Shown: positions 1 to 64,000 of the stretch, in pieces
How the letters are laid out: each line of letters begins with the position of its first letter
Numbering within the stretch: the stretch's first letter is position 1
Origin: a virus
DNA: 64,000 nt
IMG/VR virus record: IMGVR_UViG_3300021405_000009
Span: 1 to 64,000 of that record
Strand: one strand, 5' to 3'
Program-made: the position numbers and the translations under genes
Notes under the pieces: generated by a model
The model's input: the letters and a program-made list of their open reading frames with translations, nothing else
Told to the model about the DNA's origin: nothing
Database searches by the model: none

Positions 1-1365
1 CGTGGGCGCATTGATCACGAGAGCCTGGGTTTGCAAGCCGCGCAGAGTTTCCTGCTGCTGCTTCAGTTCATCGGCGCGCGCCTGGTCGTTCTGGTTCTTG
101 GCTTCGATGATGCTTTTCTCCAGGGAGTCAATCTCTTTGGTCAGAGTCCCGGCAATCGCAAATGCGGCCTTGGGATTCTTGGCGCTCAACTGTTTCAGCG
201 CATCCTGGGTGGTCGCATTCGGGTCCGTCTTCTTCATTTCATCGAAGGTCTTGTTCCACTCAGTGAGGCCACGGTCCAGGAGCTGAGAATTTTTCTCGTC
301 CTTGCTGGCCCGACCAGCCTCGGCGGAGTCCTTTAGGGCGGCGGCGTCCAACTGCCGAATGCGCGCCGAGGTCTCGCCATTCTTCAGCTTCTCGTTCTCG
401 TTCGCCAGGGTCTGCTGGTGCGCTTTTTCATATTGACCGGTGAGGACAGAGAACTGTTGCACCGGTATCGATTGACCAACGCGTAACTTCTCGGTCGTGC
501 CAGGATAGTAGGTGTCGATCTTCGATTGCTTCAACAAGTCGAGATATTCTTTTGTAAGCGGGACCGAGGCGTCCTTGTCGAACGCGCTATACACGGGAGC
601 GTAGGAAGATGTAGTGTTCCCGGCCTTGTCGGTGGTTAGAATCGTTTTAACGCCGGTCTGTTCCCAGTCCCACGCGGTAGCTTTCGGGTTCGCCTTGATG
701 ATGGCGTCCATCTCCTGTTGCGACTTATTGTCTGCCATCGGCGCAACACCGGCTGCCCGGTAAGGCGAGAACTTGGCGATGCTGTTTTCCGCTTCGCGCT
801 GGTATAAGCCAAACTTTCGGTCTTCACTGAAGGCGTTGATGGTTTGCTGGGTCCTTAACGTCTCCAGGTTCTCGTGGGCGATCGTGGCCCTCCGCATCTC
901 TTGCTCAGTCTGAAAGCCCTGGGCCTCGCGCTGATTCTTCTCGTCCTCTATCTTATTGCGGCGCTGTTGTTCCGTCTGCGCGCGCTGCCGGTCCTGCTGC
1001 TGCTGCGCGTTCTGCTGTGCCGAGGCCGCACCTTTCCCCAGGCCGCCGAGGAAGCCACCGCCGCCCACGCCCGCCAATCCCATCATCGCGCCCATCACCA
1101 TCGAGCGCCCCCACTGTCCTGGGGACTTCGGTTGACTCGGATCTCCACCACCCATGAAGTCACTCATCGCCTTGCCGAGCATGGCGTGCTTGGCGACGGC
1201 GGCTACACGCGGATCTTGTTGCGGCTGCTGCGGGGTAGCCGGTTGTGGTCCCTGAAACTGCGCCATCCGCTGCTGCAGCGGAGCATTGCCCACCTGCCCT
1301 GGGTCCTGTTGAGGTCCGGGCGGAGCCTGCTGCGGTTGCTGCGTCTGCATGGGTAAGTCAGCCAT
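1..1365 (-). CDS. Large internal virion/ejection protein (5' part only; runs off window)
   Basis: ATG at 1365, frame open to position 1 (MADLPMQTQQPQQAPPG...). Gln-rich N-terminus, Gly-rich hydrophobic stretch, helical/coiled-coil remainder; lies after tail genes, as podovirus ejection proteins do. Confidence 0.6.
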   Translation of the reverse strand, partial: MADLPMQTQQPQQAPPGPQQDPGQVGNAPLQQRMAQFQGPQPATPQQPQQDPRVAAVAKHAMLGKAMSDFMGGGDPSQPKSPGQWGRSMVMGAMMGLAGVGGGGFLGGLGKGAASAQQNAQQQQDRQRAQTEQQRRNKIEDEKNQREAQGFQTEQEMRRATIAHENLETLRTQQTINAFSEDRKFGLYQREAENSIAKFSPYRAAGVAPMADNKSQQEMDAIIKANPKATAWDWEQTGVKTILTTDKAGNTTSSYAPVYSAFDKDASVPLTKEYLDLLKQSKIDTYYPGTTEKLRVGQSIPVQQFSVLTGQYEKAHQQTLANENEKLKNGETSARIRQLDAAALKDSAEAGRASKDEKNSQLLDRGLTEWNKTFDEMKKTDPNATTQDALKQLSAKNPKAAFAIAGTLTKEIDSLEKSIIEAKNQNDQARADELKQQQETLRGLQTQALVINAPT

Positions 1366-1397
1366 GAAATTCCTTTTGTGCTTTTGTAAGCTAGAAG

Positions 1398-1778
1398 CTA
1401 GGTCGTGAAGTAACTCAGTGGCGTCGTCGAGTCAATCGCCTGGTCAGTGAGCGCCCGGCGCAGAAAGCTGACAACGGTACTTACACCGCCGAGTTCCTTG
1501 ATGCCGTAGACGCCGAGAACGTTTGCCAGTGTGCTGGTGGGTTGCAGGCCAGCGCGTGACTTGCCGGTAATCTTCAGCTCCATGTCAAACAGCGCGGCCT
1601 TGTAACCACTAAGCAGGGAAGCGAACACACGTCGGCCCTGCTCGTCGGTCTCATGCTTGCCCGGCCGCGCGAAGCTGCGAATCAGTAAAGGGTTGCGCAG
1701 CCGGTAAGCTTCGGATTCAGGATTGTGAATGCCATTCGCTTTACCGATAGCATCCACTAAGGCTTCGATCTTGTTCAT
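1398..1778 (-). CDS. Putative lysozyme-fold virion-associated protein
   Basis: AYRLRNPLLIR...VFASLLSG...TLANVLGVY loosely resembles RxNNPGN-type phage muralytic domains; located among ejection genes. Confidence 0.35.
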   Translation of the reverse strand: MNKIEALVDAIGKANGIHNPESEAYRLRNPLLIRSFARPGKHETDEQGRRVFASLLSGYKAALFDMELKITGKSRAGLQPTSTLANVLGVYGIKELGGVSTVVSFLRRALTDQAIDSTTPLSYFTT

Positions 1779-1781
1779 AAG

Positions 1782-2420
1782 TTAGAGTGAGCCCAACAGT
1801 CCGGCAGCTCCACCGCCCATGCCGCCCGTCATCAGGCCCATAGCTCCGCCGCCCACCAGGCCGCCGATCTGCTGCAGGGCCTGCTGATTCTCCTGGTAGT
1901 TAATGCTGGCCGAACTAAAGGCATCTTGCCCGGACGTGTTGGCCGCGCCCGCCAGGCCGGTCGGGTTATAGGTTGAGGCCGCGCCTTGCAGGCCGCCCGC
2001 CGCCGCCAGATAATTCTGCCGCCCTTGTGCGTATCCCGCCTGGGTAATGCCGAGCTGTTCGCTCGATTCCAGGCCCGCAGCGGTGTTCGCGTTCTGCCCT
2101 GCAATCTCCGCCTGGGTTCCGCTGGGCAAGAATTGATTACCGCCGCCAACCGCCGCGACGTTCTCATTGCTGGCTCGGGCAGCCGCAGCATATTGTGAAG
2201 CTGTGCCGCTGGTGGCCTGCGAACGCAGCGCCGAATCCTCGGCCGGACTAAACCCGTACTGGTTAATGCCAGCTTCCAGGATAGGAGCGAAGGACTTCTG
2301 CAGGCTGCTCAGGATGTTGGTTTGCCCTGAAAACATCTGCGAGTAGCCCTGCTGCAGGGTGCCATAGAAGGACGCCTGCTCGGCGGCGAGTTGATTTTGC
2401 TGGGAGCTGGGACCGCACAT
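1782..2420 (-). CDS. Ejection (DNA pilot) protein, T7 gp14/P22 gp7-like
   Basis: MCGP start, Ala/Gly/Gln/Ser-rich, C-terminal GLVGGGAMGL hydrophobic Gly stretch; synteny. Confidence 0.6.
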   Translation of the reverse strand: MCGPSSQQNQLAAEQASFYGTLQQGYSQMFSGQTNILSSLQKSFAPILEAGINQYGFSPAEDSALRSQATSGTASQYAAAARASNENVAAVGGGNQFLPSGTQAEIAGQNANTAAGLESSEQLGITQAGYAQGRQNYLAAAGGLQGAASTYNPTGLAGAANTSGQDAFSSASINYQENQQALQQIGGLVGGGAMGLMTGGMGGGAAGLLGSL

Positions 2421-2422
2421 AG

Positions 2423-2827
2423 TTAGCCTTGAAGATCTAAGAGGTAGTCATTCGTGTCCGCAATGCGGACAAAGCCGAAGTGCTTCTGGCAGAACCGAAT
2501 CAAAGGTTCGGAGACGCTGTCAAAGACGAGGTACTTCATTCCGGTTCCCCGGATGCGCTCGCGCACGGCAGGGAATTCACGGGCCAAAGCCACCGCCGTG
2601 CGTCTCGGTTCCTGCGGAGCGAACTGAATATGTAGACGAACAATCTCGGCGTCGAGTGGCTCGATGCGGAGATACATGACCGGACCGACCTTATCTTCGA
2701 CGGCCAGGTTCAGACTGTCGGACTGGCGGAAGAAAGCTTCCGTCATCCTTCTCGCGGAATGATCTTGATCGTGCGAGATCCAGTCACTAATGATTGGTCG
2801 GTCTTTGTCAGAAAGATGTCGCAGCAT
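2423..2827 (-). CDS. GNAT-fold internal virion/assembly protein (T7 gp13/P22 gp14-like)
   Basis: C-terminal LIRFCQKHFGF GNAT-like motif; position between tail fibre and ejection proteins. Confidence 0.5.
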   Translation of the reverse strand: MLRHLSDKDRPIISDWISHDQDHSARRMTEAFFRQSDSLNLAVEDKVGPVMYLRIEPLDAEIVRLHIQFAPQEPRRTAVALAREFPAVRERIRGTGMKYLVFDSVSEPLIRFCQKHFGFVRIADTNDYLLDLQG

Positions 2828-2832
2828 TCTGA

Positions 2833-3945
2833 CTAAGCGGGGCCTATCGCAAGCCAGGTAAACGGTGAGCCATCAGAACTGATAGTCGAGAAGCTGGTAG
2901 TGCCGAGAGCGTTGAGCTGGGTGGTGCCCGTGCCAGGTCCGGTGCTTAACAGCACGATTGGGGTTCCACTGAAGGCGACGCTAAAGGTAATCGTGGTTGT
3001 GCTGACGCCGGTGCCAAACTGCAGGCGCAGGCCGGTAGCGGGTACCAGCATCGCAGCGGTCTGCCAGTCGGCCGTCGATGAAGAAGTGGCTACCAGAGCC
3101 TGGCCAGTCGTTGGGGTGCCGCTGACCGTAACTCCGCCGATCGAGCTAGGCGTTCCCCAGCCTGCGGTGGTTCCGCTGGTAGCGGTCAGCACTTCGCCAG
3201 CGGTAGGGGTTCCGCTTACGGTAATGCCACCGACCTGGTTCGCGTTGTTGATGCCCGAGCCGCTAGTCTCGATAGCCGCGCCGGTTCCCACCGTCATCAC
3301 AGCGGTCGTGTTGGTGCCCGAAGAGAGCGCCGCGAAACTTCCGACCGCGCTCGATGCCGCGATCCACTTCGTTCCAGTCCCGGTGGAGCTGAGGATCTGG
3401 CCAGCGGTCCCATTCGATCCCAAGCCATCGGTCAAGGTGGCGGCAATCACCAGATCGAGCAACGAGGCGTTCCACGGGGACGCGGCCGTGCCCAGCCTCT
3501 GGCTGGTGTTTCCGATCGCGGGCAGCAGGTTGTCGGCCGTAATGGTCTGATCGCCCGACGGACTTAACAACACCGCCGTGCCCAGCAGGCTGGGGCCGGT
3601 GCCGCTCACCGGTATCCAAGTGCCTACATTGAAGGGCGACGGAGAAGATGGGACGAGATAGTTCTGCTGGTTGAGGCCAGCCTGGGTGCCGTTCGCCCGG
3701 TAGGTGTTGACCAGGTAATACGATCCAGCAGGAGTAAGTTGGTCGTTAGGCCAGACGAAGACCGCACCGGCAATGTTGCCGTTCGCGTCCAGCGGAATGC
3801 GCAGCGGGTATCCGGCCACAATCTCGCCTGGATCGACCGGCTCCTGCGAGTCGTGCGAGAGCTGCATGGTGAGATAGCCGTTAGCTAGCGGGTTGCCTTC
3901 GAAGTCTTGAAACGCTCCGCCTTGGATCTGTGTCTTGCCCGACAT
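2833..3945 (-). CDS. Tail fibre protein
   Basis: N-terminal GNPLANG..LDANGN attachment domain, tandem GGxTVSGTPTxGxxLxATS repeats, C-terminal LQFG..ITFSVAFS..WLAIG fibre tip. Confidence 0.7.
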   Translation of the reverse strand: MSGKTQIQGGAFQDFEGNPLANGYLTMQLSHDSQEPVDPGEIVAGYPLRIPLDANGNIAGAVFVWPNDQLTPAGSYYLVNTYRANGTQAGLNQQNYLVPSSPSPFNVGTWIPVSGTGPSLLGTAVLLSPSGDQTITADNLLPAIGNTSQRLGTAASPWNASLLDLVIAATLTDGLGSNGTAGQILSSTGTGTKWIAASSAVGSFAALSSGTNTTAVMTVGTGAAIETSGSGINNANQVGGITVSGTPTAGEVLTATSGTTAGWGTPSSIGGVTVSGTPTTGQALVATSSSTADWQTAAMLVPATGLRLQFGTGVSTTTITFSVAFSGTPIVLLSTGPGTGTTQLNALGTTSFSTISSDGSPFTWLAIGPA

Positions 3946-3958
3946 CGAATGGAAGCTC

Positions 3959-4186
3959 CTACAAAGAAGGGGTGATGATGCGCGACTGCGGGATCATGCC
4001 GTCGCGATAGAACTGCCGCAGCGAGTCCGGGGTAACCACCACGGGCGGCAGAGGGCACCGTAGAAATGGGTTGGGACCAGGGGGAAAGACCGGGGAAGTG
4101 AAAGGCCCAGAGATCGACACGGCTGGCATCACCGGAGAGTAGCCGGTCATGTCACGTGGTGTGGTGGCCTCGGCTAAGGATGGCAA
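3959..4186 (-). CDS. Small Pro-rich hypothetical protein
   Basis: Fills the gap between tail genes with tight spacing. Confidence 0.5.
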   Translation of the reverse strand: MPSLAEATTPRDMTGYSPVMPAVSISGPFTSPVFPPGPNPFLRCPLPPVVVTPDSLRQFYRDGMIPQSRIITPSL

Positions 4187-4188
4187 CG

Positions 4189-6993
4189 CTAGTCCTCCTG
4201 CATGAAGCCGCCGAACAGCGTCATCGACAACAGTTCGTTCTGGAAGTTCTCGGCAGGCCAGGCAATTTGAATTTGTAAGTGCCTGCAGAGTGCGGGCTGC
4301 TTTGTCTGAGAGAAATAGAAGCGCTGGTTGTATGTGCTGGTACTCTTCGGAAGTTGCGGAGGGTCGGAAGTAAATAGCAACAGCGATTCGAAGTTGCCAG
4401 AGACTTCATCGATCAGCACGCCGGGCACGGGCTGGCCTCCCAGGGCCAGGGCGTCGGTCGTAAGAAAGCTGAGTTCGGCAATCTGGCCAGGCTGTGCCAG
4501 CACCAGCGAGCCGATGGTGAAGTTGGCGGGGAAGGGTGTGCCATTGTCGGTCCATACCGTTAGGTCGCGTTTAAGAATGGGGCCAGTCGCGGTTGAGCCG
4601 ACCAGTAACTGGTGCAGGCCGGGCGACACTTCCACCGACTGCACCGCGTGTGCGCCGCCTGTAATGGTGGCAAACGGGCTCCAGGTCAAGCCGGACTCGG
4701 GCGCGGCCGTGGGTGTCATGCGGAACCATCCCGTGGAACCATCCGCGACATAGAGCGCGTGGTCCTGCGATCCCGACACGTGCCAGGTTACATAGGCCGT
4801 GGCTGGACTCCAGTTCGATAGTTGGAACTGATCGCCGATCGGAAAGCCGACTTGGCTGATCCCGGAAGATGGATCGAGCGAGATGACCTGCGAGTCTGAC
4901 GTGAATAGATAGATGGTGGTCCCGTTGACCGCCAGCGCGTTGTATGAGAGCAGGCCGATGCCGGTAGCGTAGGGTGAAGAGAATAGCGGGTTGGGAGTGG
5001 TTCCTTGACCAAGGATGATGTAGATATCGGAAATAGTGAAGACGATTGCGCCACCGCTGGTGGGTACGATACGTGAGACGCGCGAGGGGAAGGTGGCGGA
5101 ATTGACCGCAGGAAACGTTACACTGCCGTTACCAACAACCGTGTCAGGCCCACCGCTCCAAAAGACTACATTGTCCACGCTACCAAAGACGCGGCCTAAG
5201 TGGTAAGTCAAGTTGACCAGGCCGGTTGGCGGCGGGTTATTCGCCCCCGCCTGTGGTCCAATTAAGAATAAGTCGAGGTTGGAGTCCGGGTTCTGGTCGA
5301 AGAAAGACCACTGCGCCCCGCCTCCAGGGTTCGGGATACTGGCCAAGAATAGCGGCGTTGCGCCACCATCTGTAGTGCGGAAGATCCAAATCGAATCAAC
5401 TTGAGGGTCGGCTGAACCAACCCCTCCAATTTCAGCCCCGTCCGCGACAGCATTGGTCAGCGGCGTGAGTGGCGACAGAGTACTTACCGAGCCATCCACT
5501 GCGTGGTAGCTATAACCATACTCCCAGCCAGTGAAGGCCAGAGTTAGCCACGGCCCGACATTGGTCCAGGTTAGGCCATTGTCGGTTGTCGTGCCGCTGT
5601 AAGTAACGTTCCACGCTGGTTTGCTGCTTCCGGTTGGCCCGCTGCCAGCTCTGACCTGCTGCAGATTGCCATTCGAATCCACGCAGACATCGCCGTTGAT
5701 ACCACCAGAAATGACCGGAGTCTTGCCCGGTGCCCAGGGCTGCGGGCCGTTAAGAATTGGCCCGGATGAAACCGACCCAAGCCAGTAGCTCTGGGTCCAT
5801 CCGTAACCGCCATCCGAAAGAGAACCATTTCCGCTGACCGTCGGAGGCTCAAACGCCGGGAGTCTGCCGCTGGTTGGGCCACTGCCGACAGCAGTCCACA
5901 CAAAATCATTCGAATCGGAGATCATTGGAGTGGCCACTGCGTAGCTCGCAAAAGGCTGCCAGATAACTAAACTGGCTGCAGTGATGCCATTCCCGTTGAG
6001 CGGATTCTGTGGCGAAAGCGCAGGCGCTTGGGTTGGCGGTGTGACGCCCCAGTTAAAAACCGGCGTTCCATAATTCGTCCACGTGCTCAGGCCGTCGGCA
6101 GTCGTTCCGCCGAGCGATCCAGACCACGCTGGAACCGATGCGCCCGTAGTGGCGGGTGTGCCAACGTCCGTCGTTGTGGCTGTGCCAAAATCCGCAGACG
6201 ATGCGTAGTTCGCGTGGTCGAAGTATGCAGTGACGAGAAACGTGGAGCCACTGGGTACGACAGATAGACTGAATAGGCGGTTGCCGTTCAGGAAGCTTGC
6301 CCCGCTTAGCCCGCTCGGTGTAAAGCTCATCCCCGTAGTTGCCGAGAACGAAGCGCTCAGAAACGTCAACAGGACTGTCTTCCCGGTTACAGCTACGGTA
6401 GTAATCGTCCCTACTTGGTAGGCGCTCAGATATTCCAGGTTGCCGTTCGAGTCGATAACCGTGGTTCCAACGTCGTAAGTCGATGTCGCCACCGCCGTGT
6501 TTGGCACCCATAGTCCGGGTTGCATCCACTTCTTCTGGTCAACGCCGTCGCCGAAGTAGAGCGTGTTACCCACGCTCTGCATGAATGTTTGTCCAGCTCC
6601 GGCGCTCTTCATCCAGATTGCGGTCTTCGTGCTGGGGCCGGTGCCGTTATAGAGAATGGTCGGCGTGTCCACCATCACGGTGATGGTTTCGCTGGAGGCA
6701 GAGAACTGCCGGAACTCGTAGAAGGAATCAACGTCCGTGAAGGTCGAAGAGTTGTAAACCGACAAACCGGGCCGACGCGTGGGCGTCAGCCGGTTCGAGA
6801 TTTCCGTGTTCGAGCCAGCGATCATGGCGTCGCCACGCGCGCCGTAGAACTTCTCTTCGATGCGCGTCGATCCGGCATCGCGCAAGGGGTTGCGTTGCGT
6901 CCACAACCCCTGGAAGAATCGGTTGGTGAAGATGGGCGCGAGATGAACCGGCCTGGTAGTCTGTGCGCCGGAGAGTTGTAGTTGGTTCGCCAT
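4189..6993 (-). CDS. Tail nozzle/tubular protein B-like with inserted repeat modules
   Basis: 934 aa beta-rich, N-terminal RRPG motif, three DSN..(DG/DN)xxxWT modules; synteny after adaptors. Confidence 0.65.
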   Translation of the reverse strand: MANQLQLSGAQTTRPVHLAPIFTNRFFQGLWTQRNPLRDAGSTRIEEKFYGARGDAMIAGSNTEISNRLTPTRRPGLSVYNSSTFTDVDSFYEFRQFSASSETITVMVDTPTILYNGTGPSTKTAIWMKSAGAGQTFMQSVGNTLYFGDGVDQKKWMQPGLWVPNTAVATSTYDVGTTVIDSNGNLEYLSAYQVGTITTVAVTGKTVLLTFLSASFSATTGMSFTPSGLSGASFLNGNRLFSLSVVPSGSTFLVTAYFDHANYASSADFGTATTTDVGTPATTGASVPAWSGSLGGTTADGLSTWTNYGTPVFNWGVTPPTQAPALSPQNPLNGNGITAASLVIWQPFASYAVATPMISDSNDFVWTAVGSGPTSGRLPAFEPPTVSGNGSLSDGGYGWTQSYWLGSVSSGPILNGPQPWAPGKTPVISGGINGDVCVDSNGNLQQVRAGSGPTGSSKPAWNVTYSGTTTDNGLTWTNVGPWLTLAFTGWEYGYSYHAVDGSVSTLSPLTPLTNAVADGAEIGGVGSADPQVDSIWIFRTTDGGATPLFLASIPNPGGGAQWSFFDQNPDSNLDLFLIGPQAGANNPPPTGLVNLTYHLGRVFGSVDNVVFWSGGPDTVVGNGSVTFPAVNSATFPSRVSRIVPTSGGAIVFTISDIYIILGQGTTPNPLFSSPYATGIGLLSYNALAVNGTTIYLFTSDSQVISLDPSSGISQVGFPIGDQFQLSNWSPATAYVTWHVSGSQDHALYVADGSTGWFRMTPTAAPESGLTWSPFATITGGAHAVQSVEVSPGLHQLLVGSTATGPILKRDLTVWTDNGTPFPANFTIGSLVLAQPGQIAELSFLTTDALALGGQPVPGVLIDEVSGNFESLLLFTSDPPQLPKSTSTYNQRFYFSQTKQPALCRHLQIQIAWPAENFQNELLSMTLFGGFMQED

Positions 6994-8042
6994 TACACTT
7001 TCTTAAGGTAGGCCAGCCAGGTTCTAACGCTGGCGTTGTCGTACTGTTCCAGGTTCTCCAGGTTCGCGGCGAGGATTGCCGACTTCTGCGGGGAGTTGGT
7101 CACCTTGTCGAGTACGGCCACCATAGCGGGCGCGTTGGTGGGGTCCGCGAAGCATAGTGGAGACGCCCAGGTTACTTCTGACGACGCCACCAGAGGGACC
7201 TTCGTTGCCACCGCATCGGCGGCGGTGATGTTAAAGGTCTCCGTGAACGACACCGCCATGGAGGCATCCATCGCAGCCATGGTCACGAGAAACTGATCGT
7301 GCGTTTCCCAGCCATGTTCGATGAGGGTGTGAGCGGTTCCGGCGAACAAGGCGCGCAGGTTGCGCAACACGTTCTCGCCATGCTGCTCGCAGCGCGTGCC
7401 ATTGATGTGGAAGTGCAGCACTTTCCTAGTGCGGTCGGCGAACTCGATTGCCGCCAGAGCCTGGATGAGTTGGTTCTTCAGCGGCCGGATCGCTCCGAAG
7501 CAGGCGATGTTGAGAATCCCGTGCTCGGGCTTCTGCTTCTTGGCCTGGTTCAGCGGATACCAGTTGGGCAGGTACGACACCTTGTCGTTCGCCATCCAGT
7601 CGCCAAACCGCTGCGTCACAATGGCGCGCAGGTCAAGCGTTGCCCGCTCAGAGTTGCTGGCCAGCGTGACGTTGTCGTAGTTCAAGTATTCTTTGATCCA
7701 CTCAATGGCCACGCCTTCAACCGCGAGGAACGGGACTTCGCTGTGGATTCGGACTACCCACCGCACAGAGGGATGAAGCTGGGCCAGTATTTCGAACTTG
7801 CTGGGCACAACCCAGAGCGCCTCAATCACGGCGATGTCAGGCTTGAACTCGGTAACCTCGCGGTCGATGTCATTGTTGTCGGTGACCTGCACCAGCTCGG
7901 CGACCATGCCGTGCTGGTTCAGCATCTGGACTACGAAGAGGGCAGAGTTATACAGACCGCCCAAGCAGTCCGAGTAAACACGACCAGGGCCGTACTCGTC
8001 ACAGTAATCGGCCCGCTTCTTGATGATGAATAAAATGCGCAC
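6993..8042 (-). CDS. Glycosyltransferase (GT-B/GT4-like)
   Basis: FGAIRPLKNQ and SFTETFNITAADA motifs equivalent to GT4 GRxxxxKN and ExFGxxxxEA. Confidence 0.8.
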   Translation of the reverse strand: MRILFIIKKRADYCDEYGPGRVYSDCLGGLYNSALFVVQMLNQHGMVAELVQVTDNNDIDREVTEFKPDIAVIEALWVVPSKFEILAQLHPSVRWVVRIHSEVPFLAVEGVAIEWIKEYLNYDNVTLASNSERATLDLRAIVTQRFGDWMANDKVSYLPNWYPLNQAKKQKPEHGILNIACFGAIRPLKNQLIQALAAIEFADRTRKVLHFHINGTRCEQHGENVLRNLRALFAGTAHTLIEHGWETHDQFLVTMAAMDASMAVSFTETFNITAADAVATKVPLVASSEVTWASPLCFADPTNAPAMVAVLDKVTNSPQKSAILAANLENLEQYDNASVRTWLAYLKKV

Positions 8043-8091
8043 AGAGATACCTCGGGAGATGGAAGCGAACCGGGAAAGGAAAGTTGAGAAG

Positions 8092-9147
8092 TTATTGACC
8101 CCAGTAATCGAAGGGCCAAGCAGGCCCGATGGGCATCCCGTACTTGTAGGGACCGCCGCCCATCATGCTTTCGCTGGGATAAAAAGATGTGTCGTCGCGT
8201 TCGCGGTCAGCGCCGCGCAGGGCCATCATGAGCGCCTCTTCCCACTTGGCGTAGGATTCGCCAGCCATCTTTGAGCCCGCGTGCTCGTACAGCATGGCGA
8301 TCATGCCTTGCCGTAGAAGGTAGGCGTACTCGTCGGGGATGGGAGCGATGGTCTGCAGCAGCGAAGTCAGCGTCGGCGGCTTGCGTTGATAGACGGGAAT
8401 AATCAGCCAGGCCAGACCCGAAAAAGCTGGCAGAGGAGCCAGCCGCATGGCGTATCCGTTCGGATTCGCGACCGTCCAAGTAACCGTGCCATCCAGCACA
8501 GTGGTCCCGGCAGATGCACCGATGGGAGCGGAAGGTTTGATAGAACCGCTGATTCCATAAGGCGAGCCGGGTGGCAGTGTAATCGGGCCGGTGGTGAAGC
8601 CTGGGCTATTGATGTTCAGGCCCAGCACGGTTGAATTGATGAACAAGATGTTGCCGTTGCCGTCGATGAACTGCTGGATCGGCGTCATCGGCGTCATCGA
8701 CTGGCCGTAGCCGCAGCCGTAAGAAGTGTTCGCGAACCACTGCCCCATGAAGGCCAGTGAGTTCGGAATATAGGACACGTTGAACGGGATACCTTGATAG
8801 GAAGTCTGTCCCAGGTCCCTCACTGACTCCATGGTAAAGATCGGCTTGGGCGCGAGGTTCCCGTTGTTGGTTGAGTTATTAATGTCGATGCGCCAAGCGC
8901 TTTCAAGCCATCCTAAGTCAGTTACCTGGGTGACATAGTCCTGCTGTAGGGCGACGGTGAGGATCGACGGCACATAGCCACGATTCCACTTCCAGTCCAG
9001 CGACTGCGCGAGAATGCGTTGCATCACGTCGTTGGCGACGTTCATGAACGGCCGCTGAGTCCAGCCACCAGCTCCGAACAGGGGGTTCAGTTCCGGGTAA
9101 GACTTAATGTCATCGGCGATCGATTGCAACGTGAGCGTGCTAGCCAT
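8092..9147 (-). CDS. Head-tail adaptor/tail tubular protein A-like (paralog 1, with insertion)
   Basis: WKWNR, QDY, GWLE and APIPD motifs shared with 9511-10242. Confidence 0.6.
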   Translation of the reverse strand: MASTLTLQSIADDIKSYPELNPLFGAGGWTQRPFMNVANDVMQRILAQSLDWKWNRGYVPSILTVALQQDYVTQVTDLGWLESAWRIDINNSTNNGNLAPKPIFTMESVRDLGQTSYQGIPFNVSYIPNSLAFMGQWFANTSYGCGYGQSMTPMTPIQQFIDGNGNILFINSTVLGLNINSPGFTTGPITLPPGSPYGISGSIKPSAPIGASAGTTVLDGTVTWTVANPNGYAMRLAPLPAFSGLAWLIIPVYQRKPPTLTSLLQTIAPIPDEYAYLLRQGMIAMLYEHAGSKMAGESYAKWEEALMMALRGADRERDDTSFYPSESMMGGGPYKYGMPIGPAWPFDYWGQ

Positions 9148-9157
9148 GGGCTTCCTT

Positions 9158-9511
9158 TTAGTGGTGAGACAAACTCCAGGCCGCGCCCGCCGCGTTGTCG
9201 GCGATCGAGTATGCTCGCACCGTGATAGCCAATCTGCGGTGGCGTGGGCGGAGCCAATGTACGGCCACGATCTTGACTGCCGCCTGAATGCTGAAGTAAG
9301 CGATCAGCGTTGGCCGGTTCCTGACGAACGGCCTGGCGACTGGATTAAATTCGTGAAACCCGAAGGTTTGGCGGTTGCGGTCAGTGGCGTAAGCGTCGGC
9401 ACCAGTCGCGGCCAGTTGCACCACGTCCAGTAGGAGCGTCGGTTTCTCCGCTGTTTGCGCGGAGATACAAACATGCGCCAGTAGTATCAAGGCGAGGACA
9501 ACGGAGCGCAT
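9158..9511 (-). CDS. Signal-peptide/membrane hypothetical protein
   Basis: MRSVVLALILLAHVCISA signal-like N-terminus; HEFNPVARPF motif. Confidence 0.5.
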   Translation of the reverse strand: MRSVVLALILLAHVCISAQTAEKPTLLLDVVQLAATGADAYATDRNRQTFGFHEFNPVARPFVRNRPTLIAYFSIQAAVKIVAVHWLRPRHRRLAITVRAYSIADNAAGAAWSLSHH

Positions 9512-10242
9512 TACGATAACCCGCGACCTTGGCGTCCCATCTGGGTGTTTTGCACTCCTGACTGCTGCGTCGTCGCCGAGTTCACCTGGTCGGCCAGGAA
9601 GATGTTGACCTGGCTGTCGGTCAGTGCGCCGTTGGCGGCAATCACCTGGCGCAGGAAGGTAGTCAGCATCGCGCCATAGCGGCTGTCGTTGATGTACTCG
9701 TAAGTCTTCGCCATGAAGCCGGAGTTGTAGAGGTTCGAGAAGTAGTCAGGGATCGGTGCCCAGGTGTCGGCAGTGGTCTTGAACAGCGGGCAGGCAAGCT
9801 GGTAAGTGAGGGTTACGGTGTAGACCTTATCGGGTGGCGGAATCAACCGGAAGGTGATGTTGCCGTTACCGTCGTCGAGCCGCGCTGCAATGCGAGTTGG
9901 CAGGTTCTGCTGAGCCTCTTCGCTGAGGTTTAGTACAACGTCCAGCTCATGCACTGCTGGTGCCGTTCCGGTATTGTCGGTGACGGTCGCCTTCTCCAGC
10001 CAGCCAAACGTTCCCAGACTTTCTTCGTAGTCCTGCACTGCGGCGATCGTCGTGAAGGTAGCGGTCGAGCGGTTCCAGCGCCAGGCAAAGGGCGGTGAGA
10101 GCATGAACTGCCGCACCCAGTCGCCAATGGTGAACGCCGGATCATTCGTCCCGCTGAACGTCAGTGGGGCGTTCCTCACGAAGTTCTGCGCCACGTTAAT
10201 GGTTCGGCCGATCGTGTTCGTAGAGTTCGGGGGATTCGACAT
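9511..10242 (-). CDS. Head-tail adaptor/tail tubular protein A-like (paralog 2)
   Basis: WRWNR, QDY, GWLE, FRLIPPPD and APIPD motifs. Confidence 0.6.
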   Translation of the reverse strand: MSNPPNSTNTIGRTINVAQNFVRNAPLTFSGTNDPAFTIGDWVRQFMLSPPFAWRWNRSTATFTTIAAVQDYEESLGTFGWLEKATVTDNTGTAPAVHELDVVLNLSEEAQQNLPTRIAARLDDGNGNITFRLIPPPDKVYTVTLTYQLACPLFKTTADTWAPIPDYFSNLYNSGFMAKTYEYINDSRYGAMLTTFLRQVIAANGALTDSQVNIFLADQVNSATTQQSGVQNTQMGRQGRGLS

Positions 10243-10250
10243 GGCGTCCT

Positions 10251-10294
10251 AAGCAAGAACGGAGCGAGCAGGCTTTCGTTCCCGCCCGCTCCGT
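10251..10294 (-). terminator. Probable intrinsic terminator/attenuator
   Basis: 14-bp stem ACGGAGCGGGCGGG/CCUGCUCGCUCCGU followed by UCUUGCUU on the minus strand. Confidence 0.5.
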
Positions 10295-10316
10295 CGCTGT
10301 GAATGTGTTGGTTTGG

Positions 10317-10817
10317 TTACCGCGTAGCCATCGCCTTGGTCGGGTCCTTGAAGCTGCGTTGGCCCGCGCGCGACATGCGGTTCGCGCTCTTCTTGCTGAA
10401 CCACTGCGCGTCGGCTTCATCGTTCGACCAGATCTGTTTCTGGCAGTTGGTGCAGATCCCCACGACGACGCCGGTGTCGAGCTGGTGCATCACAAACGAT
10501 TGCAGTTGGCCCTGGAATTCGCTCAAGGCGTTCGAGCCCTGCAGGTGAGCGCAGTGCTTTCTGCTGTATTCAATTTCGGCGTTGATCCGGGTGTGGACCT
10601 CGCGCATCTGCTCGCGCATGACCTTGTCGTTCTGCTCGGTGCGCGGATCGACGTAAGGCTTGCGCGATTCGATAAGGGCGTTGGCGATCACCTTACTTGA
10701 GGCTTCGACGGCCTGGCTGACCGAGGCGCTAATCAGCGCCTGCAGTTCATCCATCCCGATCGAGATCTTGCCGCTCTTTACTTCAGGGGCGGCCTTTGCT
10801 TCGTGAACTTCTGGCAT
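10317..10817 (-). CDS. Hypothetical protein with CxH/CxxC metal motif
   Basis: ATG at 10817 after GGAG; CAH...CTNC. Confidence 0.6.
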   Translation of the reverse strand: MPEVHEAKAAPEVKSGKISIGMDELQALISASVSQAVEASSKVIANALIESRKPYVDPRTEQNDKVMREQMREVHTRINAEIEYSRKHCAHLQGSNALSEFQGQLQSFVMHQLDTGVVVGICTNCQKQIWSNDEADAQWFSKKSANRMSRAGQRSFKDPTKAMATR

Positions 10818-10853
10818 GTGTGCTTCTTCTCCTGGGCTAATCCGGCCCACTGG

Positions 10854-11537
10854 TTAGTCTGCTGTTTTGTTGTTACGGTATTCCCAAAGTCGCCGGTACC
10901 ACACGGTCGATGCCGGTCCATCAGCGCGGCCAAACTCACGATCGCTTTGTGCTTCAGTCAGCAAGCCGGTGCGAATCAGCCTGAGTAGCACGGTGCGCCA
11001 GCCGCGTATTCGCTCGCGCACGGGAATGTCGCGCGCGTCGAACTCGTAGATGCTGTACTCCGGCAACGCCCCCGAGGGGCAATAGAACAGGTACTCAAAG
11101 TCGCGGCCGTCGAGCTGGGGCTGGGGGCACGGGTAAGTGCGAAAGATGGCAACACAATTCTCGATGCGGCCGTCGGTGTAGTGAAGGCAAGGCACAAGCT
11201 TTCGTACTCTGCCGAGAAAGTTACCACTCTGCATGGCGCGGCCCACGCGGGCGCGGTCGTCACGGTAGTCATCCTGGTTGGCCCAGCGCTGCCGCCTTAC
11301 GGCCTCAGAATTGTAATTACGCTCGCGCAGGCGCGCCGTGTGCTCCTCGGTGCTGAGCCGAGGAGCGGATGCGCAGGTAGTGCATAGATCCTTACGCCCA
11401 TCTCGATAGCTGCTGTCGCGATTGAAGAAGGCGTAAGGAAGGATGCGGAGACAACCGATACACTCTTTACCCAGGAGTTCGTTACTTTCAACGACCTCCT
11501 GAGAGACAACATTGGCTGGATCGTTTATTTCGTGCAT
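10854..11537 (-). CDS. Hypothetical protein with N-terminal Zn finger
   Basis: CIGC...CTTC; in operon. Confidence 0.6.
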   Translation of the reverse strand: MHEINDPANVVSQEVVESNELLGKECIGCLRILPYAFFNRDSSYRDGRKDLCTTCASAPRLSTEEHTARLRERNYNSEAVRRQRWANQDDYRDDRARVGRAMQSGNFLGRVRKLVPCLHYTDGRIENCVAIFRTYPCPQPQLDGRDFEYLFYCPSGALPEYSIYEFDARDIPVRERIRGWRTVLLRLIRTGLLTEAQSDREFGRADGPASTVWYRRLWEYRNNKTAD

Positions 11538-11549
11538 GGAGGGAAAGGT

Positions 11550-12227
11550 TTAGAGTTGGGTGATCGAGAATTCACTGACGGCCGCAACCCCGCCGACTCC
11601 GTTACCCCAGGTCGAGGTAGCGCAGAACTGGATGTTCGCTACGGCGGCAGCAGTCGCGGTAGTGGGGTTGGTGGTGGCCGCCCAGGTGTTGTAACTCCGG
11701 GTGGTACCGTTGAAGTCGTACCAGTACTGCCCGATGACTACCTGTGCCAGCGAGTCCCAATGCAACTGCGCTTCGAGGAGAAACCCGAAGGGCGCTACGG
11801 ACGTGGCTTGGGCGGCGGCGCTGACGCTGGTTAAAGCCACACCAGCCTTGGTCGTGCCCAGATATAAGGTCGCCTTGTAGGTGTTGCCCGCGTTCGAGGC
11901 CGGGGTAATGGTGCCTGCGAGCCGCACCAGGAAAGGCTTGTCATTGTCAAAGACGCCGCTGTTATACGGCACCATCGGCGCAGCGGCATATCCCTGCCGC
12001 GCAAACGAGGCGTCGAGTAAGGATGGGTTAATCGTCTGATCGATCGGGCTCTGTGAGCCCAAGATCAGCGACTGCGTCGGGAGAGAAAGCACGGCAATGA
12101 CGGAGGTCGAGGCCGAGTCGTTCCCAATCTTGAATTCCGTTTCAGTAACGGCCGCCAGAGTCTGGGAGAGTATCTGGTTTCGTCCGGTTCCGCCGTAGTA
12201 GGCAGCAATTGCACCTGGTCCTGACAT
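11550..12227 (-). CDS. Virion structural/decoration protein (paralog family A)
   Basis: Shares QTLAxVTET, LSxPTQ, PFxxRxxG and WGNxVGG..EF with 16852-17529. Confidence 0.55.
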   Translation of the reverse strand: MSGPGAIAAYYGGTGRNQILSQTLAAVTETEFKIGNDSASTSVIAVLSLPTQSLILGSQSPIDQTINPSLLDASFARQGYAAAPMVPYNSGVFDNDKPFLVRLAGTITPASNAGNTYKATLYLGTTKAGVALTSVSAAAQATSVAPFGFLLEAQLHWDSLAQVVIGQYWYDFNGTTRSYNTWAATTNPTTATAAAVANIQFCATSTWGNGVGGVAAVSEFSITQL

Positions 12228-12262
12228 GAATGGTTCCTTTAGTTAACTTGGGTTTTGTGTTT

Positions 12263-12898
12263 CTAGGTAATTTCCTGGCCCCTTGCAGATGACGCCGGGC
12301 GCGGCTTGAAGATTGGTTCTGCGTCGAGCTTTCCATTCTCGATATAGATCGCGGCTACACCGCCTGGTTCAACCAGGGTGTAGTCGTGGTGGCCGCCGAG
12401 CATGGTTCCAACTTCGTGGATAATGCTGGAGTGAGCGACCAGTAATATGGGCTCGCCGATATGTAGTCCGATCCGGATCGCCTCAACGATCAGCGGGCGG
12501 ATGCGGCTTTGAAATTCGTAGAGCGATTCGCCGCCCGGCAAGGGGATGTCCGGATGCTGGACGTGGTAATCGACTAACTTGATGTTCTCGGCATTCTTAG
12601 GCTGTCCACCCAGGTCGCCCACATCCCACGCGCGCAGCCGAGGGTTCTCGGTCAGCATGTTGCGGTCAATGCCTTTGTGGTCGGCGATGATGTGCGCGGT
12701 CTCGCGCGTGCGCTTGCGGTCCGAAAGCACGATGCCAGATACGGCAATCGGCTCCAGATAGTAGGCGAGCTTATGCGCGTCGCGCTTACCCCTGGCGTCG
12801 AGGGGCGCATCGATCGGCCCCCGGTACGCGTCCTTGGCATTCAGGTCCGTGGTACCGTGGCGCGCCAACAGCACGAGCATGTGCTTTTCGCTAGGCAA
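12263..12898 (-). CDS. Histidine phosphatase (phosphoglycerate mutase family)
   Basis: LARHGTT catalytic motif, SDRKRTRET, PGGES, LVAHS. Confidence 0.9.
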   Translation of the reverse strand: MPSEKHMLVLLARHGTTDLNAKDAYRGPIDAPLDARGKRDAHKLAYYLEPIAVSGIVLSDRKRTRETAHIIADHKGIDRNMLTENPRLRAWDVGDLGGQPKNAENIKLVDYHVQHPDIPLPGGESLYEFQSRIRPLIVEAIRIGLHIGEPILLVAHSSIIHEVGTMLGGHHDYTLVEPGGVAAIYIENGKLDAEPIFKPRPASSARGQEIT

Positions 12899-13253
12899 CA
12901 GTTTCGTCCTGGGTAAGATTGGCGGTGGTGAAGGAAGCTTTCAATGCGCCGCTAGGCTGTGAGTTAACCTCGTCAAGGGGCGCTTCGATCGCGCTCTCGA
13001 CAACGGACTGCACTTCGTCTTTGGCGTCGCGTCCAGCTTTAACTTCAAGCAACAGTGCGAACAGGTCGGGATGGTTGACTTCGGGGTAGCCCTTGTCGAG
13101 CATCAATTCAATGGCAGCCTTGCGCCATTCGCGCGTGGCTGATTCATTGCGTGCCAGGTCGCGGAGGATGGGGCCGGGGAGATGGCCGAGCTGGTCGTTG
13201 CGCTGGGCAAATAAGCGCCGAGCATTGTCGGCGCGGGCAAGGGATTCATTCAT
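12891..13253 (-). CDS. Hypothetical protein
   Basis: Overlapping operon gene. Confidence 0.6.
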   Translation of the reverse strand: MNESLARADNARRLFAQRNDQLGHLPGPILRDLARNESATREWRKAAIELMLDKGYPEVNHPDLFALLLEVKAGRDAKDEVQSVVESAIEAPLDEVNSQPSGALKASFTTANLTQDETVA

Positions 13254-13256
13254 GGT

Positions 13257-13637
13257 TTAGCCGAGCAGGATGAACTCAATATTCGTCGCTAGCGCCGACG
13301 CTGTAACGGATAGGGCTGTGATGCCGCTGGTCGCATTGGTCTCGACATAAACAATGGTCGAGCCAGGCTGCAGAGTGATGATCGTGGCCGTCGAGCCGCC
13401 GTTCGGCGTCCAGGTTACGGTTACCGTCGCGGTGGTGCTCAGGTTCTTGATGTAGAGGAACTGCGTCGGGCTGAGGGGAAGACCGAGCGTAGTCGGACTG
13501 GTGCCGACTGCCAGGCCCTGCGCGTAGTCGAAGATAGTGCCGAGGTACTGAAACACCAGCGCCTTGGTAAGTTGGACGCTGCCCGACAGGTTGTCGGTCA
13601 TCGTGATGTTGCCGTTAAGCGCGCCGGTGATAGGCAT
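13257..13637 (-). CDS. Beta-rich structural protein (capsid decoration candidate)
   Basis: Thr-rich, FLYIKNLS..TLQPG jelly-roll-like pattern; close to MCP. Confidence 0.5.
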   Translation of the reverse strand: MPITGALNGNITMTDNLSGSVQLTKALVFQYLGTIFDYAQGLAVGTSPTTLGLPLSPTQFLYIKNLSTTATVTVTWTPNGGSTATIITLQPGSTIVYVETNATSGITALSVTASALATNIEFILLG

Positions 13638-13660
13638 CTATATATCCTCGTGGTCGATGG

Positions 13661-13876
13661 TTATGAGATGGAAGGCAGGAAGATGCTCAAGAGCCAGAGG
13701 ATAGCCACGACGACAACGATGACGGTGACCACCTTGCGAATGGGTTCGGGCACGCCGAGATAGCCCATCGCCCAGAAAAGCAGGTAGCAGAGCAGGGCGA
13801 AGACGATGCCGATAATAATGAGATGGACCAGGCCGCCTATAGCAATAACAGGGGCGGTGAGCAGGGCAAGAAACAT
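13661..13876 (-). CDS. Small 2-TM membrane protein (holin candidate)
   Basis: Two hydrophobic helices separated by VPEPIRK. Confidence 0.55.
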   Translation of the reverse strand: MFLALLTAPVIAIGGLVHLIIIGIVFALLCYLLFWAMGYLGVPEPIRKVVTVIVVVVAILWLLSIFLPSIS

Positions 13877-13935
13877 TGAGGGCTCCGAGCAGTACTGTAT
13901 GTGCGGAGATTAGAGACGGTATTCTCCGCAAGGTG

Positions 13936-13963
13936 GCGGGGCGTGCCTATGAACACGCCCCGC
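13936..13963 (-). terminator. Hairpin downstream of major capsid gene
   Basis: Perfect 10-bp stem GCGGGGCGTG/CACGCCCCGC; weak U tract. Confidence 0.45.
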
Positions 13964-13980
13964 TCCTAGTTAGTCCAGGG

Positions 13981-14967
13981 TTAGCTGGAGCTGGTTTCAG
14001 ACTGCAGGCGACGGATCACCATCGTCGAGCCCGGCCGCAGCGTGTTGGTGTACTTCACGTTGTAGCTGACCCATCCACCGATCTGGCGAGCCGGATCGGA
14101 GACGCTGCCCTGGGCAGGAGCTTCCTGCACCATGAGGCGGTAGTTCTTCTCGCCGCTCTCGGGGTTTTTGCCCAAGAAGACGCTGAACAATGCGTCGTCG
14201 GAGAAGAGGTAGGTGTTGTAGTAGGTGTTCGAGCTGATGGTCACGGACGGGGCCGTGGTGGTCTGCTTGAACCGTACTCCCGCGAACTCGATGACATCCT
14301 CGTTCGGCAGGGGCGCGAGCAACTTCTGCGCCATGGTGTCGTTGCGCTTCAGGATGTCAGTCAAGCCGTTGAACGAGGTATCGTTCAACACATCGTGAAC
14401 CACGAACGGGTGGATGATTCCGCCCCAATATCCGTCCTTAGTCAGGGGACGAGCATTGACGCCAGCGAGCTGCTGCACGGCGGTACGAATGTTCGACGCG
14501 GTCAGGTAGGAGCCGTTCGCCAACTGGATGTTGACGGAGCTGTCTACGCCGGTCGCGGCGTCGGCCGTGAGCTGTACGAGCGAGTTGAGGGTGAGGGCCA
14601 GGCGGTAGTTCAGCTCGGTCGCCAGGTTCTGAAGCAGCGAAGGATCGTCGATCGCTACATCCATTGCCAAGTCGGACGAGTTGATGAAGTCCGCGTACTG
14701 CCCGATCGTCGCCACGATCTTCGTGGACGATTCAGTGATCGGGGACCCAACCGTGCCTTCCGCTGCCTGGTTGATGTTGCCTGCGAGCAGGGAGTAAGTG
14801 AAGAACTGAATCTGGTTGCCTGAGCGAAGAGGAAGCGGTTTCTGCTTCGTCATGCTCATAAAGGGAACCTGAGCCTTGAGGTTGGGAATCGCCTGCCGCT
14901 CGTAGTAGATGGCCACTAAGTTCGGCAACGCGCCCGAGGTCAGAATTGAGGCCGGTGAGAAAGCCAA
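13981..14967 (-). CDS. Major capsid protein (N4-gp56 family)
   Basis: PLPLRSGNQIQF, EGTVG, IGQYADF, IIHPFVVHD, GVRF and DPARQIG motifs; follows scaffold. Confidence 0.85.
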   Translation of the reverse strand: MAFSPASILTSGALPNLVAIYYERQAIPNLKAQVPFMSMTKQKPLPLRSGNQIQFFTYSLLAGNINQAAEGTVGSPITESSTKIVATIGQYADFINSSDLAMDVAIDDPSLLQNLATELNYRLALTLNSLVQLTADAATGVDSSVNIQLANGSYLTASNIRTAVQQLAGVNARPLTKDGYWGGIIHPFVVHDVLNDTSFNGLTDILKRNDTMAQKLLAPLPNEDVIEFAGVRFKQTTTAPSVTISSNTYYNTYLFSDDALFSVFLGKNPESGEKNYRLMVQEAPAQGSVSDPARQIGGWVSYNVKYTNTLRPGSTMVIRRLQSETSSS

Positions 14968-15001
14968 TGTGTTACCTCAGTATGTTGCTGGGTTGTTTCT
15001 T

Positions 15002-16180
15002 TTAGCGCCGAGTCTGGCTGGCATAGCGGCGGACGGCGGCAAATTGGGCCGCGATTTCCGCATCGGTCATGCTTTCAAACTCTTCGTCTGAGGGCGGCCG
15101 TGGAGCGCCGGTACGCGGAACGTTCACCGTTTCGCGTTGCCGTAGTCCTAAGCCCGCTCTCTGTCCAACTCGTACATTCGCAATACGCGAACTTGGAGCT
15201 GGGGCGGCAGGCTGTGCCGGGAGTGCCGGTGCAGGAACTGCCTGTGGTTCGGGTTCGTCCTCATCGGACGGGCCAGGCTCTAACTCAAGTAATCCGTCTT
15301 GAGCTAAGTCCTGGAAAGCTTCGTCGAGACTCTCTGGAGTCCAGGCTCCGGCGCGACACACCGCGTCCATCATCTCGTCTTGATTCTTGTCGGTCAGCGT
15401 TTTGCCAAGCTTGTACTTGGCGAGCCAGCCGAGCATAGCCTTGTAGTTGTCGTCGAGCATCAGATACTCCGGATGCTGAGACTTAAAGACTCTGACGGTA
15501 GCTTCGTTGTCTAACTCGCTTTTGGCGAGGCTGCCCTGGTTGGCCAACCCGACCAGTTGATCGATGGTCAGGCCGGTACGCTTCTGGAAGTAGGTATCGA
15601 GAGCCAGGCCCGGATCGTCCTTGAGCTGGTTCTTGATTTCGAAAATTTCGTCGGCCGTCAGCGGGCGCGCTTGCGGTACCGGTTGCGCGGTCTGAGGCGG
15701 CAGCGCGGGGGCGGGGCGCGCGGTCAGTTTGATCTTACGATCGAGGTCGCGGATGTGCCGCGTGGCGTGCATCTTCGCCGCCGCCACATTGCTCCACATC
15801 TCGTCTTTGGTTTTGCCGTAGAAGATCTCGGGGTTTCCGCTGCCGCTGTCTAAGACAGCTCGCCATCCCTTTCCGGTCTTATCAATCGAAAGCGTCGAGC
15901 CATCTTCATACTCGATAACTTCCGGAGCGGGCGGGGCAGCAGGTGCAGGCGGGGGAGCAGGCGGCGCAGGCGGCGCGTCCTCTGCGTCAGGAAGGGCAGG
16001 GCCGAGCTGTTCTTCTTCAGCGATCTCTCCAAGCTGGTCAGCAAAGCTGGCCGGGGAGGGCCTTACGTCGAGAGGGGCGAATAACTCATCCGCGAAGCCA
16101 TCCGGGGGCGGAACCTTATTGGACGGGTCATCAGAGGGAGTAAGGTCTACGGGCGCAAACTGTTCTTCGGTGCTTAGCAT
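15002..16180 (-). CDS. Capsid scaffolding protein
   Basis: Acidic and Pro-rich, C-terminal EFESMTDAEI helix; directly upstream of MCP. Confidence 0.7.
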   Translation of the reverse strand: MLSTEEQFAPVDLTPSDDPSNKVPPPDGFADELFAPLDVRPSPASFADQLGEIAEEEQLGPALPDAEDAPPAPPAPPPAPAAPPAPEVIEYEDGSTLSIDKTGKGWRAVLDSGSGNPEIFYGKTKDEMWSNVAAAKMHATRHIRDLDRKIKLTARPAPALPPQTAQPVPQARPLTADEIFEIKNQLKDDPGLALDTYFQKRTGLTIDQLVGLANQGSLAKSELDNEATVRVFKSQHPEYLMLDDNYKAMLGWLAKYKLGKTLTDKNQDEMMDAVCRAGAWTPESLDEAFQDLAQDGLLELEPGPSDEDEPEPQAVPAPALPAQPAAPAPSSRIANVRVGQRAGLGLRQRETVNVPRTGAPRPPSDEEFESMTDAEIAAQFAAVRRYASQTRR

Positions 16181-16224
16181 TCAGGCGGTATCCTCAAGCA
16201 ATCCGGCTTGACGGGTGGTTAGGG

Positions 16225-16605
16225 TTAGAGACTTTCTGGGGGTACTGGGCTGGAGCGCTTTAAGCCTTCCTTCACTACTTCAGGAACGCTGGCGCTGGCG
16301 ATGATGAGGTTTTGTGCGTCTTCGACAAAGAGGGCGTAGACGCGGGTGGCGGCATAGGCAATGGCGTGAGCAGCCAGGACCTCATCCTTATTAGCGGGGT
16401 CGGTCGAGAGCAGGCGCTGGGCTTCCTTGGCGGCGTAGCTGCCGAGAATCTCCAGCACGACATCCCAGCCGGGTGAGTTGACAATGTGCGCCAGCTCCCG
16501 GCCTTTCTGCCAAGCATCGATCTGGTACTGTTCTTCCTCGCCCAGGTTGCGACCATTGATGGTCTCTAACTTCTGGGCGAGTTCCTTACTGGGCGCACGA
16601 GGCAA
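16225..16605 (-). CDS. Hypothetical head-module protein
   Basis: TTG start at 16605 behind AAGGAG; IVNSPGWDVV motif typical of small genes after P22-like portals. Confidence 0.6.
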   Translation of the reverse strand: MPRAPSKELAQKLETINGRNLGEEEQYQIDAWQKGRELAHIVNSPGWDVVLEILGSYAAKEAQRLLSTDPANKDEVLAAHAIAYAATRVYALFVEDAQNLIIASASVPEVVKEGLKRSSPVPPESL

Positions 16606-16846
16606 GGTTCTGGTCTCCTTGGCACTGCATCTGCAGGTCACCTTGTAGGCCGCCATAACTCTGACCGTAACTCTGGCCGCTGCCGACCTGTTCGGCGTAG
16701 CCCATCCCAAGTGTGTTGACGCCAACAGCCTGACCCAGCGTGCTGGTGCCGCAGTAGGGCTGATAGTAAGGGGTGTAAGGGTGAGGGTAAGTGTTGTTGG
16801 ATCGCCCGCAATGCGGGCAGTAACCACAGACTGGACAAGCGCTCAT
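16586..16846 (-). CDS. Small Cys/Tyr/Pro-rich protein
   Basis: MSACPVCGYCPHCGR...YPHPYTPYYQPY; ATG 5 nt after upstream stop. Confidence 0.55.
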   Translation of the reverse strand: MSACPVCGYCPHCGRSNNTYPHPYTPYYQPYCGTSTLGQAVGVNTLGMGYAEQVGSGQSYGQSYGGLQGDLQMQCQGDQNLASCAQ

Positions 16847-16851
16847 AGTTC

Positions 16852-17529
16852 TTAGAGCCTTTCGAGTGCGAATTCGTTCACTTGCAACGTGCCACCAACG
16901 GCATTGCCCCACTTCGCGGTGGCGAAGAAGGTGAGACCAGAGAGCGCGGCAACCGCCAGGGGAGCGGCGTTCGCGGTCACCGGTGCCACATAGGTTGAGG
17001 CAGTTCCGAAGTTCCCGAGCGACTGATAGAAGCCGCCAAGCAACCCCGAGGCCAGATCCCATAGCAGGGTACTTTCGAGGCTGAAGTTGTACTGGCCGCC
17101 AGCTACCGTGGCAATCGCGCCGGTCGAGCCGAACACGTTGGCTGCGGTCCCGATGTTGGTCGTGGTCCCGCAGTAGATCTTCACGGTAATGCTGGCCGCA
17201 GCGTTCGCCACAGCCAGTCCGACGCCAGAAATGCGAAGCCGGAAGGGCAGGCCATTAAAGGAGCCGGTGTTGAACTCCGGACGCTGAACGCTGCGACCGA
17301 GAATCGGAGCCTCACCTTGCTGCGAGAGTCCACGGTTCACGTTGATGTCGAGCGGACTTTTCGACCCGACAATCGAGGTCTGGGTTGGCACGCTAAGAAT
17401 CGCGGTCGAGCCCGAGCCCGTGTCAGTGTTGAGCAGGAATGCCGTTTCCGTCACCGTGGCCAGCGTTTGCAGGCCGATGAAGTTGCGGAGAGTCCCGCCC
17501 GTAAATCCGGAGAAGGTGTTGAAGTTCAT
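16852..17529 (-). CDS. Virion structural/decoration protein (paralog family A)
   Basis: Paralog of 11550-12227; ends NEFALERL. Confidence 0.55.
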   Translation of the reverse strand: MNFNTFSGFTGGTLRNFIGLQTLATVTETAFLLNTDTGSGSTAILSVPTQTSIVGSKSPLDINVNRGLSQQGEAPILGRSVQRPEFNTGSFNGLPFRLRISGVGLAVANAAASITVKIYCGTTTNIGTAANVFGSTGAIATVAGGQYNFSLESTLLWDLASGLLGGFYQSLGNFGTASTYVAPVTANAAPLAVAALSGLTFFATAKWGNAVGGTLQVNEFALERL

Positions 17530-17532
17530 GGG

Positions 17533-17706
17533 TTATTTGCTCACGGGGTCAGGGGTGTGGTTGTAGAGAGCCAGTGCAGCCTGCGCGGCCGAGATGACTC
17601 CGGCGAAGACCGCTTGGTAATGGGGTGGTACCAGAGTGGATGACAGAACCGCGATCTCTACGACGATCGCGAGGAATTGGAGGATGCCGTGCGTTAACTT
17701 ATTCAT
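17533..17706 (-). CDS. 57-aa 2-TM membrane protein (holin candidate; not in ORF track)
   Basis: MNKLTHGILQFLAIVVEIAVLSSTLVPPHYQAVFAGVISAAQAALALYNH..., with AGGAG RBS. Confidence 0.6.
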   Translation of the reverse strand: MNKLTHGILQFLAIVVEIAVLSSTLVPPHYQAVFAGVISAAQAALALYNHTPDPVSK

Positions 17707-17720
17707 GAGTTACTCCTGAG

Positions 17721-19808
17721 TTAGGCGTTCGAGCCGAAGCCAACATTGCCGGGCTCGCCGCCAACCGCTTCGGGTGTTTCGGTGGTTTCCAGGGTGTGCC
17801 GCAACACTTCGCGGCCCGCACGATCCATATTCTCAACGTCAACCAACTCCATCGCGTTCTGGTGTTTCTGTTGGAGCTGCTGACCTTGGGCTTGAATCAT
17901 CTGCCCCTGCCGCGCCTGCGCCTGCGCGCCGGGCTGCATCTGCATGAAGCGCTGTTTCTCCTGGTCGTCCATCTTCACGACCACGTCGTTGAAGTTCTTC
18001 CAGTCGGAGACTTCGAAGAACATGCGCATGATCTCGACCACATCGACGCGATAACCGGCGATGGCGAGCTGCTGAGTGGTTTGTTCGTTGGTCAGGAACT
18101 GCACCAGGATGGGCAGAGCCTGCGACATATTCTTGCGGGCCTGCATCTTCGAGGCCGCCAGGATCGAGAACTTGACGCGCGCATTCAGCAATCGCACCAG
18201 GTCGCCCGAGTCCTTCATGTACTCATGCTCCAGCTCTTCACCCAGGATGTAGCGCAGGGTAGCCACCGGCATGAGGGCGCGGTTGAGTTCGTGCGCCGAA
18301 TAGAGGAAGGGGATAATGACTTGGCCAGCCAACTTCTCAACGAAGTCGCTGGTCCGGTTGCCCGCGCCCGAAGTGAGCGCCGAGATCCCGGCCGCCGAGC
18401 GGGCGGCATTAGAGTGTCCACTGGCACCCGCGATACCCTGCGAGGCCATCTCGTTCGCGCCCGAGACTTGCTCGGCGCGCTGCTGCGACAGGCCCAGGTG
18501 TTGGGCCGCTTCCGGCACAGGCGGCAGACGTTCGAGGACTTTGAAGTCATCCTTATTATCGACCTCGACAATCTTGCCGGGGGCGATGCGGATGGACTGC
18601 GTGGGCACGCTCTTGCCGCGTACCCGAATGAATACGCCGTTCAGGTTCAGCGCGGCGTTGTCCAGCCAGAGGTTGGTCACGCCCTGTTGCAGGCGTTGTT
18701 CTGAGCCGATCGTCTTCGCCAGACCCATCGACCAGAAAGCTTCCGGAACATCCCACCAGCCCAGGCTGAGGAAGGGGATGATGCCGTAAGGATTGTCATC
18801 GTTGCAGATCACGAGCTTCTGCTGCAGCACGACGATGTATTGCTTCTCGTCCCAACGCTCCAGCACTTCGAGCGGCTGGTTGAAGGGGTCAACCGTGGTC
18901 TCTTCGAAGCGCGCTTCAGCGCGCGCGTCCCACAGCGGGTTGCGAACGGAGAGTTCTGAGAGCGCTGACTTAGCTTCTTCCTTGGGCGGGAAGAACAGCA
19001 TGAGCAGTTCTTCGCGGCTGGGGATGTTGAAGCCCGGCCGGTCGCGCATCTTGTCGAGCTGGTTCCAGGTCAGGTACTGCCGGTGGATGACATACTTCGC
19101 TTTGCGAATATCCGGGACGTTGAGTCCTGGGTCCACCAGCACATGGCGCAGGTTGACGATGTGTTCGAAGCTGGGGCGATCGACATACTCTTCGACCGTC
19201 TCCTCTTCTAGGTCTTCGTCATCGTCCGCGATCTGAATGTCGGGCGATCCCTGAATGGGACTGGGAAGTGTGAGTGGTTGGGTCTTGCGCCGGTAGATCT
19301 TGCGCTCGCGCGTGAAGGTCTCCCAGCCCCACTTCCATATTCCGGTGCCGAATAAAATTGTGTTGGTTACGCCGAGGCGTAGCTCTTCGCGGAAGTTGAT
19401 GTCTTCAAGCTGGTAGCCCAGAAGAGCGCCGACTGCGCGCGCCGCCATGGCCGTTGTTCCCGGCCGCTGCTGCACCATGAACGGCGGGTTCTCGTAGAAG
19501 AGCCCATTCAGAACTTGCGGGACAATCGAATTGGTCGCTGTCGCGACAGTGAAGAATGGGACATTGGCTCGCTCGGTCTGCGTACCTTCCCAGTAGCGAG
19601 CCGCGAAAGGCGACTGATATAAGGTTGCTGCGGTCGGCCATTGCATCACCCACTGCTTAGAGCCTTCGTAGTTCTCCGCGCGGATCGCGTCCTGCACCAC
19701 GAGCTGCAGGGCTGAATCGTCCGACCATAGGCCGGTATTCAGAGCGTGCAGCGCGGCTTCCGGGCGGAGTGGCCGCTGTAGATCTACGGCCGGTTTATCG
19801 AGTAACAC
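17721..19808 (-). CDS. Portal protein (P22-like)
   Basis: 695 aa; FGTGIWKWGW, VLVDP, NPYGIIPF, FWSMG, Gln-rich C-terminal barrel; next to TerL. Confidence 0.85.
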   Translation of the reverse strand: MLLDKPAVDLQRPLRPEAALHALNTGLWSDDSALQLVVQDAIRAENYEGSKQWVMQWPTAATLYQSPFAARYWEGTQTERANVPFFTVATATNSIVPQVLNGLFYENPPFMVQQRPGTTAMAARAVGALLGYQLEDINFREELRLGVTNTILFGTGIWKWGWETFTRERKIYRRKTQPLTLPSPIQGSPDIQIADDDEDLEEETVEEYVDRPSFEHIVNLRHVLVDPGLNVPDIRKAKYVIHRQYLTWNQLDKMRDRPGFNIPSREELLMLFFPPKEEAKSALSELSVRNPLWDARAEARFEETTVDPFNQPLEVLERWDEKQYIVVLQQKLVICNDDNPYGIIPFLSLGWWDVPEAFWSMGLAKTIGSEQRLQQGVTNLWLDNAALNLNGVFIRVRGKSVPTQSIRIAPGKIVEVDNKDDFKVLERLPPVPEAAQHLGLSQQRAEQVSGANEMASQGIAGASGHSNAARSAAGISALTSGAGNRTSDFVEKLAGQVIIPFLYSAHELNRALMPVATLRYILGEELEHEYMKDSGDLVRLLNARVKFSILAASKMQARKNMSQALPILVQFLTNEQTTQQLAIAGYRVDVVEIMRMFFEVSDWKNFNDVVVKMDDQEKQRFMQMQPGAQAQARQGQMIQAQGQQLQQKHQNAMELVDVENMDRAGREVLRHTLETTETPEAVGGEPGNVGFGSNA

Positions 19809-19820
19809 TGGCTGGCGTCC

Positions 19821-20027
19821 TTATGGGGTTGAGCTGTTCTTCTGGTCGTCGCGCTCCGCTTGTCGCCCCTGGGCGTGAGCTGCGGTGAGCAGTTCGTCGA
19901 GGCGGCTATTTAAGCTGAGATGGATCTCGGTGATGGACTTGCGGTTCCGCAGGTTCAAAAACAGAGACAGTAGCGACGCGATGGTCGGCGGGATGGCCGC
20001 GATGATGGCAACCCAGATGGGGATCAC
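19821..20027 (-). CDS. Small membrane-anchored protein (lysis accessory candidate)
   Basis: N-terminal TM followed by EIHLSLNSRLDEL coiled coil. Confidence 0.55.
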   Translation of the reverse strand: MIPIWVAIIAAIPPTIASLLSLFLNLRNRKSITEIHLSLNSRLDELLTAAHAQGRQAERDDQKNSSTP

Positions 20028-20573
20028 TTACGAGCGGCCAGAAGGGATACTGGCCTTGCCTTCAGGAACTTCTTTGACGCGGGTCTGGCTGTAGCCTTTG
20101 GCTTCAATCATCCCAGTTGCGAGGTTCACGCTTTCCGGAATAGAAATCTCGCCGCCCTCTTGATTGGCTTCGCCCTTGTTCACGCGAACCGGGAAGGCTG
20201 AGGCGATCTTTCCAGATCGTCCACCACTCTCCCAACTCGTCGGGCTGCCAGAACCTTTCGGGCCAGGGCCGCCGTCTTCGAGATGGCGCGGGCCACACTG
20301 GTTTTCGCTTTGCGAGGCCAGCATGTCAGTGCCTTCGGCAGTGCCATGAGCGCCGCTCTGGCCGGTAGCGTCATCCACATCGGCGACCGGAAAGTCCGAG
20401 CCCTTGGTCTTATAAGGATCGAACTGCATGGGGGTCATCGGAACGAGGTCGTCTTTACCGCCACCGTCCGAACTCTGGCCGTGGCCTTCCGTCACGCCGC
20501 CCTTGCGCGCGCCGCTGGGACCTTGGTTGACCTTCTCGTTGTTCATATTCTTTGGAGCCTTACTCTGTGCCAT
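20028..20573 (-). CDS. Disordered Gly/Ser/Lys-rich hypothetical protein
   Basis: In operon, AAGGA RBS. Confidence 0.55.
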   Translation of the reverse strand: MAQSKAPKNMNNEKVNQGPSGARKGGVTEGHGQSSDGGGKDDLVPMTPMQFDPYKTKGSDFPVADVDDATGQSGAHGTAEGTDMLASQSENQCGPRHLEDGGPGPKGSGSPTSWESGGRSGKIASAFPVRVNKGEANQEGGEISIPESVNLATGMIEAKGYSQTRVKEVPEGKASIPSGRS

Positions 20574-20599
20574 TCTTGTGTTCCTTTGTTAATAGATCG

Positions 20600-22606
20600 T
20601 TATCCGCAAATGCCGCTGCCTAAGATCGGGTCCAGGCCAGGGGCTTGTACTTCGGCCGGTGGGCCTGTCTCAGGTCCCGGCGCAACTATGGGGTTGGGTA
20701 AGGCTTGCGTCTGCCACTCTAGCTGCCCGGTTTGGGCGTTGTGCTCCAGCAGAAAGCCGGTGAAGGGTGACGCATAGCCTTCCTCGAACATCAAGTGCCA
20801 GGCGGCGTCGGCGCGCGTGCCCGTGGGCATGTCGCTGGTCCGAATCAAGCTCGCCATCGCAGGCGCGTACTTGGGCTGCCGCGAGATCACGTCCGGAATG
20901 TCGTCGTGATGGTGGCTATGCAGGCAGCGTTCAAATTCGCTGTAGAGCGCATCGAGATGCGGCAGGTAGGCGGCAAACTTCAGGCGATCGTTCATCAACC
21001 AGGGATGCAGGGTTGCCATCCGCATCTTCTTCGAGTCTTTCTGGTTGTCGGGGATCACCCAATCGATCTTGCTGCATACGGCAATGACTTGGGGCTGGCC
21101 GGTCCGTTGAGCCTCGGCGATGATCGCAGGCTCAAGGAACCTCGAACCACCAGCGTCTTCCACGCCAATCACAAATGGCCGCCACTTCATCGCGAAGTCC
21201 ACAACGGCCTTGGCTAGATCGTTATGGAGGAAGCGGCCACGGATAAGATCAGTGATGAAGCACTGGCCTTTATCGTTCCATACGGCGCATGACGCAGTAG
21301 AGTAATCTCGTCCTTTTTTCTTGCTGAACGCGAAGTCCCAGGTTTGAGAGATCGGGCCACGGAATGGCATGTCTTGAAATGCCACCGTGTTCTTGACCAG
21401 CAAGGTTCTCGGGAACGGCGTACTGCTAGCCGGTCGAGGGTTTTGGTTGTATTGTCCCTCGAACGAGAGTTCGTCACGCGCCTGCTCTTGACGCAGGAAC
21501 GAATACGTTAAACTTTCCGGGAAGAGGAGATCGTAATGCTCCTCGGTAAGGGCGGCATAGGTCAGCACTCCCGTTTCGAGCTGACGAACAAAATCTGGCT
21601 TAATCTCCCACGCCCGGCCGATCAGAATCTTCAGGCCGGTGGTAAGGTTCTCGACGCGCTCCCAACAGGGGCCAGTCTCGCGCCGCAGGTCACCGACATT
21701 TTTTTCGATGATCTCGCCGTAGTAGTCTTCGTCGGCATAGCGCGTGCCGATCGCATCGAAGTAGCCGTAAGGCCGCAGCATTTTACGAATGCTGAGGTTG
21801 ATCTGCTTGATGACTTTCTTGCACTGGTCTTCGTTCTCGGAGTTGCGGTTCGAGATCACGTCATCGCCCTTGATGACTTCGAAGTGCAAGCCTGACAGCG
21901 TGGCCGTAATCGAGGCCGACATCACCGTGCGCTCGCGGCGCACTTTGCCCTGGCGTCGCCACACCGGGCAGGTAAACTCCATGCGGGCTTCCGCGCCAAG
22001 TTCTTTTTCGGTGATGCAGAACTCAGGGAAGAACAGGTTCATCAGGCTTTTTTCGTAGAGATGCTCCACGAAGTGGCCTTTGGTCTCATCCACGAACCCG
22101 ACCGCTAAATCGTCGGCAGCCGTCAGAAACAGCACGCGGATGTTGGGGAAGTTCAAGATCCATTGCACGGTGTCATAGACATCGATCGTGCTCTTCATGG
22201 AGCCGCGTGGATACAGCACCATGCGCTCCTTGCAGAACTTATCCTGCTCGGCAACGCTCTTCGAGTCATCCTTCTTTACGAACATATCGCATAGGCGGCG
22301 ATGCACGTGTTCGAGGATGAGGTTATCTTTGAACTGTTTCCCGGCGCTCTCCGGGTTGGTTTCCCAGAGGATGTAGCGCGAGAGGAAGTAGAGATCAGCT
22401 TTTGAGCGGCGGCGCGTCTCGATCGCGAAGTCCTGAGTGAGTAGCCACTTCAGGTACTCTTCGAGTCCCAGGGTCTCGCGCTTGACGCCGAGCGCCAGGC
22501 GCGCCTGCTTCTCGGCAACCGCGAGGTACAACTCATTATCTGGGATCTGTTCTGGGGACCCGTATCGGGCTTTCAGTTCAGCCCACGGCGTCATCTGTTC
22601 CGGCAT
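20600..22606 (-). CDS. terL: Terminase large subunit
   Basis: PRGSMKST Walker A, IKGDD Walker B, GTRY coupling motif, QYNQNP, RNase H-like WDFA..DYS and HDDIPD. Confidence 0.9.
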   Translation of the reverse strand: MPEQMTPWAELKARYGSPEQIPDNELYLAVAEKQARLALGVKRETLGLEEYLKWLLTQDFAIETRRRSKADLYFLSRYILWETNPESAGKQFKDNLILEHVHRRLCDMFVKKDDSKSVAEQDKFCKERMVLYPRGSMKSTIDVYDTVQWILNFPNIRVLFLTAADDLAVGFVDETKGHFVEHLYEKSLMNLFFPEFCITEKELGAEARMEFTCPVWRRQGKVRRERTVMSASITATLSGLHFEVIKGDDVISNRNSENEDQCKKVIKQINLSIRKMLRPYGYFDAIGTRYADEDYYGEIIEKNVGDLRRETGPCWERVENLTTGLKILIGRAWEIKPDFVRQLETGVLTYAALTEEHYDLLFPESLTYSFLRQEQARDELSFEGQYNQNPRPASSTPFPRTLLVKNTVAFQDMPFRGPISQTWDFAFSKKKGRDYSTASCAVWNDKGQCFITDLIRGRFLHNDLAKAVVDFAMKWRPFVIGVEDAGGSRFLEPAIIAEAQRTGQPQVIAVCSKIDWVIPDNQKDSKKMRMATLHPWLMNDRLKFAAYLPHLDALYSEFERCLHSHHHDDIPDVISRQPKYAPAMASLIRTSDMPTGTRADAAWHLMFEEGYASPFTGFLLEHNAQTGQLEWQTQALPNPIVAPGPETGPPAEVQAPGLDPILGSGICG

Positions 22607-22609
22607 TCG

Positions 22610-22804
22610 TTATTTCTTTTTCGGCAGGACGCGCTTGAGGCGCGGGTTACTTTTCTTCGCCGCAGGCGATGCCTTGCGGGTGGCGGCGGCCAATACGGCG
22701 GCCGGATTCTTGATGCCTGAGCGTTTGCCGATCTTCGCGGCGGCGGCGGTGAAGCCGGGGTGTGCTTTGGTTTGACCTTTACCCATCTCTGATGCTGCGG
22801 CCAT
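22610..22804 (-). CDS. Small Lys/Ala-rich basic protein
   Basis: HPGFTAAAAKI...ASPAAKKSNPRLKRV. Confidence 0.6.
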   Translation of the reverse strand: MAAASEMGKGQTKAHPGFTAAAAKIGKRSGIKNPAAVLAAATRKASPAAKKSNPRLKRVLPKKK

Positions 22805-22806
22805 GT

Positions 22807-23265
22807 CTATCCCATTTCCTTTTGTGCTTGAGTAAGTGCGATTGCAATGGCCTGCTTCGGGTTACTAACCTTCGGGCCTTTCTTGCTCCCACTGTGTAGC
22901 GTGCCCGCTTTGAACTCGCCCATGGTCTTCTTGACTTTGCTCTTGGCTCGGGGCGACTTCGGCGCTTTCTTCTTGCCAGCGCCCAGGCTGGCGGCAGCGC
23001 CCTTGGTGAGGATGTGTTCGCCCTTGTGAACCTTCGCCCAACCGGTTCGCTTTACGCGTCCGCCTCGGCGAAAGGTTGCGGGCAGCGCCATGCGCACGCC
23101 AGGGCTGGGGGCATCACGCACCGGCCGCATCGCCGTGCCGAAAGGCTGGTCCGGCTTTTCTGGGCCGACACGCCCGCCTAACACTGGTTTTTGAATCGGG
23201 TTCACCGGAGCGGGTGCGCCGGTCGTAGACTTGAATTGGTTCAAGGCACTCCAGAGGTTCGGCAC
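22807..23265 (-). CDS. Basic protein with DUF6496-like C-terminus
   Basis: KVKKTMGEFKAGTLHSGSKKGPKVSNPKQAIAIAL. Confidence 0.65.
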   Translation of the reverse strand: MPNLWSALNQFKSTTGAPAPVNPIQKPVLGGRVGPEKPDQPFGTAMRPVRDAPSPGVRMALPATFRRGGRVKRTGWAKVHKGEHILTKGAAASLGAGKKKAPKSPRAKSKVKKTMGEFKAGTLHSGSKKGPKVSNPKQAIAIALTQAQKEMG

Positions 23266-23577
23266 TTACATGGCCTGCGGCTGAGGTTGAGCGCCCTGGG
23301 CCTGGGGTTGCATGTTGTCGCCCACGTGTTGCTGCAGCGCGTCCATGTCAGGCACCGCGTGCTCTTCCGGCTCCTGCGGCATACCGCCGCCGCCGCCCTG
23401 CTGGGCAGGCTGGGGCTTGAAGTGATGTTTCACGATGAAGCCGCCGCTCTTGGCATGGCGAATGTGCATCTCGTGAACGGGCTTGCCGCCCTTCTTTGCT
23501 TTCGACTTGGGCTTCGACTTCGACTTCGACTTCTTTTTGCCGCCCATGGCGGAACCTACGCGGTCTTGATTGCGCAT
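23266..23577 (-). CDS. Small basic His/Gln-rich protein
   Basis: KKKSKSKSKPKSK, HEMHIRHAKSGGFIVKHH. Confidence 0.6.
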   Translation of the reverse strand: MRNQDRVGSAMGGKKKSKSKSKPKSKAKKGGKPVHEMHIRHAKSGGFIVKHHFKPQPAQQGGGGGMPQEPEEHAVPDMDALQQHVGDNMQPQAQGAQPQPQAM

Positions 23578-23599
23578 CTTCGTATCCTTCTATTGAGTG

Positions 23600-23995
23600 T
23601 TAGGTCCCGACGAAAGCGACCGTGATGGGGCCGATGGTTCCCGTGGCCGTGGGCGTCCCACTTAACACACATGAGGTTCCTGTGGAAGTGAGAGCCAACC
23701 AGCTTGGAAGCGTGCCTGCCGAGAGCGTGCAGGTGACTGAGGTCTTCGGTCCAACCGTCAGCAAGGTAACGCTGTAGGGCGTGCCGAGAGAGATGGTGGG
23801 TAGAGGACAGACGGTAAACGCTGGCGATGGTCCAGGCTGGCAACTGGTGGTGCCGACCGTTACGGGCGCGAATCCCCAGACGGCCGCAGAGAACTGGCCG
23901 CTTAGAGTTACTGTGCCAGTGGCTTGCGCAACAGCCTGTCCATGACCGAAGGCAGTGAAGGCGAATAAGGCGATGACGAGCAAATACTTTCTCAT
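23600..23995 (-). CDS. Secreted Ig-like (He_PIG-type) protein
   Basis: Signal peptide MRKYLLVIALFAFTAFG; LPT..LGTPYSVTL..GTLPSWLAL..LSGTPTATG. Confidence 0.65.
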   Translation of the reverse strand: MRKYLLVIALFAFTAFGHGQAVAQATGTVTLSGQFSAAVWGFAPVTVGTTSCQPGPSPAFTVCPLPTISLGTPYSVTLLTVGPKTSVTCTLSAGTLPSWLALTSTGTSCVLSGTPTATGTIGPITVAFVGT

Positions 23996-24006
23996 GTTAC
24001 CTCTTC

Positions 24007-27000
24007 CTAGTGATCTGCGAACGGGCCTGGGCTTCCGCACGGTGTGGCGCAAACGTATTGGTTGAGAACTTCGGCAGCCAGGGTAGAGGTTGGGTTAAAG
24101 CCAAGATCAGTTCCGTCGGTGGCTTGGTGTGCCGATCCCGCAGCATACAGACTAGCTTTGCTGTTACACGAAGCGTCGGTTGACTTACATAGACGGTACT
24201 GCGTCCAGTCGCTCACAATGATGGGGAAGGATGCGGCACTCATCGCCGCCAGCACGCCCGCGCAGTTTCCCGTCGCTGGGTCGTTGCCGGAACAGAACGA
24301 TGCCGGGACGCCGTAGAGTGTCGCGGGGGTTACTGCGACATACGCCGGAGTGTACTCGGTGTAGCAGGCCGCCATGCCACCGGCGCTCGGAGAGCCGTGG
24401 CCAGGGCAGGTCACAGAGCCGTCCACCGAGGGAAGCAGCGTGTTGTTGAACTGCATCGAGACCGGATCGTACATTCGGGTTGAGGTTCGCGTGCCCGCTC
24501 CGGCCGTGGAACTCAATCCACCATTGATGAGAATGCTGTTGGTGATCGTGAAATTACGCGCCAGTGGGAAGATGTTTGTGCCGCCGTTGGCCGAGTTCGA
24601 TGGATTGTTCTGGCTCAGCGGATCGTCGATCATCGTGATGTGCGAGAAGGCGTAGTAGTTTGGCCAGCCCTGCGCGCTAGATAGCGTGCAACCTGTAACG
24701 CCTGAGCCCGCCCCGCCTACACCCGGATTCGAGTACACGACGGTCAAGCCATTCAGCAGGGTGCCAGTCAGCGCCGGTGGCCCCATGACGTTGTTGCCGA
24801 CGTTGAAGCTTGTGTCGGAGCATCCCGTCACTGTGATCGGATCGCCGACCGCGATGTCGCTTACTCCCAACCCTGAAGCCGCAGTCAGCGTGAGTGTGGT
24901 AACGAACCCGGTTGGGTCGCGTAGTGGAGCTACGGCCCAGGTATTTCCCGGCACCGATGAGCCAATCCGCCAGCCGTATTGCGGAGTCGCGCCCGCGCAG
25001 GAATTTGACGTGAGGTTGCTATTCGGATTTCCCAGGAAGAACACGCTGGCGTTGTAGACCAGCCAGTTCGACCCGAAGAAGATCTCGTTGGGGAGCGATA
25101 CTCCGCCACCATTGCCACCGCCCGCATCAGACCTATCTCCAAGACTGGGACCATTGCAGGAGTTGCGCGCGACGATGTTCGTCACCGTCACGTTGTCAAG
25201 GGTTGTCCAGGTGTTCGTGGAGAGCACGCCGGAAGAAGTCTGCGCGGTCTTATGCGAGAAGTCGGTACCGTTTTGTGCTCCCGCATTGGTCACGTTCTCG
25301 TAGATGTTCCCGTCTTCAAGAACTCGCTCGCCAAACTTGTATTCGTGAGCGTTCTTACGCGTGTAGCCGTTGGTCACACTTGCATTCGGGAAGTAGCCGG
25401 TGCCGATGTTGACCGTGCCACTTGTGCCTGATCCGCCAGTTACACTAAGTCCGTTCGCCGGAAAGTATCCCGTGCCAGCCGTGGTCACCGTTACCGCCGT
25501 GATCGTTCCACCCGCGCCAACCGCTGTAATGGTTCCAGTTCCGCTGCTGCCACCAGTCTGTACCACCGTGATGACATCGTTGACCAGGTATCCGGAGCCG
25601 GTGCCAGCGCTTCCGTTCTTTGAGATCTGCCGAATGATCGGGACGTTCTCCGCCAGCATCCACGAATAAGGATAGGTGTAGCGGTTCGCGCGGTCTTCTT
25701 CGTCCTGGCAGGTCACGAAGTTGGTGAAGCTGATGGCGTTCGAGAACCCGCCGCAAAGCTTGCCGATCGCCTGCCCTTCGACCCAGTTGTGGGTGTACTT
25801 CGTCTGCTGCGCCAGCAAGGCTGAGATGGCGTGACCTTCGCTGCCTGGCCGGATGGCCTTGTCCATATAGACATAGACCACAGAGCAGTAAACGCAACCA
25901 TTGAAGGCAACCAGGCTCGGTAAAGAGTTCGCGCCCGTGGGCGCGCCGGTAGCAATGCACGTGCTCGGGCAGCCGCTCATCGGGGCGTCGGTCCAGTCCC
26001 CGTGCAGATAGCTGTAAGCCAGGTGGATATGCGTCGGCAGTTGGGTTTGAATCGTCTCGGTGTTCTGCCCCATGGCGAAGGGCGCGGACGATCCCACTAA
26101 CCCAGCTTGCGGCCGTAGTTCGGCATTCAGGACTGCGAAGTGATGCGGCCCGACGTTGTTGATGTCCCAGGTCGCGGACTGAATGGCGTTGCAACTGTTG
26201 GCCGTGCATTCGATGGTGTACATCGAAGCGATGTCGTTATAAGCCGACGTGTTGGTCGCGGTACCATTGGCCAGCGTAAACGCGCCCGATGAAACTGCGT
26301 TGATCGTCGTACCCAGTTGGTACGACATGTTGGCCCCAGTGCATCCCAGGTTGCGGATTCCTGGCTGGGTAGCCAAGACAATGTTGTCTTCGACTCCGTG
26401 CGAGCACGCAGTCTGCCCCGGCGTCAGTGGGCTGGTCGAGGTCAGAACGATGAAGTTCGTCGAAGTGTCGCCAGCGGTCTGGGGAAGAGTAATTCCATTT
26501 GCGCCGGTGTACAGCGCCGGAGGAATCGCGATCGTCGTTCCACTACCGTTCGCCGTCCGGCACGACTCCGCATCATTCACCGCCTGCTGCAAACTCGACT
26601 GACTGGCTGCCGTATAAGGGCCGTAATTTGTCGCGCCACAGGTCCACGATCCCCCGGTACTCGATGCCGGGAAGTTGATCGTGTTCGTCGTGGTGCCGTT
26701 GTACTCAGTGTTATTCACCCAAGTCAGCGGCAACTGCGGGGCCTGGAAGGTGGAAGTAACTGCGGTGTTCACCCTCAGCGTCAAGCTGCAGGGTAGATTG
26801 TTGTCCACCGTGAGCGTGCAAGGTGGGCTGGAGAATCCCGCATTCACATAGGGCAGGCTGGCCGTTTGCGTCAGCGTTACAACCGTGCCGTTGGCAAAGC
26901 TCGGAGTGCAGGTCGGCGGGCAAACAATTCCGCCAGGATTGATCGTCGTGGTCCCGGTCCCGGCAGGCGTGACGTTGAGAGTCGGCGTGACGGTCGAGAA

Positions 27001-29760
27001 CCCAAAAGTAAAGTTGCCCGATCCCGCTCCGGTGCCGACCGTGCTGCCTGCGGCAAAGGTCGCGGTGCCAACCGAGCTGTCGGTCCAGCCGCTGGCCATG
27101 CCGATCGCGGTAAGCGTCTGGGGGGTGACCACCGAAACAACGCCTGTATAAAGGATGGCGGGCGCAACGCAGGTTCCGCTTCCATTGGAAGCTGGAGTCG
27201 CTCCGTCCGTCCGGTAGCAGATCGCGAGCGACTGCGCCTGCGAGATGGTTACCGTCTGAGGCGGAAAACCGCCTACAGGAGAGAATGTCGGCGCAGCTCC
27301 CTGCAGGGTGTAGACATAAGTGTTGACAACGCTGTCGGTGTTGATGTTCGTGCCAGCGATAATCTTGAGGGTCGTGTTGACCGCAATCGAAACCGTCGCG
27401 CCGCTGGTAAGCGAAGTGCCGGTCGTGCAGCCCGTGCCCAGCGTGTTGGTCGCTGGCGTCGATCCGTTCGTGGTGTAGCACTGCACCGTCGTACCTGAGT
27501 TCGGGTTAGTGCAGGCGGGAGTCTGGGTAGCCGTATAGGTGCCAGTCCCTGGTGAGCAAGTCGAGGCCGAGGCCGCAGTCGAGCTAACGATGAAAGTCGC
27601 CGTAGCCGCAGTGCTGGTATCGGTGATGGTCAGCGTGCCTGCGATGGTGCCAACTGTGAGCACGGCAGATGCGGTGGTGTTTGAAGTTACAGTCGGAGTA
27701 GCCAGGCTGGCCCCGGTTCCGCCGCTCAATGAGAACAGCGTGCTAGCCGTCTCAGAAAGCCATAGGCAAGGGCCGGTGCAGGTCAGCGCCAAGGTCGGCG
27801 TCGTGCCGCGATTTCCCAGGGTAGGGAAGATGCCGAGCGTTGCCGTCGAGACTGTGATCGTAGTGGTGATCGAGTCTGTAGTGTCGGTAATGGTCAGTGT
27901 GCCGGTGCCAGAGCCGGTCGTGATCTGCAGTGTCTCTGAAGTCGCAGAAGAGTTCGACTTACTGGCCAGCGTAGCTCCGGTCACGCCAGAGATACTGAAA
28001 GCCGTGCTGCCGGTCCACGCCGTGTTAACCCCAGTGCAGAGCACCGCGATGTTATTGGTGTGATGCGAGGGGATGGTCGTGGGCGTACAGGTGAAGCTGG
28101 CGGGGGCTGTGTTGAACTCGTAAGATCCGGAGTCCCACGCTCCGCTGCCGGGGCGGGCATTGATGGTGGTGGACGGATAAGTTGCGATGAAGCCGCCCCA
28201 TGACGAGGACTCGCTCACACCACCGAGACTTGAACACAGGTCATTGGTGATCCCCCCAGTCCCGCAAGTGGAGGTTATATTATTGCCCTTGCCAACCGTG
28301 CTGTCAGTGCCGGATGTTGGCTGCCAGAAATTGGCGATGGTGTACCCGCCAGTCGCGGAGAAAATTTCACCACCATTGTCCGTGGTCGAGCAGACGTTGT
28401 GCGGCGTCACCGCTCCTGTGTTGCAGTTGAAGAAAGAGCTACCGCTGAACACGCCGCTACGGCCAGTGAGTTGGTTGTTCTCAGCGGTGATGGAAGATCC
28501 GCTGGCCCACGTGCTTAGGTGTGCGGTCATCCCGCAAGTGCCATCGGTGGAGTTGTTCAAGAAAGTCACGGTGATGACCGTGAAGCTATTGTTTCCGGTC
28601 GGCTCCAACAGGAAGCAGTTTCCATCCGTGGGAGGCTCGTGCTGGTCATTCACGACGACGTTGTTATAGATGTACATCGTCGGGGCGGCGGGATTCCACA
28701 TCTCGCCTTCATTCACGTTCGCGACGATATTGTTGTAGGCGGTGAATGTGCCGGTACTCTGCGACAGGGTCTCGATCACGTTTCCGTGACGGCCGTATCC
28801 AGGCTCAAAGATGAAGTCGAAGAAGTTGTCGTGGAGTAGAACGATACTGCCAGCTTCACAGCCTTGCGACGTGTGGATGAAGATACTATAGGCGAGAGTC
28901 GCACAATCGTCCATCGCCCAGAATGTCGCTGGGATTGGCGACGGAGTTCCGCTGCCGTTCCAGACCGAGGCTACGCAGCTTGAGACCGTGCAGACCTGGC
29001 TGGCGGTCGAGTCGGTGCCATCAAAGACATCGTAGTAATAAATGTTAGTGGTGCCGCCGCCGCCGTTAACGCCGCGCCAAGTGTCGTCCGAGGCGCTGGT
29101 ACCGGCCGTCCATCCGTGAAAATAGCTTCGCAGTACACCGCCGCTTGTGCCGGAGTTCACATAAGCGCCAGAAGGGTTTCCATTCCAGCAAGCTCCCGTA
29201 AACTCGATTCCATCAACGAAAATGTTCGTTCGACTGGACCAATCGAACAGCTTTAGCGTGTTGTCATCCGCCGCGCTGCAACTGGCCACAAAGGACGTGG
29301 ACAGTGTGTTGTCCATCGATAGGATTGGACGCGCGAACGACCCACCAGAAAACCATGTCGGGTCGATCGTGTAGTAGATCGGATTCGTGCCGTTGCCACT
29401 GGCCGTCGGCGTAATCGTCCCGCCAGTTGCAGGCGTCCCAGTGGTGTAGTGCCAGGTATCGCCGCCGCGAAAGATGAACGCGTCTCCGGCGATCGTGGTG
29501 TGGGTTCCAGTGAAACTGGACATGCCAGGAGCGTGGAGCCAGGAGTGGGTTTCGTCTACGCCGGTGTTTGAATCAAGCCCGCTGGAGCTGATGTAAAAGC
29601 ACTGCAGAATGCCCTGGCTAGCCAGCGTGGAGCTGCCAGAGTTGCCGCCAGTTCCTGGGCTCGACAGGTTGACATAGTTCGATCCGGACGGACAAGTGCC
29701 ACCCCATGCAGACAAGCTGATGGCGAAGAAACAGAAGAAGTAGAGAAGTTTCCTTACCAT
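24007..29760 (-). CDS. 1917-aa secreted beta-helix/Ig-like adhesin or tailspike-like protein
   Basis: Signal peptide MVRKLLYFFCFFAISLSAWG; N-terminal beta-helix, chitobiase/FN3-like APTFSP..YxTDGxTP domains, second beta-helix; many Cys pairs. Confidence 0.7.
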   Translation of the reverse strand: MVRKLLYFFCFFAISLSAWGGTCPSGSNYVNLSSPGTGGNSGSSTLASQGILQCFYISSSGLDSNTGVDETHSWLHAPGMSSFTGTHTTIAGDAFIFRGGDTWHYTTGTPATGGTITPTASGNGTNPIYYTIDPTWFSGGSFARPILSMDNTLSTSFVASCSAADDNTLKLFDWSSRTNIFVDGIEFTGACWNGNPSGAYVNSGTSGGVLRSYFHGWTAGTSASDDTWRGVNGGGGTTNIYYYDVFDGTDSTASQVCTVSSCVASVWNGSGTPSPIPATFWAMDDCATLAYSIFIHTSQGCEAGSIVLLHDNFFDFIFEPGYGRHGNVIETLSQSTGTFTAYNNIVANVNEGEMWNPAAPTMYIYNNVVVNDQHEPPTDGNCFLLEPTGNNSFTVITVTFLNNSTDGTCGMTAHLSTWASGSSITAENNQLTGRSGVFSGSSFFNCNTGAVTPHNVCSTTDNGGEIFSATGGYTIANFWQPTSGTDSTVGKGNNITSTCGTGGITNDLCSSLGGVSESSSWGGFIATYPSTTINARPGSGAWDSGSYEFNTAPASFTCTPTTIPSHHTNNIAVLCTGVNTAWTGSTAFSISGVTGATLASKSNSSATSETLQITTGSGTGTLTITDTTDSITTTITVSTATLGIFPTLGNRGTTPTLALTCTGPCLWLSETASTLFSLSGGTGASLATPTVTSNTTASAVLTVGTIAGTLTITDTSTAATATFIVSSTAASASTCSPGTGTYTATQTPACTNPNSGTTVQCYTTNGSTPATNTLGTGCTTGTSLTSGATVSIAVNTTLKIIAGTNINTDSVVNTYVYTLQGAAPTFSPVGGFPPQTVTISQAQSLAICYRTDGATPASNGSGTCVAPAILYTGVVSVVTPQTLTAIGMASGWTDSSVGTATFAAGSTVGTGAGSGNFTFGFSTVTPTLNVTPAGTGTTTINPGGIVCPPTCTPSFANGTVVTLTQTASLPYVNAGFSSPPCTLTVDNNLPCSLTLRVNTAVTSTFQAPQLPLTWVNNTEYNGTTTNTINFPASSTGGSWTCGATNYGPYTAASQSSLQQAVNDAESCRTANGSGTTIAIPPALYTGANGITLPQTAGDTSTNFIVLTSTSPLTPGQTACSHGVEDNIVLATQPGIRNLGCTGANMSYQLGTTINAVSSGAFTLANGTATNTSAYNDIASMYTIECTANSCNAIQSATWDINNVGPHHFAVLNAELRPQAGLVGSSAPFAMGQNTETIQTQLPTHIHLAYSYLHGDWTDAPMSGCPSTCIATGAPTGANSLPSLVAFNGCVYCSVVYVYMDKAIRPGSEGHAISALLAQQTKYTHNWVEGQAIGKLCGGFSNAISFTNFVTCQDEEDRANRYTYPYSWMLAENVPIIRQISKNGSAGTGSGYLVNDVITVVQTGGSSGTGTITAVGAGGTITAVTVTTAGTGYFPANGLSVTGGSGTSGTVNIGTGYFPNASVTNGYTRKNAHEYKFGERVLEDGNIYENVTNAGAQNGTDFSHKTAQTSSGVLSTNTWTTLDNVTVTNIVARNSCNGPSLGDRSDAGGGNGGGVSLPNEIFFGSNWLVYNASVFFLGNPNSNLTSNSCAGATPQYGWRIGSSVPGNTWAVAPLRDPTGFVTTLTLTAASGLGVSDIAVGDPITVTGCSDTSFNVGNNVMGPPALTGTLLNGLTVVYSNPGVGGAGSGVTGCTLSSAQGWPNYYAFSHITMIDDPLSQNNPSNSANGGTNIFPLARNFTITNSILINGGLSSTAGAGTRTSTRMYDPVSMQFNNTLLPSVDGSVTCPGHGSPSAGGMAACYTEYTPAYVAVTPATLYGVPASFCSGNDPATGNCAGVLAAMSAASFPIIVSDWTQYRLCKSTDASCNSKASLYAAGSAHQATDGTDLGFNPTSTLAAEVLNQYVCATPCGSPGPFADH

Positions 29761-30254
29761 AGGTTCTTGTGCTCGGTCCAGTTCTTCAGGTAGACGCCGT
29801 GGCGGATCAGCGCGGAGGCTGGGGGCTTAAAGGCAGACATCGCCAATGGCGCGGTTACGCCCGGTTGAAATAAGTCAGAGTGCCCGTGGTAGGGCTTGAA
29901 TAGATCGGGGTGGCCGTAGTAAGTACACTTCACAGGCTCGTGGGTGCAGACCCTTGCGCCGACTCCGAATGAAACACCGTTGCCATCCATCCAGCAGTAG
30001 GACGTGATGTGCCTCTGGGCAACATCGGAGACGACCGCGTAATGGTCACAGCCGACGATGATCTTGCCGTCGATCTTGAGAGCTGCCACCCATCCAGGTG
30101 CGTCGTCCATAGGGCCGCTCATGTAGGGCTTGTAGGGAAGACTTCCCCAGTGAGCTACCTGCTCGAAGCCTTGCGGGTTCGACCTCGACCACTGCACATA
30201 GATCCGTGCGGTCTGGGCGGGGGCCATGGCGAGAAAGAGCCATAGACAGGCCAC
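29754..30254 (-). CDS. Hypothetical (probably secreted) protein; start uncertain
   Basis: Frame open to 30791, but the upstream part is antisense to the methyltransferase; hydrophobic LVACLWLFLAMAPAQ segment; stop overlaps next gene start. Confidence 0.5.
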   Translation of the reverse strand: MACLWLFLAMAPAQTARIYVQWSRSNPQGFEQVAHWGSLPYKPYMSGPMDDAPGWVAALKIDGKIIVGCDHYAVVSDVAQRHITSYCWMDGNGVSFGVGARVCTHEPVKCTYYGHPDLFKPYHGHSDLFQPGVTAPLAMSAFKPPASALIRHGVYLKNWTEHKNLW

Positions 30255-30278
30255 TAAAGCTGTAGTAAGGTTCCGGGT

Positions 30279-30872
30279 ATGTTTAGAAAACTGTGCGATG
30301 AGTTCTTTCCTCGGCCAGATCTTTTTGATCGCCAACATGGCACTAAGACATCTGGTCATTCTTGTCTTCCGTGGACCCGCGTTCTTCATGGCAAACGGGA
30401 CGAGACTTGCCGGTATCAGGGCATCGATCCCGCGCTGTTCTCCGCCGCCGTGAAGGACCTGCCGCGCTGGCCGTTTATTGATCTCGGTTGCGGCCGTGGG
30501 CGCGCTCTGATCCTGGCGCAGGAGGCTGGATTCACTGATCTGGCTGGCGTTGAATTCTCTCCAGCGCTTTGCCGCTGTACTCGCGCGAACCTGGCCAAGA
30601 CCAACACCGACGCCAAGATCATCTGCGGAGACGCGCGCGACTATGCGTTTCCCGCTAACCCGTCCGTGGTCTTCATGTACAACCCGTTCGGTGAGTCCAT
30701 CATGCGAACGGTTTTTGCTAACATGCAGGGGCATCCGCGCATCGTCGTGTATGTCAACCCGAAGCAGGCGCATGTATTTCGTCCATTCCATGTTCTGCGT
30801 TCCGACGAGAACACTGTGATCTTCAGCGATAGCGATAAAGGCGGGGACTTAGAGGGCGGTGGTCTTGGGTAA
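30279..30872 (+). CDS. Class I SAM-dependent methyltransferase
   Basis: FIDLGCGRGR motif I, GVEFS motif II, GDARDY, FMYNPF. Confidence 0.85.
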   Translation: MFRKLCDEFFPRPDLFDRQHGTKTSGHSCLPWTRVLHGKRDETCRYQGIDPALFSAAVKDLPRWPFIDLGCGRGRALILAQEAGFTDLAGVEFSPALCRCTRANLAKTNTDAKIICGDARDYAFPANPSVVFMYNPFGESIMRTVFANMQGHPRIVVYVNPKQAHVFRPFHVLRSDENTVIFSDSDKGGDLEGGGLG

Positions 30873-31604
30873 GACGGTGGTCTTCGGCACTATGGTGGTT
30901 GCTGGCAGGGCCGAACCGGCAAAGAACGATATGGTGTAACCGGTAATCGCCATGCCGGTGGTGATGTTTAATACTGGGGTGTAAGTGGTGGCCGCGCCAA
31001 CCGTCTGGTACTCAACCGCGCCACTCTGGTTACCACCACTGGCTTGCCCGTTGGTTGAGATCGTGTAACCAGTGCCGTTCGTGAAGGTGTTGTTAGTCGC
31101 GCCATTCCCGCCCGATGTAAGCACAAGATCCCCGGTCTGCGTCGTGGTAATTGCAGGCATGGTGCAGGCCGTACAACTGGCGATGGAGTTGTTAAAGGCC
31201 CCGACATCGAAGGCGGCCGATGTTGCCACCCCCGAAAATTCCTGCCCCATACAAACGCAGAAGGTAGTCCCGCCCGTGAAGGTCACAGTCGTTGTCACCG
31301 TTCCCCCCGCGATGTTCGTGGCGTAACAATAGAACACGGCGTTCGCGGCGTGGAGCGTGGTGTAGGTATTCGTGCCGTCCGTGCAGGCAACTGTGACCGC
31401 GCCGCTGCTGCTGTTATATTCCGCGCCAACAATCACCAGTAGGTCGCCTGCCGTCGTAGTACCACAGGACACCGTGAGCGAGGCCACGTTACTGGACTGA
31501 TTGTTCGGCGTGCAGTCTTTGCGGAAGGCGATCGCGGCGTGCGCGGAAGAGGTCGCGGCTAGAAAAGAAATTGCGAGTAGAAGTAGCCAGAGTAATTTCT
31601 TCAC
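30849..31604 (-). CDS. Secreted beta-sandwich protein (fibre-tip/lectin-like)
   Basis: Signal peptide KKLLWLLLLAISFLAATSSAHA; TTAGDLLVI and EFSGV motifs; C-terminal PKTT repeats. Confidence 0.65.
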   Translation of the reverse strand: MKKLLWLLLLAISFLAATSSAHAAIAFRKDCTPNNQSSNVASLTVSCGTTTAGDLLVIVGAEYNSSSGAVTVACTDGTNTYTTLHAANAVFYCYATNIAGGTVTTTVTFTGGTTFCVCMGQEFSGVATSAAFDVGAFNNSIASCTACTMPAITTTQTGDLVLTSGGNGATNNTFTNGTGYTISTNGQASGGNQSGAVEYQTVGAATTYTPVLNITTGMAITGYTISFFAGSALPATTIVPKTTVLPKTTAL

Positions 31605-34600
31605 TTACTGGAGCCTCGTTGCGACCGCGCTCAGGGCATAGGTGGCGGTGCCGGTATTGCATTGGGAGAACGTCGTTGCGTACTGGATGACTGTACCGTT
31701 GGTGTCGATGTTGATGTCACCGCTACCCCAGGCGTTAACTGTCGTTGCCCCCCAGAGCATGATGCCGCTGGTAGCGAAGGCCGCGATGCTGGAATTCGTG
31801 ATGATCGGTATCGTCTGCGCTGAGTGAGCCGTCCCATTCGCATCAGTCCAGGTGAGCGAGAAGAGAACGCCCCCGGTAGTGTTCGCGCTGCAGGCGGCCC
31901 CCGACTGGTAGAGAGCGATGTGAACGTGGTAGGTGCCAGCCGTGTTGCACGCCCCAGCCGAGGCCGCGCAAAGGGTTGCCGTTCCAACTGAGGCCACTAA
32001 GGCCGTGGAGCGAATCGCGCCTGGCTGAGCCCGGACCATGGTTCCATAACTGGTGCTGCCGTTGGTGGCAGCCTTCCATTCATGTGAAGTGCTGTCGGGG
32101 TAAAGGTTCGACGTGCCGGAAACGTTCGTTGCCGACGTGCCTTCTGTCGCGCACAAACCGCCAGCGGTGCCGAAGCTGGTGCAGTTGGCTGCGCCCAGCG
32201 TCATCGCGCCCGCCGCCGCCAGGTTGCCGGTGGCTCCGAAGCTGAACTCTTTCGTGGCTCCAGAAGTCGAGAACACGCCGCTGGTGAAAGTGCCGAGAGT
32301 GTAGAAGTCAGCCAGGTCGCCAGCCGCTACCGTCTCGTTGACAATCAAAGGAACCTGCCCGGTGCCGCCCGCGCCCGTGGTGTTGATGCCAAGAGAGCCG
32401 GTGGTCGTGGTGGTCGTGTTCGCGTTGGTGAAGACGTAAGGGTAAGTTAGGTTCGCCGTCTCGACGCCCGCGCGCGTGATCTCATGACCAATGCCGGTCT
32501 CGGTGACTGTGGTCTGCGCGGCCGACCCGGTTAGCAAGCTTTCTGCCAGGGTCACGCCCGCGAGAACTCCGCCAGCACTTAGTGTGGCAGTCGCGTCCGG
32601 AGTCTGCGATGCCTGAGAGCCGCCGCCCGTCATCAGCGCCGTTGAGGTCAAGGCCGCCGCGCTGGTGACGCAAGTCGCGCAAGCAATGGTGCCGGTCGTG
32701 GTAATGGTGCCGCCCGTGATCGGGCCGGTCGTCGCGATGGAGGTTACTCCACCGGCGCTGGCCGTCTGCGGATTTTGCAGTTGCCACTCCGTGCCGTCAT
32801 AGATGGCATCGGCGATCGCCGTGGTCGTAAGATCGTTGGCGACCAGCGCAGCCGTTCCAAGCTTGGTGACGCTCTTGGCCGTCAAGCCGTTGACCGCGAG
32901 GGTCGGACCTGAAGTCGTGTTAGCCGCCAGCGGAAGCCAGCGAACTTCTACGCCCGTGGTAAGAGCTGTCACGGCCGGAGTGAAGGTCGCGGTTTGCGCC
33001 TGCGCCGTGCCGCCGCCCGCCACATAAGCGTTCGGGCTAACGTCTGAAGTACCAATCAACACAGCCGCTGGCGCTGTGGTTGAGGCCGTGTTATTGCCCC
33101 AGAACTGATGAGCTGTGAAGTTACTAACTACGGTCGAGCTGGCGTTCAGAACACAGCCTTCATCGACCGTCTGAAACACAACGTCGAAGCAATGGTTGGC
33201 CGCGTTGGCGTACCAGCCGTCATCGCCGGAGATCCCGGTGAACGCCGTGCCTTCTACTGCAATCCCGCCGCCACCGGTGCCCACAGTCGGGTTCGGAGCG
33301 CTCGCGCCGACAAAGGTGGTGCCAGCTACGCCGACGCTGAATACAGAAGATCCGCCCACCTGCAGGTCAGCCAGTTTGCTTCCCGCGCCAGAGGCGGTGT
33401 TGGTCACGTTCTCGAAGATCCCAGCATCCACCACACCCGAGGTATTCCAGGTCGGAGTGACCTTGAGCGCCGGTACAGTCTGAGTTCCAGTGAGCGAGTC
33501 GGACACAGTCAGCGGAACGGCCGTCGATCCGGCTAGGGTCGCGATCAGTACTTCCTGGTCGCTGGTTCCGGTGGCTGCGGTGGTCTCGCCGAAGGTGAGG
33601 GCAACCTGTGAGTTTGTGGATGTAGCCGAGTTCAGCGCCCAGGTGTTGTTCCCGTTCGCCAGCGTGGTGTTTGAAACCAGCGCCGTCACCGCACTCAATG
33701 CTGGAGTGGTGGACGCGCAGCTTCCGCCGTTGCACTGGTCGGCGTTGACGTGACCGCCGCCGAAGGCTTGAAACACCCCAGCCGTGGTCATCTCCGCGCC
33801 GTTGGAAGTGCCGCCAGCGGTAATCAGGATGGGCAGCGCGGTCGATCCGCTCTTGGTGGAGATCCCTACTTCAATGTCTCCCGTGCCGGTGGCCGCCGTC
33901 CCTTCCGTGAACCCAACGGCGGTCTGCGTATTTGTGGTCGTCGCCGACTGCCAGATTTCGTTGAAGTTCCCGTTGTTGATGGTGGTGTTGACCGTAGACG
34001 CGGTCACCGCGCTGAGCGCGGGTGCGCCGGTTTGCGCCACACAATCGCTCGCTTGCGGAGTGAAAACAAAGTTCGCGGTGTTACAGCCGGTCAAACCTTG
34101 AACTAAGGTTGCCACGTTCGCGGCCGTCGCGGAGATGGGCTGCTTCGACGAGTTCGATCCCAGCACCAGCGCCGAGGACGGCACCGCTCCCAGATTGATC
34201 TCGTCTGCACTAACATGCCCCGTGCCGCTGGCCTTGAATACGCTGGCAGAGGTTAGTACCACGCCATCGGTAAGGTTGCTTCCAGAGTCCGGTACGCCAG
34301 CCGTGAAGATCGAGGTCGAGTTCGATTCGCACTTCTCGATGTCGAGATAGCCCGCGTTCGGGTTGGTCGCGAAAGTGGTATTTAGAGCTACCCAGCCGCA
34401 ATCGCTGATCTGTTTGATCGGTGCGGTCCAGGCCAACGCCGAGGTCGAACCTTCATAACTCGCGGCGTATGGGTTGGTAACATTGTTGACCGGAAAGAGA
34501 AGCGCCAAGGGCGGCTGTGAATACGAGCTGCCACTCTGACCACTCCAGGTCCACTGATCGAAAAATGCAGTCGGAATGCTGACCGTGCCGCTGCCCGTGG

Positions 34601-36014
34601 CCGCCGCAAAGCCGCTGCCGAAGGCTACGCTCGAAGTGCTCGAACAACCGAAGCTGATGGTGCTGTTGTTGTAGCTCAGCCCAGTCGCGCAGTTCGGAAC
34701 CGTCGCAGCCTTAAAGACGCCCGACGAAGCTCCAATCAGAAGTTGGCTGGCAGCGATCGCAGTGGCCGTACCCGCGCCCGCGCCCGGAACTGCGGCGATC
34801 TCGCCCCAGCCCGCGTTGGCCACGTCATCATAGAGATTGCCGTCGCCTGAAACCGCCATGCCAGAGTTGCCCGTCCCGGCTGCCGCTGGTGTGCCGCTGG
34901 CCGCGATCGGAACCGTCGTCATGTAATACGGGCCGGTGAGCGTGAACTTCGACGCCACGATCCCGCCAGACGGCGTGTAAGTCAGGGTCGAACTGTTGTC
35001 CGATAGGTTGGTATCAAACGCGCACAGGCCGGAAGAGTTGGTGTAAAGAAAATTGCCGATGGAGGCCGTGACCCATGTAAGGTTGGTCGCTCCGGAGTTC
35101 ACGCACGGTACCTGCCCGGCCGTTGGGGAGCCATCGTTCACCTGGCTCAAGCTGACTGGGTTCGCGCCCACGAAGGCGTCGGTGGCAACGTCGGCCGAGG
35201 TATCTCCAGGCGTCTGCGTTACCGCCTGCGTGCCGGTGGCCAGGGTCGAGCTGACTGACCATGTGCCGGTGCTAACCTGCGCTACGCCGTTGGACGCGGA
35301 AGTACTGATTCCCGTCCCGCCAATCGCAGTGCCGATCGTGACCAGGCCGCTGTTCGGAATCGAGCCGTTGGTAATGTGCGAGCCATTCACGACAGTAGGA
35401 GCCGTCGCGCTGCCGCCCAGGTCGGTGTTTAGCTCGATCAATCCGAGCGTGCCCACGGCCGCGCTGGCCACGTTGAACTGGACGTTTGAACCCGATGGGT
35501 TGGTGGCTGTAGTGTTCGTGCCACTCTGAAAGTTAATGGGCGACAGAAGCGACGAGCCGCCGTTCACAGTGATAGCCGTGCTGCTGCAAGGGATCGCGCC
35601 CAGGACGCCGCCCGAGGAGAAACCAAAACAAGGCGTCGTCAAGGTGGGGGCGGTGCCAAAGGTGAAGGGCGATCCGCTGATGGTAAGGCCAAGTACAGTC
35701 GCGGCGTTCGAGCCCGAAGTCGTAACCTGCCCGCTCAGCTCTGAGGCTGCAGGCGTGGTGCCGTCGCGCAAGATGCCGGTCCCGGCGCTGGTCGAGTTCA
35801 ACCCGCCGTTGGCGCGCGTGACTGGCGAGGTTAGGTTCACCGTGACCGTGCCGGTCGTACCACCGCCACTTAGCCCCGTGCCCGCCGTAACTCCAGTGAT
35901 CGTGCCACTGCCGCCGCTGCCGCCACCCCGCCCGGTGTAACTCGGGGCCTGGCCAAACAGCATTGCCGCAGATAGCAGCCATAAGGCTGCGAGGAAGCTT
36001 AGTTTCCTGACCAT
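31605..36014 (-). CDS. 1469-aa fibre-like protein with signal peptide
   Basis: Signal peptide MVRKLSFLAALWLLSAAMLFG; phage fibre repeats GTITGVTAGTGLSGGGTTG and VTSIATTGPITGGTITTTGTI; internal PALSAVTA duplication. Confidence 0.7.
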   Translation of the reverse strand: MVRKLSFLAALWLLSAAMLFGQAPSYTGRGGGSGGSGTITGVTAGTGLSGGGTTGTVTVNLTSPVTRANGGLNSTSAGTGILRDGTTPAASELSGQVTTSGSNAATVLGLTISGSPFTFGTAPTLTTPCFGFSSGGVLGAIPCSSTAITVNGGSSLLSPINFQSGTNTTATNPSGSNVQFNVASAAVGTLGLIELNTDLGGSATAPTVVNGSHITNGSIPNSGLVTIGTAIGGTGISTSASNGVAQVSTGTWSVSSTLATGTQAVTQTPGDTSADVATDAFVGANPVSLSQVNDGSPTAGQVPCVNSGATNLTWVTASIGNFLYTNSSGLCAFDTNLSDNSSTLTYTPSGGIVASKFTLTGPYYMTTVPIAASGTPAAAGTGNSGMAVSGDGNLYDDVANAGWGEIAAVPGAGAGTATAIAASQLLIGASSGVFKAATVPNCATGLSYNNSTISFGCSSTSSVAFGSGFAAATGSGTVSIPTAFFDQWTWSGQSGSSYSQPPLALLFPVNNVTNPYAASYEGSTSALAWTAPIKQISDCGWVALNTTFATNPNAGYLDIEKCESNSTSIFTAGVPDSGSNLTDGVVLTSASVFKASGTGHVSADEINLGAVPSSALVLGSNSSKQPISATAANVATLVQGLTGCNTANFVFTPQASDCVAQTGAPALSAVTASTVNTTINNGNFNEIWQSATTTNTQTAVGFTEGTAATGTGDIEVGISTKSGSTALPILITAGGTSNGAEMTTAGVFQAFGGGHVNADQCNGGSCASTTPALSAVTALVSNTTLANGNNTWALNSATSTNSQVALTFGETTAATGTSDQEVLIATLAGSTAVPLTVSDSLTGTQTVPALKVTPTWNTSGVVDAGIFENVTNTASGAGSKLADLQVGGSSVFSVGVAGTTFVGASAPNPTVGTGGGGIAVEGTAFTGISGDDGWYANAANHCFDVVFQTVDEGCVLNASSTVVSNFTAHQFWGNNTASTTAPAAVLIGTSDVSPNAYVAGGGTAQAQTATFTPAVTALTTGVEVRWLPLAANTTSGPTLAVNGLTAKSVTKLGTAALVANDLTTTAIADAIYDGTEWQLQNPQTASAGGVTSIATTGPITGGTITTTGTIACATCVTSAAALTSTALMTGGGSQASQTPDATATLSAGGVLAGVTLAESLLTGSAAQTTVTETGIGHEITRAGVETANLTYPYVFTNANTTTTTTGSLGINTTGAGGTGQVPLIVNETVAAGDLADFYTLGTFTSGVFSTSGATKEFSFGATGNLAAAGAMTLGAANCTSFGTAGGLCATEGTSATNVSGTSNLYPDSTSHEWKAATNGSTSYGTMVRAQPGAIRSTALVASVGTATLCAASAGACNTAGTYHVHIALYQSGAACSANTTGGVLFSLTWTDANGTAHSAQTIPIITNSSIAAFATSGIMLWGATTVNAWGSGDINIDTNGTVIQYATTFSQCNTGTATYALSAVATRLQ

Positions 36015-36772
36015 GTAACCGTAGCTCCCGTCGTCGAGGCGACGACAAAAATAGCGTTGGAATTACTTACGGCTGGACAGTAGCCCGCTCCAGGAGGTAT
36101 CTCAATGCCGGTCGAGGTAGTAACTCCACTCGGTCCGACAAACACGCTGATCGTGTTGGTACTCAGTCCTTCAATACACAAACCCTTGGCCAGTAAGTTC
36201 GAGGCCAGGGCCGCCGCCGTGCCAGTTACTGCCTGCTGACCGGAAACAATCGTGGTCGGCACCGTCAGCACTACCACCTGCGGACTGGGAAAGTTACTCA
36301 CCGTGACCGCACCGGCAGCCGCTGAGGCCGGGTTGTTCACGAAGCCGAACAGGAAGACAGTCACCGAGCCTGAGCCGGTAACGGTTGGGGTGATCTTGCC
36401 CTGGGTCGCGAAGACCGCCGAGCCGATCGTGTTCGAACCGGCGCTGGTACAGGTCTGAGAAGTCATCAGACTGCCGGTGGTGTAAGCCGTGCCAGCCGCG
36501 TTCAGTCCATCGACCGTCAGCGTACATCCCGACACCGTGCCTTGCGGTACCCAGATCATCTGGTACCAGCCAATGCCCTTGGTGTTGAAGCTCGCAGTCT
36601 GCACTGAGCTGCTGGTGAAGGTGTAGGCCAGGCCAAGCTGGTAAGGCACCGCCACGGGATAGATGATCTGGCTGGGACCACCTGTCTGCGAGAGCGCCGG
36701 GGGCGCGACCACCAGACTCAGTAGACCGACCATGAAAAGGATTACTAATAGGTTGCGCACGAGCTTCTTCAT
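35999..36772 (-). CDS. Secreted structural-type protein
   Basis: Signal peptide MKKLVRNLLVILFMVGLLSLVVAPPALS; C-terminal NTISVFVG..GIEIPPG jelly-roll module. Confidence 0.65.
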   Translation of the reverse strand: MKKLVRNLLVILFMVGLLSLVVAPPALSQTGGPSQIIYPVAVPYQLGLAYTFTSSSVQTASFNTKGIGWYQMIWVPQGTVSGCTLTVDGLNAAGTAYTTGSLMTSQTCTSAGSNTIGSAVFATQGKITPTVTGSGSVTVFLFGFVNNPASAAAGAVTVSNFPSPQVVVLTVPTTIVSGQQAVTGTAAALASNLLAKGLCIEGLSTNTISVFVGPSGVTTSTGIEIPPGAGYCPAVSNSNAIFVVASTTGATVTWSGN

Positions 36773-37056
36773 TACTCTTCGTCCTCGTCCTTGCGGCCGA
36801 TCCGCCACACATACTCACAACAGCCCTCGGGATCAACCTTGACTTTCCCGTCAGGCAGGCGCGGCTGCTTCGACTTGGCTTTCATATCTTTTTGGTTACA
36901 GGCTCCCGGCTTCGAGAACCACTTACAGTTCTCGCACTCAAACTCGCCGAGATTCTTCGCCGCCTCATAGCCAGTGCCGGGCTCACCGCGAACGGCGGCC
37001 TGGTTGATGCTCACAAGTTTGCTGTGGCCGGAGCCGAGTTCGTCCTTAGCTGGCAT
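36772..37056 (-). CDS. HiPIP-like Cys-rich protein
   Basis: CENCKWF....C....VDPEGCCEYVW matches HiPIP CxxC..C..GWC spacing. Confidence 0.5.
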   Translation of the reverse strand: MPAKDELGSGHSKLVSINQAAVRGEPGTGYEAAKNLGEFECENCKWFSKPGACNQKDMKAKSKQPRLPDGKVKVDPEGCCEYVWRIGRKDEDEE

Positions 37057-37107
37057 AGGTGGGCAAAGTTGCGGGGCGTCCTCGGTCAAGAGAACGCCCC
37101 GCTGGGG

Positions 37108-37743
37108 TTACACGCGATCGATGGAGAACTCGGTCAACTGCACCGCGTTCGGGGAAGTCCCGGCCGAGAAGGTGAAGGTGAGTTCGAAGTTCAAGTCAGC
37201 GAACTTCAGCCCCGAGCCGATCGTGCCGCCAGAGAGCACGGCGTTGATCGTGTAGGCGGGAGTGGTGGTGAAGTTCGTCCACGACGTGGAGCAGAAGCCG
37301 CCCAAGCTGCCAGCGGTCGAGTTGAAGAGCAACTGCCACTCGTACATGAAATCGACGGTCGCCACGTTCGAGCTGGCGATGGTCGCGCAGGTGTGGAGCA
37401 AGGTGCAGCCGGTGCCTACAACGCCCGTCGAGGTCACGCTGCCCGCAGCCCCAATCACGCCCACGGCAACGCCGTTGACTTGGTAAAGGATGGGGATAAT
37501 CGTGGCCGCGCCACCAGTCGTGGTCGCCTTACCGCAGGCGCGGATCTTCAGCGGGTGGACATCAGAGTAGCCGGAAGCGATATCCGGAGTGGGCGAAACC
37601 GTCAGGCCAGCGCCTGCAGGAAGCACAGGAGAGGGAAGGCCGGGATAGCCGGAAGCGGGAACAAGAAACACGTTGGCGGTGGTGCCACCGGCCAACTGGG
37701 CGGGCAGGTTGTAGAAGCCGTAAATGGTGTTGACGTTACTCAT
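37108..37743 (-). CDS. Virion structural protein (divergent member of paralog family A)
   Basis: PLKIRACG, EWQLLFNS, ends TEFSIDRV (compare SEFSITQL, NEFALERL). Confidence 0.5.
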   Translation of the reverse strand: MSNVNTIYGFYNLPAQLAGGTTANVFLVPASGYPGLPSPVLPAGAGLTVSPTPDIASGYSDVHPLKIRACGKATTTGGAATIIPILYQVNGVAVGVIGAAGSVTSTGVVGTGCTLLHTCATIASSNVATVDFMYEWQLLFNSTAGSLGGFCSTSWTNFTTTPAYTINAVLSGGTIGSGLKFADLNFELTFTFSAGTSPNAVQLTEFSIDRV

Positions 37744-37830
37744 GGAAAGTTTCCTTTAGAAAATTGAAGGTGGGGATGGACTGCGGGTGCCGGGAATACG
37801 TTCGCCTAGCGGCGCACTATCAATCCCGTT

Positions 37831-38130
37831 TCATGCGAAAAGCGTCTGGAGGGCCGCCCTGAGTTTGGCGCGGAAAGTGGGTGGAGGCGGAGGCGGCTCA
37901 ACAATCTTAGCGGTGACGCGGTACACTTCGCGGCCTTCGCCGTTGCAATACAAGTCGGTGAAGTAGCGCTCCACTGCAGGGCCTGCCACGGTCTCGGTCG
38001 AGAAGTAGCGCGCGACCATGTACTGGCCGGTGGCCTCGACTGAGAACAACTCCATGTCTTCGCCGTTCCTGGCCTTGGGGGCTGCGAAGTCCGGGTTTGT
38101 GCTCTTGATTCCGACGAGCTGGATGAGCAT
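37831..38130 (-). CDS. Hypothetical protein, first gene of late operon
   Basis: ATG with AAGGA upstream. Confidence 0.55.
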   Translation of the reverse strand: MLIQLVGIKSTNPDFAAPKARNGEDMELFSVEATGQYMVARYFSTETVAGPAVERYFTDLYCNGEGREVYRVTAKIVEPPPPPPTFRAKLRAALQTLFA

Positions 38131-38181
38131 CTTTACTTAAAATCCTTCTGAAGGCCGCGTCTGTACGCTACCGCACAATTT

Positions 38182-38212
38182 CACTTGACACGGCAGAGTA
38201 CAGTCAAAGTTA
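38182..38212 (+). promoter_or_regulatory. CACTTGACA-N8-TACAGT promoter-like element
   Basis: One of three intergenic copies; an A follows 7 nt after the hexamer, at the base of a hairpin. Confidence 0.55.
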
Positions 38213-38312
38213 TCCATGCCGTAGAACCAGCCTGACGGAGTGGATCTGGGCTCCCGCACTCGCTCGGTCATAGAGGTTGGCTCCTCTACAAAAACCCTGG
38301 GGGCGGGAGTCC
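38212..38312 (+). promoter_or_regulatory. Structured leader or sRNA
   Basis: AUCCA/UGGAU hairpin; GGGCUCCCGC/GCGGGAGUCC stem enclosing UAGAGG/CCUCUA; G-U pairs favour the plus strand. Confidence 0.45.
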
Positions 38313-38321
38313 TTAATTTCG

Positions 38322-38471
38322 ATGAAAGAAAAAAGTGAACGCTTAGATGCACTGCGCGAGATGGAGCGGCACGGGGCATCGAAGCTAGCGATCGCGGCCA
38401 TGCGGGCCGAGATGGAACGCGGGCGAAAATCAGGCCGGGCGGTGGTGAAGAAAAAACCGAGGAAACGGTAG
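38322..38471 (+). CDS. Small basic protein
   Basis: MKEKSERLDALREMER...; SD lies within the upstream stem. Confidence 0.45.
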   Translation: MKEKSERLDALREMERHGASKLAIAAMRAEMERGRKSGRAVVKKKPRKR

Positions 38472-38519
38472 GAGCCCCGCGACTATTACGGGAGCTGTTC
38501 TGACTTTCACAGATTTACA

Positions 38520-38614
38520 TCGCGGACAAGGGATGCGGCTGGAATTTGCAGGAGTCGAACCTGCGACGCTTTTTGAGCGTTTCATCAGGATAACCAGCTC
38601 ACTTCGGCCCGCGA
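38520..38614 (-). ncRNA. Y RNA, YrlA-like (tRNA-mimic)
   Basis: Terminal stem UCGCGGGC-C(bulge)-GAAG / CUUGUCCGCGA (Ro60-binding helix; compare GGUCCGA/UUGAC), GCUGG/CCAGC, GUUAUC, ACGCU/AGCGU hairpin, canonical T arm GCAGG-UUCGACU-CCUGC. Confidence 0.75.
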
Positions 38615-38633
38615 ACTTTTTAGGAGGACAGGA

Positions 38634-38882
38634 ATGCCAAACTTGGGAGACAAGGTACGCGATAAGATCACGGGCCACGAGGGTATCGTCATCGCCCGCA
38701 CGGAGTGGCTCTATGGCTGCGTGCGCTATGTCGTTCAGGGCCAGACGCTGCATGAAGGCAAACCCACAGAGCCCCACACTTTCGACGAAGACCAACTCGT
38801 CGTCCTCAAGGCCGATGCTCTCAACGACAGCGAAGAGAAGCCTGCCGGTGGCGATCGCGATTATGTTGCCACGCGGCGCTGA
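38634..38882 (+). CDS. Small SH3-like conserved phage protein
   Basis: LGDKVRDKITGHEGIVIARTEWLYGC..FDE; AGGAGG RBS. Confidence 0.75.
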   Translation: MPNLGDKVRDKITGHEGIVIARTEWLYGCVRYVVQGQTLHEGKPTEPHTFDEDQLVVLKADALNDSEEKPAGGDRDYVATRR

Positions 38883-38986
38883 CGACTTTATGGGCGCTAC
38901 GACTGCATGTTCTTTACATCTAGCAGTGGGGAAGAAATCACCAAAGAACCACTGCGGCGTGGAGGCGGCTAGCGCCCGCCAAAAAG

Positions 38987-39017
38987 CACTTGACACGGGC
39001 TACTAGAATAAAATCCA
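38987..39017 (+). promoter_or_regulatory. CACTTGACA-N8-TAGAAT promoter-like element
   Basis: Second copy; the A after 7 nt is the first base of AGGAGAGG. Confidence 0.55.
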
Positions 39018-39030
39018 GGAGAGGATCACG

Positions 39031-39522
39031 ATGCGACATTTTTACTTACGCGACCGAGATACATTGTTTCCTGTAGCCTGTATCGCCACCGAACGACAAA
39101 CCAACGACACCAAAATTGCTTACGCCCTGTCCGTGTTCCATGAGGGCGATGACATGGACATCCGAATAGCCCGGCGCATCGCGCGCGGAAGACTTGAGGA
39201 ATACATCAAGGGTCGGTACGACCAGAAGAACGAGGGCTGGGCCAAGTTCGGCGTCGTGGTGCTGGAAGATCCAAAGTCCAACGCCAAGGTGAAACTGTTG
39301 GCCACCGTTGCGGCCGATCCCGAAGTCCCGAGCGTGGCACGCAAGGCCGCCAAGGAGTGGCTGAAGAACATGACCGGCACACCTGAGCAACAGGCGGTGC
39401 AGCGCAAGCTCGACAAGGAATGCCGCATCATCAACGGCACGCTCCAGGTGCAAGACTGGTGGCGCGCTAAGGCCGTCGCGCTGCAGATGGAGCTGGACGA
39501 ACTAGTGAAGGCCGTGGCTTAA
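39031..39522 (+). CDS. Hypothetical protein
   Basis: Good RBS, 163 aa. Confidence 0.7.
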   Translation: MRHFYLRDRDTLFPVACIATERQTNDTKIAYALSVFHEGDDMDIRIARRIARGRLEEYIKGRYDQKNEGWAKFGVVVLEDPKSNAKVKLLATVAADPEVPSVARKAAKEWLKNMTGTPEQQAVQRKLDKECRIINGTLQVQDWWRAKAVALQMELDELVKAVA

Positions 39523-39605
39523 CGGGTGTCGTCACTCGTCCGGGGTGGCGGCTCGAAGGGGGTCGCTACGCCCCGAGTGTGGCGGCCTCCGACGAAAGGG
39601 GACCC

Positions 39606-39890
39606 ATGCTGGTCGTCGAAGTCCCGATGTCAAGTTGGCAACTGCTGCCACCGCGACCGGATGTTTGTCAGGAGTGTGCCACGAATCATCCTGCAGAGCA
39701 TCCGCATAACCAGCAGAGTCTGCATTACCGGTACCATTTCTATCTCAGGACTGGGCGCTGGCCAACCTGGACTGACGCGATGCGGCACTGCAGTCTTGAG
39801 ACGAGGAGCGCTTGGACGGCGGAGCTGGAGAAGCTTGGCGTCCAGGTGCGTGAGGTCTACAGAAATTGGGGGAACCCTGAGCGATGCTGA
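39606..39890 (+). CDS. Cys/His-rich conserved phage protein
   Basis: CQECATNH..HPHN..GRWPTWTDAMRHC. Confidence 0.65.
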   Translation: MLVVEVPMSSWQLLPPRPDVCQECATNHPAEHPHNQQSLHYRYHFYLRTGRWPTWTDAMRHCSLETRSAWTAELEKLGVQVREVYRNWGNPERC

Positions 39891-40093
39891 CTGAAATCGA
39901 AGAAGGCGACAAGGTAGTCCGGATGATCGCTGGGACGATCCCGCATCCGCTCACCGTCACCAAAGTGACTGCGCAGGTGATCGAGTGCGGCCCGTGGATG
40001 TTCGATCGCGCCACCGGTGCTGAGATCGATGAGGATCTCGACTGGGGTCCGCCACCGAGAAGGACTGGCAGCTTTATCAAGGAGCAGGAATGA
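39884..40093 (+). CDS. Hypothetical protein
   Basis: Overlapping operon gene. Confidence 0.6.
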   Translation: MLTEIEEGDKVVRMIAGTIPHPLTVTKVTAQVIECGPWMFDRATGAEIDEDLDWGPPPRRTGSFIKEQE

Positions 40094-40539
40094 AATCGAT
40101 GAAGGCCCGCGTGCTCGCTGCCTGCGACTGCTGCGGCGATCTCGACGTGAGGCACCCGATCACCGGCAAGCGCGAACGGCTGGAGAGTCGTAGCCCTAAG
40201 CTCGCCGCCAACCTCATGGCCAGACTGGCTCGACGTGAGCCGGTCGAAATCAGCGTGACGATCGGCGAGACCGTCGAAGAGTGCGTGCAGGCTCACCTGA
40301 ACTTTGTCGGCCAACTGGCCGCTCAGCTAGGGCAGCGCTTCGTGCCGGAGTACTCTGCGGCTAAGGAACTTGCTCAACAGACCGGGCTCGGATATGTCAA
40401 CCTGAACGAAGGCTACGACCAGTGGCTGCTGAAGACGCTGCAGGCCAACCTGGGCGATATCGAGGGCAAGATTGCCGAAGCACTGGAGGCCGGGGTCATG
40501 CCGATCATCCACTGGGATGTGGATGAGGAGACGAACTGA
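40090..40539 (+). CDS. Hypothetical protein
   Basis: ATGA overlap. Confidence 0.6.
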   Translation: MKSMKARVLAACDCCGDLDVRHPITGKRERLESRSPKLAANLMARLARREPVEISVTIGETVEECVQAHLNFVGQLAAQLGQRFVPEYSAAKELAQQTGLGYVNLNEGYDQWLLKTLQANLGDIEGKIAEALEAGVMPIIHWDVDEETN

Positions 40540-40796
40540 TGGCCGCGAGCATCCACGATCTCCGGCAGTGGTTCCTCGACGGCGTCGCCACCGGCGCTAC
40601 CCACGTGATTGTCGTGTGCGATACCTACGACTACTCCGACTATCCCGTCTACGTCTACGTCAACGATGACGTGCGCAAGGTGGCGGGAAAGTATCAGCTC
40701 CGCTCAGGCAATATGCAGAAGGTGATGGAGGTCTACAATCTCAGTATGGACATGGAGCAGCAACTGGCGTCGGAAGAGCTGGTGTTCAATTACTGA
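40539..40796 (+). CDS. Conserved phage hypothetical protein
   Basis: GATHVIVVCDTYDYSDYPVYV..MEVYNL. Confidence 0.7.
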   Translation: MAASIHDLRQWFLDGVATGATHVIVVCDTYDYSDYPVYVYVNDDVRKVAGKYQLRSGNMQKVMEVYNLSMDMEQQLASEELVFNY

Positions 40797-40818
40797 CTAC
40801 CACAAGTGGGCGGAGCGC

Positions 40819-41031
40819 GTGCGAACACTGAACGACGTGTGGGCTTTTGTGCTAGTGACGGCGCTGATCGGGCAATGCGCGGCGCTGATGTTCGGCCGAC
40901 GAACCCTACTCTTTATCGCCTGGGTACCGACCGTGATCCAGACTGTAGGGACGATTTGCTTCCGGGGTTGCCCGCTTAGGAAGCTGGAGAAATGGTTGCG
41001 AAGGCGCGGGAACGGGAGGAGTGATCTATAA
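40819..41031 (+). CDS. Small membrane protein
   Basis: Hydrophobic; GCPL..LEKWLR. Confidence 0.5.
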   Translation: MRTLNDVWAFVLVTALIGQCAALMFGRRTLLFIAWVPTVIQTVGTICFRGCPLRKLEKWLRRRGNGRSDL

Positions 41032-41052
41032 GCGTACCTGTTCGAGTGAGTT

Positions 41053-41226
41053 ATGGATAGCTTCGCCTTCTATCGAGTGACCGGCCCCTTCGTGCAGTTC
41101 GAGGCCCTGCTGGGCGAGATCCAGATCGAGTTGCTCTTTTACAAGCACTACGTCCGAGGACGAATCGTCAACAGGGTGTACCAACCCGCAAACCAGGAAC
41201 GCCGGAGAGTAGCTCATGGAAGTTAA
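41053..41226 (+). CDS. 57-aa hypothetical protein (not in ORF track)
   Basis: MDSFAFYRVTGPFVQFEALLGEIQIELLFYKHYVRG... Confidence 0.45.
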   Translation: MDSFAFYRVTGPFVQFEALLGEIQIELLFYKHYVRGRIVNRVYQPANQERRRVAHGS

Positions 41227-41383
41227 CCGCGCGATCGACAGCATAGCCGACATGAAGCCGCGAGGAGTAATCGCACTCGCGAACGCTGTCGCCTGGACGC
41301 CATGCCAGCACTTCAAGCAGTGTGTTGGCCTCTGCCCAGTCTGCTGGGCGCTCTACCTATTCCGGCCCGAGCCGAGTAAGTGA
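41216..41383 (+). CDS. 55-aa Cys-rich protein (not in ORF track)
   Basis: CQHFKQCVGLCPVC; GGAG RBS. Confidence 0.45.
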   Translation: MEVNRAIDSIADMKPRGVIALANAVAWTPCQHFKQCVGLCPVCWALYLFRPEPSK

Positions 41384-41557
41384 ATGCGGACCCTGAGCCG
41401 TAGCTTTATCGTGATGCACCTGGCCATCTCGCTGGCCTACACCTACATCGTTACCCGCCTCGGATACATGACCCGGCCCTGGGTCCTCTTTATATTCGGC
41501 GCTTACTGGGCAGGCGTTATAGGTCGGTGGATACAAGATCGCAGGTCCGGCCGGTGA
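41384..41557 (+). CDS. 57-aa membrane protein (not in ORF track)
   Basis: Two hydrophobic segments; abuts upstream stop. Confidence 0.45.
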   Translation: MRTLSRSFIVMHLAISLAYTYIVTRLGYMTRPWVLFIFGAYWAGVIGRWIQDRRSGR

Positions 41558-41570
41558 AGGAGAAAGAAGA

Positions 41571-41774
41571 ATGCGGACCCTGGGCCGCTTACAGGAAGCA
41601 CTCCAAGTGCTGAGCACTAACTTCACCCAGAAGGCTGGAGTCTTCCGGCGCAACGACCCGACCTATATTCCGACTCCGCTCGAATCTGACGCCATCGACT
41701 ACCTGTGCTACGAGTGGGACTATGGCTATGAGGGAGGTTTGGTAAGCGAAGAAAAGGGACCCGGTACCTGCTAG
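41571..41774 (+). CDS. Hypothetical protein
   Basis: AAGGAG RBS; AIDYLCYEWDY. Confidence 0.6.
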   Translation: MRTLGRLQEALQVLSTNFTQKAGVFRRNDPTYIPTPLESDAIDYLCYEWDYGYEGGLVSEEKGPGTC

Positions 41775-41780
41775 GTGACT

Positions 41781-42151
41781 CGGGGTACTTGGGGGTAGGC
41801 CAGGGGGTAAGGCCGGGGTATAAGCCTCGACAAAAGCGTAAAGTAGTACTCCGCCAGACGCGAAAAGAACAACACGAGTTCCCACCGAACCCACCACAAA
41901 CGAGCTAAGTGCATGAAAACAAGCGCAATCGGCAAATAGCGGCGAGCCGATTGCTAAGCTTTTGTCTAGGTCAGCGTTGCCGTTGCCGTTCGTTGCCGAC
42001 CTGTGTCAGGATTGACACACTGCCAACATGGTGCAGCATCGGCCGCGCCATGACGGCGAACAAACGGCGAACGAAAAACTGCTAGCGAACGAACGGCGAA
42101 AGCGAAGCAAAAGCGAAACAAACTTTTTTCGCTTTGTTTTCAAGTACTTGC
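41781..42151. repeat. Non-coding repeat cluster (probable genome terminus/packaging region)
   Basis: Four GGGG(G)TA units, imperfect inverted repeat 41904-41925/42130-42151, CGTTGC x3, ACGGCGAA x3 plus further GCGAA units. Confidence 0.5.
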
Positions 42152-42156
42152 CGACT

Positions 42157-42201
42157 ATTTAAAAAATTGTGTTGACAAACTGCGGCAATTCGTGAAATAC
42201 C
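42157..42201 (+). promoter_or_regulatory. Early promoter (UP-like A tract, perfect TTGACA, degenerate -10)
   Basis: ATTTAAAAAATTGTG-TTGACA(42172-42177); -10 only weakly matches. Confidence 0.55.
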
Positions 42202-42213
42202 GATCATGCAAGC

Positions 42214-42255
42214 CGGGGTTGCAAACGCACCCCGAGATAGCGGCTCTTTGACAAC
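42214..42255 (+). promoter_or_regulatory. rrn-like boxB hairpin plus boxA antitermination site
   Basis: Hairpin CGGGG(U)UGC-AAAC-GCACCCCG, then GCTCTTTGACAAC, one mismatch to rrn boxA GCTCTTTAACAA. Confidence 0.65.
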
Positions 42256-42263
42256 CCAACAGT

Positions 42264-42690
42264 CCGACAGTTCGGCGTCGGCGCTTAGTTCAGCCCAGCC
42301 CAGATGTGGCACGGCGTGAGCGGAGGGATAGCTTCTAAGCGCGGGCAACGGTGATTCTGTCGGCACGATTACTGGGATACTCCGCGTCGTGAGACGTGAG
42401 CGAGTCCTGACACGGTAATCGTCTGACCCATGGCTCTGAGAAACCTAGCGCATGTGGTCAGTCTAAGCCGGGACCATGGTCAGCGTTCAGCCTAGCGAGG
42501 CAATGCGAGCACGGACACAGCAACGAATAGCTAGAGCGCAGCATGTTATGCCACCATGGCACAGCGAAACCCAATGCTAACTCTTGTGGGGCACGACTAA
42601 TCACCGTGCCCTACTCTTTGAGCGCCTAGGTAGCTAGGCGTTGAAAGAGTAACCAAATAGGCTTGCGGATAGCCCTAAGCCGCAGATAGG
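42264..42690 (+). ncRNA. Large structured leader/ncRNA
   Basis: About eight stem domains, mostly abutting, with G-U pairs and GNRA loops; no plus-strand ORF in the track. Confidence 0.55.
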
Positions 42691-42698
42691 AATACACC

Positions 42699-43037
42699 AT
42701 GAAAAACCCGAACAACAACGTCGTCACGTCCGCTGTCCCCACACCCGAGGAATACGCCGCTCTGTTGGCCAAGGTCACCGAACTCCAGTCCAAGGTGGAC
42801 CGGAAGAAACGGCAGGACTCTGGCTCAGTCACCCACAACGGATTAAAGCAAGTCGTGTCCGAGAAGGGCGGGGTCAGCGTGTATGGATTAGGGCGCTTCC
42901 CGGTCACGCTATACGCTGAACAGATGCTCAGACTGTTGGATGCTGGCGCGGACATCCGCACGTTCATCGCCGAGAACATGGCCAGCCTGAAGTTCAAGCC
43001 CGCGAAGGATGAGCAAGCTGAAGCGGCTGCCGCCTAA
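42699..43037 (+). CDS. Conserved hypothetical protein (SEKGGVSVYGLGRFPVTLY family)
   Basis: Recognisable motif after an N-terminal coiled coil. Confidence 0.75.
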   Translation: MKNPNNNVVTSAVPTPEEYAALLAKVTELQSKVDRKKRQDSGSVTHNGLKQVVSEKGGVSVYGLGRFPVTLYAEQMLRLLDAGADIRTFIAENMASLKFKPAKDEQAEAAAA

Positions 43038-43116
43038 TCGTTGCCGAGGTCACTAGCAAGCCCATGAGCGTAAGGCTGGTGGGCTTGCCTAGCCATCTAG
43101 GCTATGGAGGACTGGT

Positions 43117-43365
43117 ATGTCCAGAGCATTCGATCTATCGCAGGTAGTCCAGTTCGTGCCCACGTCTAATCTTTGCGGCGTGGACGCGATTGTTTGTCAC
43201 CCAGACGATACCATGCGCGTTGCCACTGAGAGCATGTGCGTTAGCTTTGGCGGGAAGGAGAAGGTCGAGTTCATCCTTGCCGCCCTAGAGTACTACCGCA
43301 AGCACGTCATGATCCATGCTGAACCGGGGCAGGTGGGCGGATGGTTGCAGTTGCCAAAGCATTAA
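43117..43365 (+). CDS. Early hypothetical protein
   Basis: GGAGG RBS. Confidence 0.6.
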   Translation: MSRAFDLSQVVQFVPTSNLCGVDAIVCHPDDTMRVATESMCVSFGGKEKVEFILAALEYYRKHVMIHAEPGQVGGWLQLPKH

Positions 43366-43472
43366 AGCGCATGGCCAACTAGGCTCCGGCCTAGCAATGG
43401 GCTCACCCGAGTCTGTTGCTAGTCCGGATCACGGGCTAATCCGCCGCAGGGCGTTAACCTGGGAGTAGAGTT

Positions 43473-43616
43473 ATGCAACGAATTGTCCGCAAACCAAAGT
43501 TCAACCCGCGCAACAGTGACGGTTCATTCAAGTCCATCGACCAGATCATGCGCGCAACCATGACCGTATTAGAATATGGGCGTATGCTTGCCCAGACTCG
43601 GAGGCCAGGGTATTAA
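43473..43616 (+). CDS. 47-aa early protein (not in ORF track)
   Basis: MQRIVRKPKFNPRNSDGSFKS...; GGGAG RBS after hairpin motif. Confidence 0.5.
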   Translation: MQRIVRKPKFNPRNSDGSFKSIDQIMRATMTVLEYGRMLAQTRRPGY

Positions 43617-43837
43617 TGCGCAAGCCCAAAGTGCCTGACTATGTGCCCCAGCAGTCCATACGCTGGCTGATGGGGCGAGTGCATGTCGGTACGCCTGATG
43701 CTGAGGTTGAGGCCGATATGCGTAAACGGTGCAGTAAGGCCACCGAAGAACAGGCGGCAGCTTGCGTGGAGTTTGCGCTGGCTTGCCACCATGAGAACCA
43801 AGGGCTGTACAGGTCTGTGATGTCTGGGAGGCTGTGA
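43616..43837 (+). CDS. Early hypothetical protein
   Basis: TAATG overlap; HVGTPDAEV motif. Confidence 0.65.
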   Translation: MRKPKVPDYVPQQSIRWLMGRVHVGTPDAEVEADMRKRCSKATEEQAAACVEFALACHHENQGLYRSVMSGRL

Positions 43838-43940
43838 TGTTATCCCAATTCCACGCTGCGCATCCAGTGCTCTACGCCATTGCACTGTGCTGCGTCTACG
43901 TCGAGGCCATGCTTATTTCGATGGCCATGAGGAGGTGACT

Positions 43941-44390
43941 GTGCCTAACTATGTGGTCAGCGAAGAACACGCCGCGAAGATAGCGGAATGGATTAAAGCG
44001 CGCGGCGGTATCGCCATCTGGGAGTCGATCAGCCTAAACTGTCCGGGCGAGTCGATGACTACGCCTGTCCGCAAAGCGGACGGAACTCCAACCACCAAGC
44101 CAGACTGGAAGCTGGGGAACACTCCAGCGCGGATCATTACCGACATGGCTGAGGTTACTGTGTCGCAGGATGTCGAGGTCAAGCGCTTTCATGTGGCCGT
44201 GCGTTTTGGAGCGCAGGGCCTAGCTCTCAAGGTCACCGATGGCGGCACACGCCGTATTCAGCGTGAGGTTGCCAAGGCAGGCGAGGGAGCGTATTACGTG
44301 TTTGACTATGGCAGCGAGGAGAATGCTGTCATCATGAAGCCAGCGAAGCTGATCCCGCTGACTGAGTGGCTAACCGCCGTGGGGCGTTAA
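43941..44390 (+). CDS. Early hypothetical protein
   Basis: GTG after GAGGAGG; WIKARGGIAIW. Confidence 0.7.
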   Translation: MPNYVVSEEHAAKIAEWIKARGGIAIWESISLNCPGESMTTPVRKADGTPTTKPDWKLGNTPARIITDMAEVTVSQDVEVKRFHVAVRFGAQGLALKVTDGGTRRIQREVAKAGEGAYYVFDYGSEENAVIMKPAKLIPLTEWLTAVGR

Positions 44391-44473
44391 ACCTGGGGGA
44401 TGTACAATGCAGAGCTTTATGGAATGGGTGCATGAATACCTTGCATCCAAAGACCGCCGTGGGGCGTTAAACC
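44373..44473 (+). repeat. 21-bp direct repeat ACCGCCGTGGGGCGTTAAACC
   Basis: Copies at 44373-44393 and 44453-44473. Confidence 0.85.
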
Positions 44474-44491
44474 ATGGGAGCACACCAGCCA

Positions 44492-44791
44492 ATGCCAATG
44501 ACGCTACAGCAAGCTGCCAAGGAAGCGATCGACTGTCAGAACGCAGCCAACCTGTCCGGAGTATTGGACAGCTTTCACCGGGTAGTGATGGAAGTGATCT
44601 GGCCCGAGGCCCGAAGGCAGGGTAAGGGCACAGACTTCGTGAATACCCACCCCGTTGTCTATCTGTTCCTCGACAAACTCACCAGCCTGAATCACAGGCA
44701 ATGCCTGTGCCACGACAACATGGACAATTACCACGAGGCGTACACTCAGGCGCAAGAGATGGCGGCCGAGATCTACTGCGACGCCAGTTAG
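44492..44791 (+). CDS. Early conserved phage protein
   Basis: AIDCQNAANLSGV..NTHPV..DKL. Confidence 0.7.
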   Translation: MPMTLQQAAKEAIDCQNAANLSGVLDSFHRVVMEVIWPEARRQGKGTDFVNTHPVVYLFLDKLTSLNHRQCLCHDNMDNYHEAYTQAQEMAAEIYCDAS

Positions 44792-44844
44792 CCGCGAGCA
44801 TGAGGCGTAGGGCACAGCCTATGCCGATTGCTGGAGGCTTAACT

Positions 44845-45213
44845 ATGCGATACGGCAAAACAGTACACGTGTCAAAACTACACGTTGGCGATGTGGTGCG
44901 CCCAGTTCGCGGGCCATCATTCCCAACGGCGTCCAAGGCTGGCGATGCGGATGACTTCCGCGAAGGCTACGATGCCATGGTTGTGGTCTTTGAGGACGAT
45001 AAGTACCTCACGTTCCACAGACCGCACATCGAAGTCTATCAGGACGGCATTCCCAGCGTGAATCACGTCACAGTCGGGGTTGAGATCGTGAACATGGTGC
45101 CCAGAGACCATACGGGGCTGTACTACGAAGTCCTTGCCTACGGCCCGGCTCACGTGGACGACAAGGGCCACCAAGTCAGCCACTGGCAAGTCAGCCACTG
45201 GGAGAAGGTGTAA
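44845..45213 (+). CDS. Early hypothetical protein
   Basis: GGAGG RBS; MRYGKTVHV. Confidence 0.65.
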   Translation: MRYGKTVHVSKLHVGDVVRPVRGPSFPTASKAGDADDFREGYDAMVVVFEDDKYLTFHRPHIEVYQDGIPSVNHVTVGVEIVNMVPRDHTGLYYEVLAYGPAHVDDKGHQVSHWQVSHWEKV

Positions 45214-45341
45214 GCTACCCTAGCCTTGACTGGCTAGGTGGATGCTGGGATAACGGAACTTATGGACCCGTGGGCTGTTATGAGCAGCCTGTCCCAGTGT
45301 CCACTTAGCTTGTCCGGTAAGCGGACAGGTGAGGAGGAGTT

Positions 45342-45542
45342 ATGGCACAGTTCGAGTGTCGTATCATCGAACGCCTAGTTCGCGTCTATCGGGTTGAGGC
45401 CAAAGACGCGGATGAGGCGGATATGTTATTGCAGATCGGAGACAGTCGGTTGTATCAGGTCGATAGCTTTCCGATTGACTCCGAAGACGGCGAAGCATGG
45501 CACGAAGTGGCTGGGGAGTACGGGGAGGCGCAATGCCTGTAG
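45342..45542 (+). CDS. Early hypothetical protein
   Basis: GAGGAGG RBS; YRVEAKDADEA. Confidence 0.65.
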   Translation: MAQFECRIIERLVRVYRVEAKDADEADMLLQIGDSRLYQVDSFPIDSEDGEAWHEVAGEYGEAQCL

Positions 45543-45781
45543 TGATCGAGCGTGACCACATTGCAGGTGCGCGACTACTGACGCTGAGGTCTGCGTTTGG
45601 ATTAGAGCTGAAAGGCATGTCCAGACGCGGGCGCTCGGTGTACAGCATCGTGAAGCGGGAGTTTGGGCTTCGCGGGAATCAACAGCGGGTATACGACCAG
45701 TTCGATACGCTCGTTACTGAGCGGACAGGAGTGGCGCGTCATGGCGAACCAACTGGACCACGCCCAGCTCTACGCCCTTGA
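45533..45781 (+). CDS. Early conserved phage protein
   Basis: LELKGMSRRGRSVYSIVKREFGLRG. Confidence 0.65.
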   Translation: MPVVIERDHIAGARLLTLRSAFGLELKGMSRRGRSVYSIVKREFGLRGNQQRVYDQFDTLVTERTGVARHGEPTGPRPALRP

Positions 45782-46142
45782 AGTGTATGCGCGTGAGCAT
45801 GGGCGCAACTGGAAGTCTAAGCTCAACCTCGACTGGATGACTGGCGGCACTACTGGAACACTCCAGCAGATACGCAATTCATTCGGCCCAACCTGGCTCA
45901 CGCGATTCAATCTCAAGCGCGAGCTGGCGTCAGACTGGTATCGGCGCGTATCCTGCGACCAATGCCAGATGCTGGCCATTAATGGGGTAGCCTGTCACGA
46001 GACAGGTTGCCCAAACATGGGCGCGCGATGGGATCGGGAGAATCAGGTCTGGGTGAAACAGCGCAAATGCTTCGACTGTGGCTATATGGTCGATCTGGAT
46101 GACATGTGCTGCTCTGCGCCCATGGAGGGAGAGGACGAGTAG
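45741..46142 (+). CDS. Two-domain early protein (helical domain plus Cys-rich Zn domain)
   Basis: HGRNWKSKL..LQQIRNSFGPTWL fused to CDQC..INGVACHETGCP. Confidence 0.7.
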   Translation: MANQLDHAQLYALEVYAREHGRNWKSKLNLDWMTGGTTGTLQQIRNSFGPTWLTRFNLKRELASDWYRRVSCDQCQMLAINGVACHETGCPNMGARWDRENQVWVKQRKCFDCGYMVDLDDMCCSAPMEGEDE

Positions 46143-46345
46143 CAGAAGGGATTGCAGTATTCTTCGGGATGGCCCTTGTCCAGCAAGCACGCCAGTATCC
46201 CCTCGGGCGTAGGGCAAGGCTTCCCGCATTTAGTGGTCCAGATAATCATGAGAGGACGGGAGTTGAGATAACGCGCGGCATTAAAGCGCGTCGATGCCAA
46301 GGTACTACAGCCGGGCCGCAATGCCCCTAAACTAGGAGGAGAGAA

Positions 46346-46558
46346 ATGAAGCGAGCAGGCAAGCCTGAGATCATCAACGCGGCTGCGAATGTTGTGGAAG
46401 CGCAGATCGCCGTTGACCATGCGGAGAAAGCTGGCGACGATGCCAAGCGCTATCGCGATGCACTGGCAAGTTGCGTTTACAGCTTGCGGTGGCTGATAGA
46501 GCGCGACAGGCCGGAGATTACAGCACGCTTCCGCAGTGCCGAGGCCGTAACCAAGTAG
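46346..46558 (+). CDS. Early hypothetical protein
   Basis: AGGAGG RBS. Confidence 0.6.
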   Translation: MKRAGKPEIINAAANVVEAQIAVDHAEKAGDDAKRYRDALASCVYSLRWLIERDRPEITARFRSAEAVTK

Positions 46559-46634
46559 CGCGGCAGTCCTGCCTTACTCGCTAATACAGGAGCTGGGCAG
46601 GGTCAGCCGTACTAATGGCTGGGAAGGAGTAATC

Positions 46635-47198
46635 ATGTCCGAGTACACGGAGCAAGCGGAGGAATTCATGCGCAAGCATGAGCTAACATTCCGCGTCGTT
46701 CACATCGGCAGCGATTGCCCGACGTTCTGTGAAGATAGGGTCAAGGGAATTGCGATGGACAAGCTCGACGAGTTCCCGCGCAAGTCCCACATTCATGGCC
46801 ATCACTATCTTTGCACGATTAGCGGGAAGGAGCGGAGTGCATTCCAGATTGACTTCTGGAATAGCTATGCCGACGAGTTCCACAACTGGGCACTCAAGCA
46901 TCGCATAGCAGCGATGCCGTGGGCTACAACCATCTCCAGCATGTCCTATAAGCTACAGGACATGATTAAGGCGGAGCTGAAGAAGGGCAAGCAGCGCTCC
47001 GAGCCCACTCCCTACGATGTCCTGGCTTGCATCACAAAAAGCGAGCCGGGTAGCTTTGAAGAGTTTTGCGGAGAGTTCGGCTACGATACCGATTCCCGCA
47101 AAGCCGAACAGGTCTATCTTGCCGTGCAGGCCGAGTGGTCGAAGGTCCGCAGGTTCTTCACGGCGGAAGAGATCACCGAGATGCAGGAGATCTCATGA
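46635..47198 (+). CDS. Early conserved phage protein
   Basis: PTPYDVLAC..SFEEFCGEFGYDTDSRKA. Confidence 0.75.
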   Translation: MSEYTEQAEEFMRKHELTFRVVHIGSDCPTFCEDRVKGIAMDKLDEFPRKSHIHGHHYLCTISGKERSAFQIDFWNSYADEFHNWALKHRIAAMPWATTISSMSYKLQDMIKAELKKGKQRSEPTPYDVLACITKSEPGSFEEFCGEFGYDTDSRKAEQVYLAVQAEWSKVRRFFTAEEITEMQEIS

Positions 47199-47392
47199 AG
47201 TTGAAGCTGGTCATCACGATGGACAACGCAGCCTTCGAGCCTAACAACGGCGTAGAGGTTGCTCGCATCTTACGCCAACTCGCCGACCAAGAGGAAGGTA
47301 ACCAACTGTCGCCCGGCGATAAGTGGAAGTTGCGCGACATCAACGGCAACACAGTCGGCGAAGCTGTTATTCGTCAAAGCCGCCGGAGGTAG
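47195..47392 (+). CDS. Early conserved phage protein
   Basis: DNAAF..EVARILR..LRDINGNTVG. Confidence 0.7.
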   Translation: MKLKLVITMDNAAFEPNNGVEVARILRQLADQEEGNQLSPGDKWKLRDINGNTVGEAVIRQSRRR

Positions 47393-47394
47393 CA

Positions 47395-47622
47395 TTGAAA
47401 ACAGTAACGATCAGCGAGCGGAGTAAGCACAAACTACTCCACATCGAAGCACCGGGCTGCATTGTCAACATCACAGTTGGGCTAACTGACAGTAGCCATC
47501 ACGCTATAACTGCGGTCCACATCAAATGCGATGAGTCAGGCGAAGAATCGAGTCGCTTGCCTGACTTTGGCGACACAACCCATCTCGGCGTCCGCGTGAG
47601 AATGCTGAAGCCGCGACAGTAA
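47395..47622 (+). CDS. Early hypothetical protein
   Basis: TTG after GGAGG; LHIEAPGCIVNI. Confidence 0.6.
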   Translation: MKTVTISERSKHKLLHIEAPGCIVNITVGLTDSSHHAITAVHIKCDESGEESSRLPDFGDTTHLGVRVRMLKPRQ

Positions 47623-47663
47623 ACCCACTAACCGTGCATGGCACGTTAAACAGGAGAGCGCCT

Positions 47664-48521
47664 ATGGAGAATGCGAAGCCAAGGTGCCCGTATCTCGCGA
47701 TCAACATCCCCGGTGAGCGTCCCTTTGTGGTCGAACGACGGTTGTACGAATCGGCCACGCGGGGCATTCACATCGTGGACACCACGCTCACCAAAGAGCT
47801 GGTGAAGGATCATGGCGAAATATGGGTGCTGACCGTGAAGCACGACAGCGGCAGGGTGCGCGGAACACTCAAGTTCTACAGCCTGCTGCAAACCAAGTTC
47901 AAGGGTACCTACTGGATATTCAAGCGCGACTTGGCCGATTGGGCCGCGCGCGCGTTCAAAAAGAAGTGCGCCAGTGTGGCTGGTCCGCCAAGCAAACACG
48001 CGAAGCAGATTGCCCGGCTGGAACGTGAGCTGGCAAAGCTGTATGCTCATCAGCCAAAGAATCCACTGCTGCGGGAGCCCAGCGTGTACCACATGGGCCG
48101 CGAGTATACCGAGCGATGGTACGGTGATCGAAGCCAGCGAATGCAGTTGGCTCTAATCGGTGGCTGGGTTCTAAAGGGAGTGATTACGCCTGTTAAGGCG
48201 TATGAGCTTCTGGAAGAGGCTGGCTACAGCGTGCGGCGATTCAGTAAAGTCACGCCCAACACGCGCAGGCACTACGATGTCCACTTCGACGTGGACTATT
48301 GGAAGAAGCTGTACTGTTTTGCGTCGGGGCTGGAGGACAGGCGCAGAACGTTTGTAGATACGCCGTTGCCGCAACAGCTCACCGAGCACCGTGAGCACCT
48401 GATCCAGTTCATCGAGAAGAGACGAGAGATTGTCTCCATCGAGAACCAGATCGCATCGATCAAACTGTTGGCCGAAGCTGTTGTACCAGCGGCTAACGAG
48501 ACTGGGGTGGTGTACGCATGA
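47664..48521 (+). CDS. Early hypothetical protein
   Basis: AGGAG RBS after hairpin motif; 285 aa. Confidence 0.7.
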   Translation: MENAKPRCPYLAINIPGERPFVVERRLYESATRGIHIVDTTLTKELVKDHGEIWVLTVKHDSGRVRGTLKFYSLLQTKFKGTYWIFKRDLADWAARAFKKKCASVAGPPSKHAKQIARLERELAKLYAHQPKNPLLREPSVYHMGREYTERWYGDRSQRMQLALIGGWVLKGVITPVKAYELLEEAGYSVRRFSKVTPNTRRHYDVHFDVDYWKKLYCFASGLEDRRRTFVDTPLPQQLTEHREHLIQFIEKRREIVSIENQIASIKLLAEAVVPAANETGVVYA

Positions 48522-48763
48522 AGCCGGACAAGGTCAAGATCACAGTGCAGGTACTAAACGGTGCCACGGGCGAAGTACGCGAAGTGGTTGCCAATGTCAC
48601 AGCCGTCAGCGAGCAGCACGCGGTTAACGTGTTGTTTGCTCGGGCGCGGCGTGACGATTACTACTACCGCTTTCTCGCATCGTCCGGCATCATCGGCCCA
48701 CAACATGAGCACGCAAAGGCCGTGGAGCATGAGTCGATGACGTATTGGGCGCTGGAAGGCTAG
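48518..48763 (+). CDS. Early hypothetical protein
   Basis: ATGA overlap. Confidence 0.6.
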   Translation: MKPDKVKITVQVLNGATGEVREVVANVTAVSEQHAVNVLFARARRDDYYYRFLASSGIIGPQHEHAKAVEHESMTYWALEG

Positions 48764-48771
48764 GGGGTTAA

Positions 48772-49224
48772 GTGGAGGATAAAGTCACCACGATCACCGT
48801 CACGCCAAACTACGAGGCGATCTTCGAGCAGTTCAGGCGAGATGCACAGCTTCACCTGAACTCCTTCACCTACAACCAGAAGAAAACTTTCACGCGCAGC
48901 GAGGTCTATGCATTCGTAGCCGCAATGCGTATTGCACTCGGAGCGGCTACCACCATCCCGAACATCGAAGCATTACGCACGGTGTTGGACGATGGCGGGG
49001 AGAAGATGTTCGCCGTGCTGCAGGAGGAGCAAGAGCCAGTCGAGACGGTCTGCGTTGTCTGCAACGAAACCAACCTGCTAGAGCATGGGGAAGACCTGAA
49101 GACTCGCGTCTGCGATGACTGCAAGCGCGTGGGTTCGGTCATGCTCATGTCCGAGTACAACCTGCTCCCTGTGGCAGAGCTGGAGCCATTGCGAAGGAGG
49201 ACGATTGAGCAGAACAAGCGCTGA
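48772..49224 (+). CDS. Early protein with C-terminal Zn finger
   Basis: CVVC..CDDC. Confidence 0.6.
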   Translation: MEDKVTTITVTPNYEAIFEQFRRDAQLHLNSFTYNQKKTFTRSEVYAFVAAMRIALGAATTIPNIEALRTVLDDGGEKMFAVLQEEQEPVETVCVVCNETNLLEHGEDLKTRVCDDCKRVGSVMLMSEYNLLPVAELEPLRRRTIEQNKR

Positions 49225-49384
49225 CGTGTACTTAGGCGGTCGCCTAATCGACGGCTACGACTACGCGAATCAGGCATGGGTCGTAGACGGGAAGTATGTG
49301 CGCTGCGGGCATCCGGAGTCGATGGCTTGCGGATGCTATGGGCGCGTTCATGCCGGAGAGGAGACTCGTGCCAGTGCGGGATAG
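49205..49384 (+). CDS. Small Cys/His protein
   Basis: TTG after AAGGAGG; GYDY..QAWV..CGHP..CGCYG. Confidence 0.6.
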   Translation: MSRTSADVYLGGRLIDGYDYANQAWVVDGKYVRCGHPESMACGCYGRVHAGEETRASAG

Positions 49385-49653
49385 AAAGTGGTATCTCGTT
49401 GGGTATGGCGGTATCGGATGCGGCCATTACCACAAATCAGCAAGCACAGCACGGCGGTGCTTGCTGCGCTTCCGCGCGTGCGTTAGCGACCGAATGCGGA
49501 GATATTGGGGCGTCTACGCGATGTCGCGCAAAGGCGGCAAGTTGCATCATGTTAGGCTGAAAACTGCATCACGCAAACCTTGAGCACTCATCCAGCGCAC
49601 TGGCCAAGCAGTGCTCTGGAGTGGCTGCTCCACAGCCAGAAAGGAGGACCTAA

Positions 49654-49824
49654 ATGAAGGCTAGCGATGTAGTCTACAAGCTACAGCGCATGATTAAAGC
49701 TCACGGTGACTTGGCGGTCGAGGTTGAGACCGATCAGGCCATTGTGCCCGCACAAGGGATTCGTCTGATGCGTTCCGATTCGGAGCGCGGGGATACCATC
49801 ATCATCAGGGGAGGCCAACAGTGA
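49654..49824 (+). CDS. 56-aa early protein (not in ORF track)
   Basis: MKASDVVYKLQRMIKAHGDLAV; AAGGAGG RBS. Confidence 0.65.
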   Translation: MKASDVVYKLQRMIKAHGDLAVEVETDQAIVPAQGIRLMRSDSERGDTIIIRGGQQ

Positions 49825-50420
49825 AAAAGAAAACTAAGGCGCGTATTAAAGCGCAACCAAAACCTGCCACGGTCACCGTCACGCTGTCATCGAATGACTT
49901 CGGTCAGATGATGGACGGACTACGCGAGCGGCAGACCGCGTGGAGGATCACTGCCGAACACTGGCGCGGCGAGGAAGATCATGCCGAGGCCATGGAGTAC
50001 GGGATACAAGAATGCTCAGGCGAAGACGAGGCCCAGAAGATCGCGGATCATTACCAGAAGCTGATCGCCGATCTGGAAGGGCAGCAGAAATGGCGCGGCG
50101 ACTTCGATCTGCTCGAAAACGTTGCCGCCATCTCCGCCGAACTATGGGGTGGAGATACCAAGCGCAACTTCTACGTCCGCTTCGGCGCGGAGCTGAGCGG
50201 ATTCCCCGGCGTGTGGGCGTATTCCGTTCAAGCGGCGCGCGCTTTCACGAAGGCGGAGGAACGATTCGCGAAGGAGATCGGCAGGAAGCCGGAACACTCC
50301 TACGAATATCTCGACGCGATCCTTCACTTTGCCGAATGGCTGGCCACAGCGGAGACGCTGCCAACCACTGCCGAGCTTGAGGCGAAGGCATGGGGAGCAT
50401 TACTGGCAGCGCGCAACTGA
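49821..50420 (+). CDS. Early hypothetical protein
   Basis: GTGA overlap. Confidence 0.65.
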   Translation: MKKKTKARIKAQPKPATVTVTLSSNDFGQMMDGLRERQTAWRITAEHWRGEEDHAEAMEYGIQECSGEDEAQKIADHYQKLIADLEGQQKWRGDFDLLENVAAISAELWGGDTKRNFYVRFGAELSGFPGVWAYSVQAARAFTKAEERFAKEIGRKPEHSYEYLDAILHFAEWLATAETLPTTAELEAKAWGALLAARN

Positions 50421-50438
50421 AGCCAGAAGGGAGAAGAA

Positions 50439-50861
50439 ATGACGGAGAGCCAGGAACAAACCATTCAGATGCTCAAGTGGTTCCGCGACTGCCACGCCAA
50501 CAACGGCGTACCGCAGAGCTGGTTCTATAAGGGGCCAGCGGACCTGTTGCTGCGCGAGGGCAAATGGTACGACGAGGGCCATGTGATTGACTGGAAGCGC
50601 AGCGTACCGCAAGCATGTTTCCGCAACGCGGCTCTGTACGCCATGCTGCACCGCCTGCCTTACATCGAAGGCTACGCGACCGGCATTATTCCAGTGCATC
50701 ATGCGTGGTGCCTCGACGCCGTGGGCCGCGTGTGCGAGGTCACATGGAAGGAGTTGGGCACCGATTACTTCGGCGTTGCGTTCAAGCCGAATCTGGTCAC
50801 GCGCGGCGCTGTGCTGTTCAATGAACAGGATTGCTCGGTATATACGCGAAAAGTGCGGTAA
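50439..50861 (+). CDS. Papain/transglutaminase-fold protein
   Basis: QACFRNA, YIEGYA, HHAW and EVTW motifs (Cys-His-acid triad). Confidence 0.6.
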   Translation: MTESQEQTIQMLKWFRDCHANNGVPQSWFYKGPADLLLREGKWYDEGHVIDWKRSVPQACFRNAALYAMLHRLPYIEGYATGIIPVHHAWCLDAVGRVCEVTWKELGTDYFGVAFKPNLVTRGAVLFNEQDCSVYTRKVR

Positions 50862-50899
50862 AATCCGTCCGTTAACCGGACGTTAAACTGGAGAACCGA

Positions 50900-51211
50900 A
50901 TGCCCGTTGAAATCACGTGCGAGTCGCCGAAGGGTGGCGCTGCGAAGCTGGGGAAGGATGTGACTGTGAGCTACGCCGTAGCTTCGGTCGCCGAATACCC
51001 AGCCTCTGAGCTTTTCTACGCCTGGGTCAAACTGCCCAACGGAAAGACTGTATCGCTGTTCGTCAACCGCGAGACTGGGCTGGTCGTGGTGGACGTTGTC
51101 CGCAAAGATGAGCGCGGGGGGAACGAGATCCTGCGCACAACCGTGGACAGGGTAGTCATGCCAACCAAGCGCCAGCTCGACGCAGCGGAGGTTGTGGACC
51201 CTACCTCGTGA
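50900..51211 (+). CDS. Early hypothetical protein
   Basis: GGAG RBS after hairpin motif. Confidence 0.65.
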   Translation: MPVEITCESPKGGAAKLGKDVTVSYAVASVAEYPASELFYAWVKLPNGKTVSLFVNRETGLVVVDVVRKDERGGNEILRTTVDRVVMPTKRQLDAAEVVDPTS

Positions 51212-51600
51212 CCCTCGCTGAATTCATCGCGGCGCACACTCTGGGGTTCACCTGTGAAAGGGTGAGTCCCAGGCTGTGGCGTTGCCGCATCACGTGCGGG
51301 GTTACCAAAGAGGCGGAGCGCGGGATGAGTTTCTTTCATCTCAGCTCCACCGAGCCCACCTTGGCCGATGCGCTCAGCCGTCTGGCGAAGGTGTCTCACC
51401 AGCACGTGGCCACGAAGCTGCCAACCGGACTGGCTGCCAGTCGGGATAAGGCGTCATTCCAACACTGGTGCGTGCTGTACGATCACGATCCCGAGTCGCG
51501 TAAAGATCGGGCGCACTATCTCACTATCCGGCGACGCGCCGAGCAGCTTAGGTATGTGCTCGGTACTGCCGCGTTCAAACAATTACTGGAGGTCGCGTGA
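51208..51600 (+). CDS. Paralog of 46635-47198
   Basis: PTLADAL..SFQHWC..YDHDPESRK. Confidence 0.6.
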   Translation: MTLAEFIAAHTLGFTCERVSPRLWRCRITCGVTKEAERGMSFFHLSSTEPTLADALSRLAKVSHQHVATKLPTGLAASRDKASFQHWCVLYDHDPESRKDRAHYLTIRRRAEQLRYVLGTAAFKQLLEVA

Positions 51601-51893
51601 CGGCGCTAAAGCGAACCCGAACCTGTAAGCGTTGCAAGCGCGAGATGGATAAGCACCACTACTTCTACTCGCCGACTGACGACGTTTGCATCGAATGCGG
51701 TCCTGATGTCAACTTCCTTAAACAGTCAAAGAGGCTGGCCCGAGAGCACGGTACTGGTGCGCTCGAAGCCAAGTTCCTCGACTACATCCGCCGCGCACGA
51801 TTAGTGCGCGAGGTCATGCGCGGCCTTAGAAGGGAGGCTAAAGACGGATCATCCACACCCAGACAAACGACACGTCGTCCGCCAAGTGCGTAG
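51597..51893 (+). CDS. Zn-finger hypothetical protein
   Basis: CKRC..CIEC. Confidence 0.55.
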   Translation: MTALKRTRTCKRCKREMDKHHYFYSPTDDVCIECGPDVNFLKQSKRLAREHGTGALEAKFLDYIRRARLVREVMRGLRREAKDGSSTPRQTTRRPPSA

Positions 51894-52258
51894 ATACCTA
51901 CTGGCGGCGAAGATGCGGTTTAGCTCTGACAAACTGCCACAGCCGGGCGGGAAACGAATCCCAAGACGTGGGGCTAGAAGTCTCGTGCATTACAGGGATC
52001 TCATAGCCACATACCAGACGGCCAAGCGGCAGTTGCTGACCGAGAAAGGGGGGAACAGTTGAGACTACTGAAGATGATCGGTCGCTGGGCGAAGTGGCTC
52101 TATGAGGAGACCTTCAACACTAGCGAAGCCAAGCGCCGCGACTTCGAGCGGCGAAGGAATCAAACCCCGCTGTAGAGTGCGATGCGCATCGCGTCCGGTC
52201 CATTTAGAAAAAGTAGTACACAATTTCTTAATGGCCTTGGCGCGGTGCGGAGTGCGCT

Positions 52259-52627
52259 TTATGCCCGTGGCGGCAAGTCGTAGTTCGGTCGCGGCTCGGT
52301 GCGCCCTTCGCGCCGATCGTCGGGCGGAATTACATTCACGGGCTCCAGGTTGATTGAGTTGTGGGGCTCGGCGGGCGCGGTCAGCACCATGTCGAGCATC
52401 TCCGATAACTCTCGCGCGTAGCTGCGGACGGCCGGGTTGTTGTGGCCCATCATGCGCCACAGCACGATCTGATCCTGCCCCCGGTAAGCTTCTTCGATGG
52501 CTGCGCGCTGATCCTCGGGCATCCGGGGGCCGCCTACGGGCAGCGCAGCCGGATGAAGGAGCCGGTGAGCACAGGAGACGCTCTGTCGCGACTCGTCGAA
52601 GTAGTCTAAACACGCGGGGCATTTCAT
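52259..52627 (-). CDS. Hypothetical protein
   Basis: MKCPAC; ATGA overlap. Confidence 0.55.
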   Translation of the reverse strand: MKCPACLDYFDESRQSVSCAHRLLHPAALPVGGPRMPEDQRAAIEEAYRGQDQIVLWRMMGHNNPAVRSYARELSEMLDMVLTAPAEPHNSINLEPVNVIPPDDRREGRTEPRPNYDLPPRA

Positions 52628-52812
52628 CGGGGTGGAATCTCCGCATTTTCTGCGGAGAATAGGGCCGATAATTCACGCATCACCGACCGTTCCGCTAGCA
52701 GCCCGGCCTGCTCTTCTTCTTCGGTCATGCGCCTGCAGCCTTCGCAAGCTTGATCGAACCAAGGATGAGACGCGGCGTGGTGCCGACCGGTATGGGATGG
52801 GCTATAGGCCAT
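52624..52812 (-). CDS. Hypothetical protein
   Basis: Chained overlaps; CEGC. Confidence 0.5.
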   Translation of the reverse strand: MAYSPSHTGRHHAASHPWFDQACEGCRRMTEEEEQAGLLAERSVMRELSALFSAENAEIPPR

Positions 52813-53177
52813 TAGACGCCCAAGGCATTCGGACCCTCGGGCTTAGGCAAATCCCGTGGCGCTTTCGGCTTAGCTACGCCGAGCACGCGCTTGGTGATCT
52901 CAGCCTGGGCCTTGGCCATGCGGGCGGCGCGAATGCCGCGCTGCTCTTCGAGCTTGGTCTGCTGCTTAATTTCTTCGGCCTTGGTGTCGGCCCGCTCCAG
53001 CTCCATGAGCTGCTCTTTGGCCTTCAGGATTTCTAAGAGCGGAGTGCTGGGGCTTTCGGCGATCCGCAGCAGGACAGCGAATAGCCTGGCGCGTAGCCGG
53101 TTGCCAGGGTTGTTGAGAGTCTTCAAGTTTGTCGATCGGCCGGTGAGTGTGCCACGCGGAGTTAAAGGGGCTGCCAA
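52812..53177 (-). CDS. Helical/coiled-coil protein (weak TerS candidate)
   Basis: SxNLK..NPG N-terminus, LKAxExL helix and coiled coil; no TerS found next to terL. Confidence 0.4.
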   Translation of the reverse strand: MAAPLTPRGTLTGRSTNLKTLNNPGNRLRARLFAVLLRIAESPSTPLLEILKAKEQLMELERADTKAEEIKQQTKLEEQRGIRAARMAKAQAEITKRVLGVAKPKAPRDLPKPEGPNALGV

Positions 53178-53320
53178 AATGTGGGCGGGTTTTATATCGT
53201 GCCCGCCCGATCACGCTCAAGTCTAAGTAGCCTCGCCGGTGAGGGCCTACGGTCGGTTCGCCACAGTGTGGGCTGAAGTGTAGGGCATCAGAAGGAATGC
53301 GCGAGAGCGCGGGGCAGAGG

Positions 53321-53665
53321 CTAGGGCTTGGAGTCCTCGGTGTAGTTGTCTTCGGCTACACCATAATTGTCGGAGAGGGGTTTGCTTTGCGGACCAGTTT
53401 CGGGGCCATGTTCTTCGCCTAATGGACACTCGGGCGAGGCCCTGGCCAGCGGCTGTGGAACTACCGTGCTGGGCGTGTTGCTCTGGTCATTGCGCGGGTC
53501 GGTGTCGTGGTAGTCCCAACCATAGCTGTTGCGCTGCGGGTACAGGCCGCGCGTCATGGCCAGCCCTTCGCGTTTGAGTATCTCTTCCCAGTACTCTTGC
53601 GAGTTGGGGTCCAGCGTGCTTAAGTCTTTCTGTGGCTTACGATACCGAGATCCGGCCAAGTACAC
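53321..53665 (-). CDS. Hypothetical protein
   Basis: GTG start; YWEEILKREGL. Confidence 0.55.
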   Translation of the reverse strand: MYLAGSRYRKPQKDLSTLDPNSQEYWEEILKREGLAMTRGLYPQRNSYGWDYHDTDPRNDQSNTPSTVVPQPLARASPECPLGEEHGPETGPQSKPLSDNYGVAEDNYTEDSKP

Positions 53666-53689
53666 CCTCTATAAGTATAAATTTCCCCG

Positions 53690-53702
53690 TAAGTCGTTGA
53701 TA
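53690..53702. promoter_or_regulatory. IHF consensus site
   Basis: TAAGTCGTTGATA is an exact YAANNNNTTGATW match, with an A/T-rich flank, between divergent genes. Confidence 0.55.
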
Positions 53703-53737
53703 ATGCGTAGAGGCGACGCTCGGCGGACTTGCAACGC

Positions 53738-53766
53738 TTGCAAAGATGCATAAGATATTATACCAT
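53738..53766 (+). promoter_or_regulatory. Sigma70-type promoter
   Basis: TTGCAA-17-TACCAT. Confidence 0.6.
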
Positions 53767-53787
53767 AGACTGAGAGGAGGATACAAG

Positions 53788-54075
53788 TTGGCGACGTTTA
53801 TCGATCAAAACAGCAACGCAGTGAACGTGACACCGGCAAACCAGAAGCGAGGTTTCACTCTTCAGGAGCTTTACTCCATCATCGACTGCAATACCGTGCA
53901 GGCAGTTCAACTGGCTGACGGCCGGACGATGTGGATGGATGAGGACGCCAAGCTTCGCGAAGGGCTCCAGTTCGTCAATCTCAAGGCCACCATACTGCTG
54001 GCTGAAGCTGGCGGCATCCCTGGGGACGAGGTTATCGGTCACGTCCTCATCACCCAACCTGGAGAAGTGAAATGA
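53788..54075 (+). CDS. DUF3846-like protein
   Basis: TTG after GAGGAGG; FTLQELY..MWMDEDAKL..VNLKAT..IGHVL. Confidence 0.7.
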   Translation: MATFIDQNSNAVNVTPANQKRGFTLQELYSIIDCNTVQAVQLADGRTMWMDEDAKLREGLQFVNLKATILLAEAGGIPGDEVIGHVLITQPGEVK

Positions 54076-54287
54076 AACCCACCAAGGCCGACATCGGCCA
54101 GCAAGTTCGCTACTGGGAGAATGGCTGGCACTTCGCCAAGCTCGTCGAGCTGGGCAGGCGCTGGGCCAAGGTCTCACACCCAACACGCGGGCGCAAGAGT
54201 CCCAAGACCGGACAGCGCCTGCCTTACCGCATCCCCGTATCCAGCGTCCAGAGCCTGGGGACTACAGCCTCCGGCTCTGCGGCTTAA
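54072..54287 (+). CDS. Small SH3-like hypothetical protein
   Basis: ATGA overlap. Confidence 0.55.
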   Translation: MKPTKADIGQQVRYWENGWHFAKLVELGRRWAKVSHPTRGRKSPKTGQRLPYRIPVSSVQSLGTTASGSAA

Positions 54288-54352
54288 ACCCTTTCACCCT
54301 TGACACCGTGCGGCTCCAAGCGCACGCTAATCTCAATGAAACGAGGCGACAC

Positions 54353-54814
54353 ATGGCAACACCCGAGACAAACTCACCCGAGGGAAAGCCAAAGCAAGCC
54401 AAGCAACTCACGGAACGCCAACTAGCTACCATCTTGCACGCCCTGCGCATGTTGCAAGAAAGTGAAAGCCACACCACCAAGGCTTGCACCACAGGCCACT
54501 GTGAACATTTCGCGGACGTGAGCGAGATGGATAACGATGAAATCAACGAACTGTGCGAGTCGCTGAATGTTGACTTCGAGATCAAAGAAGGGGAAGAGGA
54601 CCAAGGCCGTTACACCAATCACTATCTCTGCCCTAACGACAACACGCGCTGGGATGATGACTGGTCCTCGACCTGCAATGACCGCTGCCCTGACTGCGAC
54701 GCCGAGATCGAGCCTTACGCTTCGACCGACAACCGAGACCAGAAGGTTACCATTTACGCTCAGGATGTTTACGACCGAGCTAACTCAGTTGATCCCGAAC
54801 AACCAAAGGGGTAG
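54353..54814 (+). CDS. Two-domain protein with Zn ribbon
   Basis: LATILHALR..INELCESLN plus NHYLC..WSSTCNDRCPDC; TTGACA-17-CACGCT upstream. Confidence 0.65.
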   Translation: MATPETNSPEGKPKQAKQLTERQLATILHALRMLQESESHTTKACTTGHCEHFADVSEMDNDEINELCESLNVDFEIKEGEEDQGRYTNHYLCPNDNTRWDDDWSSTCNDRCPDCDAEIEPYASTDNRDQKVTIYAQDVYDRANSVDPEQPKG

Positions 54815-54817
54815 AAT
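54789..54817 (+). promoter_or_regulatory. Sigma70-type promoter
   Basis: TTGATC-17-TAGAAT. Confidence 0.6.
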
Positions 54818-54851
54818 CCCACTTATCCTTGAAAGGAGCACCACTCCACTC

Positions 54852-55193
54852 ATGCAAGGTATGCAAAACGTAGTAGCCAGTATCCGCAAAGCAAGAGACG
54901 AACACCATCGCGAATGCCAGCGCCTCGACCAGGCGCTCGTCGCGTTAGGTGTAAACCATTCAATCCACCGGGGCGTTCGCAGGCTGTCCAAAGATGCTCG
55001 CGAACGGATCGCGGCGGCACAACGCGCGCGCTGGGCTAAAATTAAAGGCAAGTCAAAGCTGCCTTCCACGAGCACCGCCAGCAAGTCCAAGTCGGCCGGG
55101 ATTGCGGGCTACTGGGCAAACATGACGCCAGAAGAGCGCAAGGCCGAAGTAAAGCGAAGGCAGAAGTTGGCGGCGAAGAAGAGAGCCGCGTAA
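54852..55193 (+). CDS. Small basic coiled-coil DNA-binding (NAP-like) protein
   Basis: RLDQAL..RRLSKDARERIAAAQRARWAK; AAAGGAG RBS. Confidence 0.7.
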   Translation: MQGMQNVVASIRKARDEHHRECQRLDQALVALGVNHSIHRGVRRLSKDARERIAAAQRARWAKIKGKSKLPSTSTASKSKSAGIAGYWANMTPEERKAEVKRRQKLAAKKRAA

Positions 55194-55197
55194 CCAG

Positions 55198-55296
55198 TTC
55201 CCCGGCTGGAGTTCCTCCCCGTCACTTTATCCAGCCGGGAACCCGCACAGGGAAGGGGGAAAGAAGCAGTCTCCCCTGTGCGGGCTTAATTTTTTG
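55198..55296 (+). terminator. Tandem hairpins plus U tract
   Basis: CCCGGCTGGA/TCCAGCCGGG and CCCGCACAGGG/CCCTGTGCGGG, then TTAATTTTTT. Confidence 0.65.
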
Positions 55297-55307
55297 GAGG
55301 GGAAACA

Positions 55308-55634
55308 ATGCAGACGCCAGTCCGAGTCTCCCTGCTTGAGTTCGCACTAAAGCGCAATGAGTGGATCAAGGCTCATTGCCTAACCGATGGCGAGCGCCAG
55401 CTATGCGTGGACTGCAAGACGCCAATCGAGATTACCGGCCCGTACATGTCGATCCACGATGCCCGCTTCGGCAATCATTGCGCCGGGCCAGGCGCAGTCA
55501 TCCGGCTGGCAGTTCCGTTCTGTCCGAAGTGTGAGGCCAGCCCCCAGGAGCGGGGCTGCCTTCATGAGGATCTTAGCCAGTGGCTTAGCGCCAGGCTCGC
55601 GAAATCAACCGCAGACACTGGGATGCTCTGTTAG
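55308..55634 (+). CDS. Zn-finger hypothetical protein
   Basis: CVDC..CPKC. Confidence 0.6.
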   Translation: MQTPVRVSLLEFALKRNEWIKAHCLTDGERQLCVDCKTPIEITGPYMSIHDARFGNHCAGPGAVIRLAVPFCPKCEASPQERGCLHEDLSQWLSARLAKSTADTGMLC

Positions 55635-55849
55635 TCCTTGTTGGATTCCCACACCGCGTCGAACTTCGCTTCGGGGATGAAGTAAACTGCGCGCAATGCG
55701 CCGTCGAAGCGCCGCGCAAAGATCAGCATGGTGGAGCAATCGCACTTGAACGCGAAGTTCTCCCCCTTGCCGCCGCCGATGGCGTAACTCTTCCCGTGGT
55801 AGTCGGTAGAGGTTAACTGCGCCCCGCATAGTGGGCAATGGATGTTCAT
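55631..55849 (-). CDS. Zn-ribbon hypothetical protein
   Basis: CPLC..CDC. Confidence 0.55.
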   Translation of the reverse strand: MNIHCPLCGAQLTSTDYHGKSYAIGGGKGENFAFKCDCSTMLIFARRFDGALRAVYFIPEAKFDAVWESNKD

Positions 55850-56112
55850 ACTCCCTCCGGAACGTCATCCACCGGGCCGTCCGTGAATCCCACCACGCCG
55901 TAGCCTTCGAGGATTACGATGTAGGTGTCCCACCCAGTCCTGTCATCGTAGCCGTAGTAAGATTCGATCTTCAGTTTGTCCACGCGCACGCCCCACGGAG
56001 CCAGCAACCCCCGCACATGCGTGAGCAGCGCGGGGTAACTGTAGAGCCGGACCGTGGTGGCCAGCGACTCGTCCAATCCCCCGCGATGCTCACGAAACCT
56101 TGAGAATGACAT
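55846..56112 (-). CDS. Conserved phage hypothetical protein
   Basis: FREHRGGLDESL..DDRTGWDTYIV..GFTDGP. Confidence 0.65.
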   Translation of the reverse strand: MSFSRFREHRGGLDESLATTVRLYSYPALLTHVRGLLAPWGVRVDKLKIESYYGYDDRTGWDTYIVILEGYGVVGFTDGPVDDVPEGV

Positions 56113-56314
56113 GCGCCTCCGCGATGTGCTTGCGCACGACTTCAATGTCGGTCGGCAGGGCGTGAACGTCAGAGCCATGCAGGCCGGTCCTACTAAAGCA
56201 GAGGCGGCAAGCGTAATGTCGCTTGCCGCCAAACAGACTGACTCCGAGGGGCTCGCTCCACGGGAAGGCCGGGAACTCCCGCTGTATCCAGTCGTCAAAC
56301 TCCGCCTGCGTCAC
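56090..56314 (-). CDS. C2H2-like small protein
   Basis: YACRLC..HIAEAH. Confidence 0.55.
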   Translation of the reverse strand: MTQAEFDDWIQREFPAFPWSEPLGVSLFGGKRHYACRLCFSRTGLHGSDVHALPTDIEVVRKHIAEAHVILKVS

Positions 56315-56318
56315 AAAG

Positions 56319-57206
56319 CTAACTCGCCCTGGCAGAGTCAGAGTCGATCATCTCTGGCAGGTAATACTTATCGTCCACATAAAGCAGGTCAACGCCCTTT
56401 TTCCCGAGCCCCAGGACGGCCTGATAAATTGTGCCCTCGTTGCGGTCGGGATGCGCCTGGCAAAGGGCTGCGACCAGTTGCTTTCGGGTCATGGGGACTT
56501 TCATTATCGCACGGACTTCTCCCGCCCAATAACCGTTCGGCATCACGACCTTCTTGCCGTTCCCGTTAGCGTGTCCGTTGCCGTTCGGCCTGGCGACCGG
56601 GCCGGTGGTGAGTTTCATCACATCGCGCAAGCCGCTGGCCACCTGGTCCCAGCGCGCCTGTTCCTGCTGACAACGCAGAACCTCAGAGGCGTAGTGTTTC
56701 GCTTTAGCCTCGGCGTCTCGTAGAGCGTTTTCGAGAGTACCCCCGACTTCGACAACAGACCTAGGTTCCGCTGCGCGCGTGAGGGTTTCAGCCATATCAG
56801 TGTGCATGGTCACTGTGTTGTTCTCCTTAAGTTGTTGCAGATAGTCGGAGACAGCTCGCTCTCCGCCGTTGGTTCGTAAGACGTTGATGGTGCGGATAAC
56901 TTCGGGACTGTACTGGAAACAAATTCCAGCCTTGTGCTTTCGACGCTTAGGTAGGATGGGAACGACGAAGCGCATATTCAAACCCTCCACCGTCGATAAC
57001 CGGGGCGCGCCTTCGATAAAATCGCGAGGCCGACTCAGGTGAAACATCTTTGGCTGGGGTCGATTTAAGGCAGGATCAAGTGCGGCTCGCGCACGGCCAC
57101 TATGGGGCCGCGAGGTTCTCACTCTGGTGGGACATGGGCTCCCAATCACATCGCGAGCTTTTTCTCTCAACAGTTGGCTGGCGTTGAAAGTTTTCTTCTT
57201 ACTCAT
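56319..57206 (-). CDS. Putative DNA-binding protein (coiled coil plus C-terminal wHTH-like)
   Basis: Leaderless ATG 7 nt after TACAAT; PMTRKQLV..IYQAV..YYL. Confidence 0.5.
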   Translation of the reverse strand: MSKKKTFNASQLLREKARDVIGSPCPTRVRTSRPHSGRARAALDPALNRPQPKMFHLSRPRDFIEGAPRLSTVEGLNMRFVVPILPKRRKHKAGICFQYSPEVIRTINVLRTNGGERAVSDYLQQLKENNTVTMHTDMAETLTRAAEPRSVVEVGGTLENALRDAEAKAKHYASEVLRCQQEQARWDQVASGLRDVMKLTTGPVARPNGNGHANGNGKKVVMPNGYWAGEVRAIMKVPMTRKQLVAALCQAHPDRNEGTIYQAVLGLGKKGVDLLYVDDKYYLPEMIDSDSARAS

Positions 57207-57236
57207 TGAGACAATTGTAATAGGGCTTGTCAAGTG
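57206..57236 (-). promoter_or_regulatory. CACTTGACA-N8-TACAAT promoter-like element
   Basis: Third copy; the A after 7 nt is the A of ATG. Confidence 0.6.
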
Positions 57237-57253
57237 AAAACCGACAAGCCCCC

Positions 57254-57892
57254 TCACCGGGACAACTTACGCCTAACCAAGCCCGCGATGGCCAGCAAAC
57301 CGGTCCCCATCGTGACCAGGGTCCCCGGCTCTGGCGTCACCGTCCCAAGGAAGCGCTCGCTATTCATGTTAATCTGGCCCACGCCCGTGGTACCGCATAG
57401 ATCGCCACTGCCATAGAACCCTGAGTTCACGCCGCACACCCCCAGGCTGTCCAGGTTCAAAGATTCACTAAAGCTTCCAGAGACGAGATAGACGGCGAAC
57501 GCCTGCGTGTGACCAGGCAGCCGGACAAATTCCTCGCCGGTAAACGTGCCCGAGAAAATCCCGGTGCTCGGGTTGTATATCGTGCTGGTCATGGTGAACA
57601 CCGGCTGGCCGAAGGCGGACTTGTAGCCCATGGAGTAAGCTTCAGGGCCGAACGGCGCGTTCAGGAAAATGTGGTTGGCGCTCAGGTTGGCGCTGCCGCC
57701 AGCGAATGCCGCCCCAATGCCAACGCCCTGACCGCCCGGCCCAATCGAGCCTTCCAGTTCGACAAAGGTGCCAGAGCTTAACGTGATGGAAGTGATGGGA
57801 CTGGGCAGGTCGCGCATCGAAGAGCCGACCATCTTCTGTGGAGTTACCGCCAGCGTCAAGAAAAGCAAAGCCAGAACAGAGTAGGTTCTCAT
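57254..57892 (-). CDS. PEP-CTERM sorting-domain protein
   Basis: Signal peptide MRTYSVLALLFLTLA; C-terminal TPEPGTLVTMGTGLLAIAGLVRRK. Confidence 0.9.
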   Translation of the reverse strand: MRTYSVLALLFLTLAVTPQKMVGSSMRDLPSPITSITLSSGTFVELEGSIGPGGQGVGIGAAFAGGSANLSANHIFLNAPFGPEAYSMGYKSAFGQPVFTMTSTIYNPSTGIFSGTFTGEEFVRLPGHTQAFAVYLVSGSFSESLNLDSLGVCGVNSGFYGSGDLCGTTGVGQINMNSERFLGTVTPEPGTLVTMGTGLLAIAGLVRRKLSR

Positions 57893-57923
57893 GTTGAGTT
57901 TCCCCCGGCAGCTCTTATACCAC

Positions 57924-57958
57924 AAAAACCAGGCCCGGAAGGGAGCTTCCGAGCCTGG
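57924..57958 (-). terminator. Intrinsic terminator followed by extended -10
   Basis: CCAGGCUCGGAAG/UUCCGGGCCUGG plus UUUUU, then TGGTATAAG. Confidence 0.7.
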
Positions 57959-57990
57959 AGCGAAGAAGTAAAGCCGCCAACTCTTCCCCT

Positions 57991-58254
57991 CTAGTTGCGG
58001 TTACGCCCCGCGTTAGAGTTCTCATTGTCCTCGCCTTCGAGGTCGATCTTGGTGCAGGTGTAGGGCAGGTTGGTTCCGGGGCTCAGCGTGACCGCTTCGA
58101 TCGACCCCACCGGAGTCCAGGACTTGATCGAATGGCCCTCGGCAGCCACCACAATCGCGGACTGTCCGCCGCGCTGCACCAGGAAGGTTCCGTGCTCGCC
58201 CCGCAGGGTCAAAGCAACGTCGTAGGTTTGGACGGGCTGGTTGAACTTCATCAT
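57991..58254 (-). CDS. Hypothetical protein
   Basis: GAGG RBS. Confidence 0.55.
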   Translation of the reverse strand: MMKFNQPVQTYDVALTLRGEHGTFLVQRGGQSAIVVAAEGHSIKSWTPVGSIEAVTLSPGTNLPYTCTKIDLEGEDNENSNAGRNRN

Positions 58255-58333
58255 ATTTCCTCTTTTCCGGCTCCCCTACATTCGCGATCTTCCCGCTTCA
58301 CTGCCTGTGATGTCAAGTGATAATATTCCGTGC

Positions 58334-58753
58334 ATGAACGAAGAAAATCGTCCCAACTTAAATGCGGTCGGATTGCTCACTGACATCCTGCAGGCCATCG
58401 ACAAGCGGCGGCGCGGCAAGGCTGGCGGCGCGCCCATGGCAGAGCTGATGGGCCTGGTGTCGGAGGACGTGAAGAAATTCGTGGAGCTGATCGACTCGCT
58501 GCTGGATGACCGCTTCGGCGACTCGCACGACATCGTCATCCGCAATCCGGCCGACAGTGAGATGTTGTTTATGGTCGCAGCCACCAACAAATTCTTCGAG
58601 GATGCGATGAACAGCATAGTCGCTCCCGCTACGCGAGCCTGGACTGATTACAAAGTCCAGAAGGTGGAGCAGATCATCGTGAAGCCCGGCGACATCGAAG
58701 AGAATGAAGCGCGCTTCACCGTGGTGTTGCACGCCAAGCGGAGGAACACGTGA
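58334..58753 (+). CDS. Hypothetical protein (leaderless)
   Basis: TTCACT-18-TAATAT, then ATG 7 nt later. Confidence 0.6.
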   Translation: MNEENRPNLNAVGLLTDILQAIDKRRRGKAGGAPMAELMGLVSEDVKKFVELIDSLLDDRFGDSHDIVIRNPADSEMLFMVAATNKFFEDAMNSIVAPATRAWTDYKVQKVEQIIVKPGDIEENEARFTVVLHAKRRNT

Positions 58754-59022
58754 ACAAAGAAGCAGTCGCGGCCTCCTGGTTGAAATTGCTTAAGTCTTGG
58801 CAGGCGCTGGCGTTGATGTCAGCCGAGCACATCGCAAACTGCGATATCTGCATCGCGGCGGGATTGTTTCTAGGCAGCTATTGCAGCGTCGGCAACGCGG
58901 CATGGGCGGAACTAAAGGCGATGGAACTGCGCGTCACTGCCATCCTGCCAGAGTTGCGCGCGGCCGGGATTGACGTGGACCAGGCGATCCAACTCATCGC
59001 AGACGGAGCAGCGATAAAATGA
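58750..59022 (+). CDS. Hypothetical protein
   Basis: GTGA overlap; HxxxCxxC. Confidence 0.6.
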   Translation: MNKEAVAASWLKLLKSWQALALMSAEHIANCDICIAAGLFLGSYCSVGNAAWAELKAMELRVTAILPELRAAGIDVDQAIQLIADGAAIK

Positions 59023-59306
59023 CGCCCACACGGAAGGACGTGTTTAATCAGTTCTTGGAGCTGAACGAACTACAGCGCAACGCATTCTTCGCGCAGCTCA
59101 TGATGTGGACCGATCTCAATCTGCCAGACGGCACATTCATGGTCATCACGAAGGACCAGTACCGGCGCGCCACCCAGGGCGTCATGATCCCGGAAATTCC
59201 AGAGCTGTACGAAGTAGCGAAGCAGGTGATGCACTCCTTCGGTCTGACCTACACGCATCCTGTAACCGGCAAGAAATTCCCGCCGCCAAGGAAGAGGAAA
59301 AAATAA
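59019..59306 (+). CDS. Hypothetical protein
   Basis: ATGA overlap. Confidence 0.6.
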   Translation: MTPTRKDVFNQFLELNELQRNAFFAQLMMWTDLNLPDGTFMVITKDQYRRATQGVMIPEIPELYEVAKQVMHSFGLTYTHPVTGKKFPPPRKRKK

Positions 59307-59677
59307 TGAGACACGGTGTAGTAGCTGCAGCTCTCCTGTTAGCCCCCATCCTGCTGGGCGTGCCCCTGCAACCTGGCGATCTGGTGGACGGCAAGGTTGA
59401 ACTGATCCCCGTCGAAGACGCGAAGACGTTCCAGCTCGCCATCCGTGTGGCCAAGGGCGTGGACGCGGATCAGGCCGTCGTCACCATCCACTACAAGGCC
59501 GACGTGCCACAGCTCGGCGAACTGTGGCTGACCAAGACTTCCGTCGTGGACGTTATTCCCGACGTGGCCGTCATGGCCGATGGCGTTCCGGTCCCGCGCG
59601 AGAGAGTGCAGCGCATCGAAGTGACGCTGGTGAAGAACGTGGAGTCGCACACCTTCCAGATGGCGGAGAAGAAGTGA
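59306..59677 (+). CDS. Secreted hypothetical protein
   Basis: MRHGVVAAALLLAPILLG signal-like N-terminus. Confidence 0.6.
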   Translation: MRHGVVAAALLLAPILLGVPLQPGDLVDGKVELIPVEDAKTFQLAIRVAKGVDADQAVVTIHYKADVPQLGELWLTKTSVVDVIPDVAVMADGVPVPRERVQRIEVTLVKNVESHTFQMAEKK

Positions 59678-59790
59678 TGCTCGGCCCGCAGTTCTGGAAG
59701 GGCTTTTTCTTCGGCGCGATCTGGGGCCTGGTCGTTGGCGGATTCCTAACCTGGTTCTGGTTGATGCTGAAGCACGGCAGGCGGCTATGA
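59677..59790 (+). CDS. Single-TM peptide
   Basis: FWKGFFFGAIWGLVVGGFLTWFW. Confidence 0.5.
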   Translation: MLGPQFWKGFFFGAIWGLVVGGFLTWFWLMLKHGRRL

Positions 59791-60041
59791 AACCAGAAGG
59801 AGAAATAGGGCGCGAGCTGAAGGCGTCGGAACTCAAGCCGGGCACAGTCGTGATCGTCGCGCCTTCATGTCATCCACGCGCAATGCTGAGTGTGTGGGTG
59901 AAGGCCGTGGATTCGAAGCTGGTCGTGTTCTACGCTGGGGAACTGAATCTGCACATTATCAACTTCGTCCAACCGGATGGCTCGATTCAGGATGACCATG
60001 GAACGGTCGTCCGGGTGTACGAGTACCTGGGGCAAGCATGA
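59787..60041 (+). CDS. Hypothetical protein
   Basis: ATGA overlap. Confidence 0.6.
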   Translation: MKPEGEIGRELKASELKPGTVVIVAPSCHPRAMLSVWVKAVDSKLVVFYAGELNLHIINFVQPDGSIQDDHGTVVRVYEYLGQA

Positions 60042-60370
60042 CAGAGGAGATACACAAACTGCGCGACATGGCACCAGAAGATGCGCAACGCGAGTTCCGT
60101 GGACTGATCGTCCACCTCGGCATCGTAACCGAGCAGCAGGCGGCGGCCGTGACCTTCACGCGCGTCAATCCCGCCGATCATCCGGAGATCCCGCGTTGCA
60201 CCTGTGAAAGCTGCAAGAATGACACGTCGTTCATGGCGTTCGGTATCGACCAGGAAAAGCTGTCGCCGATTCAATTTAAGCTCATCGTGGCGACCTACAA
60301 CAAATACGCCGGACCATTTATTCCAGCATCCGCTGATCCTTCCGAGTGGACAAGGAAGAAGCCGCAATGA
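60038..60370 (+). CDS. Hypothetical protein
   Basis: ATGA overlap. Confidence 0.6.
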   Translation: MTEEIHKLRDMAPEDAQREFRGLIVHLGIVTEQQAAAVTFTRVNPADHPEIPRCTCESCKNDTSFMAFGIDQEKLSPIQFKLIVATYNKYAGPFIPASADPSEWTRKKPQ

Positions 60371-60747
60371 AGAATGTATTCATCGAAGTAACCAACGGCC
60401 CGCAGAACTGGGGCAAGTTCATGGTCGCCCAGTTCGACGACGAGTGGCGGCGTGGCTCGAAGATCAGCGAGTCCCGCTCACTGCTCCGCACCATCGGCTG
60501 GGGCGCTAACGACATCGTTGTCTTCGATCTGCAGACGCTCGAAGGCGCAGCATTCTCTCCACATGGCGGACACGGCAACGCGCACTGCGACCTGGAGAAG
60601 CATAAGGTCTGGGTATGTCCAATGTTCGAACCGTTCCTGGCCTGGCTGTACAAGCAAGACCTCAGCGACCTCGACAAACTGCCGAACCACGTCGATCTGC
60701 CGGACGCGCCGTTCGCGATGCACGGCTACCGCCGCGAGGGAAAATGA
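60367..60747 (+). CDS. Conserved hypothetical protein
   Basis: NWGKF..DLQTLEGA..DLEKHKVWVCPMFEPFL. Confidence 0.7.
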   Translation: MKNVFIEVTNGPQNWGKFMVAQFDDEWRRGSKISESRSLLRTIGWGANDIVVFDLQTLEGAAFSPHGGHGNAHCDLEKHKVWVCPMFEPFLAWLYKQDLSDLDKLPNHVDLPDAPFAMHGYRREGK

Positions 60748-60941
60748 CGATCAAGCTTACTCCAGAGCAGCGCGAGCGCGTGATCGCAGAACTGCAATCG
60801 CGGACGAAGCCTGTCGCGGAGATGACCGACGAAGAGATTATGGGAATGATCCAGCGCGGCCAGGGCCTGATGATCGAGTGTGATCCAGAGTACGCGGCCA
60901 AGTACGCGCCAAAAGAGAGGAAAAAGAAGGGCGCAGCATGA
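60744..60941 (+). CDS. Hypothetical protein
   Basis: ATGA overlaps. Confidence 0.55.
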   Translation: MTIKLTPEQRERVIAELQSRTKPVAEMTDEEIMGMIQRGQGLMIECDPEYAAKYAPKERKKKGAA

Positions 60942-61513
60942 AAACCATGAACTGGCAAGACAAGTTCCGCATTTACACCCTCCTGCTGCTGATGGTGCTC
61001 GGAATCGTCCCCAGCCTCCAATGGCACCAGGTGATCAAGCAGCGCGCGAAGCTGAATGCCGACATCAAGGCGTTCAATGCCGACGTTAACGCGAAGCTGG
61101 CACAGATCAAAGAGCTGCAGAAACATACCGTCGAGCTGCAGAAACAGACCGGCCAACTCAGCGGATGTCTGGCGGGTCCGAAGCCAGAGATCGGCGGCCC
61201 ACACTGTCACGCGGTCACCGTGAAGAAAACCAATGGAGGTTGCGCCCAGCACGACGGCGCGTTCTCCTGTCACTACGACTTCCTGCAGCCTCAGACCTGG
61301 GGTCGCTGCCTCATGGAGGTTGACAACAGTCTCGACTGCGAGAAGGGTGGCGTGTTGTCCCACTACGAAGACGGCGCGGCAATTCCAGCCTGGAACCTTG
61401 AAGCCAAGAGTTGCCCGTTGTTGAAGGACCAGATCGCCAAGTTCGGCCAGGACCCGACGATGACGATGCCAGTGACGATCGAGATGCCGCACAAGGAAGC
61501 GCCGAAGACATGA
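60938..61513 (+). CDS. Membrane-anchored coiled-coil Cys-rich protein
   Basis: N-terminal TM, coiled coil, Cys-rich domain. Confidence 0.6.
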   Translation: MKTMNWQDKFRIYTLLLLMVLGIVPSLQWHQVIKQRAKLNADIKAFNADVNAKLAQIKELQKHTVELQKQTGQLSGCLAGPKPEIGGPHCHAVTVKKTNGGCAQHDGAFSCHYDFLQPQTWGRCLMEVDNSLDCEKGGVLSHYEDGAAIPAWNLEAKSCPLLKDQIAKFGQDPTMTMPVTIEMPHKEAPKT

Positions 61514-61851
61514 GCGAAGACGGTCTCGTAAAAGTATTCGGCGGCGAGCATCCCGACCTGGAGAGCATCCCGGTTCCGGTGGGGGAGTTGTGCTTCCATT
61601 GTGAGGAAGTGATTGCCGAAGGCGAGCGCGGGTTCAGCAGCATGTACATGGGCGAGCAAGGTTCACGCCGTATTTATTTCCATCGCGACTGTTTCCTGCG
61701 CGGCATCACCGGCAGCGTGGCCCACATTCAGCACAAGTGCTCCTGCTATGTGCCGGGCGCAGAAGAAGGCGATCCTCCGGGGATGACGAGGCGGGAAGCG
61801 GCGCAGGCAGCGGTGCTGGAGTGGGAGTTCTTCCAGAAGCGGGTACAGTGA
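61510..61851 (+). CDS. Zn-finger hypothetical protein
   Basis: CFHC..FHRDC..HKCSC. Confidence 0.65.
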   Translation: MSEDGLVKVFGGEHPDLESIPVPVGELCFHCEEVIAEGERGFSSMYMGEQGSRRIYFHRDCFLRGITGSVAHIQHKCSCYVPGAEEGDPPGMTRREAAQAAVLEWEFFQKRVQ

Positions 61852-61853
61852 CT

Positions 61854-62084
61854 ATGCTGCGAGCTGAGATCATGCTGCTGACCTTCGGGCGCGCGCGCAT
61901 CGTCATCACCGATGACCACTCGGTCTATAACGCCTGGTGATACGACACTCCCGAGGCGGCGGTCGCCGCTTTAGCGAAGTGGGACCGGAGCGTGCAGCCT
62001 GAGCCCGAAGGCTGGATGCGTAATCCCCAGACGGGACGGCGGCGGCCCGGTGGAGATCCCGCGAAGGAGTATGTGGACTGGTGA
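61854..62084 (+). CDS. Candidate selenoprotein (UGA recoded at codon 29), 76 aa
   Basis: ..SVYNAW-TGA(61938-61940)-YDTPEAAVAALAKWD..EPEGWMRNPQTGRRRPGGDPAKEYVDW; frame continues to 62084, 1 nt before the next ATG; SECIS-like hairpin downstream. Confidence 0.6.
61953..61972 (+). promoter_or_regulatory. Bacterial SECIS-like hairpin
   Basis: GAGGCGGC-GGUC-GCCGCUUU starting 12 nt after UGA; apical loop 20 nt from UGA, begins with G and contains GU. Confidence 0.5.
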
Positions 62085-62085
62085 A

Positions 62086-62313
62086 ATGATTAGCGGCCAG
62101 AAAGTTCGCTTCACCATGGGCAGTCAAACGCTGGACGCTGTGGTCGAGTTCGGTTCCGGCAATGGGCGGGCCTTATTCCTTCGCTTCAACGGAGCGGCAC
62201 GCACGAACGACGGCGGGTTGTACATTGGGACGATGGCAGTCCTGCGCGACGAAAACGATCGGTGGATAGATTTACGCGGCGAGGAGATCGCGCTCGAATG
62301 GCTCTCGGAATAG
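62086..62313 (+). CDS. Hypothetical protein
   Basis: Operon continuity. Confidence 0.6.
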   Translation: MISGQKVRFTMGSQTLDAVVEFGSGNGRALFLRFNGAARTNDGGLYIGTMAVLRDENDRWIDLRGEEIALEWLSE

Positions 62314-62510
62314 AAACCTGGGTGATCTACTGGAGCCCGCGAGACGTTCCGGGCTACTGGGTAATGCGGCGCTGGGATGGGTTGGTGCCAGATCGCATCG
62401 GCTCCATCCATAACACGCTCGAAAGCGCGCGAGCAATGATCCCGGAACATTGCGTCAAGCTGCACCGATCTCCCAATGACGATCCCGCGATCTACGAGGT
62501 ATGGTTATAG
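62298..62510 (+). CDS. Conserved phage hypothetical protein
   Basis: WVIYWSPRDVPG..TLESARAMIP..RSPNDDPAIYEVWL. Confidence 0.7.
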   Translation: MALGIETWVIYWSPRDVPGYWVMRRWDGLVPDRIGSIHNTLESARAMIPEHCVKLHRSPNDDPAIYEVWL

Positions 62511-62512
62511 CC

Positions 62513-62779
62513 ATGGGGCGACCGAGGAAACGCTTCTGCCCTTACGGGCACGACAAAGATGCTCCGGGCGGGTCTGCCTGGAGCCGGGCCAAAACCTACA
62601 AAGGCGTTTACATTGCGAAGCGGGTCTGCGCGGAATGTAAGCGGCGGTGGGACCGGGAACACAAGAGAACGAGAAGTGCTGCCAAGATGTCGATTTACCA
62701 GAGCCGATATCGAGCCAAGAAACGGGCGCAGATGGTCAGCAATGTCCTCCATCTGGACTGTGCAAACCCTGATGAGTAG
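62513..62779 (+). CDS. Zn-binding basic protein
   Basis: CPYGH..RVCAEC. Confidence 0.6.
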   Translation: MGRPRKRFCPYGHDKDAPGGSAWSRAKTYKGVYIAKRVCAECKRRWDREHKRTRSAAKMSIYQSRYRAKKRAQMVSNVLHLDCANPDE

Positions 62780-63062
62780 AGAGCAGTACAACGATTCCTG
62801 CCCCGGCTGCCGACCCGTCTTGATCGACACGACAACGGGACAGGTTTTTGCCGACGATTCACCGACGATGCAGGCGGTGAAGCGCGCGTGGAACGGAACG
62901 ACCGTGGAGGAGCGGCAGGCATGGCACCGCGTCACCTGTCTGAACTCGCGGCGCATCTACGACCTGAATGTCGTCGCACGGTTCAGTGAGAGGATCAAGG
63001 AAGAGCTGGAGAAACTACCCAGAGGAGGTATGGATGACGGAACAAGTAAAGACATGGGTTGA
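62772..63062 (+). CDS. Conserved hypothetical protein
   Basis: CPGCRP..ERQAWHRVTCLNSR. Confidence 0.6.
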   Translation: MSREQYNDSCPGCRPVLIDTTTGQVFADDSPTMQAVKRAWNGTTVEERQAWHRVTCLNSRRIYDLNVVARFSERIKEELEKLPRGGMDDGTSKDMG

Positions 63063-63447
63063 GGCGCTATTGGCAGAAGTGCAGGAGTTCGATTTCAAGA
63101 TGTTCCCGCCGACCGGCAAGATCAAAAAAGGCGAGACCGTTCTGGGTAGCTGCCCGGAGAACGCCAAGCCGCTTTTCTCCCTGGCGCAGTATTACTTGCG
63201 CGAGTGCCAGCGCATAAAGCTGGAAGCGGAGTACCAGCCCGGTGGAATGTCTAAGGACGATCAGGTCCGGTTCAAGCAGATGGACCAGAAAAACGACGCG
63301 CTGATGGAGTTGTTCTGGGGCATGGTCTACGACGGGTTGGGTATCTGGGGCACCAGGGGTATTGGCGTAAGGGAGGAATGGAAGATCATCGAGACCAAGG
63401 CAGACAACCCACTCCAAATGCTCGCCGGTATCCTGGGGACGGGGTAA
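63034..63447 (+). CDS. Hypothetical protein
   Basis: GGAGG RBS. Confidence 0.65.
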   Translation: MTEQVKTWVEALLAEVQEFDFKMFPPTGKIKKGETVLGSCPENAKPLFSLAQYYLRECQRIKLEAEYQPGGMSKDDQVRFKQMDQKNDALMELFWGMVYDGLGIWGTRGIGVREEWKIIETKADNPLQMLAGILGTG

Positions 63448-63486
63448 ACATTGCAACCGATGCAAGCGATGTGGTAGAATGTTTAC
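63444..63486 (+). promoter_or_regulatory. Promoter for xis flanked by an inverted repeat
   Basis: TTGCAA-18-TAGAAT with TG extension; GTAAACA/TGTTTAC inverted repeat. Confidence 0.55.
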
Positions 63487-63489
63487 ATC

Positions 63490-63705
63490 ATGGTTCCCGA
63501 AACCGAACGCCCCTACAGCATCCAGGACCTCTGCGTCCTGCACAATCTCAGCCCGGCGACGATCGTGAAGTTATACGAGAACGAGCCCGAAGTGGAGAAC
63601 ACGCAGGCGGCACTTCCGCCACGAGGGAAGTGCCGCCGTTACCGCACGCTCAACGTCCCCAGGCACGTGTACCTGCGAGTGCGGGCAAAAATGCGCAGCC
63701 GTTAA
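63490..63705 (+). CDS. Excisionase-like HTH protein
   Basis: YSIQDL..LSPATIVKLYENEP..YRTLNVP; adjacent to integrase. Confidence 0.65.
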   Translation: MVPETERPYSIQDLCVLHNLSPATIVKLYENEPEVENTQAALPPRGKCRRYRTLNVPRHVYLRVRAKMRSR

Positions 63706-64000
63706 TCCCAGCAGCGGACGGGGAGTTTACCGAAGCGCTCTTCCGCCCGCTTGCTGGCCGTCGTCTTATAATGCTTCTCGACCACAGCCACGGTGTCACC
63801 CAACGCATCGGCCACATCGGTCAGCGTCCAGCCCTGTCCCAGCCAGAAGTCCACGGCCGTATCGCGAAAGCGATGCGAGAGGTTGCCCTTGATGTAGAGC
63901 CCGGCGTCCTCCATGAGAGTTTGCAGGTCGCGCTGCCACAACCCCGTCGCCGACTCGGCCAGGCTCGTGCCGTTCCAGAAGACATAGCGCGGGTTGCTGT
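63702..64000 (-). CDS. int: Tyrosine integrase (C-terminal part; runs off window)
   Basis: SHRFRDT (HxxR), LGD, EKHY catalytic Tyr. Confidence 0.85.
   Translation of the reverse strand, partial: SNPRYVFWNGTSLAESATGLWQRDLQTLMEDAGLYIKGNLSHRFRDTAVDFWLGQGWTLTDVADALGDTVAVVEKHYKTTASKRAEERFGKLPVRCWD

Follow-up and report, generated by a model that had tools for sequence, protein, structure and literature searches.

A late cassette of fibre- and spike-type proteins in a soil Acidobacteria phage carries predicted Sec leaders and paired cysteines

Introduction

To our knowledge, every textbook pathway of tailed-phage assembly has the fibres and spikes fold in the cytoplasm, and we know of no tailed-phage fibre among those studied to date that assembles elsewhere. 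In phages lambda (Stf-Tfa) and T4 (gp37-gp38), the tail fibre is paired with a downstream assembly or adhesin partner. We found no periplasmic folding route for tailed phages described in the literature. XepA of PBSX, a late protein of a phage element, is exported during development (PMC6834076). The exported WceF protein of Pantoea stewartii adopts a phage-tailspike fold and acts on the exopolysaccharide of its own cell (PMC7949094). Phage ORFs of Porphyromonas gingivalis carry signal peptidase I (SPase I) leaders that expose a glutamine (the Q-rule); these ORFs, without an assigned function, have been interpreted as altering the outer membrane of the host (PMC10367356; PMC5837995).

The window analysed here, 64,000 nucleotides of IMG/VR record IMGVR_UViG_3300021405_000009 (positions 1 to 64,000), comes from a phage (G000) with a complete circular genome of 98 kb, the ends of which overlap by 148 bp, and its host group is soil Acidobacteria. 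The closest cultured phage is Tunturi_3 (PP885686; PMC11924767), which has a 97.6-kb genome, podovirus morphology and an Acidobacteriota host (Tunturiibacter); its TerL is 30% identical to that of G000, and fibre and nozzle homologues are common to both phages. Unlike G000, Tunturi_3 has neither the cassette described below nor any leader-bearing late protein.

Results

Organization of the cassette and its leaders

The cassette consists of six late ORFs on the strand that also carries the SU10-type portal and adaptors, the MCP and TerL (Table 1), and the initial annotation was correct in describing it as a late-operon cassette of fibre and adhesin proteins. The two leaderless genes that open the operon are kept in the relatives L003, L004 and L041.

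Table 1. The 13-kb cassette (six ORFs, 36772 down to 23600) and its flanks; a slash marks the predicted cleavage site, and domains are as predicted
Feature	Positions	Strand	Length	Start and leader	Other features
Two leaderless genes	37108..38130	-	99 aa, 211 aa		first genes of the cassette's late operon, just upstream
P0005/P0148	35999..36772	-	257 aa	36772, MKKLVRN...ALS/Q	two linker-joined beta-sandwich domains; 4 Cys
P0004	31605..36014	-	1469 aa	36014, MVRKLSF...LFG/Q	G/A/S/T-rich repeat fibre; tip domain, residues 1252-1469
P0003	30849..31604	-	251 aa	31604 (GTG), MKKLLWL...AHA/AIAF	8 Cys
P0002	29754..30389	-	~190-210 aa	uncertain: 30338, 30359 or 30389	
P0001	24007..29760	-	1917 aa	29760, MVRKLLY...AWG/GTCP	three parts; 52 Cys in mature part
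P0006	23600..23995	-	131 aa	23995, MRKYLLV...AVA/Q	He_PIG Ig-like domain; 4 Cys
Three small conserved genes, then large terminase	20600..23577	-			directly downstream

A leader was taken to be a basic n-region, a hydrophobic core spanning 8-15 residues and small -3/-1 residues, all within the first 20-30 positions, and was called with a feature-based scorer, a crude measure that picks up some ORFs whose products are not exported. By this measure five of the six cassette ORFs carry a leader, against 8 of the remaining 102 ORFs that reach 100 aa (Fisher p=6.5e-5). All five have a basic n-region, a hydrophobic core of 12-15 residues and small residues at -3/-1, as is canonical for Sec/SPase I signals, and the database gene call for P0005 also starts at MKKLVRN. 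Signal peptides had been proposed for five genes and, with less certainty, for a sixth: the five are confirmed, and the sixth, P0002, is ambiguous. Its N-terminus combines a basic stretch of 30-45 residues with a hydrophobic core and the sequence AQTA/R, and could be a signal or a signal-anchor. A longer P0002 ORF can be read from 30791, the 5' part of which looks non-coding; the ~460 nt upstream of P0002 (30390-30848) hold no convincing gene, and P0002 has no counterpart in the cassette of the related phage G001. The two largest genes share an MVRKL start, as had been pointed out, and each begins before the preceding gene has ended (overlaps of 16 nt and 7 nt); the DNA common to the two starts extends over only ~14 nt. 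A recombination junction was rejected on that account.

Evidence for export and oxidative folding

The leader is kept in ~90% of more than 140 homologues, its sequence varying. Among homologues of P0001, P0004 and P0005 the leader drifts, whereas the residues that begin the mature protein are conserved (e.g. GGTCP), and the predicted cleavage product of P0003, AIAF..., aligns with residue 2 of leaderless relatives (MAIAF...). A small-x-small motif followed by Gln stands after the core in 71% of P0004 and P0005 homologues, compared to a background of 6-7%, and a glutaminyl cyclase is encoded in host-type genomes.

The cysteine pairs noted in the initial annotation are present on counting. The mature cassette proteins contain, in gene order, 4, 22, 8, 4, 52 and 4 cysteines, all even numbers, and the 22 of P0004 form 11 sequential close pairs; the portal, capsid, adaptor and nozzle proteins have 0-2. 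Across 36 related viral loci the cysteine count is even in 49 of 55 leader-bearing proteins (p=9e-10), which carry 2.29 cysteines per 100 aa, and in 64 of 133 leaderless proteins, at 0.86 per 100 aa. Leaderless members of the P0003 and P0005 families have few or no cysteines.

The retained leaders, the junction at the cleavage site and the restriction of paired cysteines to leader-bearing proteins support export and oxidative folding strongly, if indirectly. Because secretion signals occur together with fully paired cysteines, folding in the periplasm rather than the cytoplasm is indicated, and the cassette proteins are very probably exported by Sec, cleaved and folded in the periplasm with disulfides. 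The same N-termini might conceivably have nothing to do with export, the proteins folding in the cytoplasm as the fibres of model phages do and the hydrophobic start serving for transient membrane tethering or being removed by a phage protease; a scorer that flags some non-exported ORFs leaves room for such a view. We consider it highly improbable, since it accounts neither for the confinement of conserved, evenly numbered and paired cysteines to leader-bearing proteins, nor for the small -3/-1 residues with Gln at +1, nor for the exact junction with leaderless homologues.

Predicted architecture of the cassette proteins

Searches of Pfam and PHROGs with the six proteins gave almost no matches. 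In P0004 the predicted fibre repeat was found by direct comparison of segments (57% identity over 68 aa), having been missed by BLAST self-comparison; a PDB sequence search gave two marginal matches only, to fimbrial proteins (E 0.04-0.06, residues 676-741). Residues 287-1469 are 79% identical to a protein of G001, whose N-terminal region is unrelated to the 286 N-terminal residues of P0004, and the C-terminal tip domain is present in 20 IMG/VR loci. P0003 belongs to a phage-specific family of ~240-aa proteins (272 representative clusters) encoded after a fibre gene. In at least 12 viral loci the ORF that the family HMM matches is the one immediately following the tip-domain gene, an order that mirrors Stf-Tfa and gp37-gp38. 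The 30 nearest Atlas clusters listed for P0003 are mostly viral (top three 91-92%). BLASTP did not connect P0003 to the 312-aa protein of L004; the family HMM links both (E 6e-8). Leaderless relatives of P0003 diverge too far from one another for their alignment to be used in scanning contigs.

P0001 divides into an N-module (~22-560), Ig-like and Fn3-associated repeats (~560-1000) and a C-terminal tailspike-like beta-helix (1007-1917). The AF2 model of the last part is of medium quality (pLDDT 63), and its top Foldseek matches are the HK620, Sf6, LKA1 and Dettilon tailspikes (prob ~1, TM 0.2-0.34), in agreement with the beta-helix anticipated in the initial annotation; its Atlas matches lie below 0.9 and are taken as a lead only. 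At least 14 cysteines of this module are invariant among homologues, and a PDB sequence search with P0001 gave no match. The Ig/FN3 domains also anticipated are recovered: He_PIG and Fn3_assoc/CHB_HEX_C score below the cut-off in G000 and above it in the G001 homologues, including that of P0006 (71% identical), which passes the Pfam cut-off.

For P0005 (AF2 model, pLDDT 86.7) the best PDB match is XepA (6i56; Foldseek E 9e-6, VIA Z 9.1 over 180 residues with a poor global rmsd), and YomS (6i5o) aligns with Z 8.2 and an rmsd of 3.6 over 100 residues; unrelated jelly rolls reach Z 7-8, only modestly below these scores. The C-terminal domain equals a leaderless 94-aa Gordonia phage protein (TM 0.86). 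The cassette thus reads as a set of receptor-binding proteins, with a tailspike-like beta-helix, a fibre with tip and partner, Ig-like domains and a XepA-like protein.

The cassette in other phages

A P22-like phage, G001, carries the same cassette in the tailspike slot, between its ejection-protein genes and its lysis genes; outside the cassette it has no spike candidate. Siphovirus-like contigs hold genes of cassette type among neck genes, and in Acidobacteria prophages P0001-type genes lie a short way upstream of the portal gene. A host origin was considered for P0001 homologues on Mb-size contigs and rejected, as a phage portal lies 5 kb downstream of them and a lipoprotein gene conserved in phages is their neighbour. 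A 164.5-kb contig carries identical P0001, P0004 and P0005. Searches of the cultured phages in INPHARED gave no homologue for P0001, for P0004 or for a leaderless member of the P0003 family. Within the structural module of G000 itself, a GT4 glycosyltransferase gene lies at 6993-8042.

Could the cassette instead be a lysogenic-conversion or moron block, expressed from a prophage to build or decorate a structure on the host surface (an adhesin layer, for instance) that benefits the lysogen? The lambda proteins Lom and Bor are precedents for exported proteins from a late region. P0001-type genes do occur in prophages of many Acidobacteriaceae MAGs, always beside a lipoprotein gene, and the P. 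gingivalis ORFs with leaders have been interpreted along these lines (PMC10367356). The initial annotation had also allowed for a host-surface structure; sorting signals give it no support, as none of the six proteins shows a lipobox, PEP-CTERM, beta-barrel or other membrane or surface anchor. Promoter and terminator signals in and around the cassette are as frequent as in shuffled sequence, start and stop codons overlap those of neighbours in one late operon, a non-exhaustive look at the 98-kb genome noticed no integrase, and the P0003 family is nearly all viral. We therefore regard a moron function as improbable.

A more serious competitor holds that the exported proteins never join the particle and act free, in the periplasm or after release, on host surface glycans, where they could cut or bind exopolysaccharide or LPS and in this way strip receptors, thereby blocking superinfection and keeping progeny from sticking to debris, or could loosen the slime layer for escape. 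All of the export and disulfide evidence applies equally to it. The beta-helix of P0001 is of a glycanase-type fold, WceF is an exported EPS hydrolase with a tailspike fold (PMC7949094), and XepA, which P0005 matches best in structure, is an exported protein that is reported not to occur in particles (PMC6834076). Relatives can do without the cassette: L004, close to G000 (TerL 77%), has at this locus just one leaderless P0003-family gene, so that the cassette must be dispensable for particle building. Nearly identical P0003, P0006 and P0001 N-modules serve SU10-like and P22-like phages, which have different tails, a finding that fits proteins without tail contact equally well. Cassettes also often adjoin lysis genes; in G000, putative lysis genes map to around 83.9-85.6 kb. 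Against free action, a 1469-aa non-enzymatic repeat fibre with a tip and a partner is the architecture of a receptor-binding structure and not of an enzyme; G001 would be left without any tailspike or fibre; the exchange of the P0004 N-terminus between tail types would go unexplained; and other phages, cultured Gordonia phages among them, encode leaderless versions of the same domains within their structural modules. On balance, free action is possible but rather doubtful.

Attachment to the particle is made plausible by the position of the G001 cassette in the tailspike slot together with the P0004 N-terminal swap, because replacement of these 286 residues between phages with different tails is as expected of a particle anchor. 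Searches of Pfam, PHROGs and PDB sequences recognised no particle-binding domain on the cassette proteins; sequence searches gave no Head_binding or similar Pfam or PHROG match in the G000 or G001 proteins, and a PHROGs search with nine leader-bearing fibres of other loci likewise detected no anchor domain. Further points against docking are the absence of the cassette from L004 and the leaderless SU10/Tunturi-type fibre that G000 also has: it encodes leaderless homologues of the Tunturi_3 fibre (370 aa) and nozzle (934 aa).

Discussion

The reading that we favour, tentatively, runs from export through to attachment at lysis. The cassette would be the phage's accessory host-recognition set, in which P0004 would provide a long fibre with a tip domain, P0003 its conserved small partner, P0001 a tailspike-like beta-helix protein acting on polysaccharide, P0006 a small Ig-like companion and P0005 a XepA-like two-domain protein. 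Made late as Sec preproteins, these would be threaded unfolded across the inner membrane; signal peptidase I would remove the leaders, often exposing Gln, and the mature proteins would fold in the periplasm with every cysteine disulfide-bonded. Meanwhile a particle of portal, capsid, adaptors, nozzle and the leaderless 370-aa fibre would be built in the cytoplasm. We infer that the two pools meet once lysis proteins breach the inner membrane, and that the exported fibres and spikes dock on finished particles through the lineage-specific P0004 N-terminus, perhaps also on one another. With still more reserve, we suggest that a large class of soil phages (podovirus- and siphovirus-like, from Acidobacteria and other phyla, GC 43-64%) may build its host-recognition apparatus in two compartments that are joined at lysis, the exported parts being probably pyroglutamate-capped, by a route previously undescribed for tailed phages.

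Routine export of whole receptor-binding modules, if it occurs, would make lysis a step in assembly, and the infectivity of the particle would depend on the Sec, signal peptidase and Dsb systems of the host. Disulfide-stabilised fibres may then explain the persistence of phages in acidic soils, and leader-bearing late proteins in soil viromes would be candidate receptor-binding proteins, not auxiliary or 'moron' genes, which bears on soil-virome annotation and host-range prediction. Were the proteins to act free instead, 13% of the genome would be spent on secreted glycan-acting proteins, which would matter for soil biofilms and carbon turnover. Since the P0003 and P0005 families each contain members with and without a leader, the question is open to direct test.

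The podovirus tailspikes (P22 gp9, HK620, Sf6; 2vji, 4xor, 2vbk) share with P0001 a right-handed parallel beta-helix, modelled here for the C-terminal 900 aa, and share with the cassette the exchange of modules between phages and, in G001, the tailspike slot. P0001 differs from them in its Sec leader and its 52 cysteines, and searches gave no head-binding domain of the P22 type in it; with an extra N-module and Ig-like repeats it has three times their length, and identity is ~10%. P0003, unlike Tfa and gp38, to which it has no sequence or family match (Pfam, PHROGs), carries a leader, as does P0004.

P0005 is modelled as two linker-joined beta-sandwich domains, and XepA (PBSX) and YomS (SPbeta) are its top structural matches, by a modest margin. 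XepA comes from a Gram-positive element and is part of its lysis cassette; P0005, from a diderm phage, heads a cassette of fibre genes and lies outside any lysis cassette. WceF is chromosomal, belongs to an EPS gene cluster and has a Tat signal; the cassette proteins are products of phage late genes with Sec-type leaders that lack a twin arginine, and are rich in cysteines. The P. gingivalis phage ORFs resemble the cassette in their SPase I leaders and exposed Gln, and the cassette is set apart from them by its fibre- and spike-type proteins, its place in receptor-binding gene slots and its disulfide signature.

Genome context and layout of the cassette

The last 148 bases of the 98,239-bp contig repeat its first 148, so that it represents a complete circular assembly; the window covers its initial 64 kb. 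A single long operon on the minus strand extends from ~38130 to position 1 and, across the ends of the contig, to ~92.6 kb. It encodes large tail and internal proteins together with the terminase, portal, head protein, adaptors and glycosyltransferase listed in the table. Among cultured phages, Tunturiibacter phage Tunturi_3 (TerL identity 30%) is the nearest; it is a podovirus of 97.6 kb with an Acidobacteriota host (PMC11924767). MAGs of Acidobacteriaceae and Sulfotelmatobacter contain homologues of the cassette proteins, which makes an acidobacterium the most likely host.

Six ORFs occupy the minus strand from 36808 to 23600, in the order P0005, P0004, P0003, P0002, P0001 and P0006; two small genes flank them on one side, and three small genes followed by the terminase on the other. 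The initial annotation had counted five, probably six, signal-peptide genes here. Five ORFs indeed open with a canonical Sec/signal peptidase I leader, and the start codons, as well as the overlap of both MVRKL genes with the preceding stop, agree with that description. The sixth, P0002, is ambiguous: its start is uncertain, and its hydrophobic core and AQTA site lie only beyond a basic stretch of 30–45 residues. Among ORFs of at least 100 aa on the contig, a simple feature scorer called leaders in 5 of 6 cassette members versus 8 of 102 others (Fisher p=6.5e-5), and several of those eight are plausibly exported (lipoproteins, the protein at 9158-9511 and a PEP-CTERM protein). The last of these would be a phage-encoded substrate of a host exosortase system. 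The glycosyltransferase gene within the structural operon bears on the earlier suggestion that the cassette proteins may be glycosylated.

Features of the phage contig and of the related phage G001
Feature	Position	Strand	Context
Two small leaderless late genes	38130-37108	-	flank the cassette
Three paralogues, 211-225 aa (MSNVNT.., MNFNTF.. and the like)	37108-37743, 16852-17529, 11550-12227	-	within the head module and immediately 5' of the cassette; in other contigs (L003, L004, L041), related genes come before leader-bearing cassettes
Interval without a convincing gene, ~460 nt	30390-30848		between P0003 and likely P0002 start
Long ORF	from 30791		5' part Arg-rich, unlike protein
Large terminase	20600-22606	-	late operon
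SU10-type portal	17721-19808	-	late operon
Major head protein	13981-14967	-	late operon
Two SU10-type adaptor paralogues	9511-10242, 8092-9147	-	late operon
117-aa leader-bearing protein, weak DUF5658 match	9158-9511	-	between the adaptor paralogues (head-tail module); 40%-identical homologue inside G001 cassette, opposite strand
GT4-type glycosyltransferase	6993-8042	-	structural operon, between adaptor gene and 934-aa nozzle-like gene
223-aa protein, N-terminal leader and C-terminal PEP-CTERM motif	57254-57925	-	PF07589, 22.2 bits vs cut-off 20.7
220-aa lipoprotein	84940-85602 (L076:940-1602)	+	outside window; near putative cell-wall hydrolase gene 83920-84351
Tlde1/YkuD (L,D-transpeptidase-fold) protein	22020-22406 of L005 (locus of G001)		G001 lysis region; next gene encodes a leader-bearing 213-aa protein

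Evidence that the leaders are probably functional

Four independent lines of sequence evidence agree that the leaders should be functional. First, database searches returned 69, 72 and 65 homologues of P0001, P0004 and P0005, respectively, and nearly all full-length ones open with a leader that varies in sequence and is followed by a conserved mature start, such as GGTCP(S/T)G in the P0001 N-module family; the apparent leaderless exceptions are mostly truncated gene calls. Second, 71% of the homologues of P0004 and P0005 have a small-x-small motif and then Gln just past their hydrophobic core, compared with a frequency of 6–7% elsewhere in the same proteins. This Q-rule-like pattern matches the one described for Bacteroidetes in an analysis that Acidobacteria fell outside (PMC5837995), and a PF05096 glutaminyl cyclase is encoded in four of five host-type acidobacterial genomes. 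Third, the P0003 family (272 representative clusters; the nearest Atlas clusters among those listed are 91–92% viral) contains many leaderless members starting MAIAF/HVQ. The predicted mature start of P0003 (AIAF..., after AHA) aligns with residue 2 of these relatives, so that its leader is a precise N-terminal addition.

Fourth, the mature cassette proteins contain 4, 22, 8, 4, 52 and 4 cysteines, every count being even, and those of P0004 fall into 11 close pairs along the sequence. The count is 0–2 in the portal, capsid, adaptor, nozzle-like and internal proteins of this phage. The alignment of P0001 C-modules shows 14 or more invariant cysteines, and leaderless members of the P0003 and P0005 families have few or none. 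Across 36 related IMG/VR loci, leader-bearing proteins contain 2.29 Cys per 100 aa with even counts in 49 of 55 (binomial p=9e-10), and leaderless proteins 0.86 with even counts in 64 of 133, a control set that holds some spurious ORFs because a simple longest-ORF caller was used. Since leader conservation, cleavage motif, leaderless junction and cysteine pattern point the same way together, the cassette proteins are very probably Sec substrates that undergo disulfide maturation outside the cytoplasm. That the leaders are not used for export is the least probable reading, as it leaves the cysteine pattern unexplained.

Architecture of the cassette proteins

Residues 1007-1917 of P0001 (1917 aa) gave a right-handed beta-helix model of medium confidence, closest among solved structures to the HK620, Sf6, LKA1 and Dettilon tailspikes and to Klebsiella phage depolymerases. 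Its middle holds Ig-like/Fn3-associated repeats, clear in homologues, and its N-terminal module is common to other leader-bearing giants. P0004 (1469 aa), a fibre rich in G/A/S/T, contains internal repeats and ends in a 218-aa tip domain that also forms the C-terminus of dozens of otherwise unlike leader-bearing proteins. In 12 or more independent viral contigs, the gene directly 3' of the one for the tip domain belongs to the P0003 family, an order resembling fibre and assembly/adhesin partner pairs, without homology to known partners. P0006 is a He_PIG Ig-like protein. P0005 was modelled confidently as two beta-sandwich domains (pLDDT 86.7), with XepA, an exported protein of PBSX, and YomS as top solved matches, modestly over background; its C-terminal domain recurs in Gordonia phages as a leaderless, Cys-free protein of 94 aa, whose gene lies between those for the capsid and the head-tail adaptor.

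Related cassettes and the proposed fate of the proteins

The survey of related phages proposed in the initial annotation found a related cassette in G001, and leader-bearing sets in 20 contigs with the tip domain. The 61.4-kb IMG/VR contig G001 belongs to a P22-like podovirus and encodes a portal, MCP, hub and ejection proteins of P22 type. Its cassette matches P0004 (79% over residues 287-1469), P0003 (86%), the P0001 N-module (57%) and P0006 (71%), and holds two further leader-bearing proteins. It lies right after the ejection-protein genes, ahead of a lysis block that encodes a protein with a Tlde1/YkuD domain; this family is otherwise associated with T6SS effectors. This position is the tailspike slot, and the G001 genome contains no other spike or fibre candidate. 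P0004 of the SU10-like phage and its P22-like counterpart differ by a swap of the N-terminal 286 aa, with 79% identity along the distal 1180 aa. In the 20 tip-domain contigs (GC 43–64%), 2–4 consecutive large leader-bearing genes adjoin structural or terminase genes; in siphovirus-like contigs, leader-bearing genes of cassette type are placed among neck genes. Tunturi_3 is without a leader-bearing late protein, and the equivalent locus of a close relative, L004 (TerL 77%), holds only one P0003-family gene, leaderless and with one Cys.

At 23 loci in Acidobacteria MAGs, the P0001 C-module forms fusions with other modules, of beta-helix or deacetylase type. Most full-length loci have a giant leader-bearing protein before the P0001-type gene and a homologue of the 220-aa phage lipoprotein after it. 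This neighbour, and a phage portal gene 5 kb downstream in the one locus examined, identify these loci as prophages. The lipoprotein homologues, directly downstream of the P0001-type spike gene in ~20 Acidobacteria prophage loci, are 31–56% identical (mostly ~50%); the lipoprotein may act together with the exported spikes in lysis or exclusion. A role of the cassette in lysogenic conversion is improbable, given that no anchoring signals were found on its proteins and no internal promoter or terminator signal within it, and it would not explain the cysteine pattern.

We tentatively favour a chain in which the proteins are exported through Sec, mature by disulfide formation outside the cytoplasm and, once lysis proteins open the inner membrane, dock on particles built in the cytoplasm. 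Docking is favoured because the proteins are built like receptor-binding proteins, because G001 lacks an alternative spike, because only the N-terminal part of P0004 is exchanged between tail types, and because spikes or fibres can be added in vitro to finished P22 and T4 particles. The main alternative, possible but somewhat doubtful, is that the exported proteins remain free and act on host glycans, in receptor destruction, exclusion or escape; the cassette is dispensable, the same modules serve phages with different tails, and there are precedents in XepA, which is exported and absent from particles (PMC6834076), and WceF, a bacterial Tat-exported enzyme with a tailspike fold (PMC7949094).

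Comparison with known systems

In full-text literature searches, no account emerged of tailed phages producing their fibres or spikes as Sec preproteins. The closest published cases are XepA, WceF and a set of leader-bearing ORFs in Porphyromonas gingivalis phages, of unknown function, that obey the Q-rule (PMC10367356). We file the kinds of protein, phage receptor-binding proteins and depolymerases, as known, and their move to the export pathway as new; should attachment to particles be borne out, the novelty would extend to the assembly route.

What the first reader, a model, noticed from the sequence alone, without database searches (positions are those of the whole stretch)
38520..38614. 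Phage-encoded tRNA-mimicking Y RNA with no Ro60 gene in the window
The sequence shows the bulged-C Ro-binding helix (GGGC-C-GA/UUGUCC), the GUUAUC segment also seen in human Y1, and a canonical T arm, which is the YrlA architecture. Bacterial and phage Y RNAs are usually encoded beside their Ro60/Rsr (TROVE) gene, and none is visible here. An orphan copy could hijack or decoy host Ro60/PNPase or RtcB-linked RNA repair, or act as bait for tRNA-targeting defences (inference). It lies antisense to its flanking genes.
Basis: partly seen in the sequence, partly recalled or inferred. Interest (0 to 1): 0.8.

Follow-up and report, generated by a model that had tools for sequence, protein, structure and literature searches.

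The report
Stray seventh Y RNA of a Ro60 phage
The 95-base element is a real Y RNA, a small RNA that docks onto the ring protein Ro60. It is not an orphan: the same phage encodes its own Ro60 and six more Y RNAs 47 kb away, just outside the window, so this is an oddly placed extra member of a known RNA-protein system.

Summary
Window 38520-38614 (minus strand) has the Ro60-binding helix (GGGC-C-GA / UUGUCC, bulged C), a GGUUAUC box and a canonical T arm. A covariance model built only from other Y RNAs finds it at 39.3 bits, E 1.5e-6. That is the only hit in the window.

The "orphan" reading fails. The window is bases 1-64000 of a 98,239-bp phage record. That record encodes a full Ro60 (TROVE + Ro60 vWA) at 85960-87552, followed by six tandem Y RNA genes with the same handle. 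The element is therefore a seventh, dispersed paralogue, most likely bound by the phage's own Ro60.

It is not YrlA-type. It has a hairpin and a T arm but no D arm, like D. radiodurans Yrn1.

What is unusual is the placement: 47 kb from Ro60, on the opposite strand, at the divergent junction of the two gene arms. In 15 other Ro60 phages and 4 bacterial genomes, nearly all model hits lie within about 2 kb of Ro60 on the same strand.

This scan had already noted the same stretch and the array (e1-6016596, e1-6016592).

Verdict: a new member of a known kind. Interest is modest.

The parts
38518..38616 (-). Y RNA gene 'Y0' (core 38520-38614), the seventh and dispersed Y RNA of this phage
   Evidence: R1 covariance model 39.3 bits, E 1.5e-6, model positions 1-69 of 69. 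Rfam RF01053 30.6 bits over its full length. MFE -36.8 kcal/mol, z -3.4.
38604..38614 (-). 5' strand of the Ro60-binding lower helix, UCGCGGGC-C-GA, with bulged C at 38606. It contains the GNCGAA(N0-1)G motif.
   Evidence: Sequence. The motif is defined in Chen et al. 2014 (PMC4201824). The helix covaries across 54 Y RNAs, with 96.7% of cells paired.
38520..38529 (-). 3' strand of the lower helix, UUGUCCGCGA
   Evidence: Sequence. It pairs with 38604-38614 in the fold and in the R1 alignment.
38589..38602 (-). 5' strand of the upper stem (GUG-A-GCUGG) running into the conserved GGUUAUC box
   Evidence: G, U, U, A and C of this box are invariant in seed alignment A1. The upper stem has compensatory changes in 7 of 8 pairs.
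38535..38542 (-). 3' strand of the upper stem, CCAGCCGC
   Evidence: Fold and R1 alignment.
38566..38580 (-). 5-bp hairpin ACGCU-CAAAA-AGCGU, one base upstream of the T arm
   Evidence: Fold. It aligns to the hairpin that precedes the T arm in the Deinococcus Y RNA model.
38548..38564 (-). tRNA-like T arm: 5-bp stem GCAGG/CCUGC with 7-nt loop UUCGACU (G53, U54, U55, C56, R57, A58 and C61 all present)
   Evidence: Sequence. It matches the T arm of the Rfam tRNA-Sec and Deinococcus Y RNA models. ARAGORN finds no tRNA in the window.
38634..38882 (+). Right-flank gene (82 aa, function unknown). Its ribosome-binding site AGGAGG lies 5-10 nt from the 5' end of the Y RNA, on the other strand.
   Evidence: phrog_16275 E 2e-14. 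tblastn hits in 14 phage records. Positive codon score.
37831..38130 (-). Nearest well-supported left-flank gene. It is the first gene of the leftward (structural) arm and lies on the same strand as the Y RNA.
   Evidence: Codon log-odds +0.16 and GC3 0.78. The overlapping + ORFs score negative.
38131..38633 (.). About 500 bp between the last confident leftward gene and the first confident rightward gene. It holds Y0 and a CACTTGACACGG motif at 38182-38193 that recurs at 38987.
   Evidence: All ORFs inside it have negative coding scores.

Best explanation
This is a functional Y RNA gene on the minus strand. It is the seventh member of the phage's own Y RNA family.

Its 5' and 3' ends pair into the conserved bulged helix, which is the docking site for Ro60. 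The partner is most likely the Ro60 that the phage itself encodes 47 kb away, not a host protein. The variable head (a small hairpin plus a tRNA-type T arm, with no D arm) would then give this particular Ro60 particle its own effector or substrate specificity. Known precedents are the T-arm-bearing Yrn1 of D. radiodurans, which tethers Ro60 to PNPase, and the Yrl RNAs of Thermus phage phiLo, which bind phage Ro60 and host PNPase.

Because it lies apart from the Ro60-linked array, on the other strand and at the junction of the two gene arms, it is probably transcribed under separate control.

Shown: the family membership, the strand, the intact motifs, and the presence of phage Ro60 and six paralogues. 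Inferred: binding to phage Ro60, the effector, and separate timing.
For: 1. An independent covariance model R1 was built from 13 short Y RNAs of this and other Ro60 phages, without this element. It hits window 38518-38616 (-) at 39.3 bits, E 1.5e-6, and nothing else in the window.
2. R1 is specific. In 4 whole bacterial genomes (4.7-8 Mb each) its only hit at E<=0.01 lies next to Ro60 on the same strand. In 42 phage Ro60 loci every hit is on the Ro60 strand.
3. The family structure is real. Across 54 aligned Y RNAs 93.3% of cells are paired, 14 of 18 pairs show changes on both sides, and the covariation score is 0.78 against 0.08-0.13 when partners are slid. No shuffle out of 500 reached the observed score.
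4. Every column that is invariant in the seed alignment A1 is kept in Y0, namely GG, G-UUA-C, the C that pairs with the last G of the upper stem, and UU..C. Both stems are intact and the T loop is canonical.
5. The phage encodes Ro60: TROVE 150 bits and vWA_Ro60 213 bits. It matches D. radiodurans Rsr (2NVO) at E 1.5e-135 and X. laevis Ro60 (1YVP) at E 8e-129.
6. Six tandem Y RNAs with the same GGGCCGAAG...GGUUAUC...CUUGUC handle follow the Ro60 gene.
7. The Rfam Deinococcus Y RNA model aligns over its full length, including the hairpin and the T arm.
8. The same head type (hairpin plus T arm, no D arm) recurs in Ro60-adjacent Y RNAs of other phages, for example L026 3573-3666 and L055 2451-2554.
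9. Literature: the GNCGAA(N0-1)G motif resembles the GGUCCGA contacted by Ro60; Yrn1 and M. smegmatis YrlB have a T arm only (PMC4201824). Phage Ro60 binds its own Yrl RNAs and host PNPase (PMC12135203).
Against: - There are no expression data.
- No sigma-70-type promoter or intrinsic terminator was found for the minus strand. A promoter would have to overlap the start of the + gene at 38634.
- No orthologue of this particular copy was found in any collection, so its head has no covariation support and purifying selection cannot be shown.
- Scores against curated Rfam models are below the gathering thresholds.
- Folding energy does not pick a strand: -36.8 against -35.4 kcal/mol.
- Its position breaks the usual 'within 4 kb, same strand' pattern (PMC4201824).
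Confidence: 0.72

Rival explanations
1. One reading: an orphan Y RNA that works without a phage Ro60. It would capture or decoy the host's Ro60/PNPase, or bait tRNA-targeting defences.
For: The element is far from the phage Ro60 and on the other strand, so it may be expressed when phage Ro60 is absent. A T arm could in principle attract tRNA-binding proteins. Binding to a host Ro60 as well is not excluded.
Against: The premise fails: the phage has its own Ro60 and six more Y RNAs with the same handle. The host is unknown, so a host Ro60 cannot even be shown to exist. There is no RtcB in the phage. There is no anticodon arm, D arm or acceptor end for a tRNA-targeting nuclease to recognise.
Confidence: 0.08
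2. A decaying relic: a Y RNA copy displaced from the array by rearrangement, no longer expressed or needed.
For: It lies in an atypical place with no recognisable promoter or terminator. No orthologue was found to show conservation.
Against: All invariant positions, both stems and the T loop are intact. It is the third-best R1 hit in the genome and scores above three array members. It shares only the 22-24-nt handle with its paralogues and no flanking sequence, so it is an old copy that has kept exactly the functional parts.
Confidence: 0.1
3. The functional strand is the + strand. On this reading the structure is a terminator, attenuator or 5'-UTR element between the rightward promoter region and gene 38634-38882, and the Y RNA likeness is secondary. 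A dual-use element is also possible.
For: A terminator-like hairpin lies on the + strand at 38546-38566, followed by CGCTTTTTGA. The + strand folds almost as well as the minus strand, at -35.4 kcal/mol with z -2.6. A promoter-like CACTTGACACGG motif at 38182 would send + transcripts through the element.
Against: The scan finds 1 terminator-like site against 0.6 expected by chance. The Y RNA model, the GNCGAAG motif and the T loop exist only on the minus strand, with E 1.5e-6. The wobble pairs G-U and U-G of the minus-strand stems become A-C and C-A mismatches on the + strand.
Confidence: 0.07

Closest known systems
Deinococcus radiodurans Yrn1 (Rfam RF01053), the Y RNA that tethers Rsr (Ro60) to PNPase
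   Same: Both have a terminal bulged helix with G-CCGAAG on the 5' strand and a GGUUA(U)C box. Both heads consist of a small hairpin directly followed by a T arm, with no D arm. The model aligns over its full length.
   Different: The score is only 30.6 bits against a gathering score of 80. The element is shorter (about 97 nt against 126 model positions) and lacks the long single-stranded stretch. It is phage-encoded and lies 47 kb from Ro60 on the other strand.
YrlA / YrlB RNAs of bacteria and mycobacteriophages (Rfam RF02553; Chen et al. 2014, PMC4201824)
   Same: It shares the GNCGAA(N0-1)G handle and a tRNA-like T arm. Several Y RNAs per Ro60 gene is also usual. M. smegmatis YrlB likewise has only a T arm.
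   Different: YrlA has T arm, acceptor-like stem and D arm in permuted order; Y0 has no D arm and gives no RF02553 hit. Two array members do hit RF02553, at 35.4 and 41.2 bits. Reported YrlAs lie within 4 kb of Ro60 on the same strand.
Thermus phage phiLo Ro60 with Yrl1/Yrl2 (PMC12135203)
   Same: A phage encodes both Ro60 and its own Y RNAs. Binding was shown in that system, as was a complex with host PNPase.
   Different: The phiLo RNAs lie directly upstream of the Ro60 gene. The phiLo Ro60 is only a distant relative of this one (E 2e-7). Nothing has been tested experimentally here.
Y RNAs of IMG/VR phage record IMGVR_UViG_3300028800_000066
   Same: This is a second Ro60 phage whose Y RNA hits are not beside Ro60. 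They lie 18 kb away, next to an array of 11 tRNA genes.
   Different: Those copies are on the same strand as Ro60, and that phage shows no Ro60-adjacent copies. Here six copies are adjacent and only one is dispersed, on the opposite strand.

Membership tests
Y RNA (Ro60-binding noncoding RNA) | 5' and 3' ends pair into a long stem carrying the conserved Ro60-binding helix (GGUCCGA-like / GNCGAA(N0-1)G 5' strand, bulged C, UUG-C 3' strand) | tested here: met
   UCGCGGGC-C-GA pairs with UUGUCCGCGA. R1 gives 39.3 bits, E 1.5e-6. The helix covaries in 54 relatives.
Y RNA (Ro60-binding noncoding RNA) | A Ro60 (TROVE) protein is encoded in the same genome | tested here: met
   A 530-aa TROVE + vWA_Ro60 gene lies at 85960-87552 of the same record, outside the window.
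Y RNA (Ro60-binding noncoding RNA) | Physically bound and stabilised by Ro60 | not testable with these tools
   This needs immunoprecipitation or gel-shift assays. The handle is identical in its invariant positions to the six Ro60-adjacent copies.
Y RNA (Ro60-binding noncoding RNA) | Usual (not defining) placement: within about 4 kb of Ro60 on the same strand | tested here: not met
   It lies 47 kb away on the opposite strand. In 12 of the 13 other Ro60 phage records with hits, and in all 4 bacterial genomes with hits, every hit lies within about 2 kb on the same strand.
YrlA (Rfam RF02553) | tRNA-like module with both a T arm and a D arm around an acceptor-like stem | tested here: not met
   The T arm is present. 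There is no D-arm sequence and no RF02553 hit at E<=10 in 38400-38720.
Deinococcus_Y_RNA (Rfam RF01053) | Score at or above the family's gathering threshold (80 bits) | tested here: not met
   The score is 30.6 bits, although the alignment runs the full length at E 1e-3. The element resembles this family but is not a curated member.
tRNA | Cloverleaf with acceptor, D, anticodon and T arms | tested here: not met
   ARAGORN finds no tRNA in the window. There is no Rfam tRNA hit, only a T-arm-level match to tRNA-Sec at 14.4 bits.

The most novel reading that the evidence does not exclude
The dispersed copy is a separately timed switch. It would be transcribed from the divergent control region between the two gene arms, on the structural-gene strand. 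From there it would load the phage Ro60 with a different head at a different stage of infection than the six Ro60-linked Y RNAs. Alternatively, it could double as an antisense or roadblock element over the ribosome-binding site of the first rightward gene. Either case would be the first Y RNA whose genomic placement, rather than its sequence, encodes its regulation.
Probability: 0.15. Interest if true: 0.6.

Novelty: new member of a known kind. Interest (0 to 1): 0.3.

Why it matters
Searches for Y RNAs have been restricted to the few kilobases around Ro60 genes (Chen et al. 2014 reported only hits within 4 kb). This case, and a second phage whose Y RNAs sit beside its tRNA array, show that phage Y RNA genes can lie far from Ro60 and even on the other strand. 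Y RNA inventories built that way are therefore incomplete.

One Ro60 with seven Y RNAs carrying different heads is also a compact natural system. It could be used to ask how the head of a Y RNA chooses the partner or substrate of Ro60.

The case also illustrates a limit of window-based reading: 'no partner gene in view' did not mean 'no partner gene'.

Tried and rejected
- Rfam at gathering thresholds gave nothing in the window. The whole-record search with RF01053 gave nothing at E<=0.001. Only the short-region E-value search showed the sub-threshold match.
- ARAGORN found no tRNA in the window.
- blastn of the locus against 50,697 phage records gave no match.
- Syntenic relatives sought through three flanking proteins gave nothing useful. 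The 82-aa neighbour gave two distant loci, of which only L028 covers the corresponding upstream position, and it holds no Y RNA there (L029 ends at its contig's end). The 211-aa and 163-aa neighbours gave none.
- The metagenome pattern scan for the Y0-specific head returned 7 loci with no R1 hit. By eye they look like ordinary tRNA genes or coding sequence. The head therefore has no comparative support.
- The promoter and terminator scan found no minus-strand signals.
- Folding energy does not discriminate between the strands.
- The idea that Y0 is a recent duplicate of an array member was rejected. Only the 22-24-nt handle is shared.
- An RNA-repair (RtcB) link was rejected: the phage has no RtcB.
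- The 49-aa + ORF at 38322-38471 has no homologue and a negative codon score, so the left-hand context remains ambiguous.
No metazoan Y_RNA (RF00019) hit appeared at E<=10.

Full report
**What is at the coordinates**

Read on the minus strand, window 38616-38518 is 5'-GUUCGCGGGCCGAAGUGAGCUGGUUAUCCUGAUGAAACGCUCAAAAAGCGUCGCAGGUUCGACUCCUGCAAAUUCCAGCCGCAUCCCUUGUCCGCGAUG-3'. The two ends pair into a lower helix, CGCGGGC-[C]-GA with UUGUCCGCG, leaving a bulged C at 38606. An upper stem follows, GUG-A-GCUGG with CCAGC-CGC.

The head consists of a single-stranded UUAUCCUGAUGAA, a 5-bp hairpin, one C, and a T arm. The T arm has a 5-bp stem and the loop UUCGACU (MFE -36.8 kcal/mol, z -3.4).

**Is it more than chance?**

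Curated libraries alone are not decisive. There is no Rfam hit at gathering thresholds and no tRNA by ARAGORN. A permissive search of 38400-38720 gives a full-length alignment to RF01053 (Deinococcus Y RNA) at 30.6 bits, E 1e-3, below its threshold of 80. It gives no YrlA hit.

I therefore built an independent test. Thirteen short Y RNAs were aligned (A1). Two came from this phage's own Ro60-linked array and eleven from other IMG/VR phage loci: seven from loci fetched through their Ro60 gene (L031, L039, L043, L049, L064) and four from loci fetched through the handle motif (L006, L009, L022). A two-helix structure was written on the alignment: 85% of cells paired, covariation 0.53 against 0.10-0.25 for slid partners, and 0 of 500 shuffles as high. 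It was then turned into covariance model R1. The window element was not in the seed.

R1 finds the element at 39.3 bits, E 1.5e-6 over the whole 98-kb genome on both strands. It is the only hit in the window.

R1 is specific. In four whole bacterial genomes of 4.7-8 Mb its single hit at E<=0.01 lies beside the Ro60 gene on the same strand. In the phage loci fetched through their Ro60 gene, every hit is on the Ro60 strand. On 54 hits aligned to the model, 93.3% of cells pair and 14 of 18 pairs show changes on both sides. The covariation score is 0.78 against 0.08-0.13 for slid partners.

Y0 keeps every column that is invariant in A1. The strand is set by these motifs and by the G-U wobbles, not by energy: the + strand folds at -35.4 kcal/mol.

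**The 'orphan' premise**

The window is bases 1-64000 of a 98,239-bp IMG/VR virus record. A search of the whole record with Pfam TROVE finds one gene, at 85960-87552 on the + strand.

Its 530-aa product carries TROVE (150 bits) and the Ro60 vWA domain (213 bits). It matches phrog_850 'RNA-binding protein' at E 6e-83. It also matches D. radiodurans Rsr (PDB 2NVO) at E 1.5e-135 and X. laevis Ro60 (1YVP) at E 8e-129.

Directly downstream on the same strand lie six Y RNA genes, found at these record coordinates:

- 87816-87889
- 87897-87968
- 87975-88118
- 88125-88193
- 88210-88350
- 88401-88539

They share the handle GGGCCGAAG-N5-8-GGUUAUC...CUUGUC(C/U). Their closing and upper stems covary from copy to copy, while their heads differ. 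Two are minimal hairpins, two are YrlA-like (RF02553 at 35.4 and 41.2 bits), and one encloses a whole tRNA-Ile-like cloverleaf.

So 'no Ro60 in the window' is true, but the phage is not Ro60-less. The window element is a seventh paralogue. It shares only the 22-24-nt handle with the array copies and no flanking sequence. It is therefore an old copy that kept precisely the functional parts, not a recent duplicate.

**What kind of Y RNA it is**

The head has a T arm with all the canonical T-loop identities, preceded by a small hairpin. It has no D arm and no acceptor-like stem between arms, so it fails the YrlA definition.

It is closest to D. radiodurans Yrn1, whose Rfam model has the same hairpin-then-T-arm order. 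Chen et al. 2014 note that Yrn1 and M. smegmatis YrlB carry a T arm, and that GNCGAA(N0-1)G resembles the GGUCCGA contacted by Ro60 (PMC4201824). The same head type recurs in Ro60-adjacent Y RNAs of other phages, for example L026 3573-3666 and L055 2451-2554.

**What is unusual: the place**

[quoted passage not shown] I scanned 15 other whole Ro60-phage records with R1, and 13 had hits. In 12 of them every hit lies within about 2 kb of Ro60 on its strand.

The one exception is IMGVR_UViG_3300028800_000066. Its two hits lie 18 kb from its single TROVE gene, on the same strand, beside an array of 11 tRNA genes. Y0, at 47 kb and on the opposite strand, is the only opposite-strand case I saw.

**Local context**

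A codon log-odds score trained on the long genes of this phage was applied to the local ORFs. It shows that the confident genes to the left are on the minus strand up to 37831-38130. The overlapping + ORF 36892-37767 is a shadow.

The ORFs inside 38137-38471 all score negative. The 49-aa + ORF at 38322-38471 has no homologue. The gene to the right, 38634-38882 (+), is real.

Y0 therefore sits in, or at the edge of, the roughly 500-bp divergent region between the leftward structural arm and the rightward arm. It points leftward, and its 5' end is 18 nt from the start codon of the first rightward gene.

A CACTTGACACGG motif at 38182, repeated at 38987, looks like a rightward promoter or operator. 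If it is active, + transcripts run antisense through Y0.

No sigma-70-type promoter or terminator was found for the minus strand. One terminator-like site on the + strand is the complement of the T arm, against 0.6 such sites expected by chance. Who transcribes Y0, and when, is open.

**How it most likely works**

Shown: the family membership, the intact handle, and the phage Ro60 with six paralogues.

Inferred from the established biology of Ro60 and Y RNAs: the handle docks on the phage Ro60, and the head recruits or gates a partner. In D. radiodurans, Yrn1 tethers Rsr to PNPase (PMC4201824). In Thermus phage phiLo, the phage Ro60, its Yrl RNAs and host PNPase form a complex (PMC12135203).

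A bare T arm is also the recognition element of TruB and TrmA; this last point rests on general knowledge and was not tested here. Seven heads on one handle suggest a set of Ro60 particles with different partners. The dispersed copy may be timed differently.

I put 0.9 on 'genuine Y RNA gene', about 0.75 on 'partner is the phage Ro60' and about 0.35 on 'PNPase-type tether'.

**Rivals**

- Decaying relic: argued against by the intact motifs, but not excluded, because there is no orthologue to test.
- + strand terminator or leader element: a weak signal. The Y RNA motifs exist only on the minus strand, although dual use is possible.

**Novelty and score**

Phage Ro60 with Y RNAs is known (PMC4201824; PMC12135203), and 357 GenBank phage records hold a tblastn match to this Ro60; the 25 best-listed records are annotated 'Ro-like RNA binding protein' or 'RNA-binding protein'. 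The T-arm-only head is a known type.

The new point is a dispersed, opposite-strand copy. It is a modest addition, but it shows that Ro60-proximal searches under-count Y RNAs.

The same stretch and the array had already been noted in this scan (e1-6016596, e1-6016592). My result was reached independently and agrees with them. Verdict: a new member of a known kind, interest 0.3.

Noticed in passing
outside the window: record 85960-88539 (L003 3960-6539): A Ro60 gene is followed on the same strand by six tandem Y RNA genes with one shared handle and different heads. Two are minimal, two are YrlA-like, and one encloses a tRNA-Ile(GAU)-like cloverleaf that ARAGORN calls at 88021-88095.
   Followed up: partly
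L082 2524-3046 (IMGVR_UViG_3300028800_000066, about 82.0-82.5 kb): In another Ro60 phage the only two Y RNA hits lie 18 kb from its single TROVE gene. They are on the same strand, directly beside an array of 11 tRNA genes. No hit lies next to its Ro60.
   Followed up: partly
window 38182-38204 and 38987-39008 (+): The motif CACTTGACACGG is repeated, each time followed after 8 nt by a TA...T hexamer (TACAGT, TAGAAT). Both copies lie upstream of rightward genes. This is a promoter-like pair with an unusually short spacer.
   Followed up: partly
window 36892-37767 (+) and 37108-37743 (-): The 291-aa + ORF is probably a shadow. The overlapping 211-aa minus-strand ORF has the coding signature (GC3 0.81, codon log-odds +0.37 against -0.21). 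The leftward gene arm therefore extends to 38130.
   Followed up: partly
A1/A2 alignments; in the window 38589-38595 (-): The box GGUUAUC at the top of the upper stem is almost invariant across phage and bacterial Y RNAs of this group. It also matches GGUUAC in the Deinococcus Y RNA consensus. I found no mention of it in Chen et al. 2014, and its role is unknown.
   Followed up: partly
record 76323-76422 (outside the window): ARAGORN calls a 100-nt tRNA-Ser(GGA)-like gene here. Together with the tRNA-like heads of the Y RNAs, the phage carries several tRNA mimics.
   Followed up: no

Follow-up and report, generated by a model that had tools for sequence, protein, structure and literature searches.

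The 427-nt stretch at positions 42264-42690 is non-coding, and its structural signal comes mainly from two 3' stem-loops, 42588-42612 and 42612-42651. Our leading reading, which we hold tentatively, is that the stretch represents the untranslated 5' leader (approximately 450-500 nt) of a plus-strand early unit whose first gene is 42699-43037, and that this leader begins 3' of a TTGACA/A-T tract, carries a boxA-like element and has, at its 3' end, stems of the RNase III style that are typical of the early region of this phage. All positions refer to the window, i.e., the whole 64,000 nt of DNA that was analysed; these are the first 64 kb of an IMG/VR virus record that is linear, 98 kb long and an estimated 77% complete. 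The minus strand of this window carries the terminase, portal and major capsid genes in a block that spans 1 to ~37.7 kb, and small plus-strand genes are found from ~38.5 kb on. The stretch is located inside a 924-nt gap (41775-42698) between the plus-strand genes 41571-41774 and 42699-43037. A preliminary description of this DNA had placed it at the front of an early transcript; consistent with this placement, it is found 3' of promoter-like and boxA-like signals and directly 5' of the first gene of the unit. The features of the gap are listed in Table 1.

Table 1. Features of the gap upstream of 42699-43037 and of this gene (window coordinates; z-scores relative to shuffled sequences)
Feature	Position	Strand	Basis or score
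Terminator-like hairpin, perfect 9-bp arms (41925-33/41946-54), then T-rich run	41925-41965	+	inverted repeat, sequence
Short tandem repeats: CGTTGC x4.3; 14-nt unit x3; 11-nt unit x2.2	41974-42122		repeat scans
11-mer TTTGTTTTCAA, after A/T-rich 12-nt hairpin (42110-42135)	42133-42143	+	common to related phages
A/T tract (UP-like), then TTGACA (42172-42177); candidate promoter	42155-42177	+	sequence
Small hairpin 5' of boxA, in the position of boxB	42213-42234	+	fold of 42204-42264 z -1.16, not significant alone
boxA-like GCTCTTTGACAA	42243-42254	+	pattern match
D1: outer 7-bp helix around 8-bp GCGCUUAG/CUAAGCGC and two small hairpins	42264-42364	+	z -2.62, 1/200 shuffles as good
Helix CCGACAG/CUGUCGG	42264-70/42358-64	+	sequence
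Helix GCGCUUAG/CUAAGCGC, 8 bp	42281-88/42335-42	+	sequence
5' arm, long-range 13-bp complementarity (one bulge) to 42599-42611	42343-42356	+	inverted repeat
D2: ACGAUUAC/GUAAUCGU with inner GUGA-capped hairpin	42365-42423	+	z -1.93, 9/200 shuffles as good
Helix ACGAUUAC/GUAAUCGU enclosing GUGA-capped hairpin	42365-72/42416-23	+	sequence
CUGACCCAUGG with two possible partners (42451-61, 42474-83)	42424-34	+	sequence
Middle part, alternative short pairings	42424-42587	+	z +0.89 (42428-92), +0.44 (42488-586)
8-bp GC-rich hairpin	42588-42612	+	z -3.66, 0/200 shuffles as good
Helix GGGCACG/CGUGCCC	42589-42611	+	sequence
8+9-bp stem, one G-G mismatch, 4-nt loop, without U tract 3'	42612-42651	+	-27.4 kcal/mol, z -6.79
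Small hairpin (42660-42681), Shine-Dalgarno AGGA (42688-42691), start codon (42699-42701)	42660-42701	+	hairpin z -0.94
First gene after leader, 112 aa, motif SVYGLGRFPVTLY	42699-43037	+	7915 relatives

Codon periodicity was not found in the 924-nt gap. GC contents by codon position were 0.54/0.54/0.55 across the whole gap and 0.55/0.57/0.58 across 42264-42698, compared to approximately 0.6/0.4/0.73 in the flanking genes. The ORFs in the gap (28-102 aa) did not match PHROG or Pfam, and none of them is preceded by a Shine-Dalgarno sequence comparable to those of real early genes, such as the AGGA ahead of 42699 and the GGAGG ahead of 43117. The flat composition, the lack of PHROG or Pfam matches and the lack of a good Shine-Dalgarno bear out the non-coding status that had been proposed. 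A hidden gene or pseudogene in the gap was also considered and dropped, given the flat codon-position GC and the lack of a PHROG or Pfam match.

The helices listed in the preliminary description are all present in the sequence, and the folding program recovered most of them. The whole of 42264-42690 folded with a minimum free energy (MFE) of -175.3 kcal/mol (z -4.07, none of 100 shuffles as good) and did so better than its minus strand (z -2.49), in agreement with the plus-strand orientation assigned before. This advantage over shuffled sequence was seen for the whole stretch but not for its first 322 nt (42264-42585), which gave a z of -0.71 with 28 of 100 shuffles as good; extending this part to 42611 gave a z of -2.19. 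Folding of D1 and D2 was marginal, and while their helices may be present in the RNA, nothing here indicates selection on them. Perfect helices of at least 7 bp numbered 7 in the whole stretch versus 2.2 in shuffles (p 0.01), a count matched by 2.7% of genomic windows, and 4 versus 1.7 in the 5' 322 nt (p 0.09). The whole-stretch MFE structure uses the long-range helix 42343-56/42599-611, which competes with the local hairpin 42588-42612. The proposed ~430-nt multi-domain RNA with tertiary structure was not supported by this analysis, as three quarters of the stretch fold like shuffles, the significant structure consists of two local stem-loops and the overall z is ordinary.

How ordinary this z is can be seen from other parts of the same genome. 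Among six 427-nt sense-strand windows sampled from the mostly coding 43-53 kb early region, four gave z-scores of -3.5, -4.8, -2.8 and -2.8; late-gene windows of this length ranged from +0.6 to -1.4. The neighbouring stretch 45214-45662 (z -6.55) folds far better than 42264-42690. Because mostly coding early windows and 45214-45662 score as low, a z of about -4 is ordinary for this early region. A 60-nt scan also identified many stems that match 42591-42650 in strength between early genes, at 39531, 43051, 43371, 45581, 45971 and 51231, and the overall z reflects these intercistronic stems of the early region. A low z over 430 nt can arise from one or two strong terminal hairpins, and comparison with neighbouring windows should precede any claim of a new large RNA that is based on such a score. 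As a separate observation, 45214-45662 holds a 66-aa ORF (45342-45542) with a strong GAGGAGG ribosome-binding site and flanking stems of ~20 bp or more.

Just upstream of 42264, GCTCTTTGACAA is the sole exact match to GCTCTTTRACAA in the 64-kb window; allowing one mismatch gave 2 matches versus 0.42 in shuffles. The boxA consensus has been reported as UGCUCUUUAACA in E. coli and AUGAUCUUUGAAA in B. subtilis (PMC13753749) and as GYTCTTTAANA (PMC5725501), and rrn leaders carry a hairpin first and boxA next (PMC13753749; PMC5725501). By sequence, GCTCTTTGACAA is a boxA of the rrn-leader type that mixes features of the E. coli and B. subtilis consensus; its difference from the gammaproteobacterial consensus is at position 8, where it has the G of B. 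subtilis and not the A of E. coli. The element is found ~70 nt 3' of the TTGACA/A-T tract and just after the hairpin 42213-34, with no recognisable -10, and it includes a TTGACA that could have another meaning. If antitermination is involved, this boxA is a better candidate than a put-like RNA. The 15-mer that contains it had 102 matches in IMG/VR, approximately the chance expectation, without flanking similarity. The possibility that boxA represents a family-wide feature of the downstream gene was rejected, as boxA-like counts were at background in 1.8 Mb of loci holding this gene family.

Under the leader reading, transcription would start near 42200. No good -10 hexamer of the sigma-70 type was found 3' of the TTGACA at 42172 and a sigma-70 scan reported nothing there, so the transcription start site is a guess. 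The nascent RNA would then show the small hairpin followed by the rrn-type boxA (42243-42254), which, by analogy with rrn leaders, could recruit host NusB/S10 and other Nus factors. The Nus-loaded polymerase would be able to cross ~450 nt of ribosome-free RNA without Rho-dependent termination. Further downstream, the stems at 42588-42651 would be cut by RNase III or serve as a 5' stabiliser, and the mature 5' end would thereby be set immediately 5' of the ribosome-binding site; comparable stems between the early genes that follow would act likewise. The stem 42612-51, with 8+9 bp and one mismatch, ends 48 nt before the start codon and is a candidate RNase III or stabiliser stem, and stems similar to or longer than this one precede other early genes. 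No U tract is found directly 3' of 42588-612 or of 42612-51, and a plus-strand terminator scan was empty across 42264-42690; lacking a U tract, the terminal stems 42588-42651 are not terminators.

Several lines of evidence are consistent with this leader reading, including the lack of codon periodicity, the confinement of the structure signal to 42588-42651, the recurrence of like stems in the early region and the better folding of the plus strand. In addition, a single exact boxA follows a hairpin in the order found in rrn leaders, and in three related phages an ORF-poor gap with strong hairpins is found before the homologous gene. Specifically, in G022, G020 and G027 the homologue of 42699-43037 follows a 1.1-1.6 kb ORF-poor gap with strong hairpins in its last 150-250 nt. 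These three gaps do not show sequence similarity to the 42264-42690 leader, and a boxA was not found in them. Against the leader reading, no sigma-70-type -10 hexamer follows TTGACA and the promoter scan is empty there, none of the other loci examined has a boxA ahead of the homologous gene, the 17 pairs of the stem 42612-51 are at the short end for RNase III, and a long leader is not a trait of the downstream gene family, which usually has ~90 nt before the gene.

In the early region of phage T7, promoters A1-A3 give rise to a long leader, and RNase III sites, R0.3 among them, are found between the early genes. RNase III processing stems in phage early mRNAs typically consist of an irregular double strand of approximately two helical turns located between cistrons. 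The T7 early leader with R0.3 represents the closest functional parallel to the proposed leader. Both have an untranslated stretch of several hundred nt ahead of the first early gene, with a strong irregular stem just 5' of the ribosome-binding site and similar stems between the small early genes that follow; however, the two do not resemble each other in sequence, tandem promoters cannot be demonstrated here, the stem has 17 bp and its cleavage is putative.

In rrn operon leaders, boxA and the Nus-factor complex are expected to keep Rho off ribosome-free transcription, and boxA is also found ahead of suhB and CRISPR arrays. The resemblance of the gap to an rrn leader (hairpin/boxB, boxA, boxC) consists of a small hairpin with a boxA-type sequence just 3' of it, close to the 5' end of a long untranslated RNA. 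The two differ in that the setting here is a phage, no boxC was identified, boxA is not conserved in related phages and Nus binding is putative. Cis-acting RNA elements that make polymerase resistant to termination right after early promoters are also represented by lambda nut, in which boxA precedes boxB and the N protein is needed, and by HK022 put, which has ~70 nt, two specific stem-loops of ~35 nt each and its own conserved sequence. Here, in contrast to lambda nut, the hairpin precedes boxA and no N-like gene was identified in a search that was not systematic, while put is comparable by position only. If the leader reading is true, an uncultivated phage of ~100 kb uses a host rRNA-type boxA without an N-like protein to take RNA polymerase across a long leader devoid of ribosomes, which would bring Nus-factor antitermination into a new phage setting and would be no surprise to specialists.

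Besides the promoter-like A/T tract and its TTGACA at 42172, the gap houses the end of the previous unit, represented by terminator-like hairpins. The hairpin 41925-41965 probably ends the upstream plus-strand unit, judging from its arms and T-rich run. The short tandem repeats at 41974-42122 are arranged as an imperfect inverted repeat of 21 nt on either side of a TTGACA at 42012, and a 150-nt window from 41975 had a z of -4.7; possibly, these repeats are operators or iterons. The 11-mer TTTGTTTTCAA was found in 1-2 copies in each of five related records of ~50-109 kb, compared to 1 in all for a reversed-pattern control. Its copies are located at 42133-42143 in the window, at G022:C1:28007-28017 and 28343-28353 (-), and at G020:C1:26742-26752, G027:C1:35910-35920 and G031:C1:32396-32406. 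In the window, G022 and G020, the motif is found 5' of the homologue of 42699-43037, within the ORF-poor gap; in G027 it is ~1.1 kb downstream of this homologue, and a homologue was not found in G031. The context of TTTGTTTTCAA varies, as some copies follow a terminator-like hairpin and others a TAAGT/TATAAG-like element, and possible roles of the motif include those of a promoter, a terminator and a unique site, for example an origin. Elsewhere in the window, CAC-TTGACA followed after 8 nt by TACAGT/TAGAAT/TACAAT was observed at 38185, 38990 (+) and 57233 (-), a spacing that is odd for a sigma-70 promoter.

These upstream elements raise the possibility, unlikely on balance and yet deserving of attention, that the gap is mainly a DNA-level control region with promoters, operators and perhaps an origin, in which case most of the RNA helices in 42264-42585 would be incidental and only the terminal stems would matter as RNA. 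The tandem and inverted repeats at 41974-42122, the three TTGACA hexamers within 240 nt and the single-copy TTTGTTTTCAA kept across related phages in like gaps all point in this direction, as does the shuffle-like folding of the 5' 322 nt. However, the repeats and the conserved motif are all located upstream of 42264, the 427-nt stretch itself has no evident DNA repeats or palindromes other than the stems, and the plus-strand folding preference points to RNA.

Considerably less probable is that the stretch forms a new class of large structured RNA, either discrete or cis-acting, in which the long-range helix 42343-56/42599-611 would close a multi-branch domain with D2 and the middle helices, with D1 and 42612-51 alongside. 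Arguments for it are that the MFE structure of the whole stretch uses the 13-bp long-range helix, with a z of -4.07 to -4.43, along with the enrichment of perfect helices (7 versus 2.2) and the retention of 430 nt of non-coding sequence in a compact genome. The hexamer CTAAGC is scarce in the 64-kb window, with 10 plus-strand copies, and 4 of these are found within 727 nt (41954, 42335, 42463 and 42675, i.e., in 41954-42680). GGAUAGC is followed by CUAAGC at two sites, 42325-42342 and 42666-42682, both of them on the 3' side of a hairpin. Repeated-hexamer enrichment was also evaluated and rejected, as it was significant versus shuffles and ordinary versus other genomic windows; an internal duplication of ~127 nt was not significant (p 0.08). 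With regard to the suggestion that GNRA loops and CUAAG segments could mediate tertiary contacts, CUAAG is indeed present three times and there is one GNRA loop, GUGA, which is the only GNRA among the loops named in the preliminary description, but the UAUGG partner of the canonical tetraloop receptor is absent from the last hairpin.

Searches for known classes and for homologues speak against such a large RNA. At gathering thresholds, the 4227 models of Rfam had no match in the whole 64-kb window, and at E up to 10 only two chance-level matches were found in 41700-43100, both outside 42264-42690. The stretch therefore does not match any Rfam 15 family, including GOLLD, ROOL, riboswitches, introns, 6S and tmRNA, which agrees with the original statement that it could not be matched to a known class. 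While it resembles GOLLD, ROOL and HEARO in being several hundred nt of phage non-coding sequence with a predicted multi-helix fold, it differs from them in that none of the Rfam models matched it, including at E = 10. ARAGORN did not report anything either. Homologues were sought in a phage database, in 41 related viral contigs and in ~280 loci with the downstream gene family. A distant-mode blastn search of 41900-42720 against 50,697 phage records did not detect DNA similarity, and neither did a DNA search for the stretch in 41 IMG/VR records with a capsid protein that is 57-93% identical. Searches with blastn and nhmmer against 16 and then ~200 loci holding the downstream gene family did not find a homologue of the stretch, nor did scans of IMG/VR for exact copies of the boxA 20-mer or of the stem apex. 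A single-sequence covariance model of D1+D2 matched only itself in 1.09 Mb of related loci. Moreover, z is only -0.71 without the 3' stems, two of the proposed segments fold no better than random sequence and mostly coding neighbours reach the same z. Because most of the stretch folds like shuffles and no relative was found, these data do not establish a new large structured RNA.

A switch-type attenuator or a put-like cis antiterminator, in which alternative pairings would govern expression of the first gene, is improbable. The pairings in question are 42424-34 with 42451-61 or 42474-83 and 42599-611 with 42588-95 or 42343-56. Both pairs of alternative partners exist in the sequence, including those that the preliminary description had named as a possible switch, and a location between promoter-like signals and the first gene would fit; however, the segment with the first of these alternatives folds worse than shuffles (z +0.89), a terminator with a U tract does not follow any competing hairpin, ligand-binding or put-like families were not matched, and short alternative pairings are common by chance. 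Put-like and decoy-sRNA ideas found no specific support. Similarly improbable is a further reading, in which the whole leader (~42204-42698) would be one large domain closed by 42343-56/42599-611, with a Nus complex nucleated at boxA aiding its folding in the way that such complexes serve as chaperones of pre-rRNA, and in which the repeated GAUAGC and CUAAGC would be protein-binding sites of a new phage class of regulatory or decoy RNA. Finally, that 42264-42690 conceals one or more small protein-coding genes on either strand is highly improbable, since the ORFs of 28-94 aa that exist (42206-42319 and 42476-42580 on the plus strand, 42082-42366 and 42458-42604 on the minus strand) face the flat codon-position GC, the lack of PHROG or Pfam matches and the lack of a Shine-Dalgarno on par with real early genes.

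The product of 42699-43037 belongs to a family with 7915 matches and the core motif SVYGLGRFPVTLY, and it did not match Pfam or PHROG. Its predicted fold consists of a helix, three strands and a helix (model pLDDT 68.6). The best matches of this model by VIA-align were PC4/Sub1-type ssDNA-binding domains, all of them weak (Z 3.9, 3.7 and 3.0), and Foldseek did not find a clear fold match (E of 1 or more). Proteins 58-92% identical to this product are found on contigs of up to 99.7 kb, several of which measure 33-100 kb, and metagenome relatives are at most 57% identical among the matches listed. In 157 loci of the family, a median of 90 nt separates the gene from the previous ORF; a long leader thus does not characterise the family, and a long upstream gap as a family-wide feature of this gene was rejected on this basis.

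In a local tblastn comparison of 38500-52000 with eight capsid-related records (G004, G017, G020, G022, G023, G026, G027 and G031; capsid 69-90% identical), the early genes were almost wholly different. The only recurring homologues in these records were those of 37108-37743 and 42699-43037, plus two marginal matches. In many related contigs, the tblastn match of the 328-aa major capsid protein spans 1.2-1.4 kb and not ~1 kb (loci L049, L051, L052, L061, L065-L071, L076, L077 and others), which suggests that the capsid genes in those contigs may carry insertions such as introns, inteins or extra domains.
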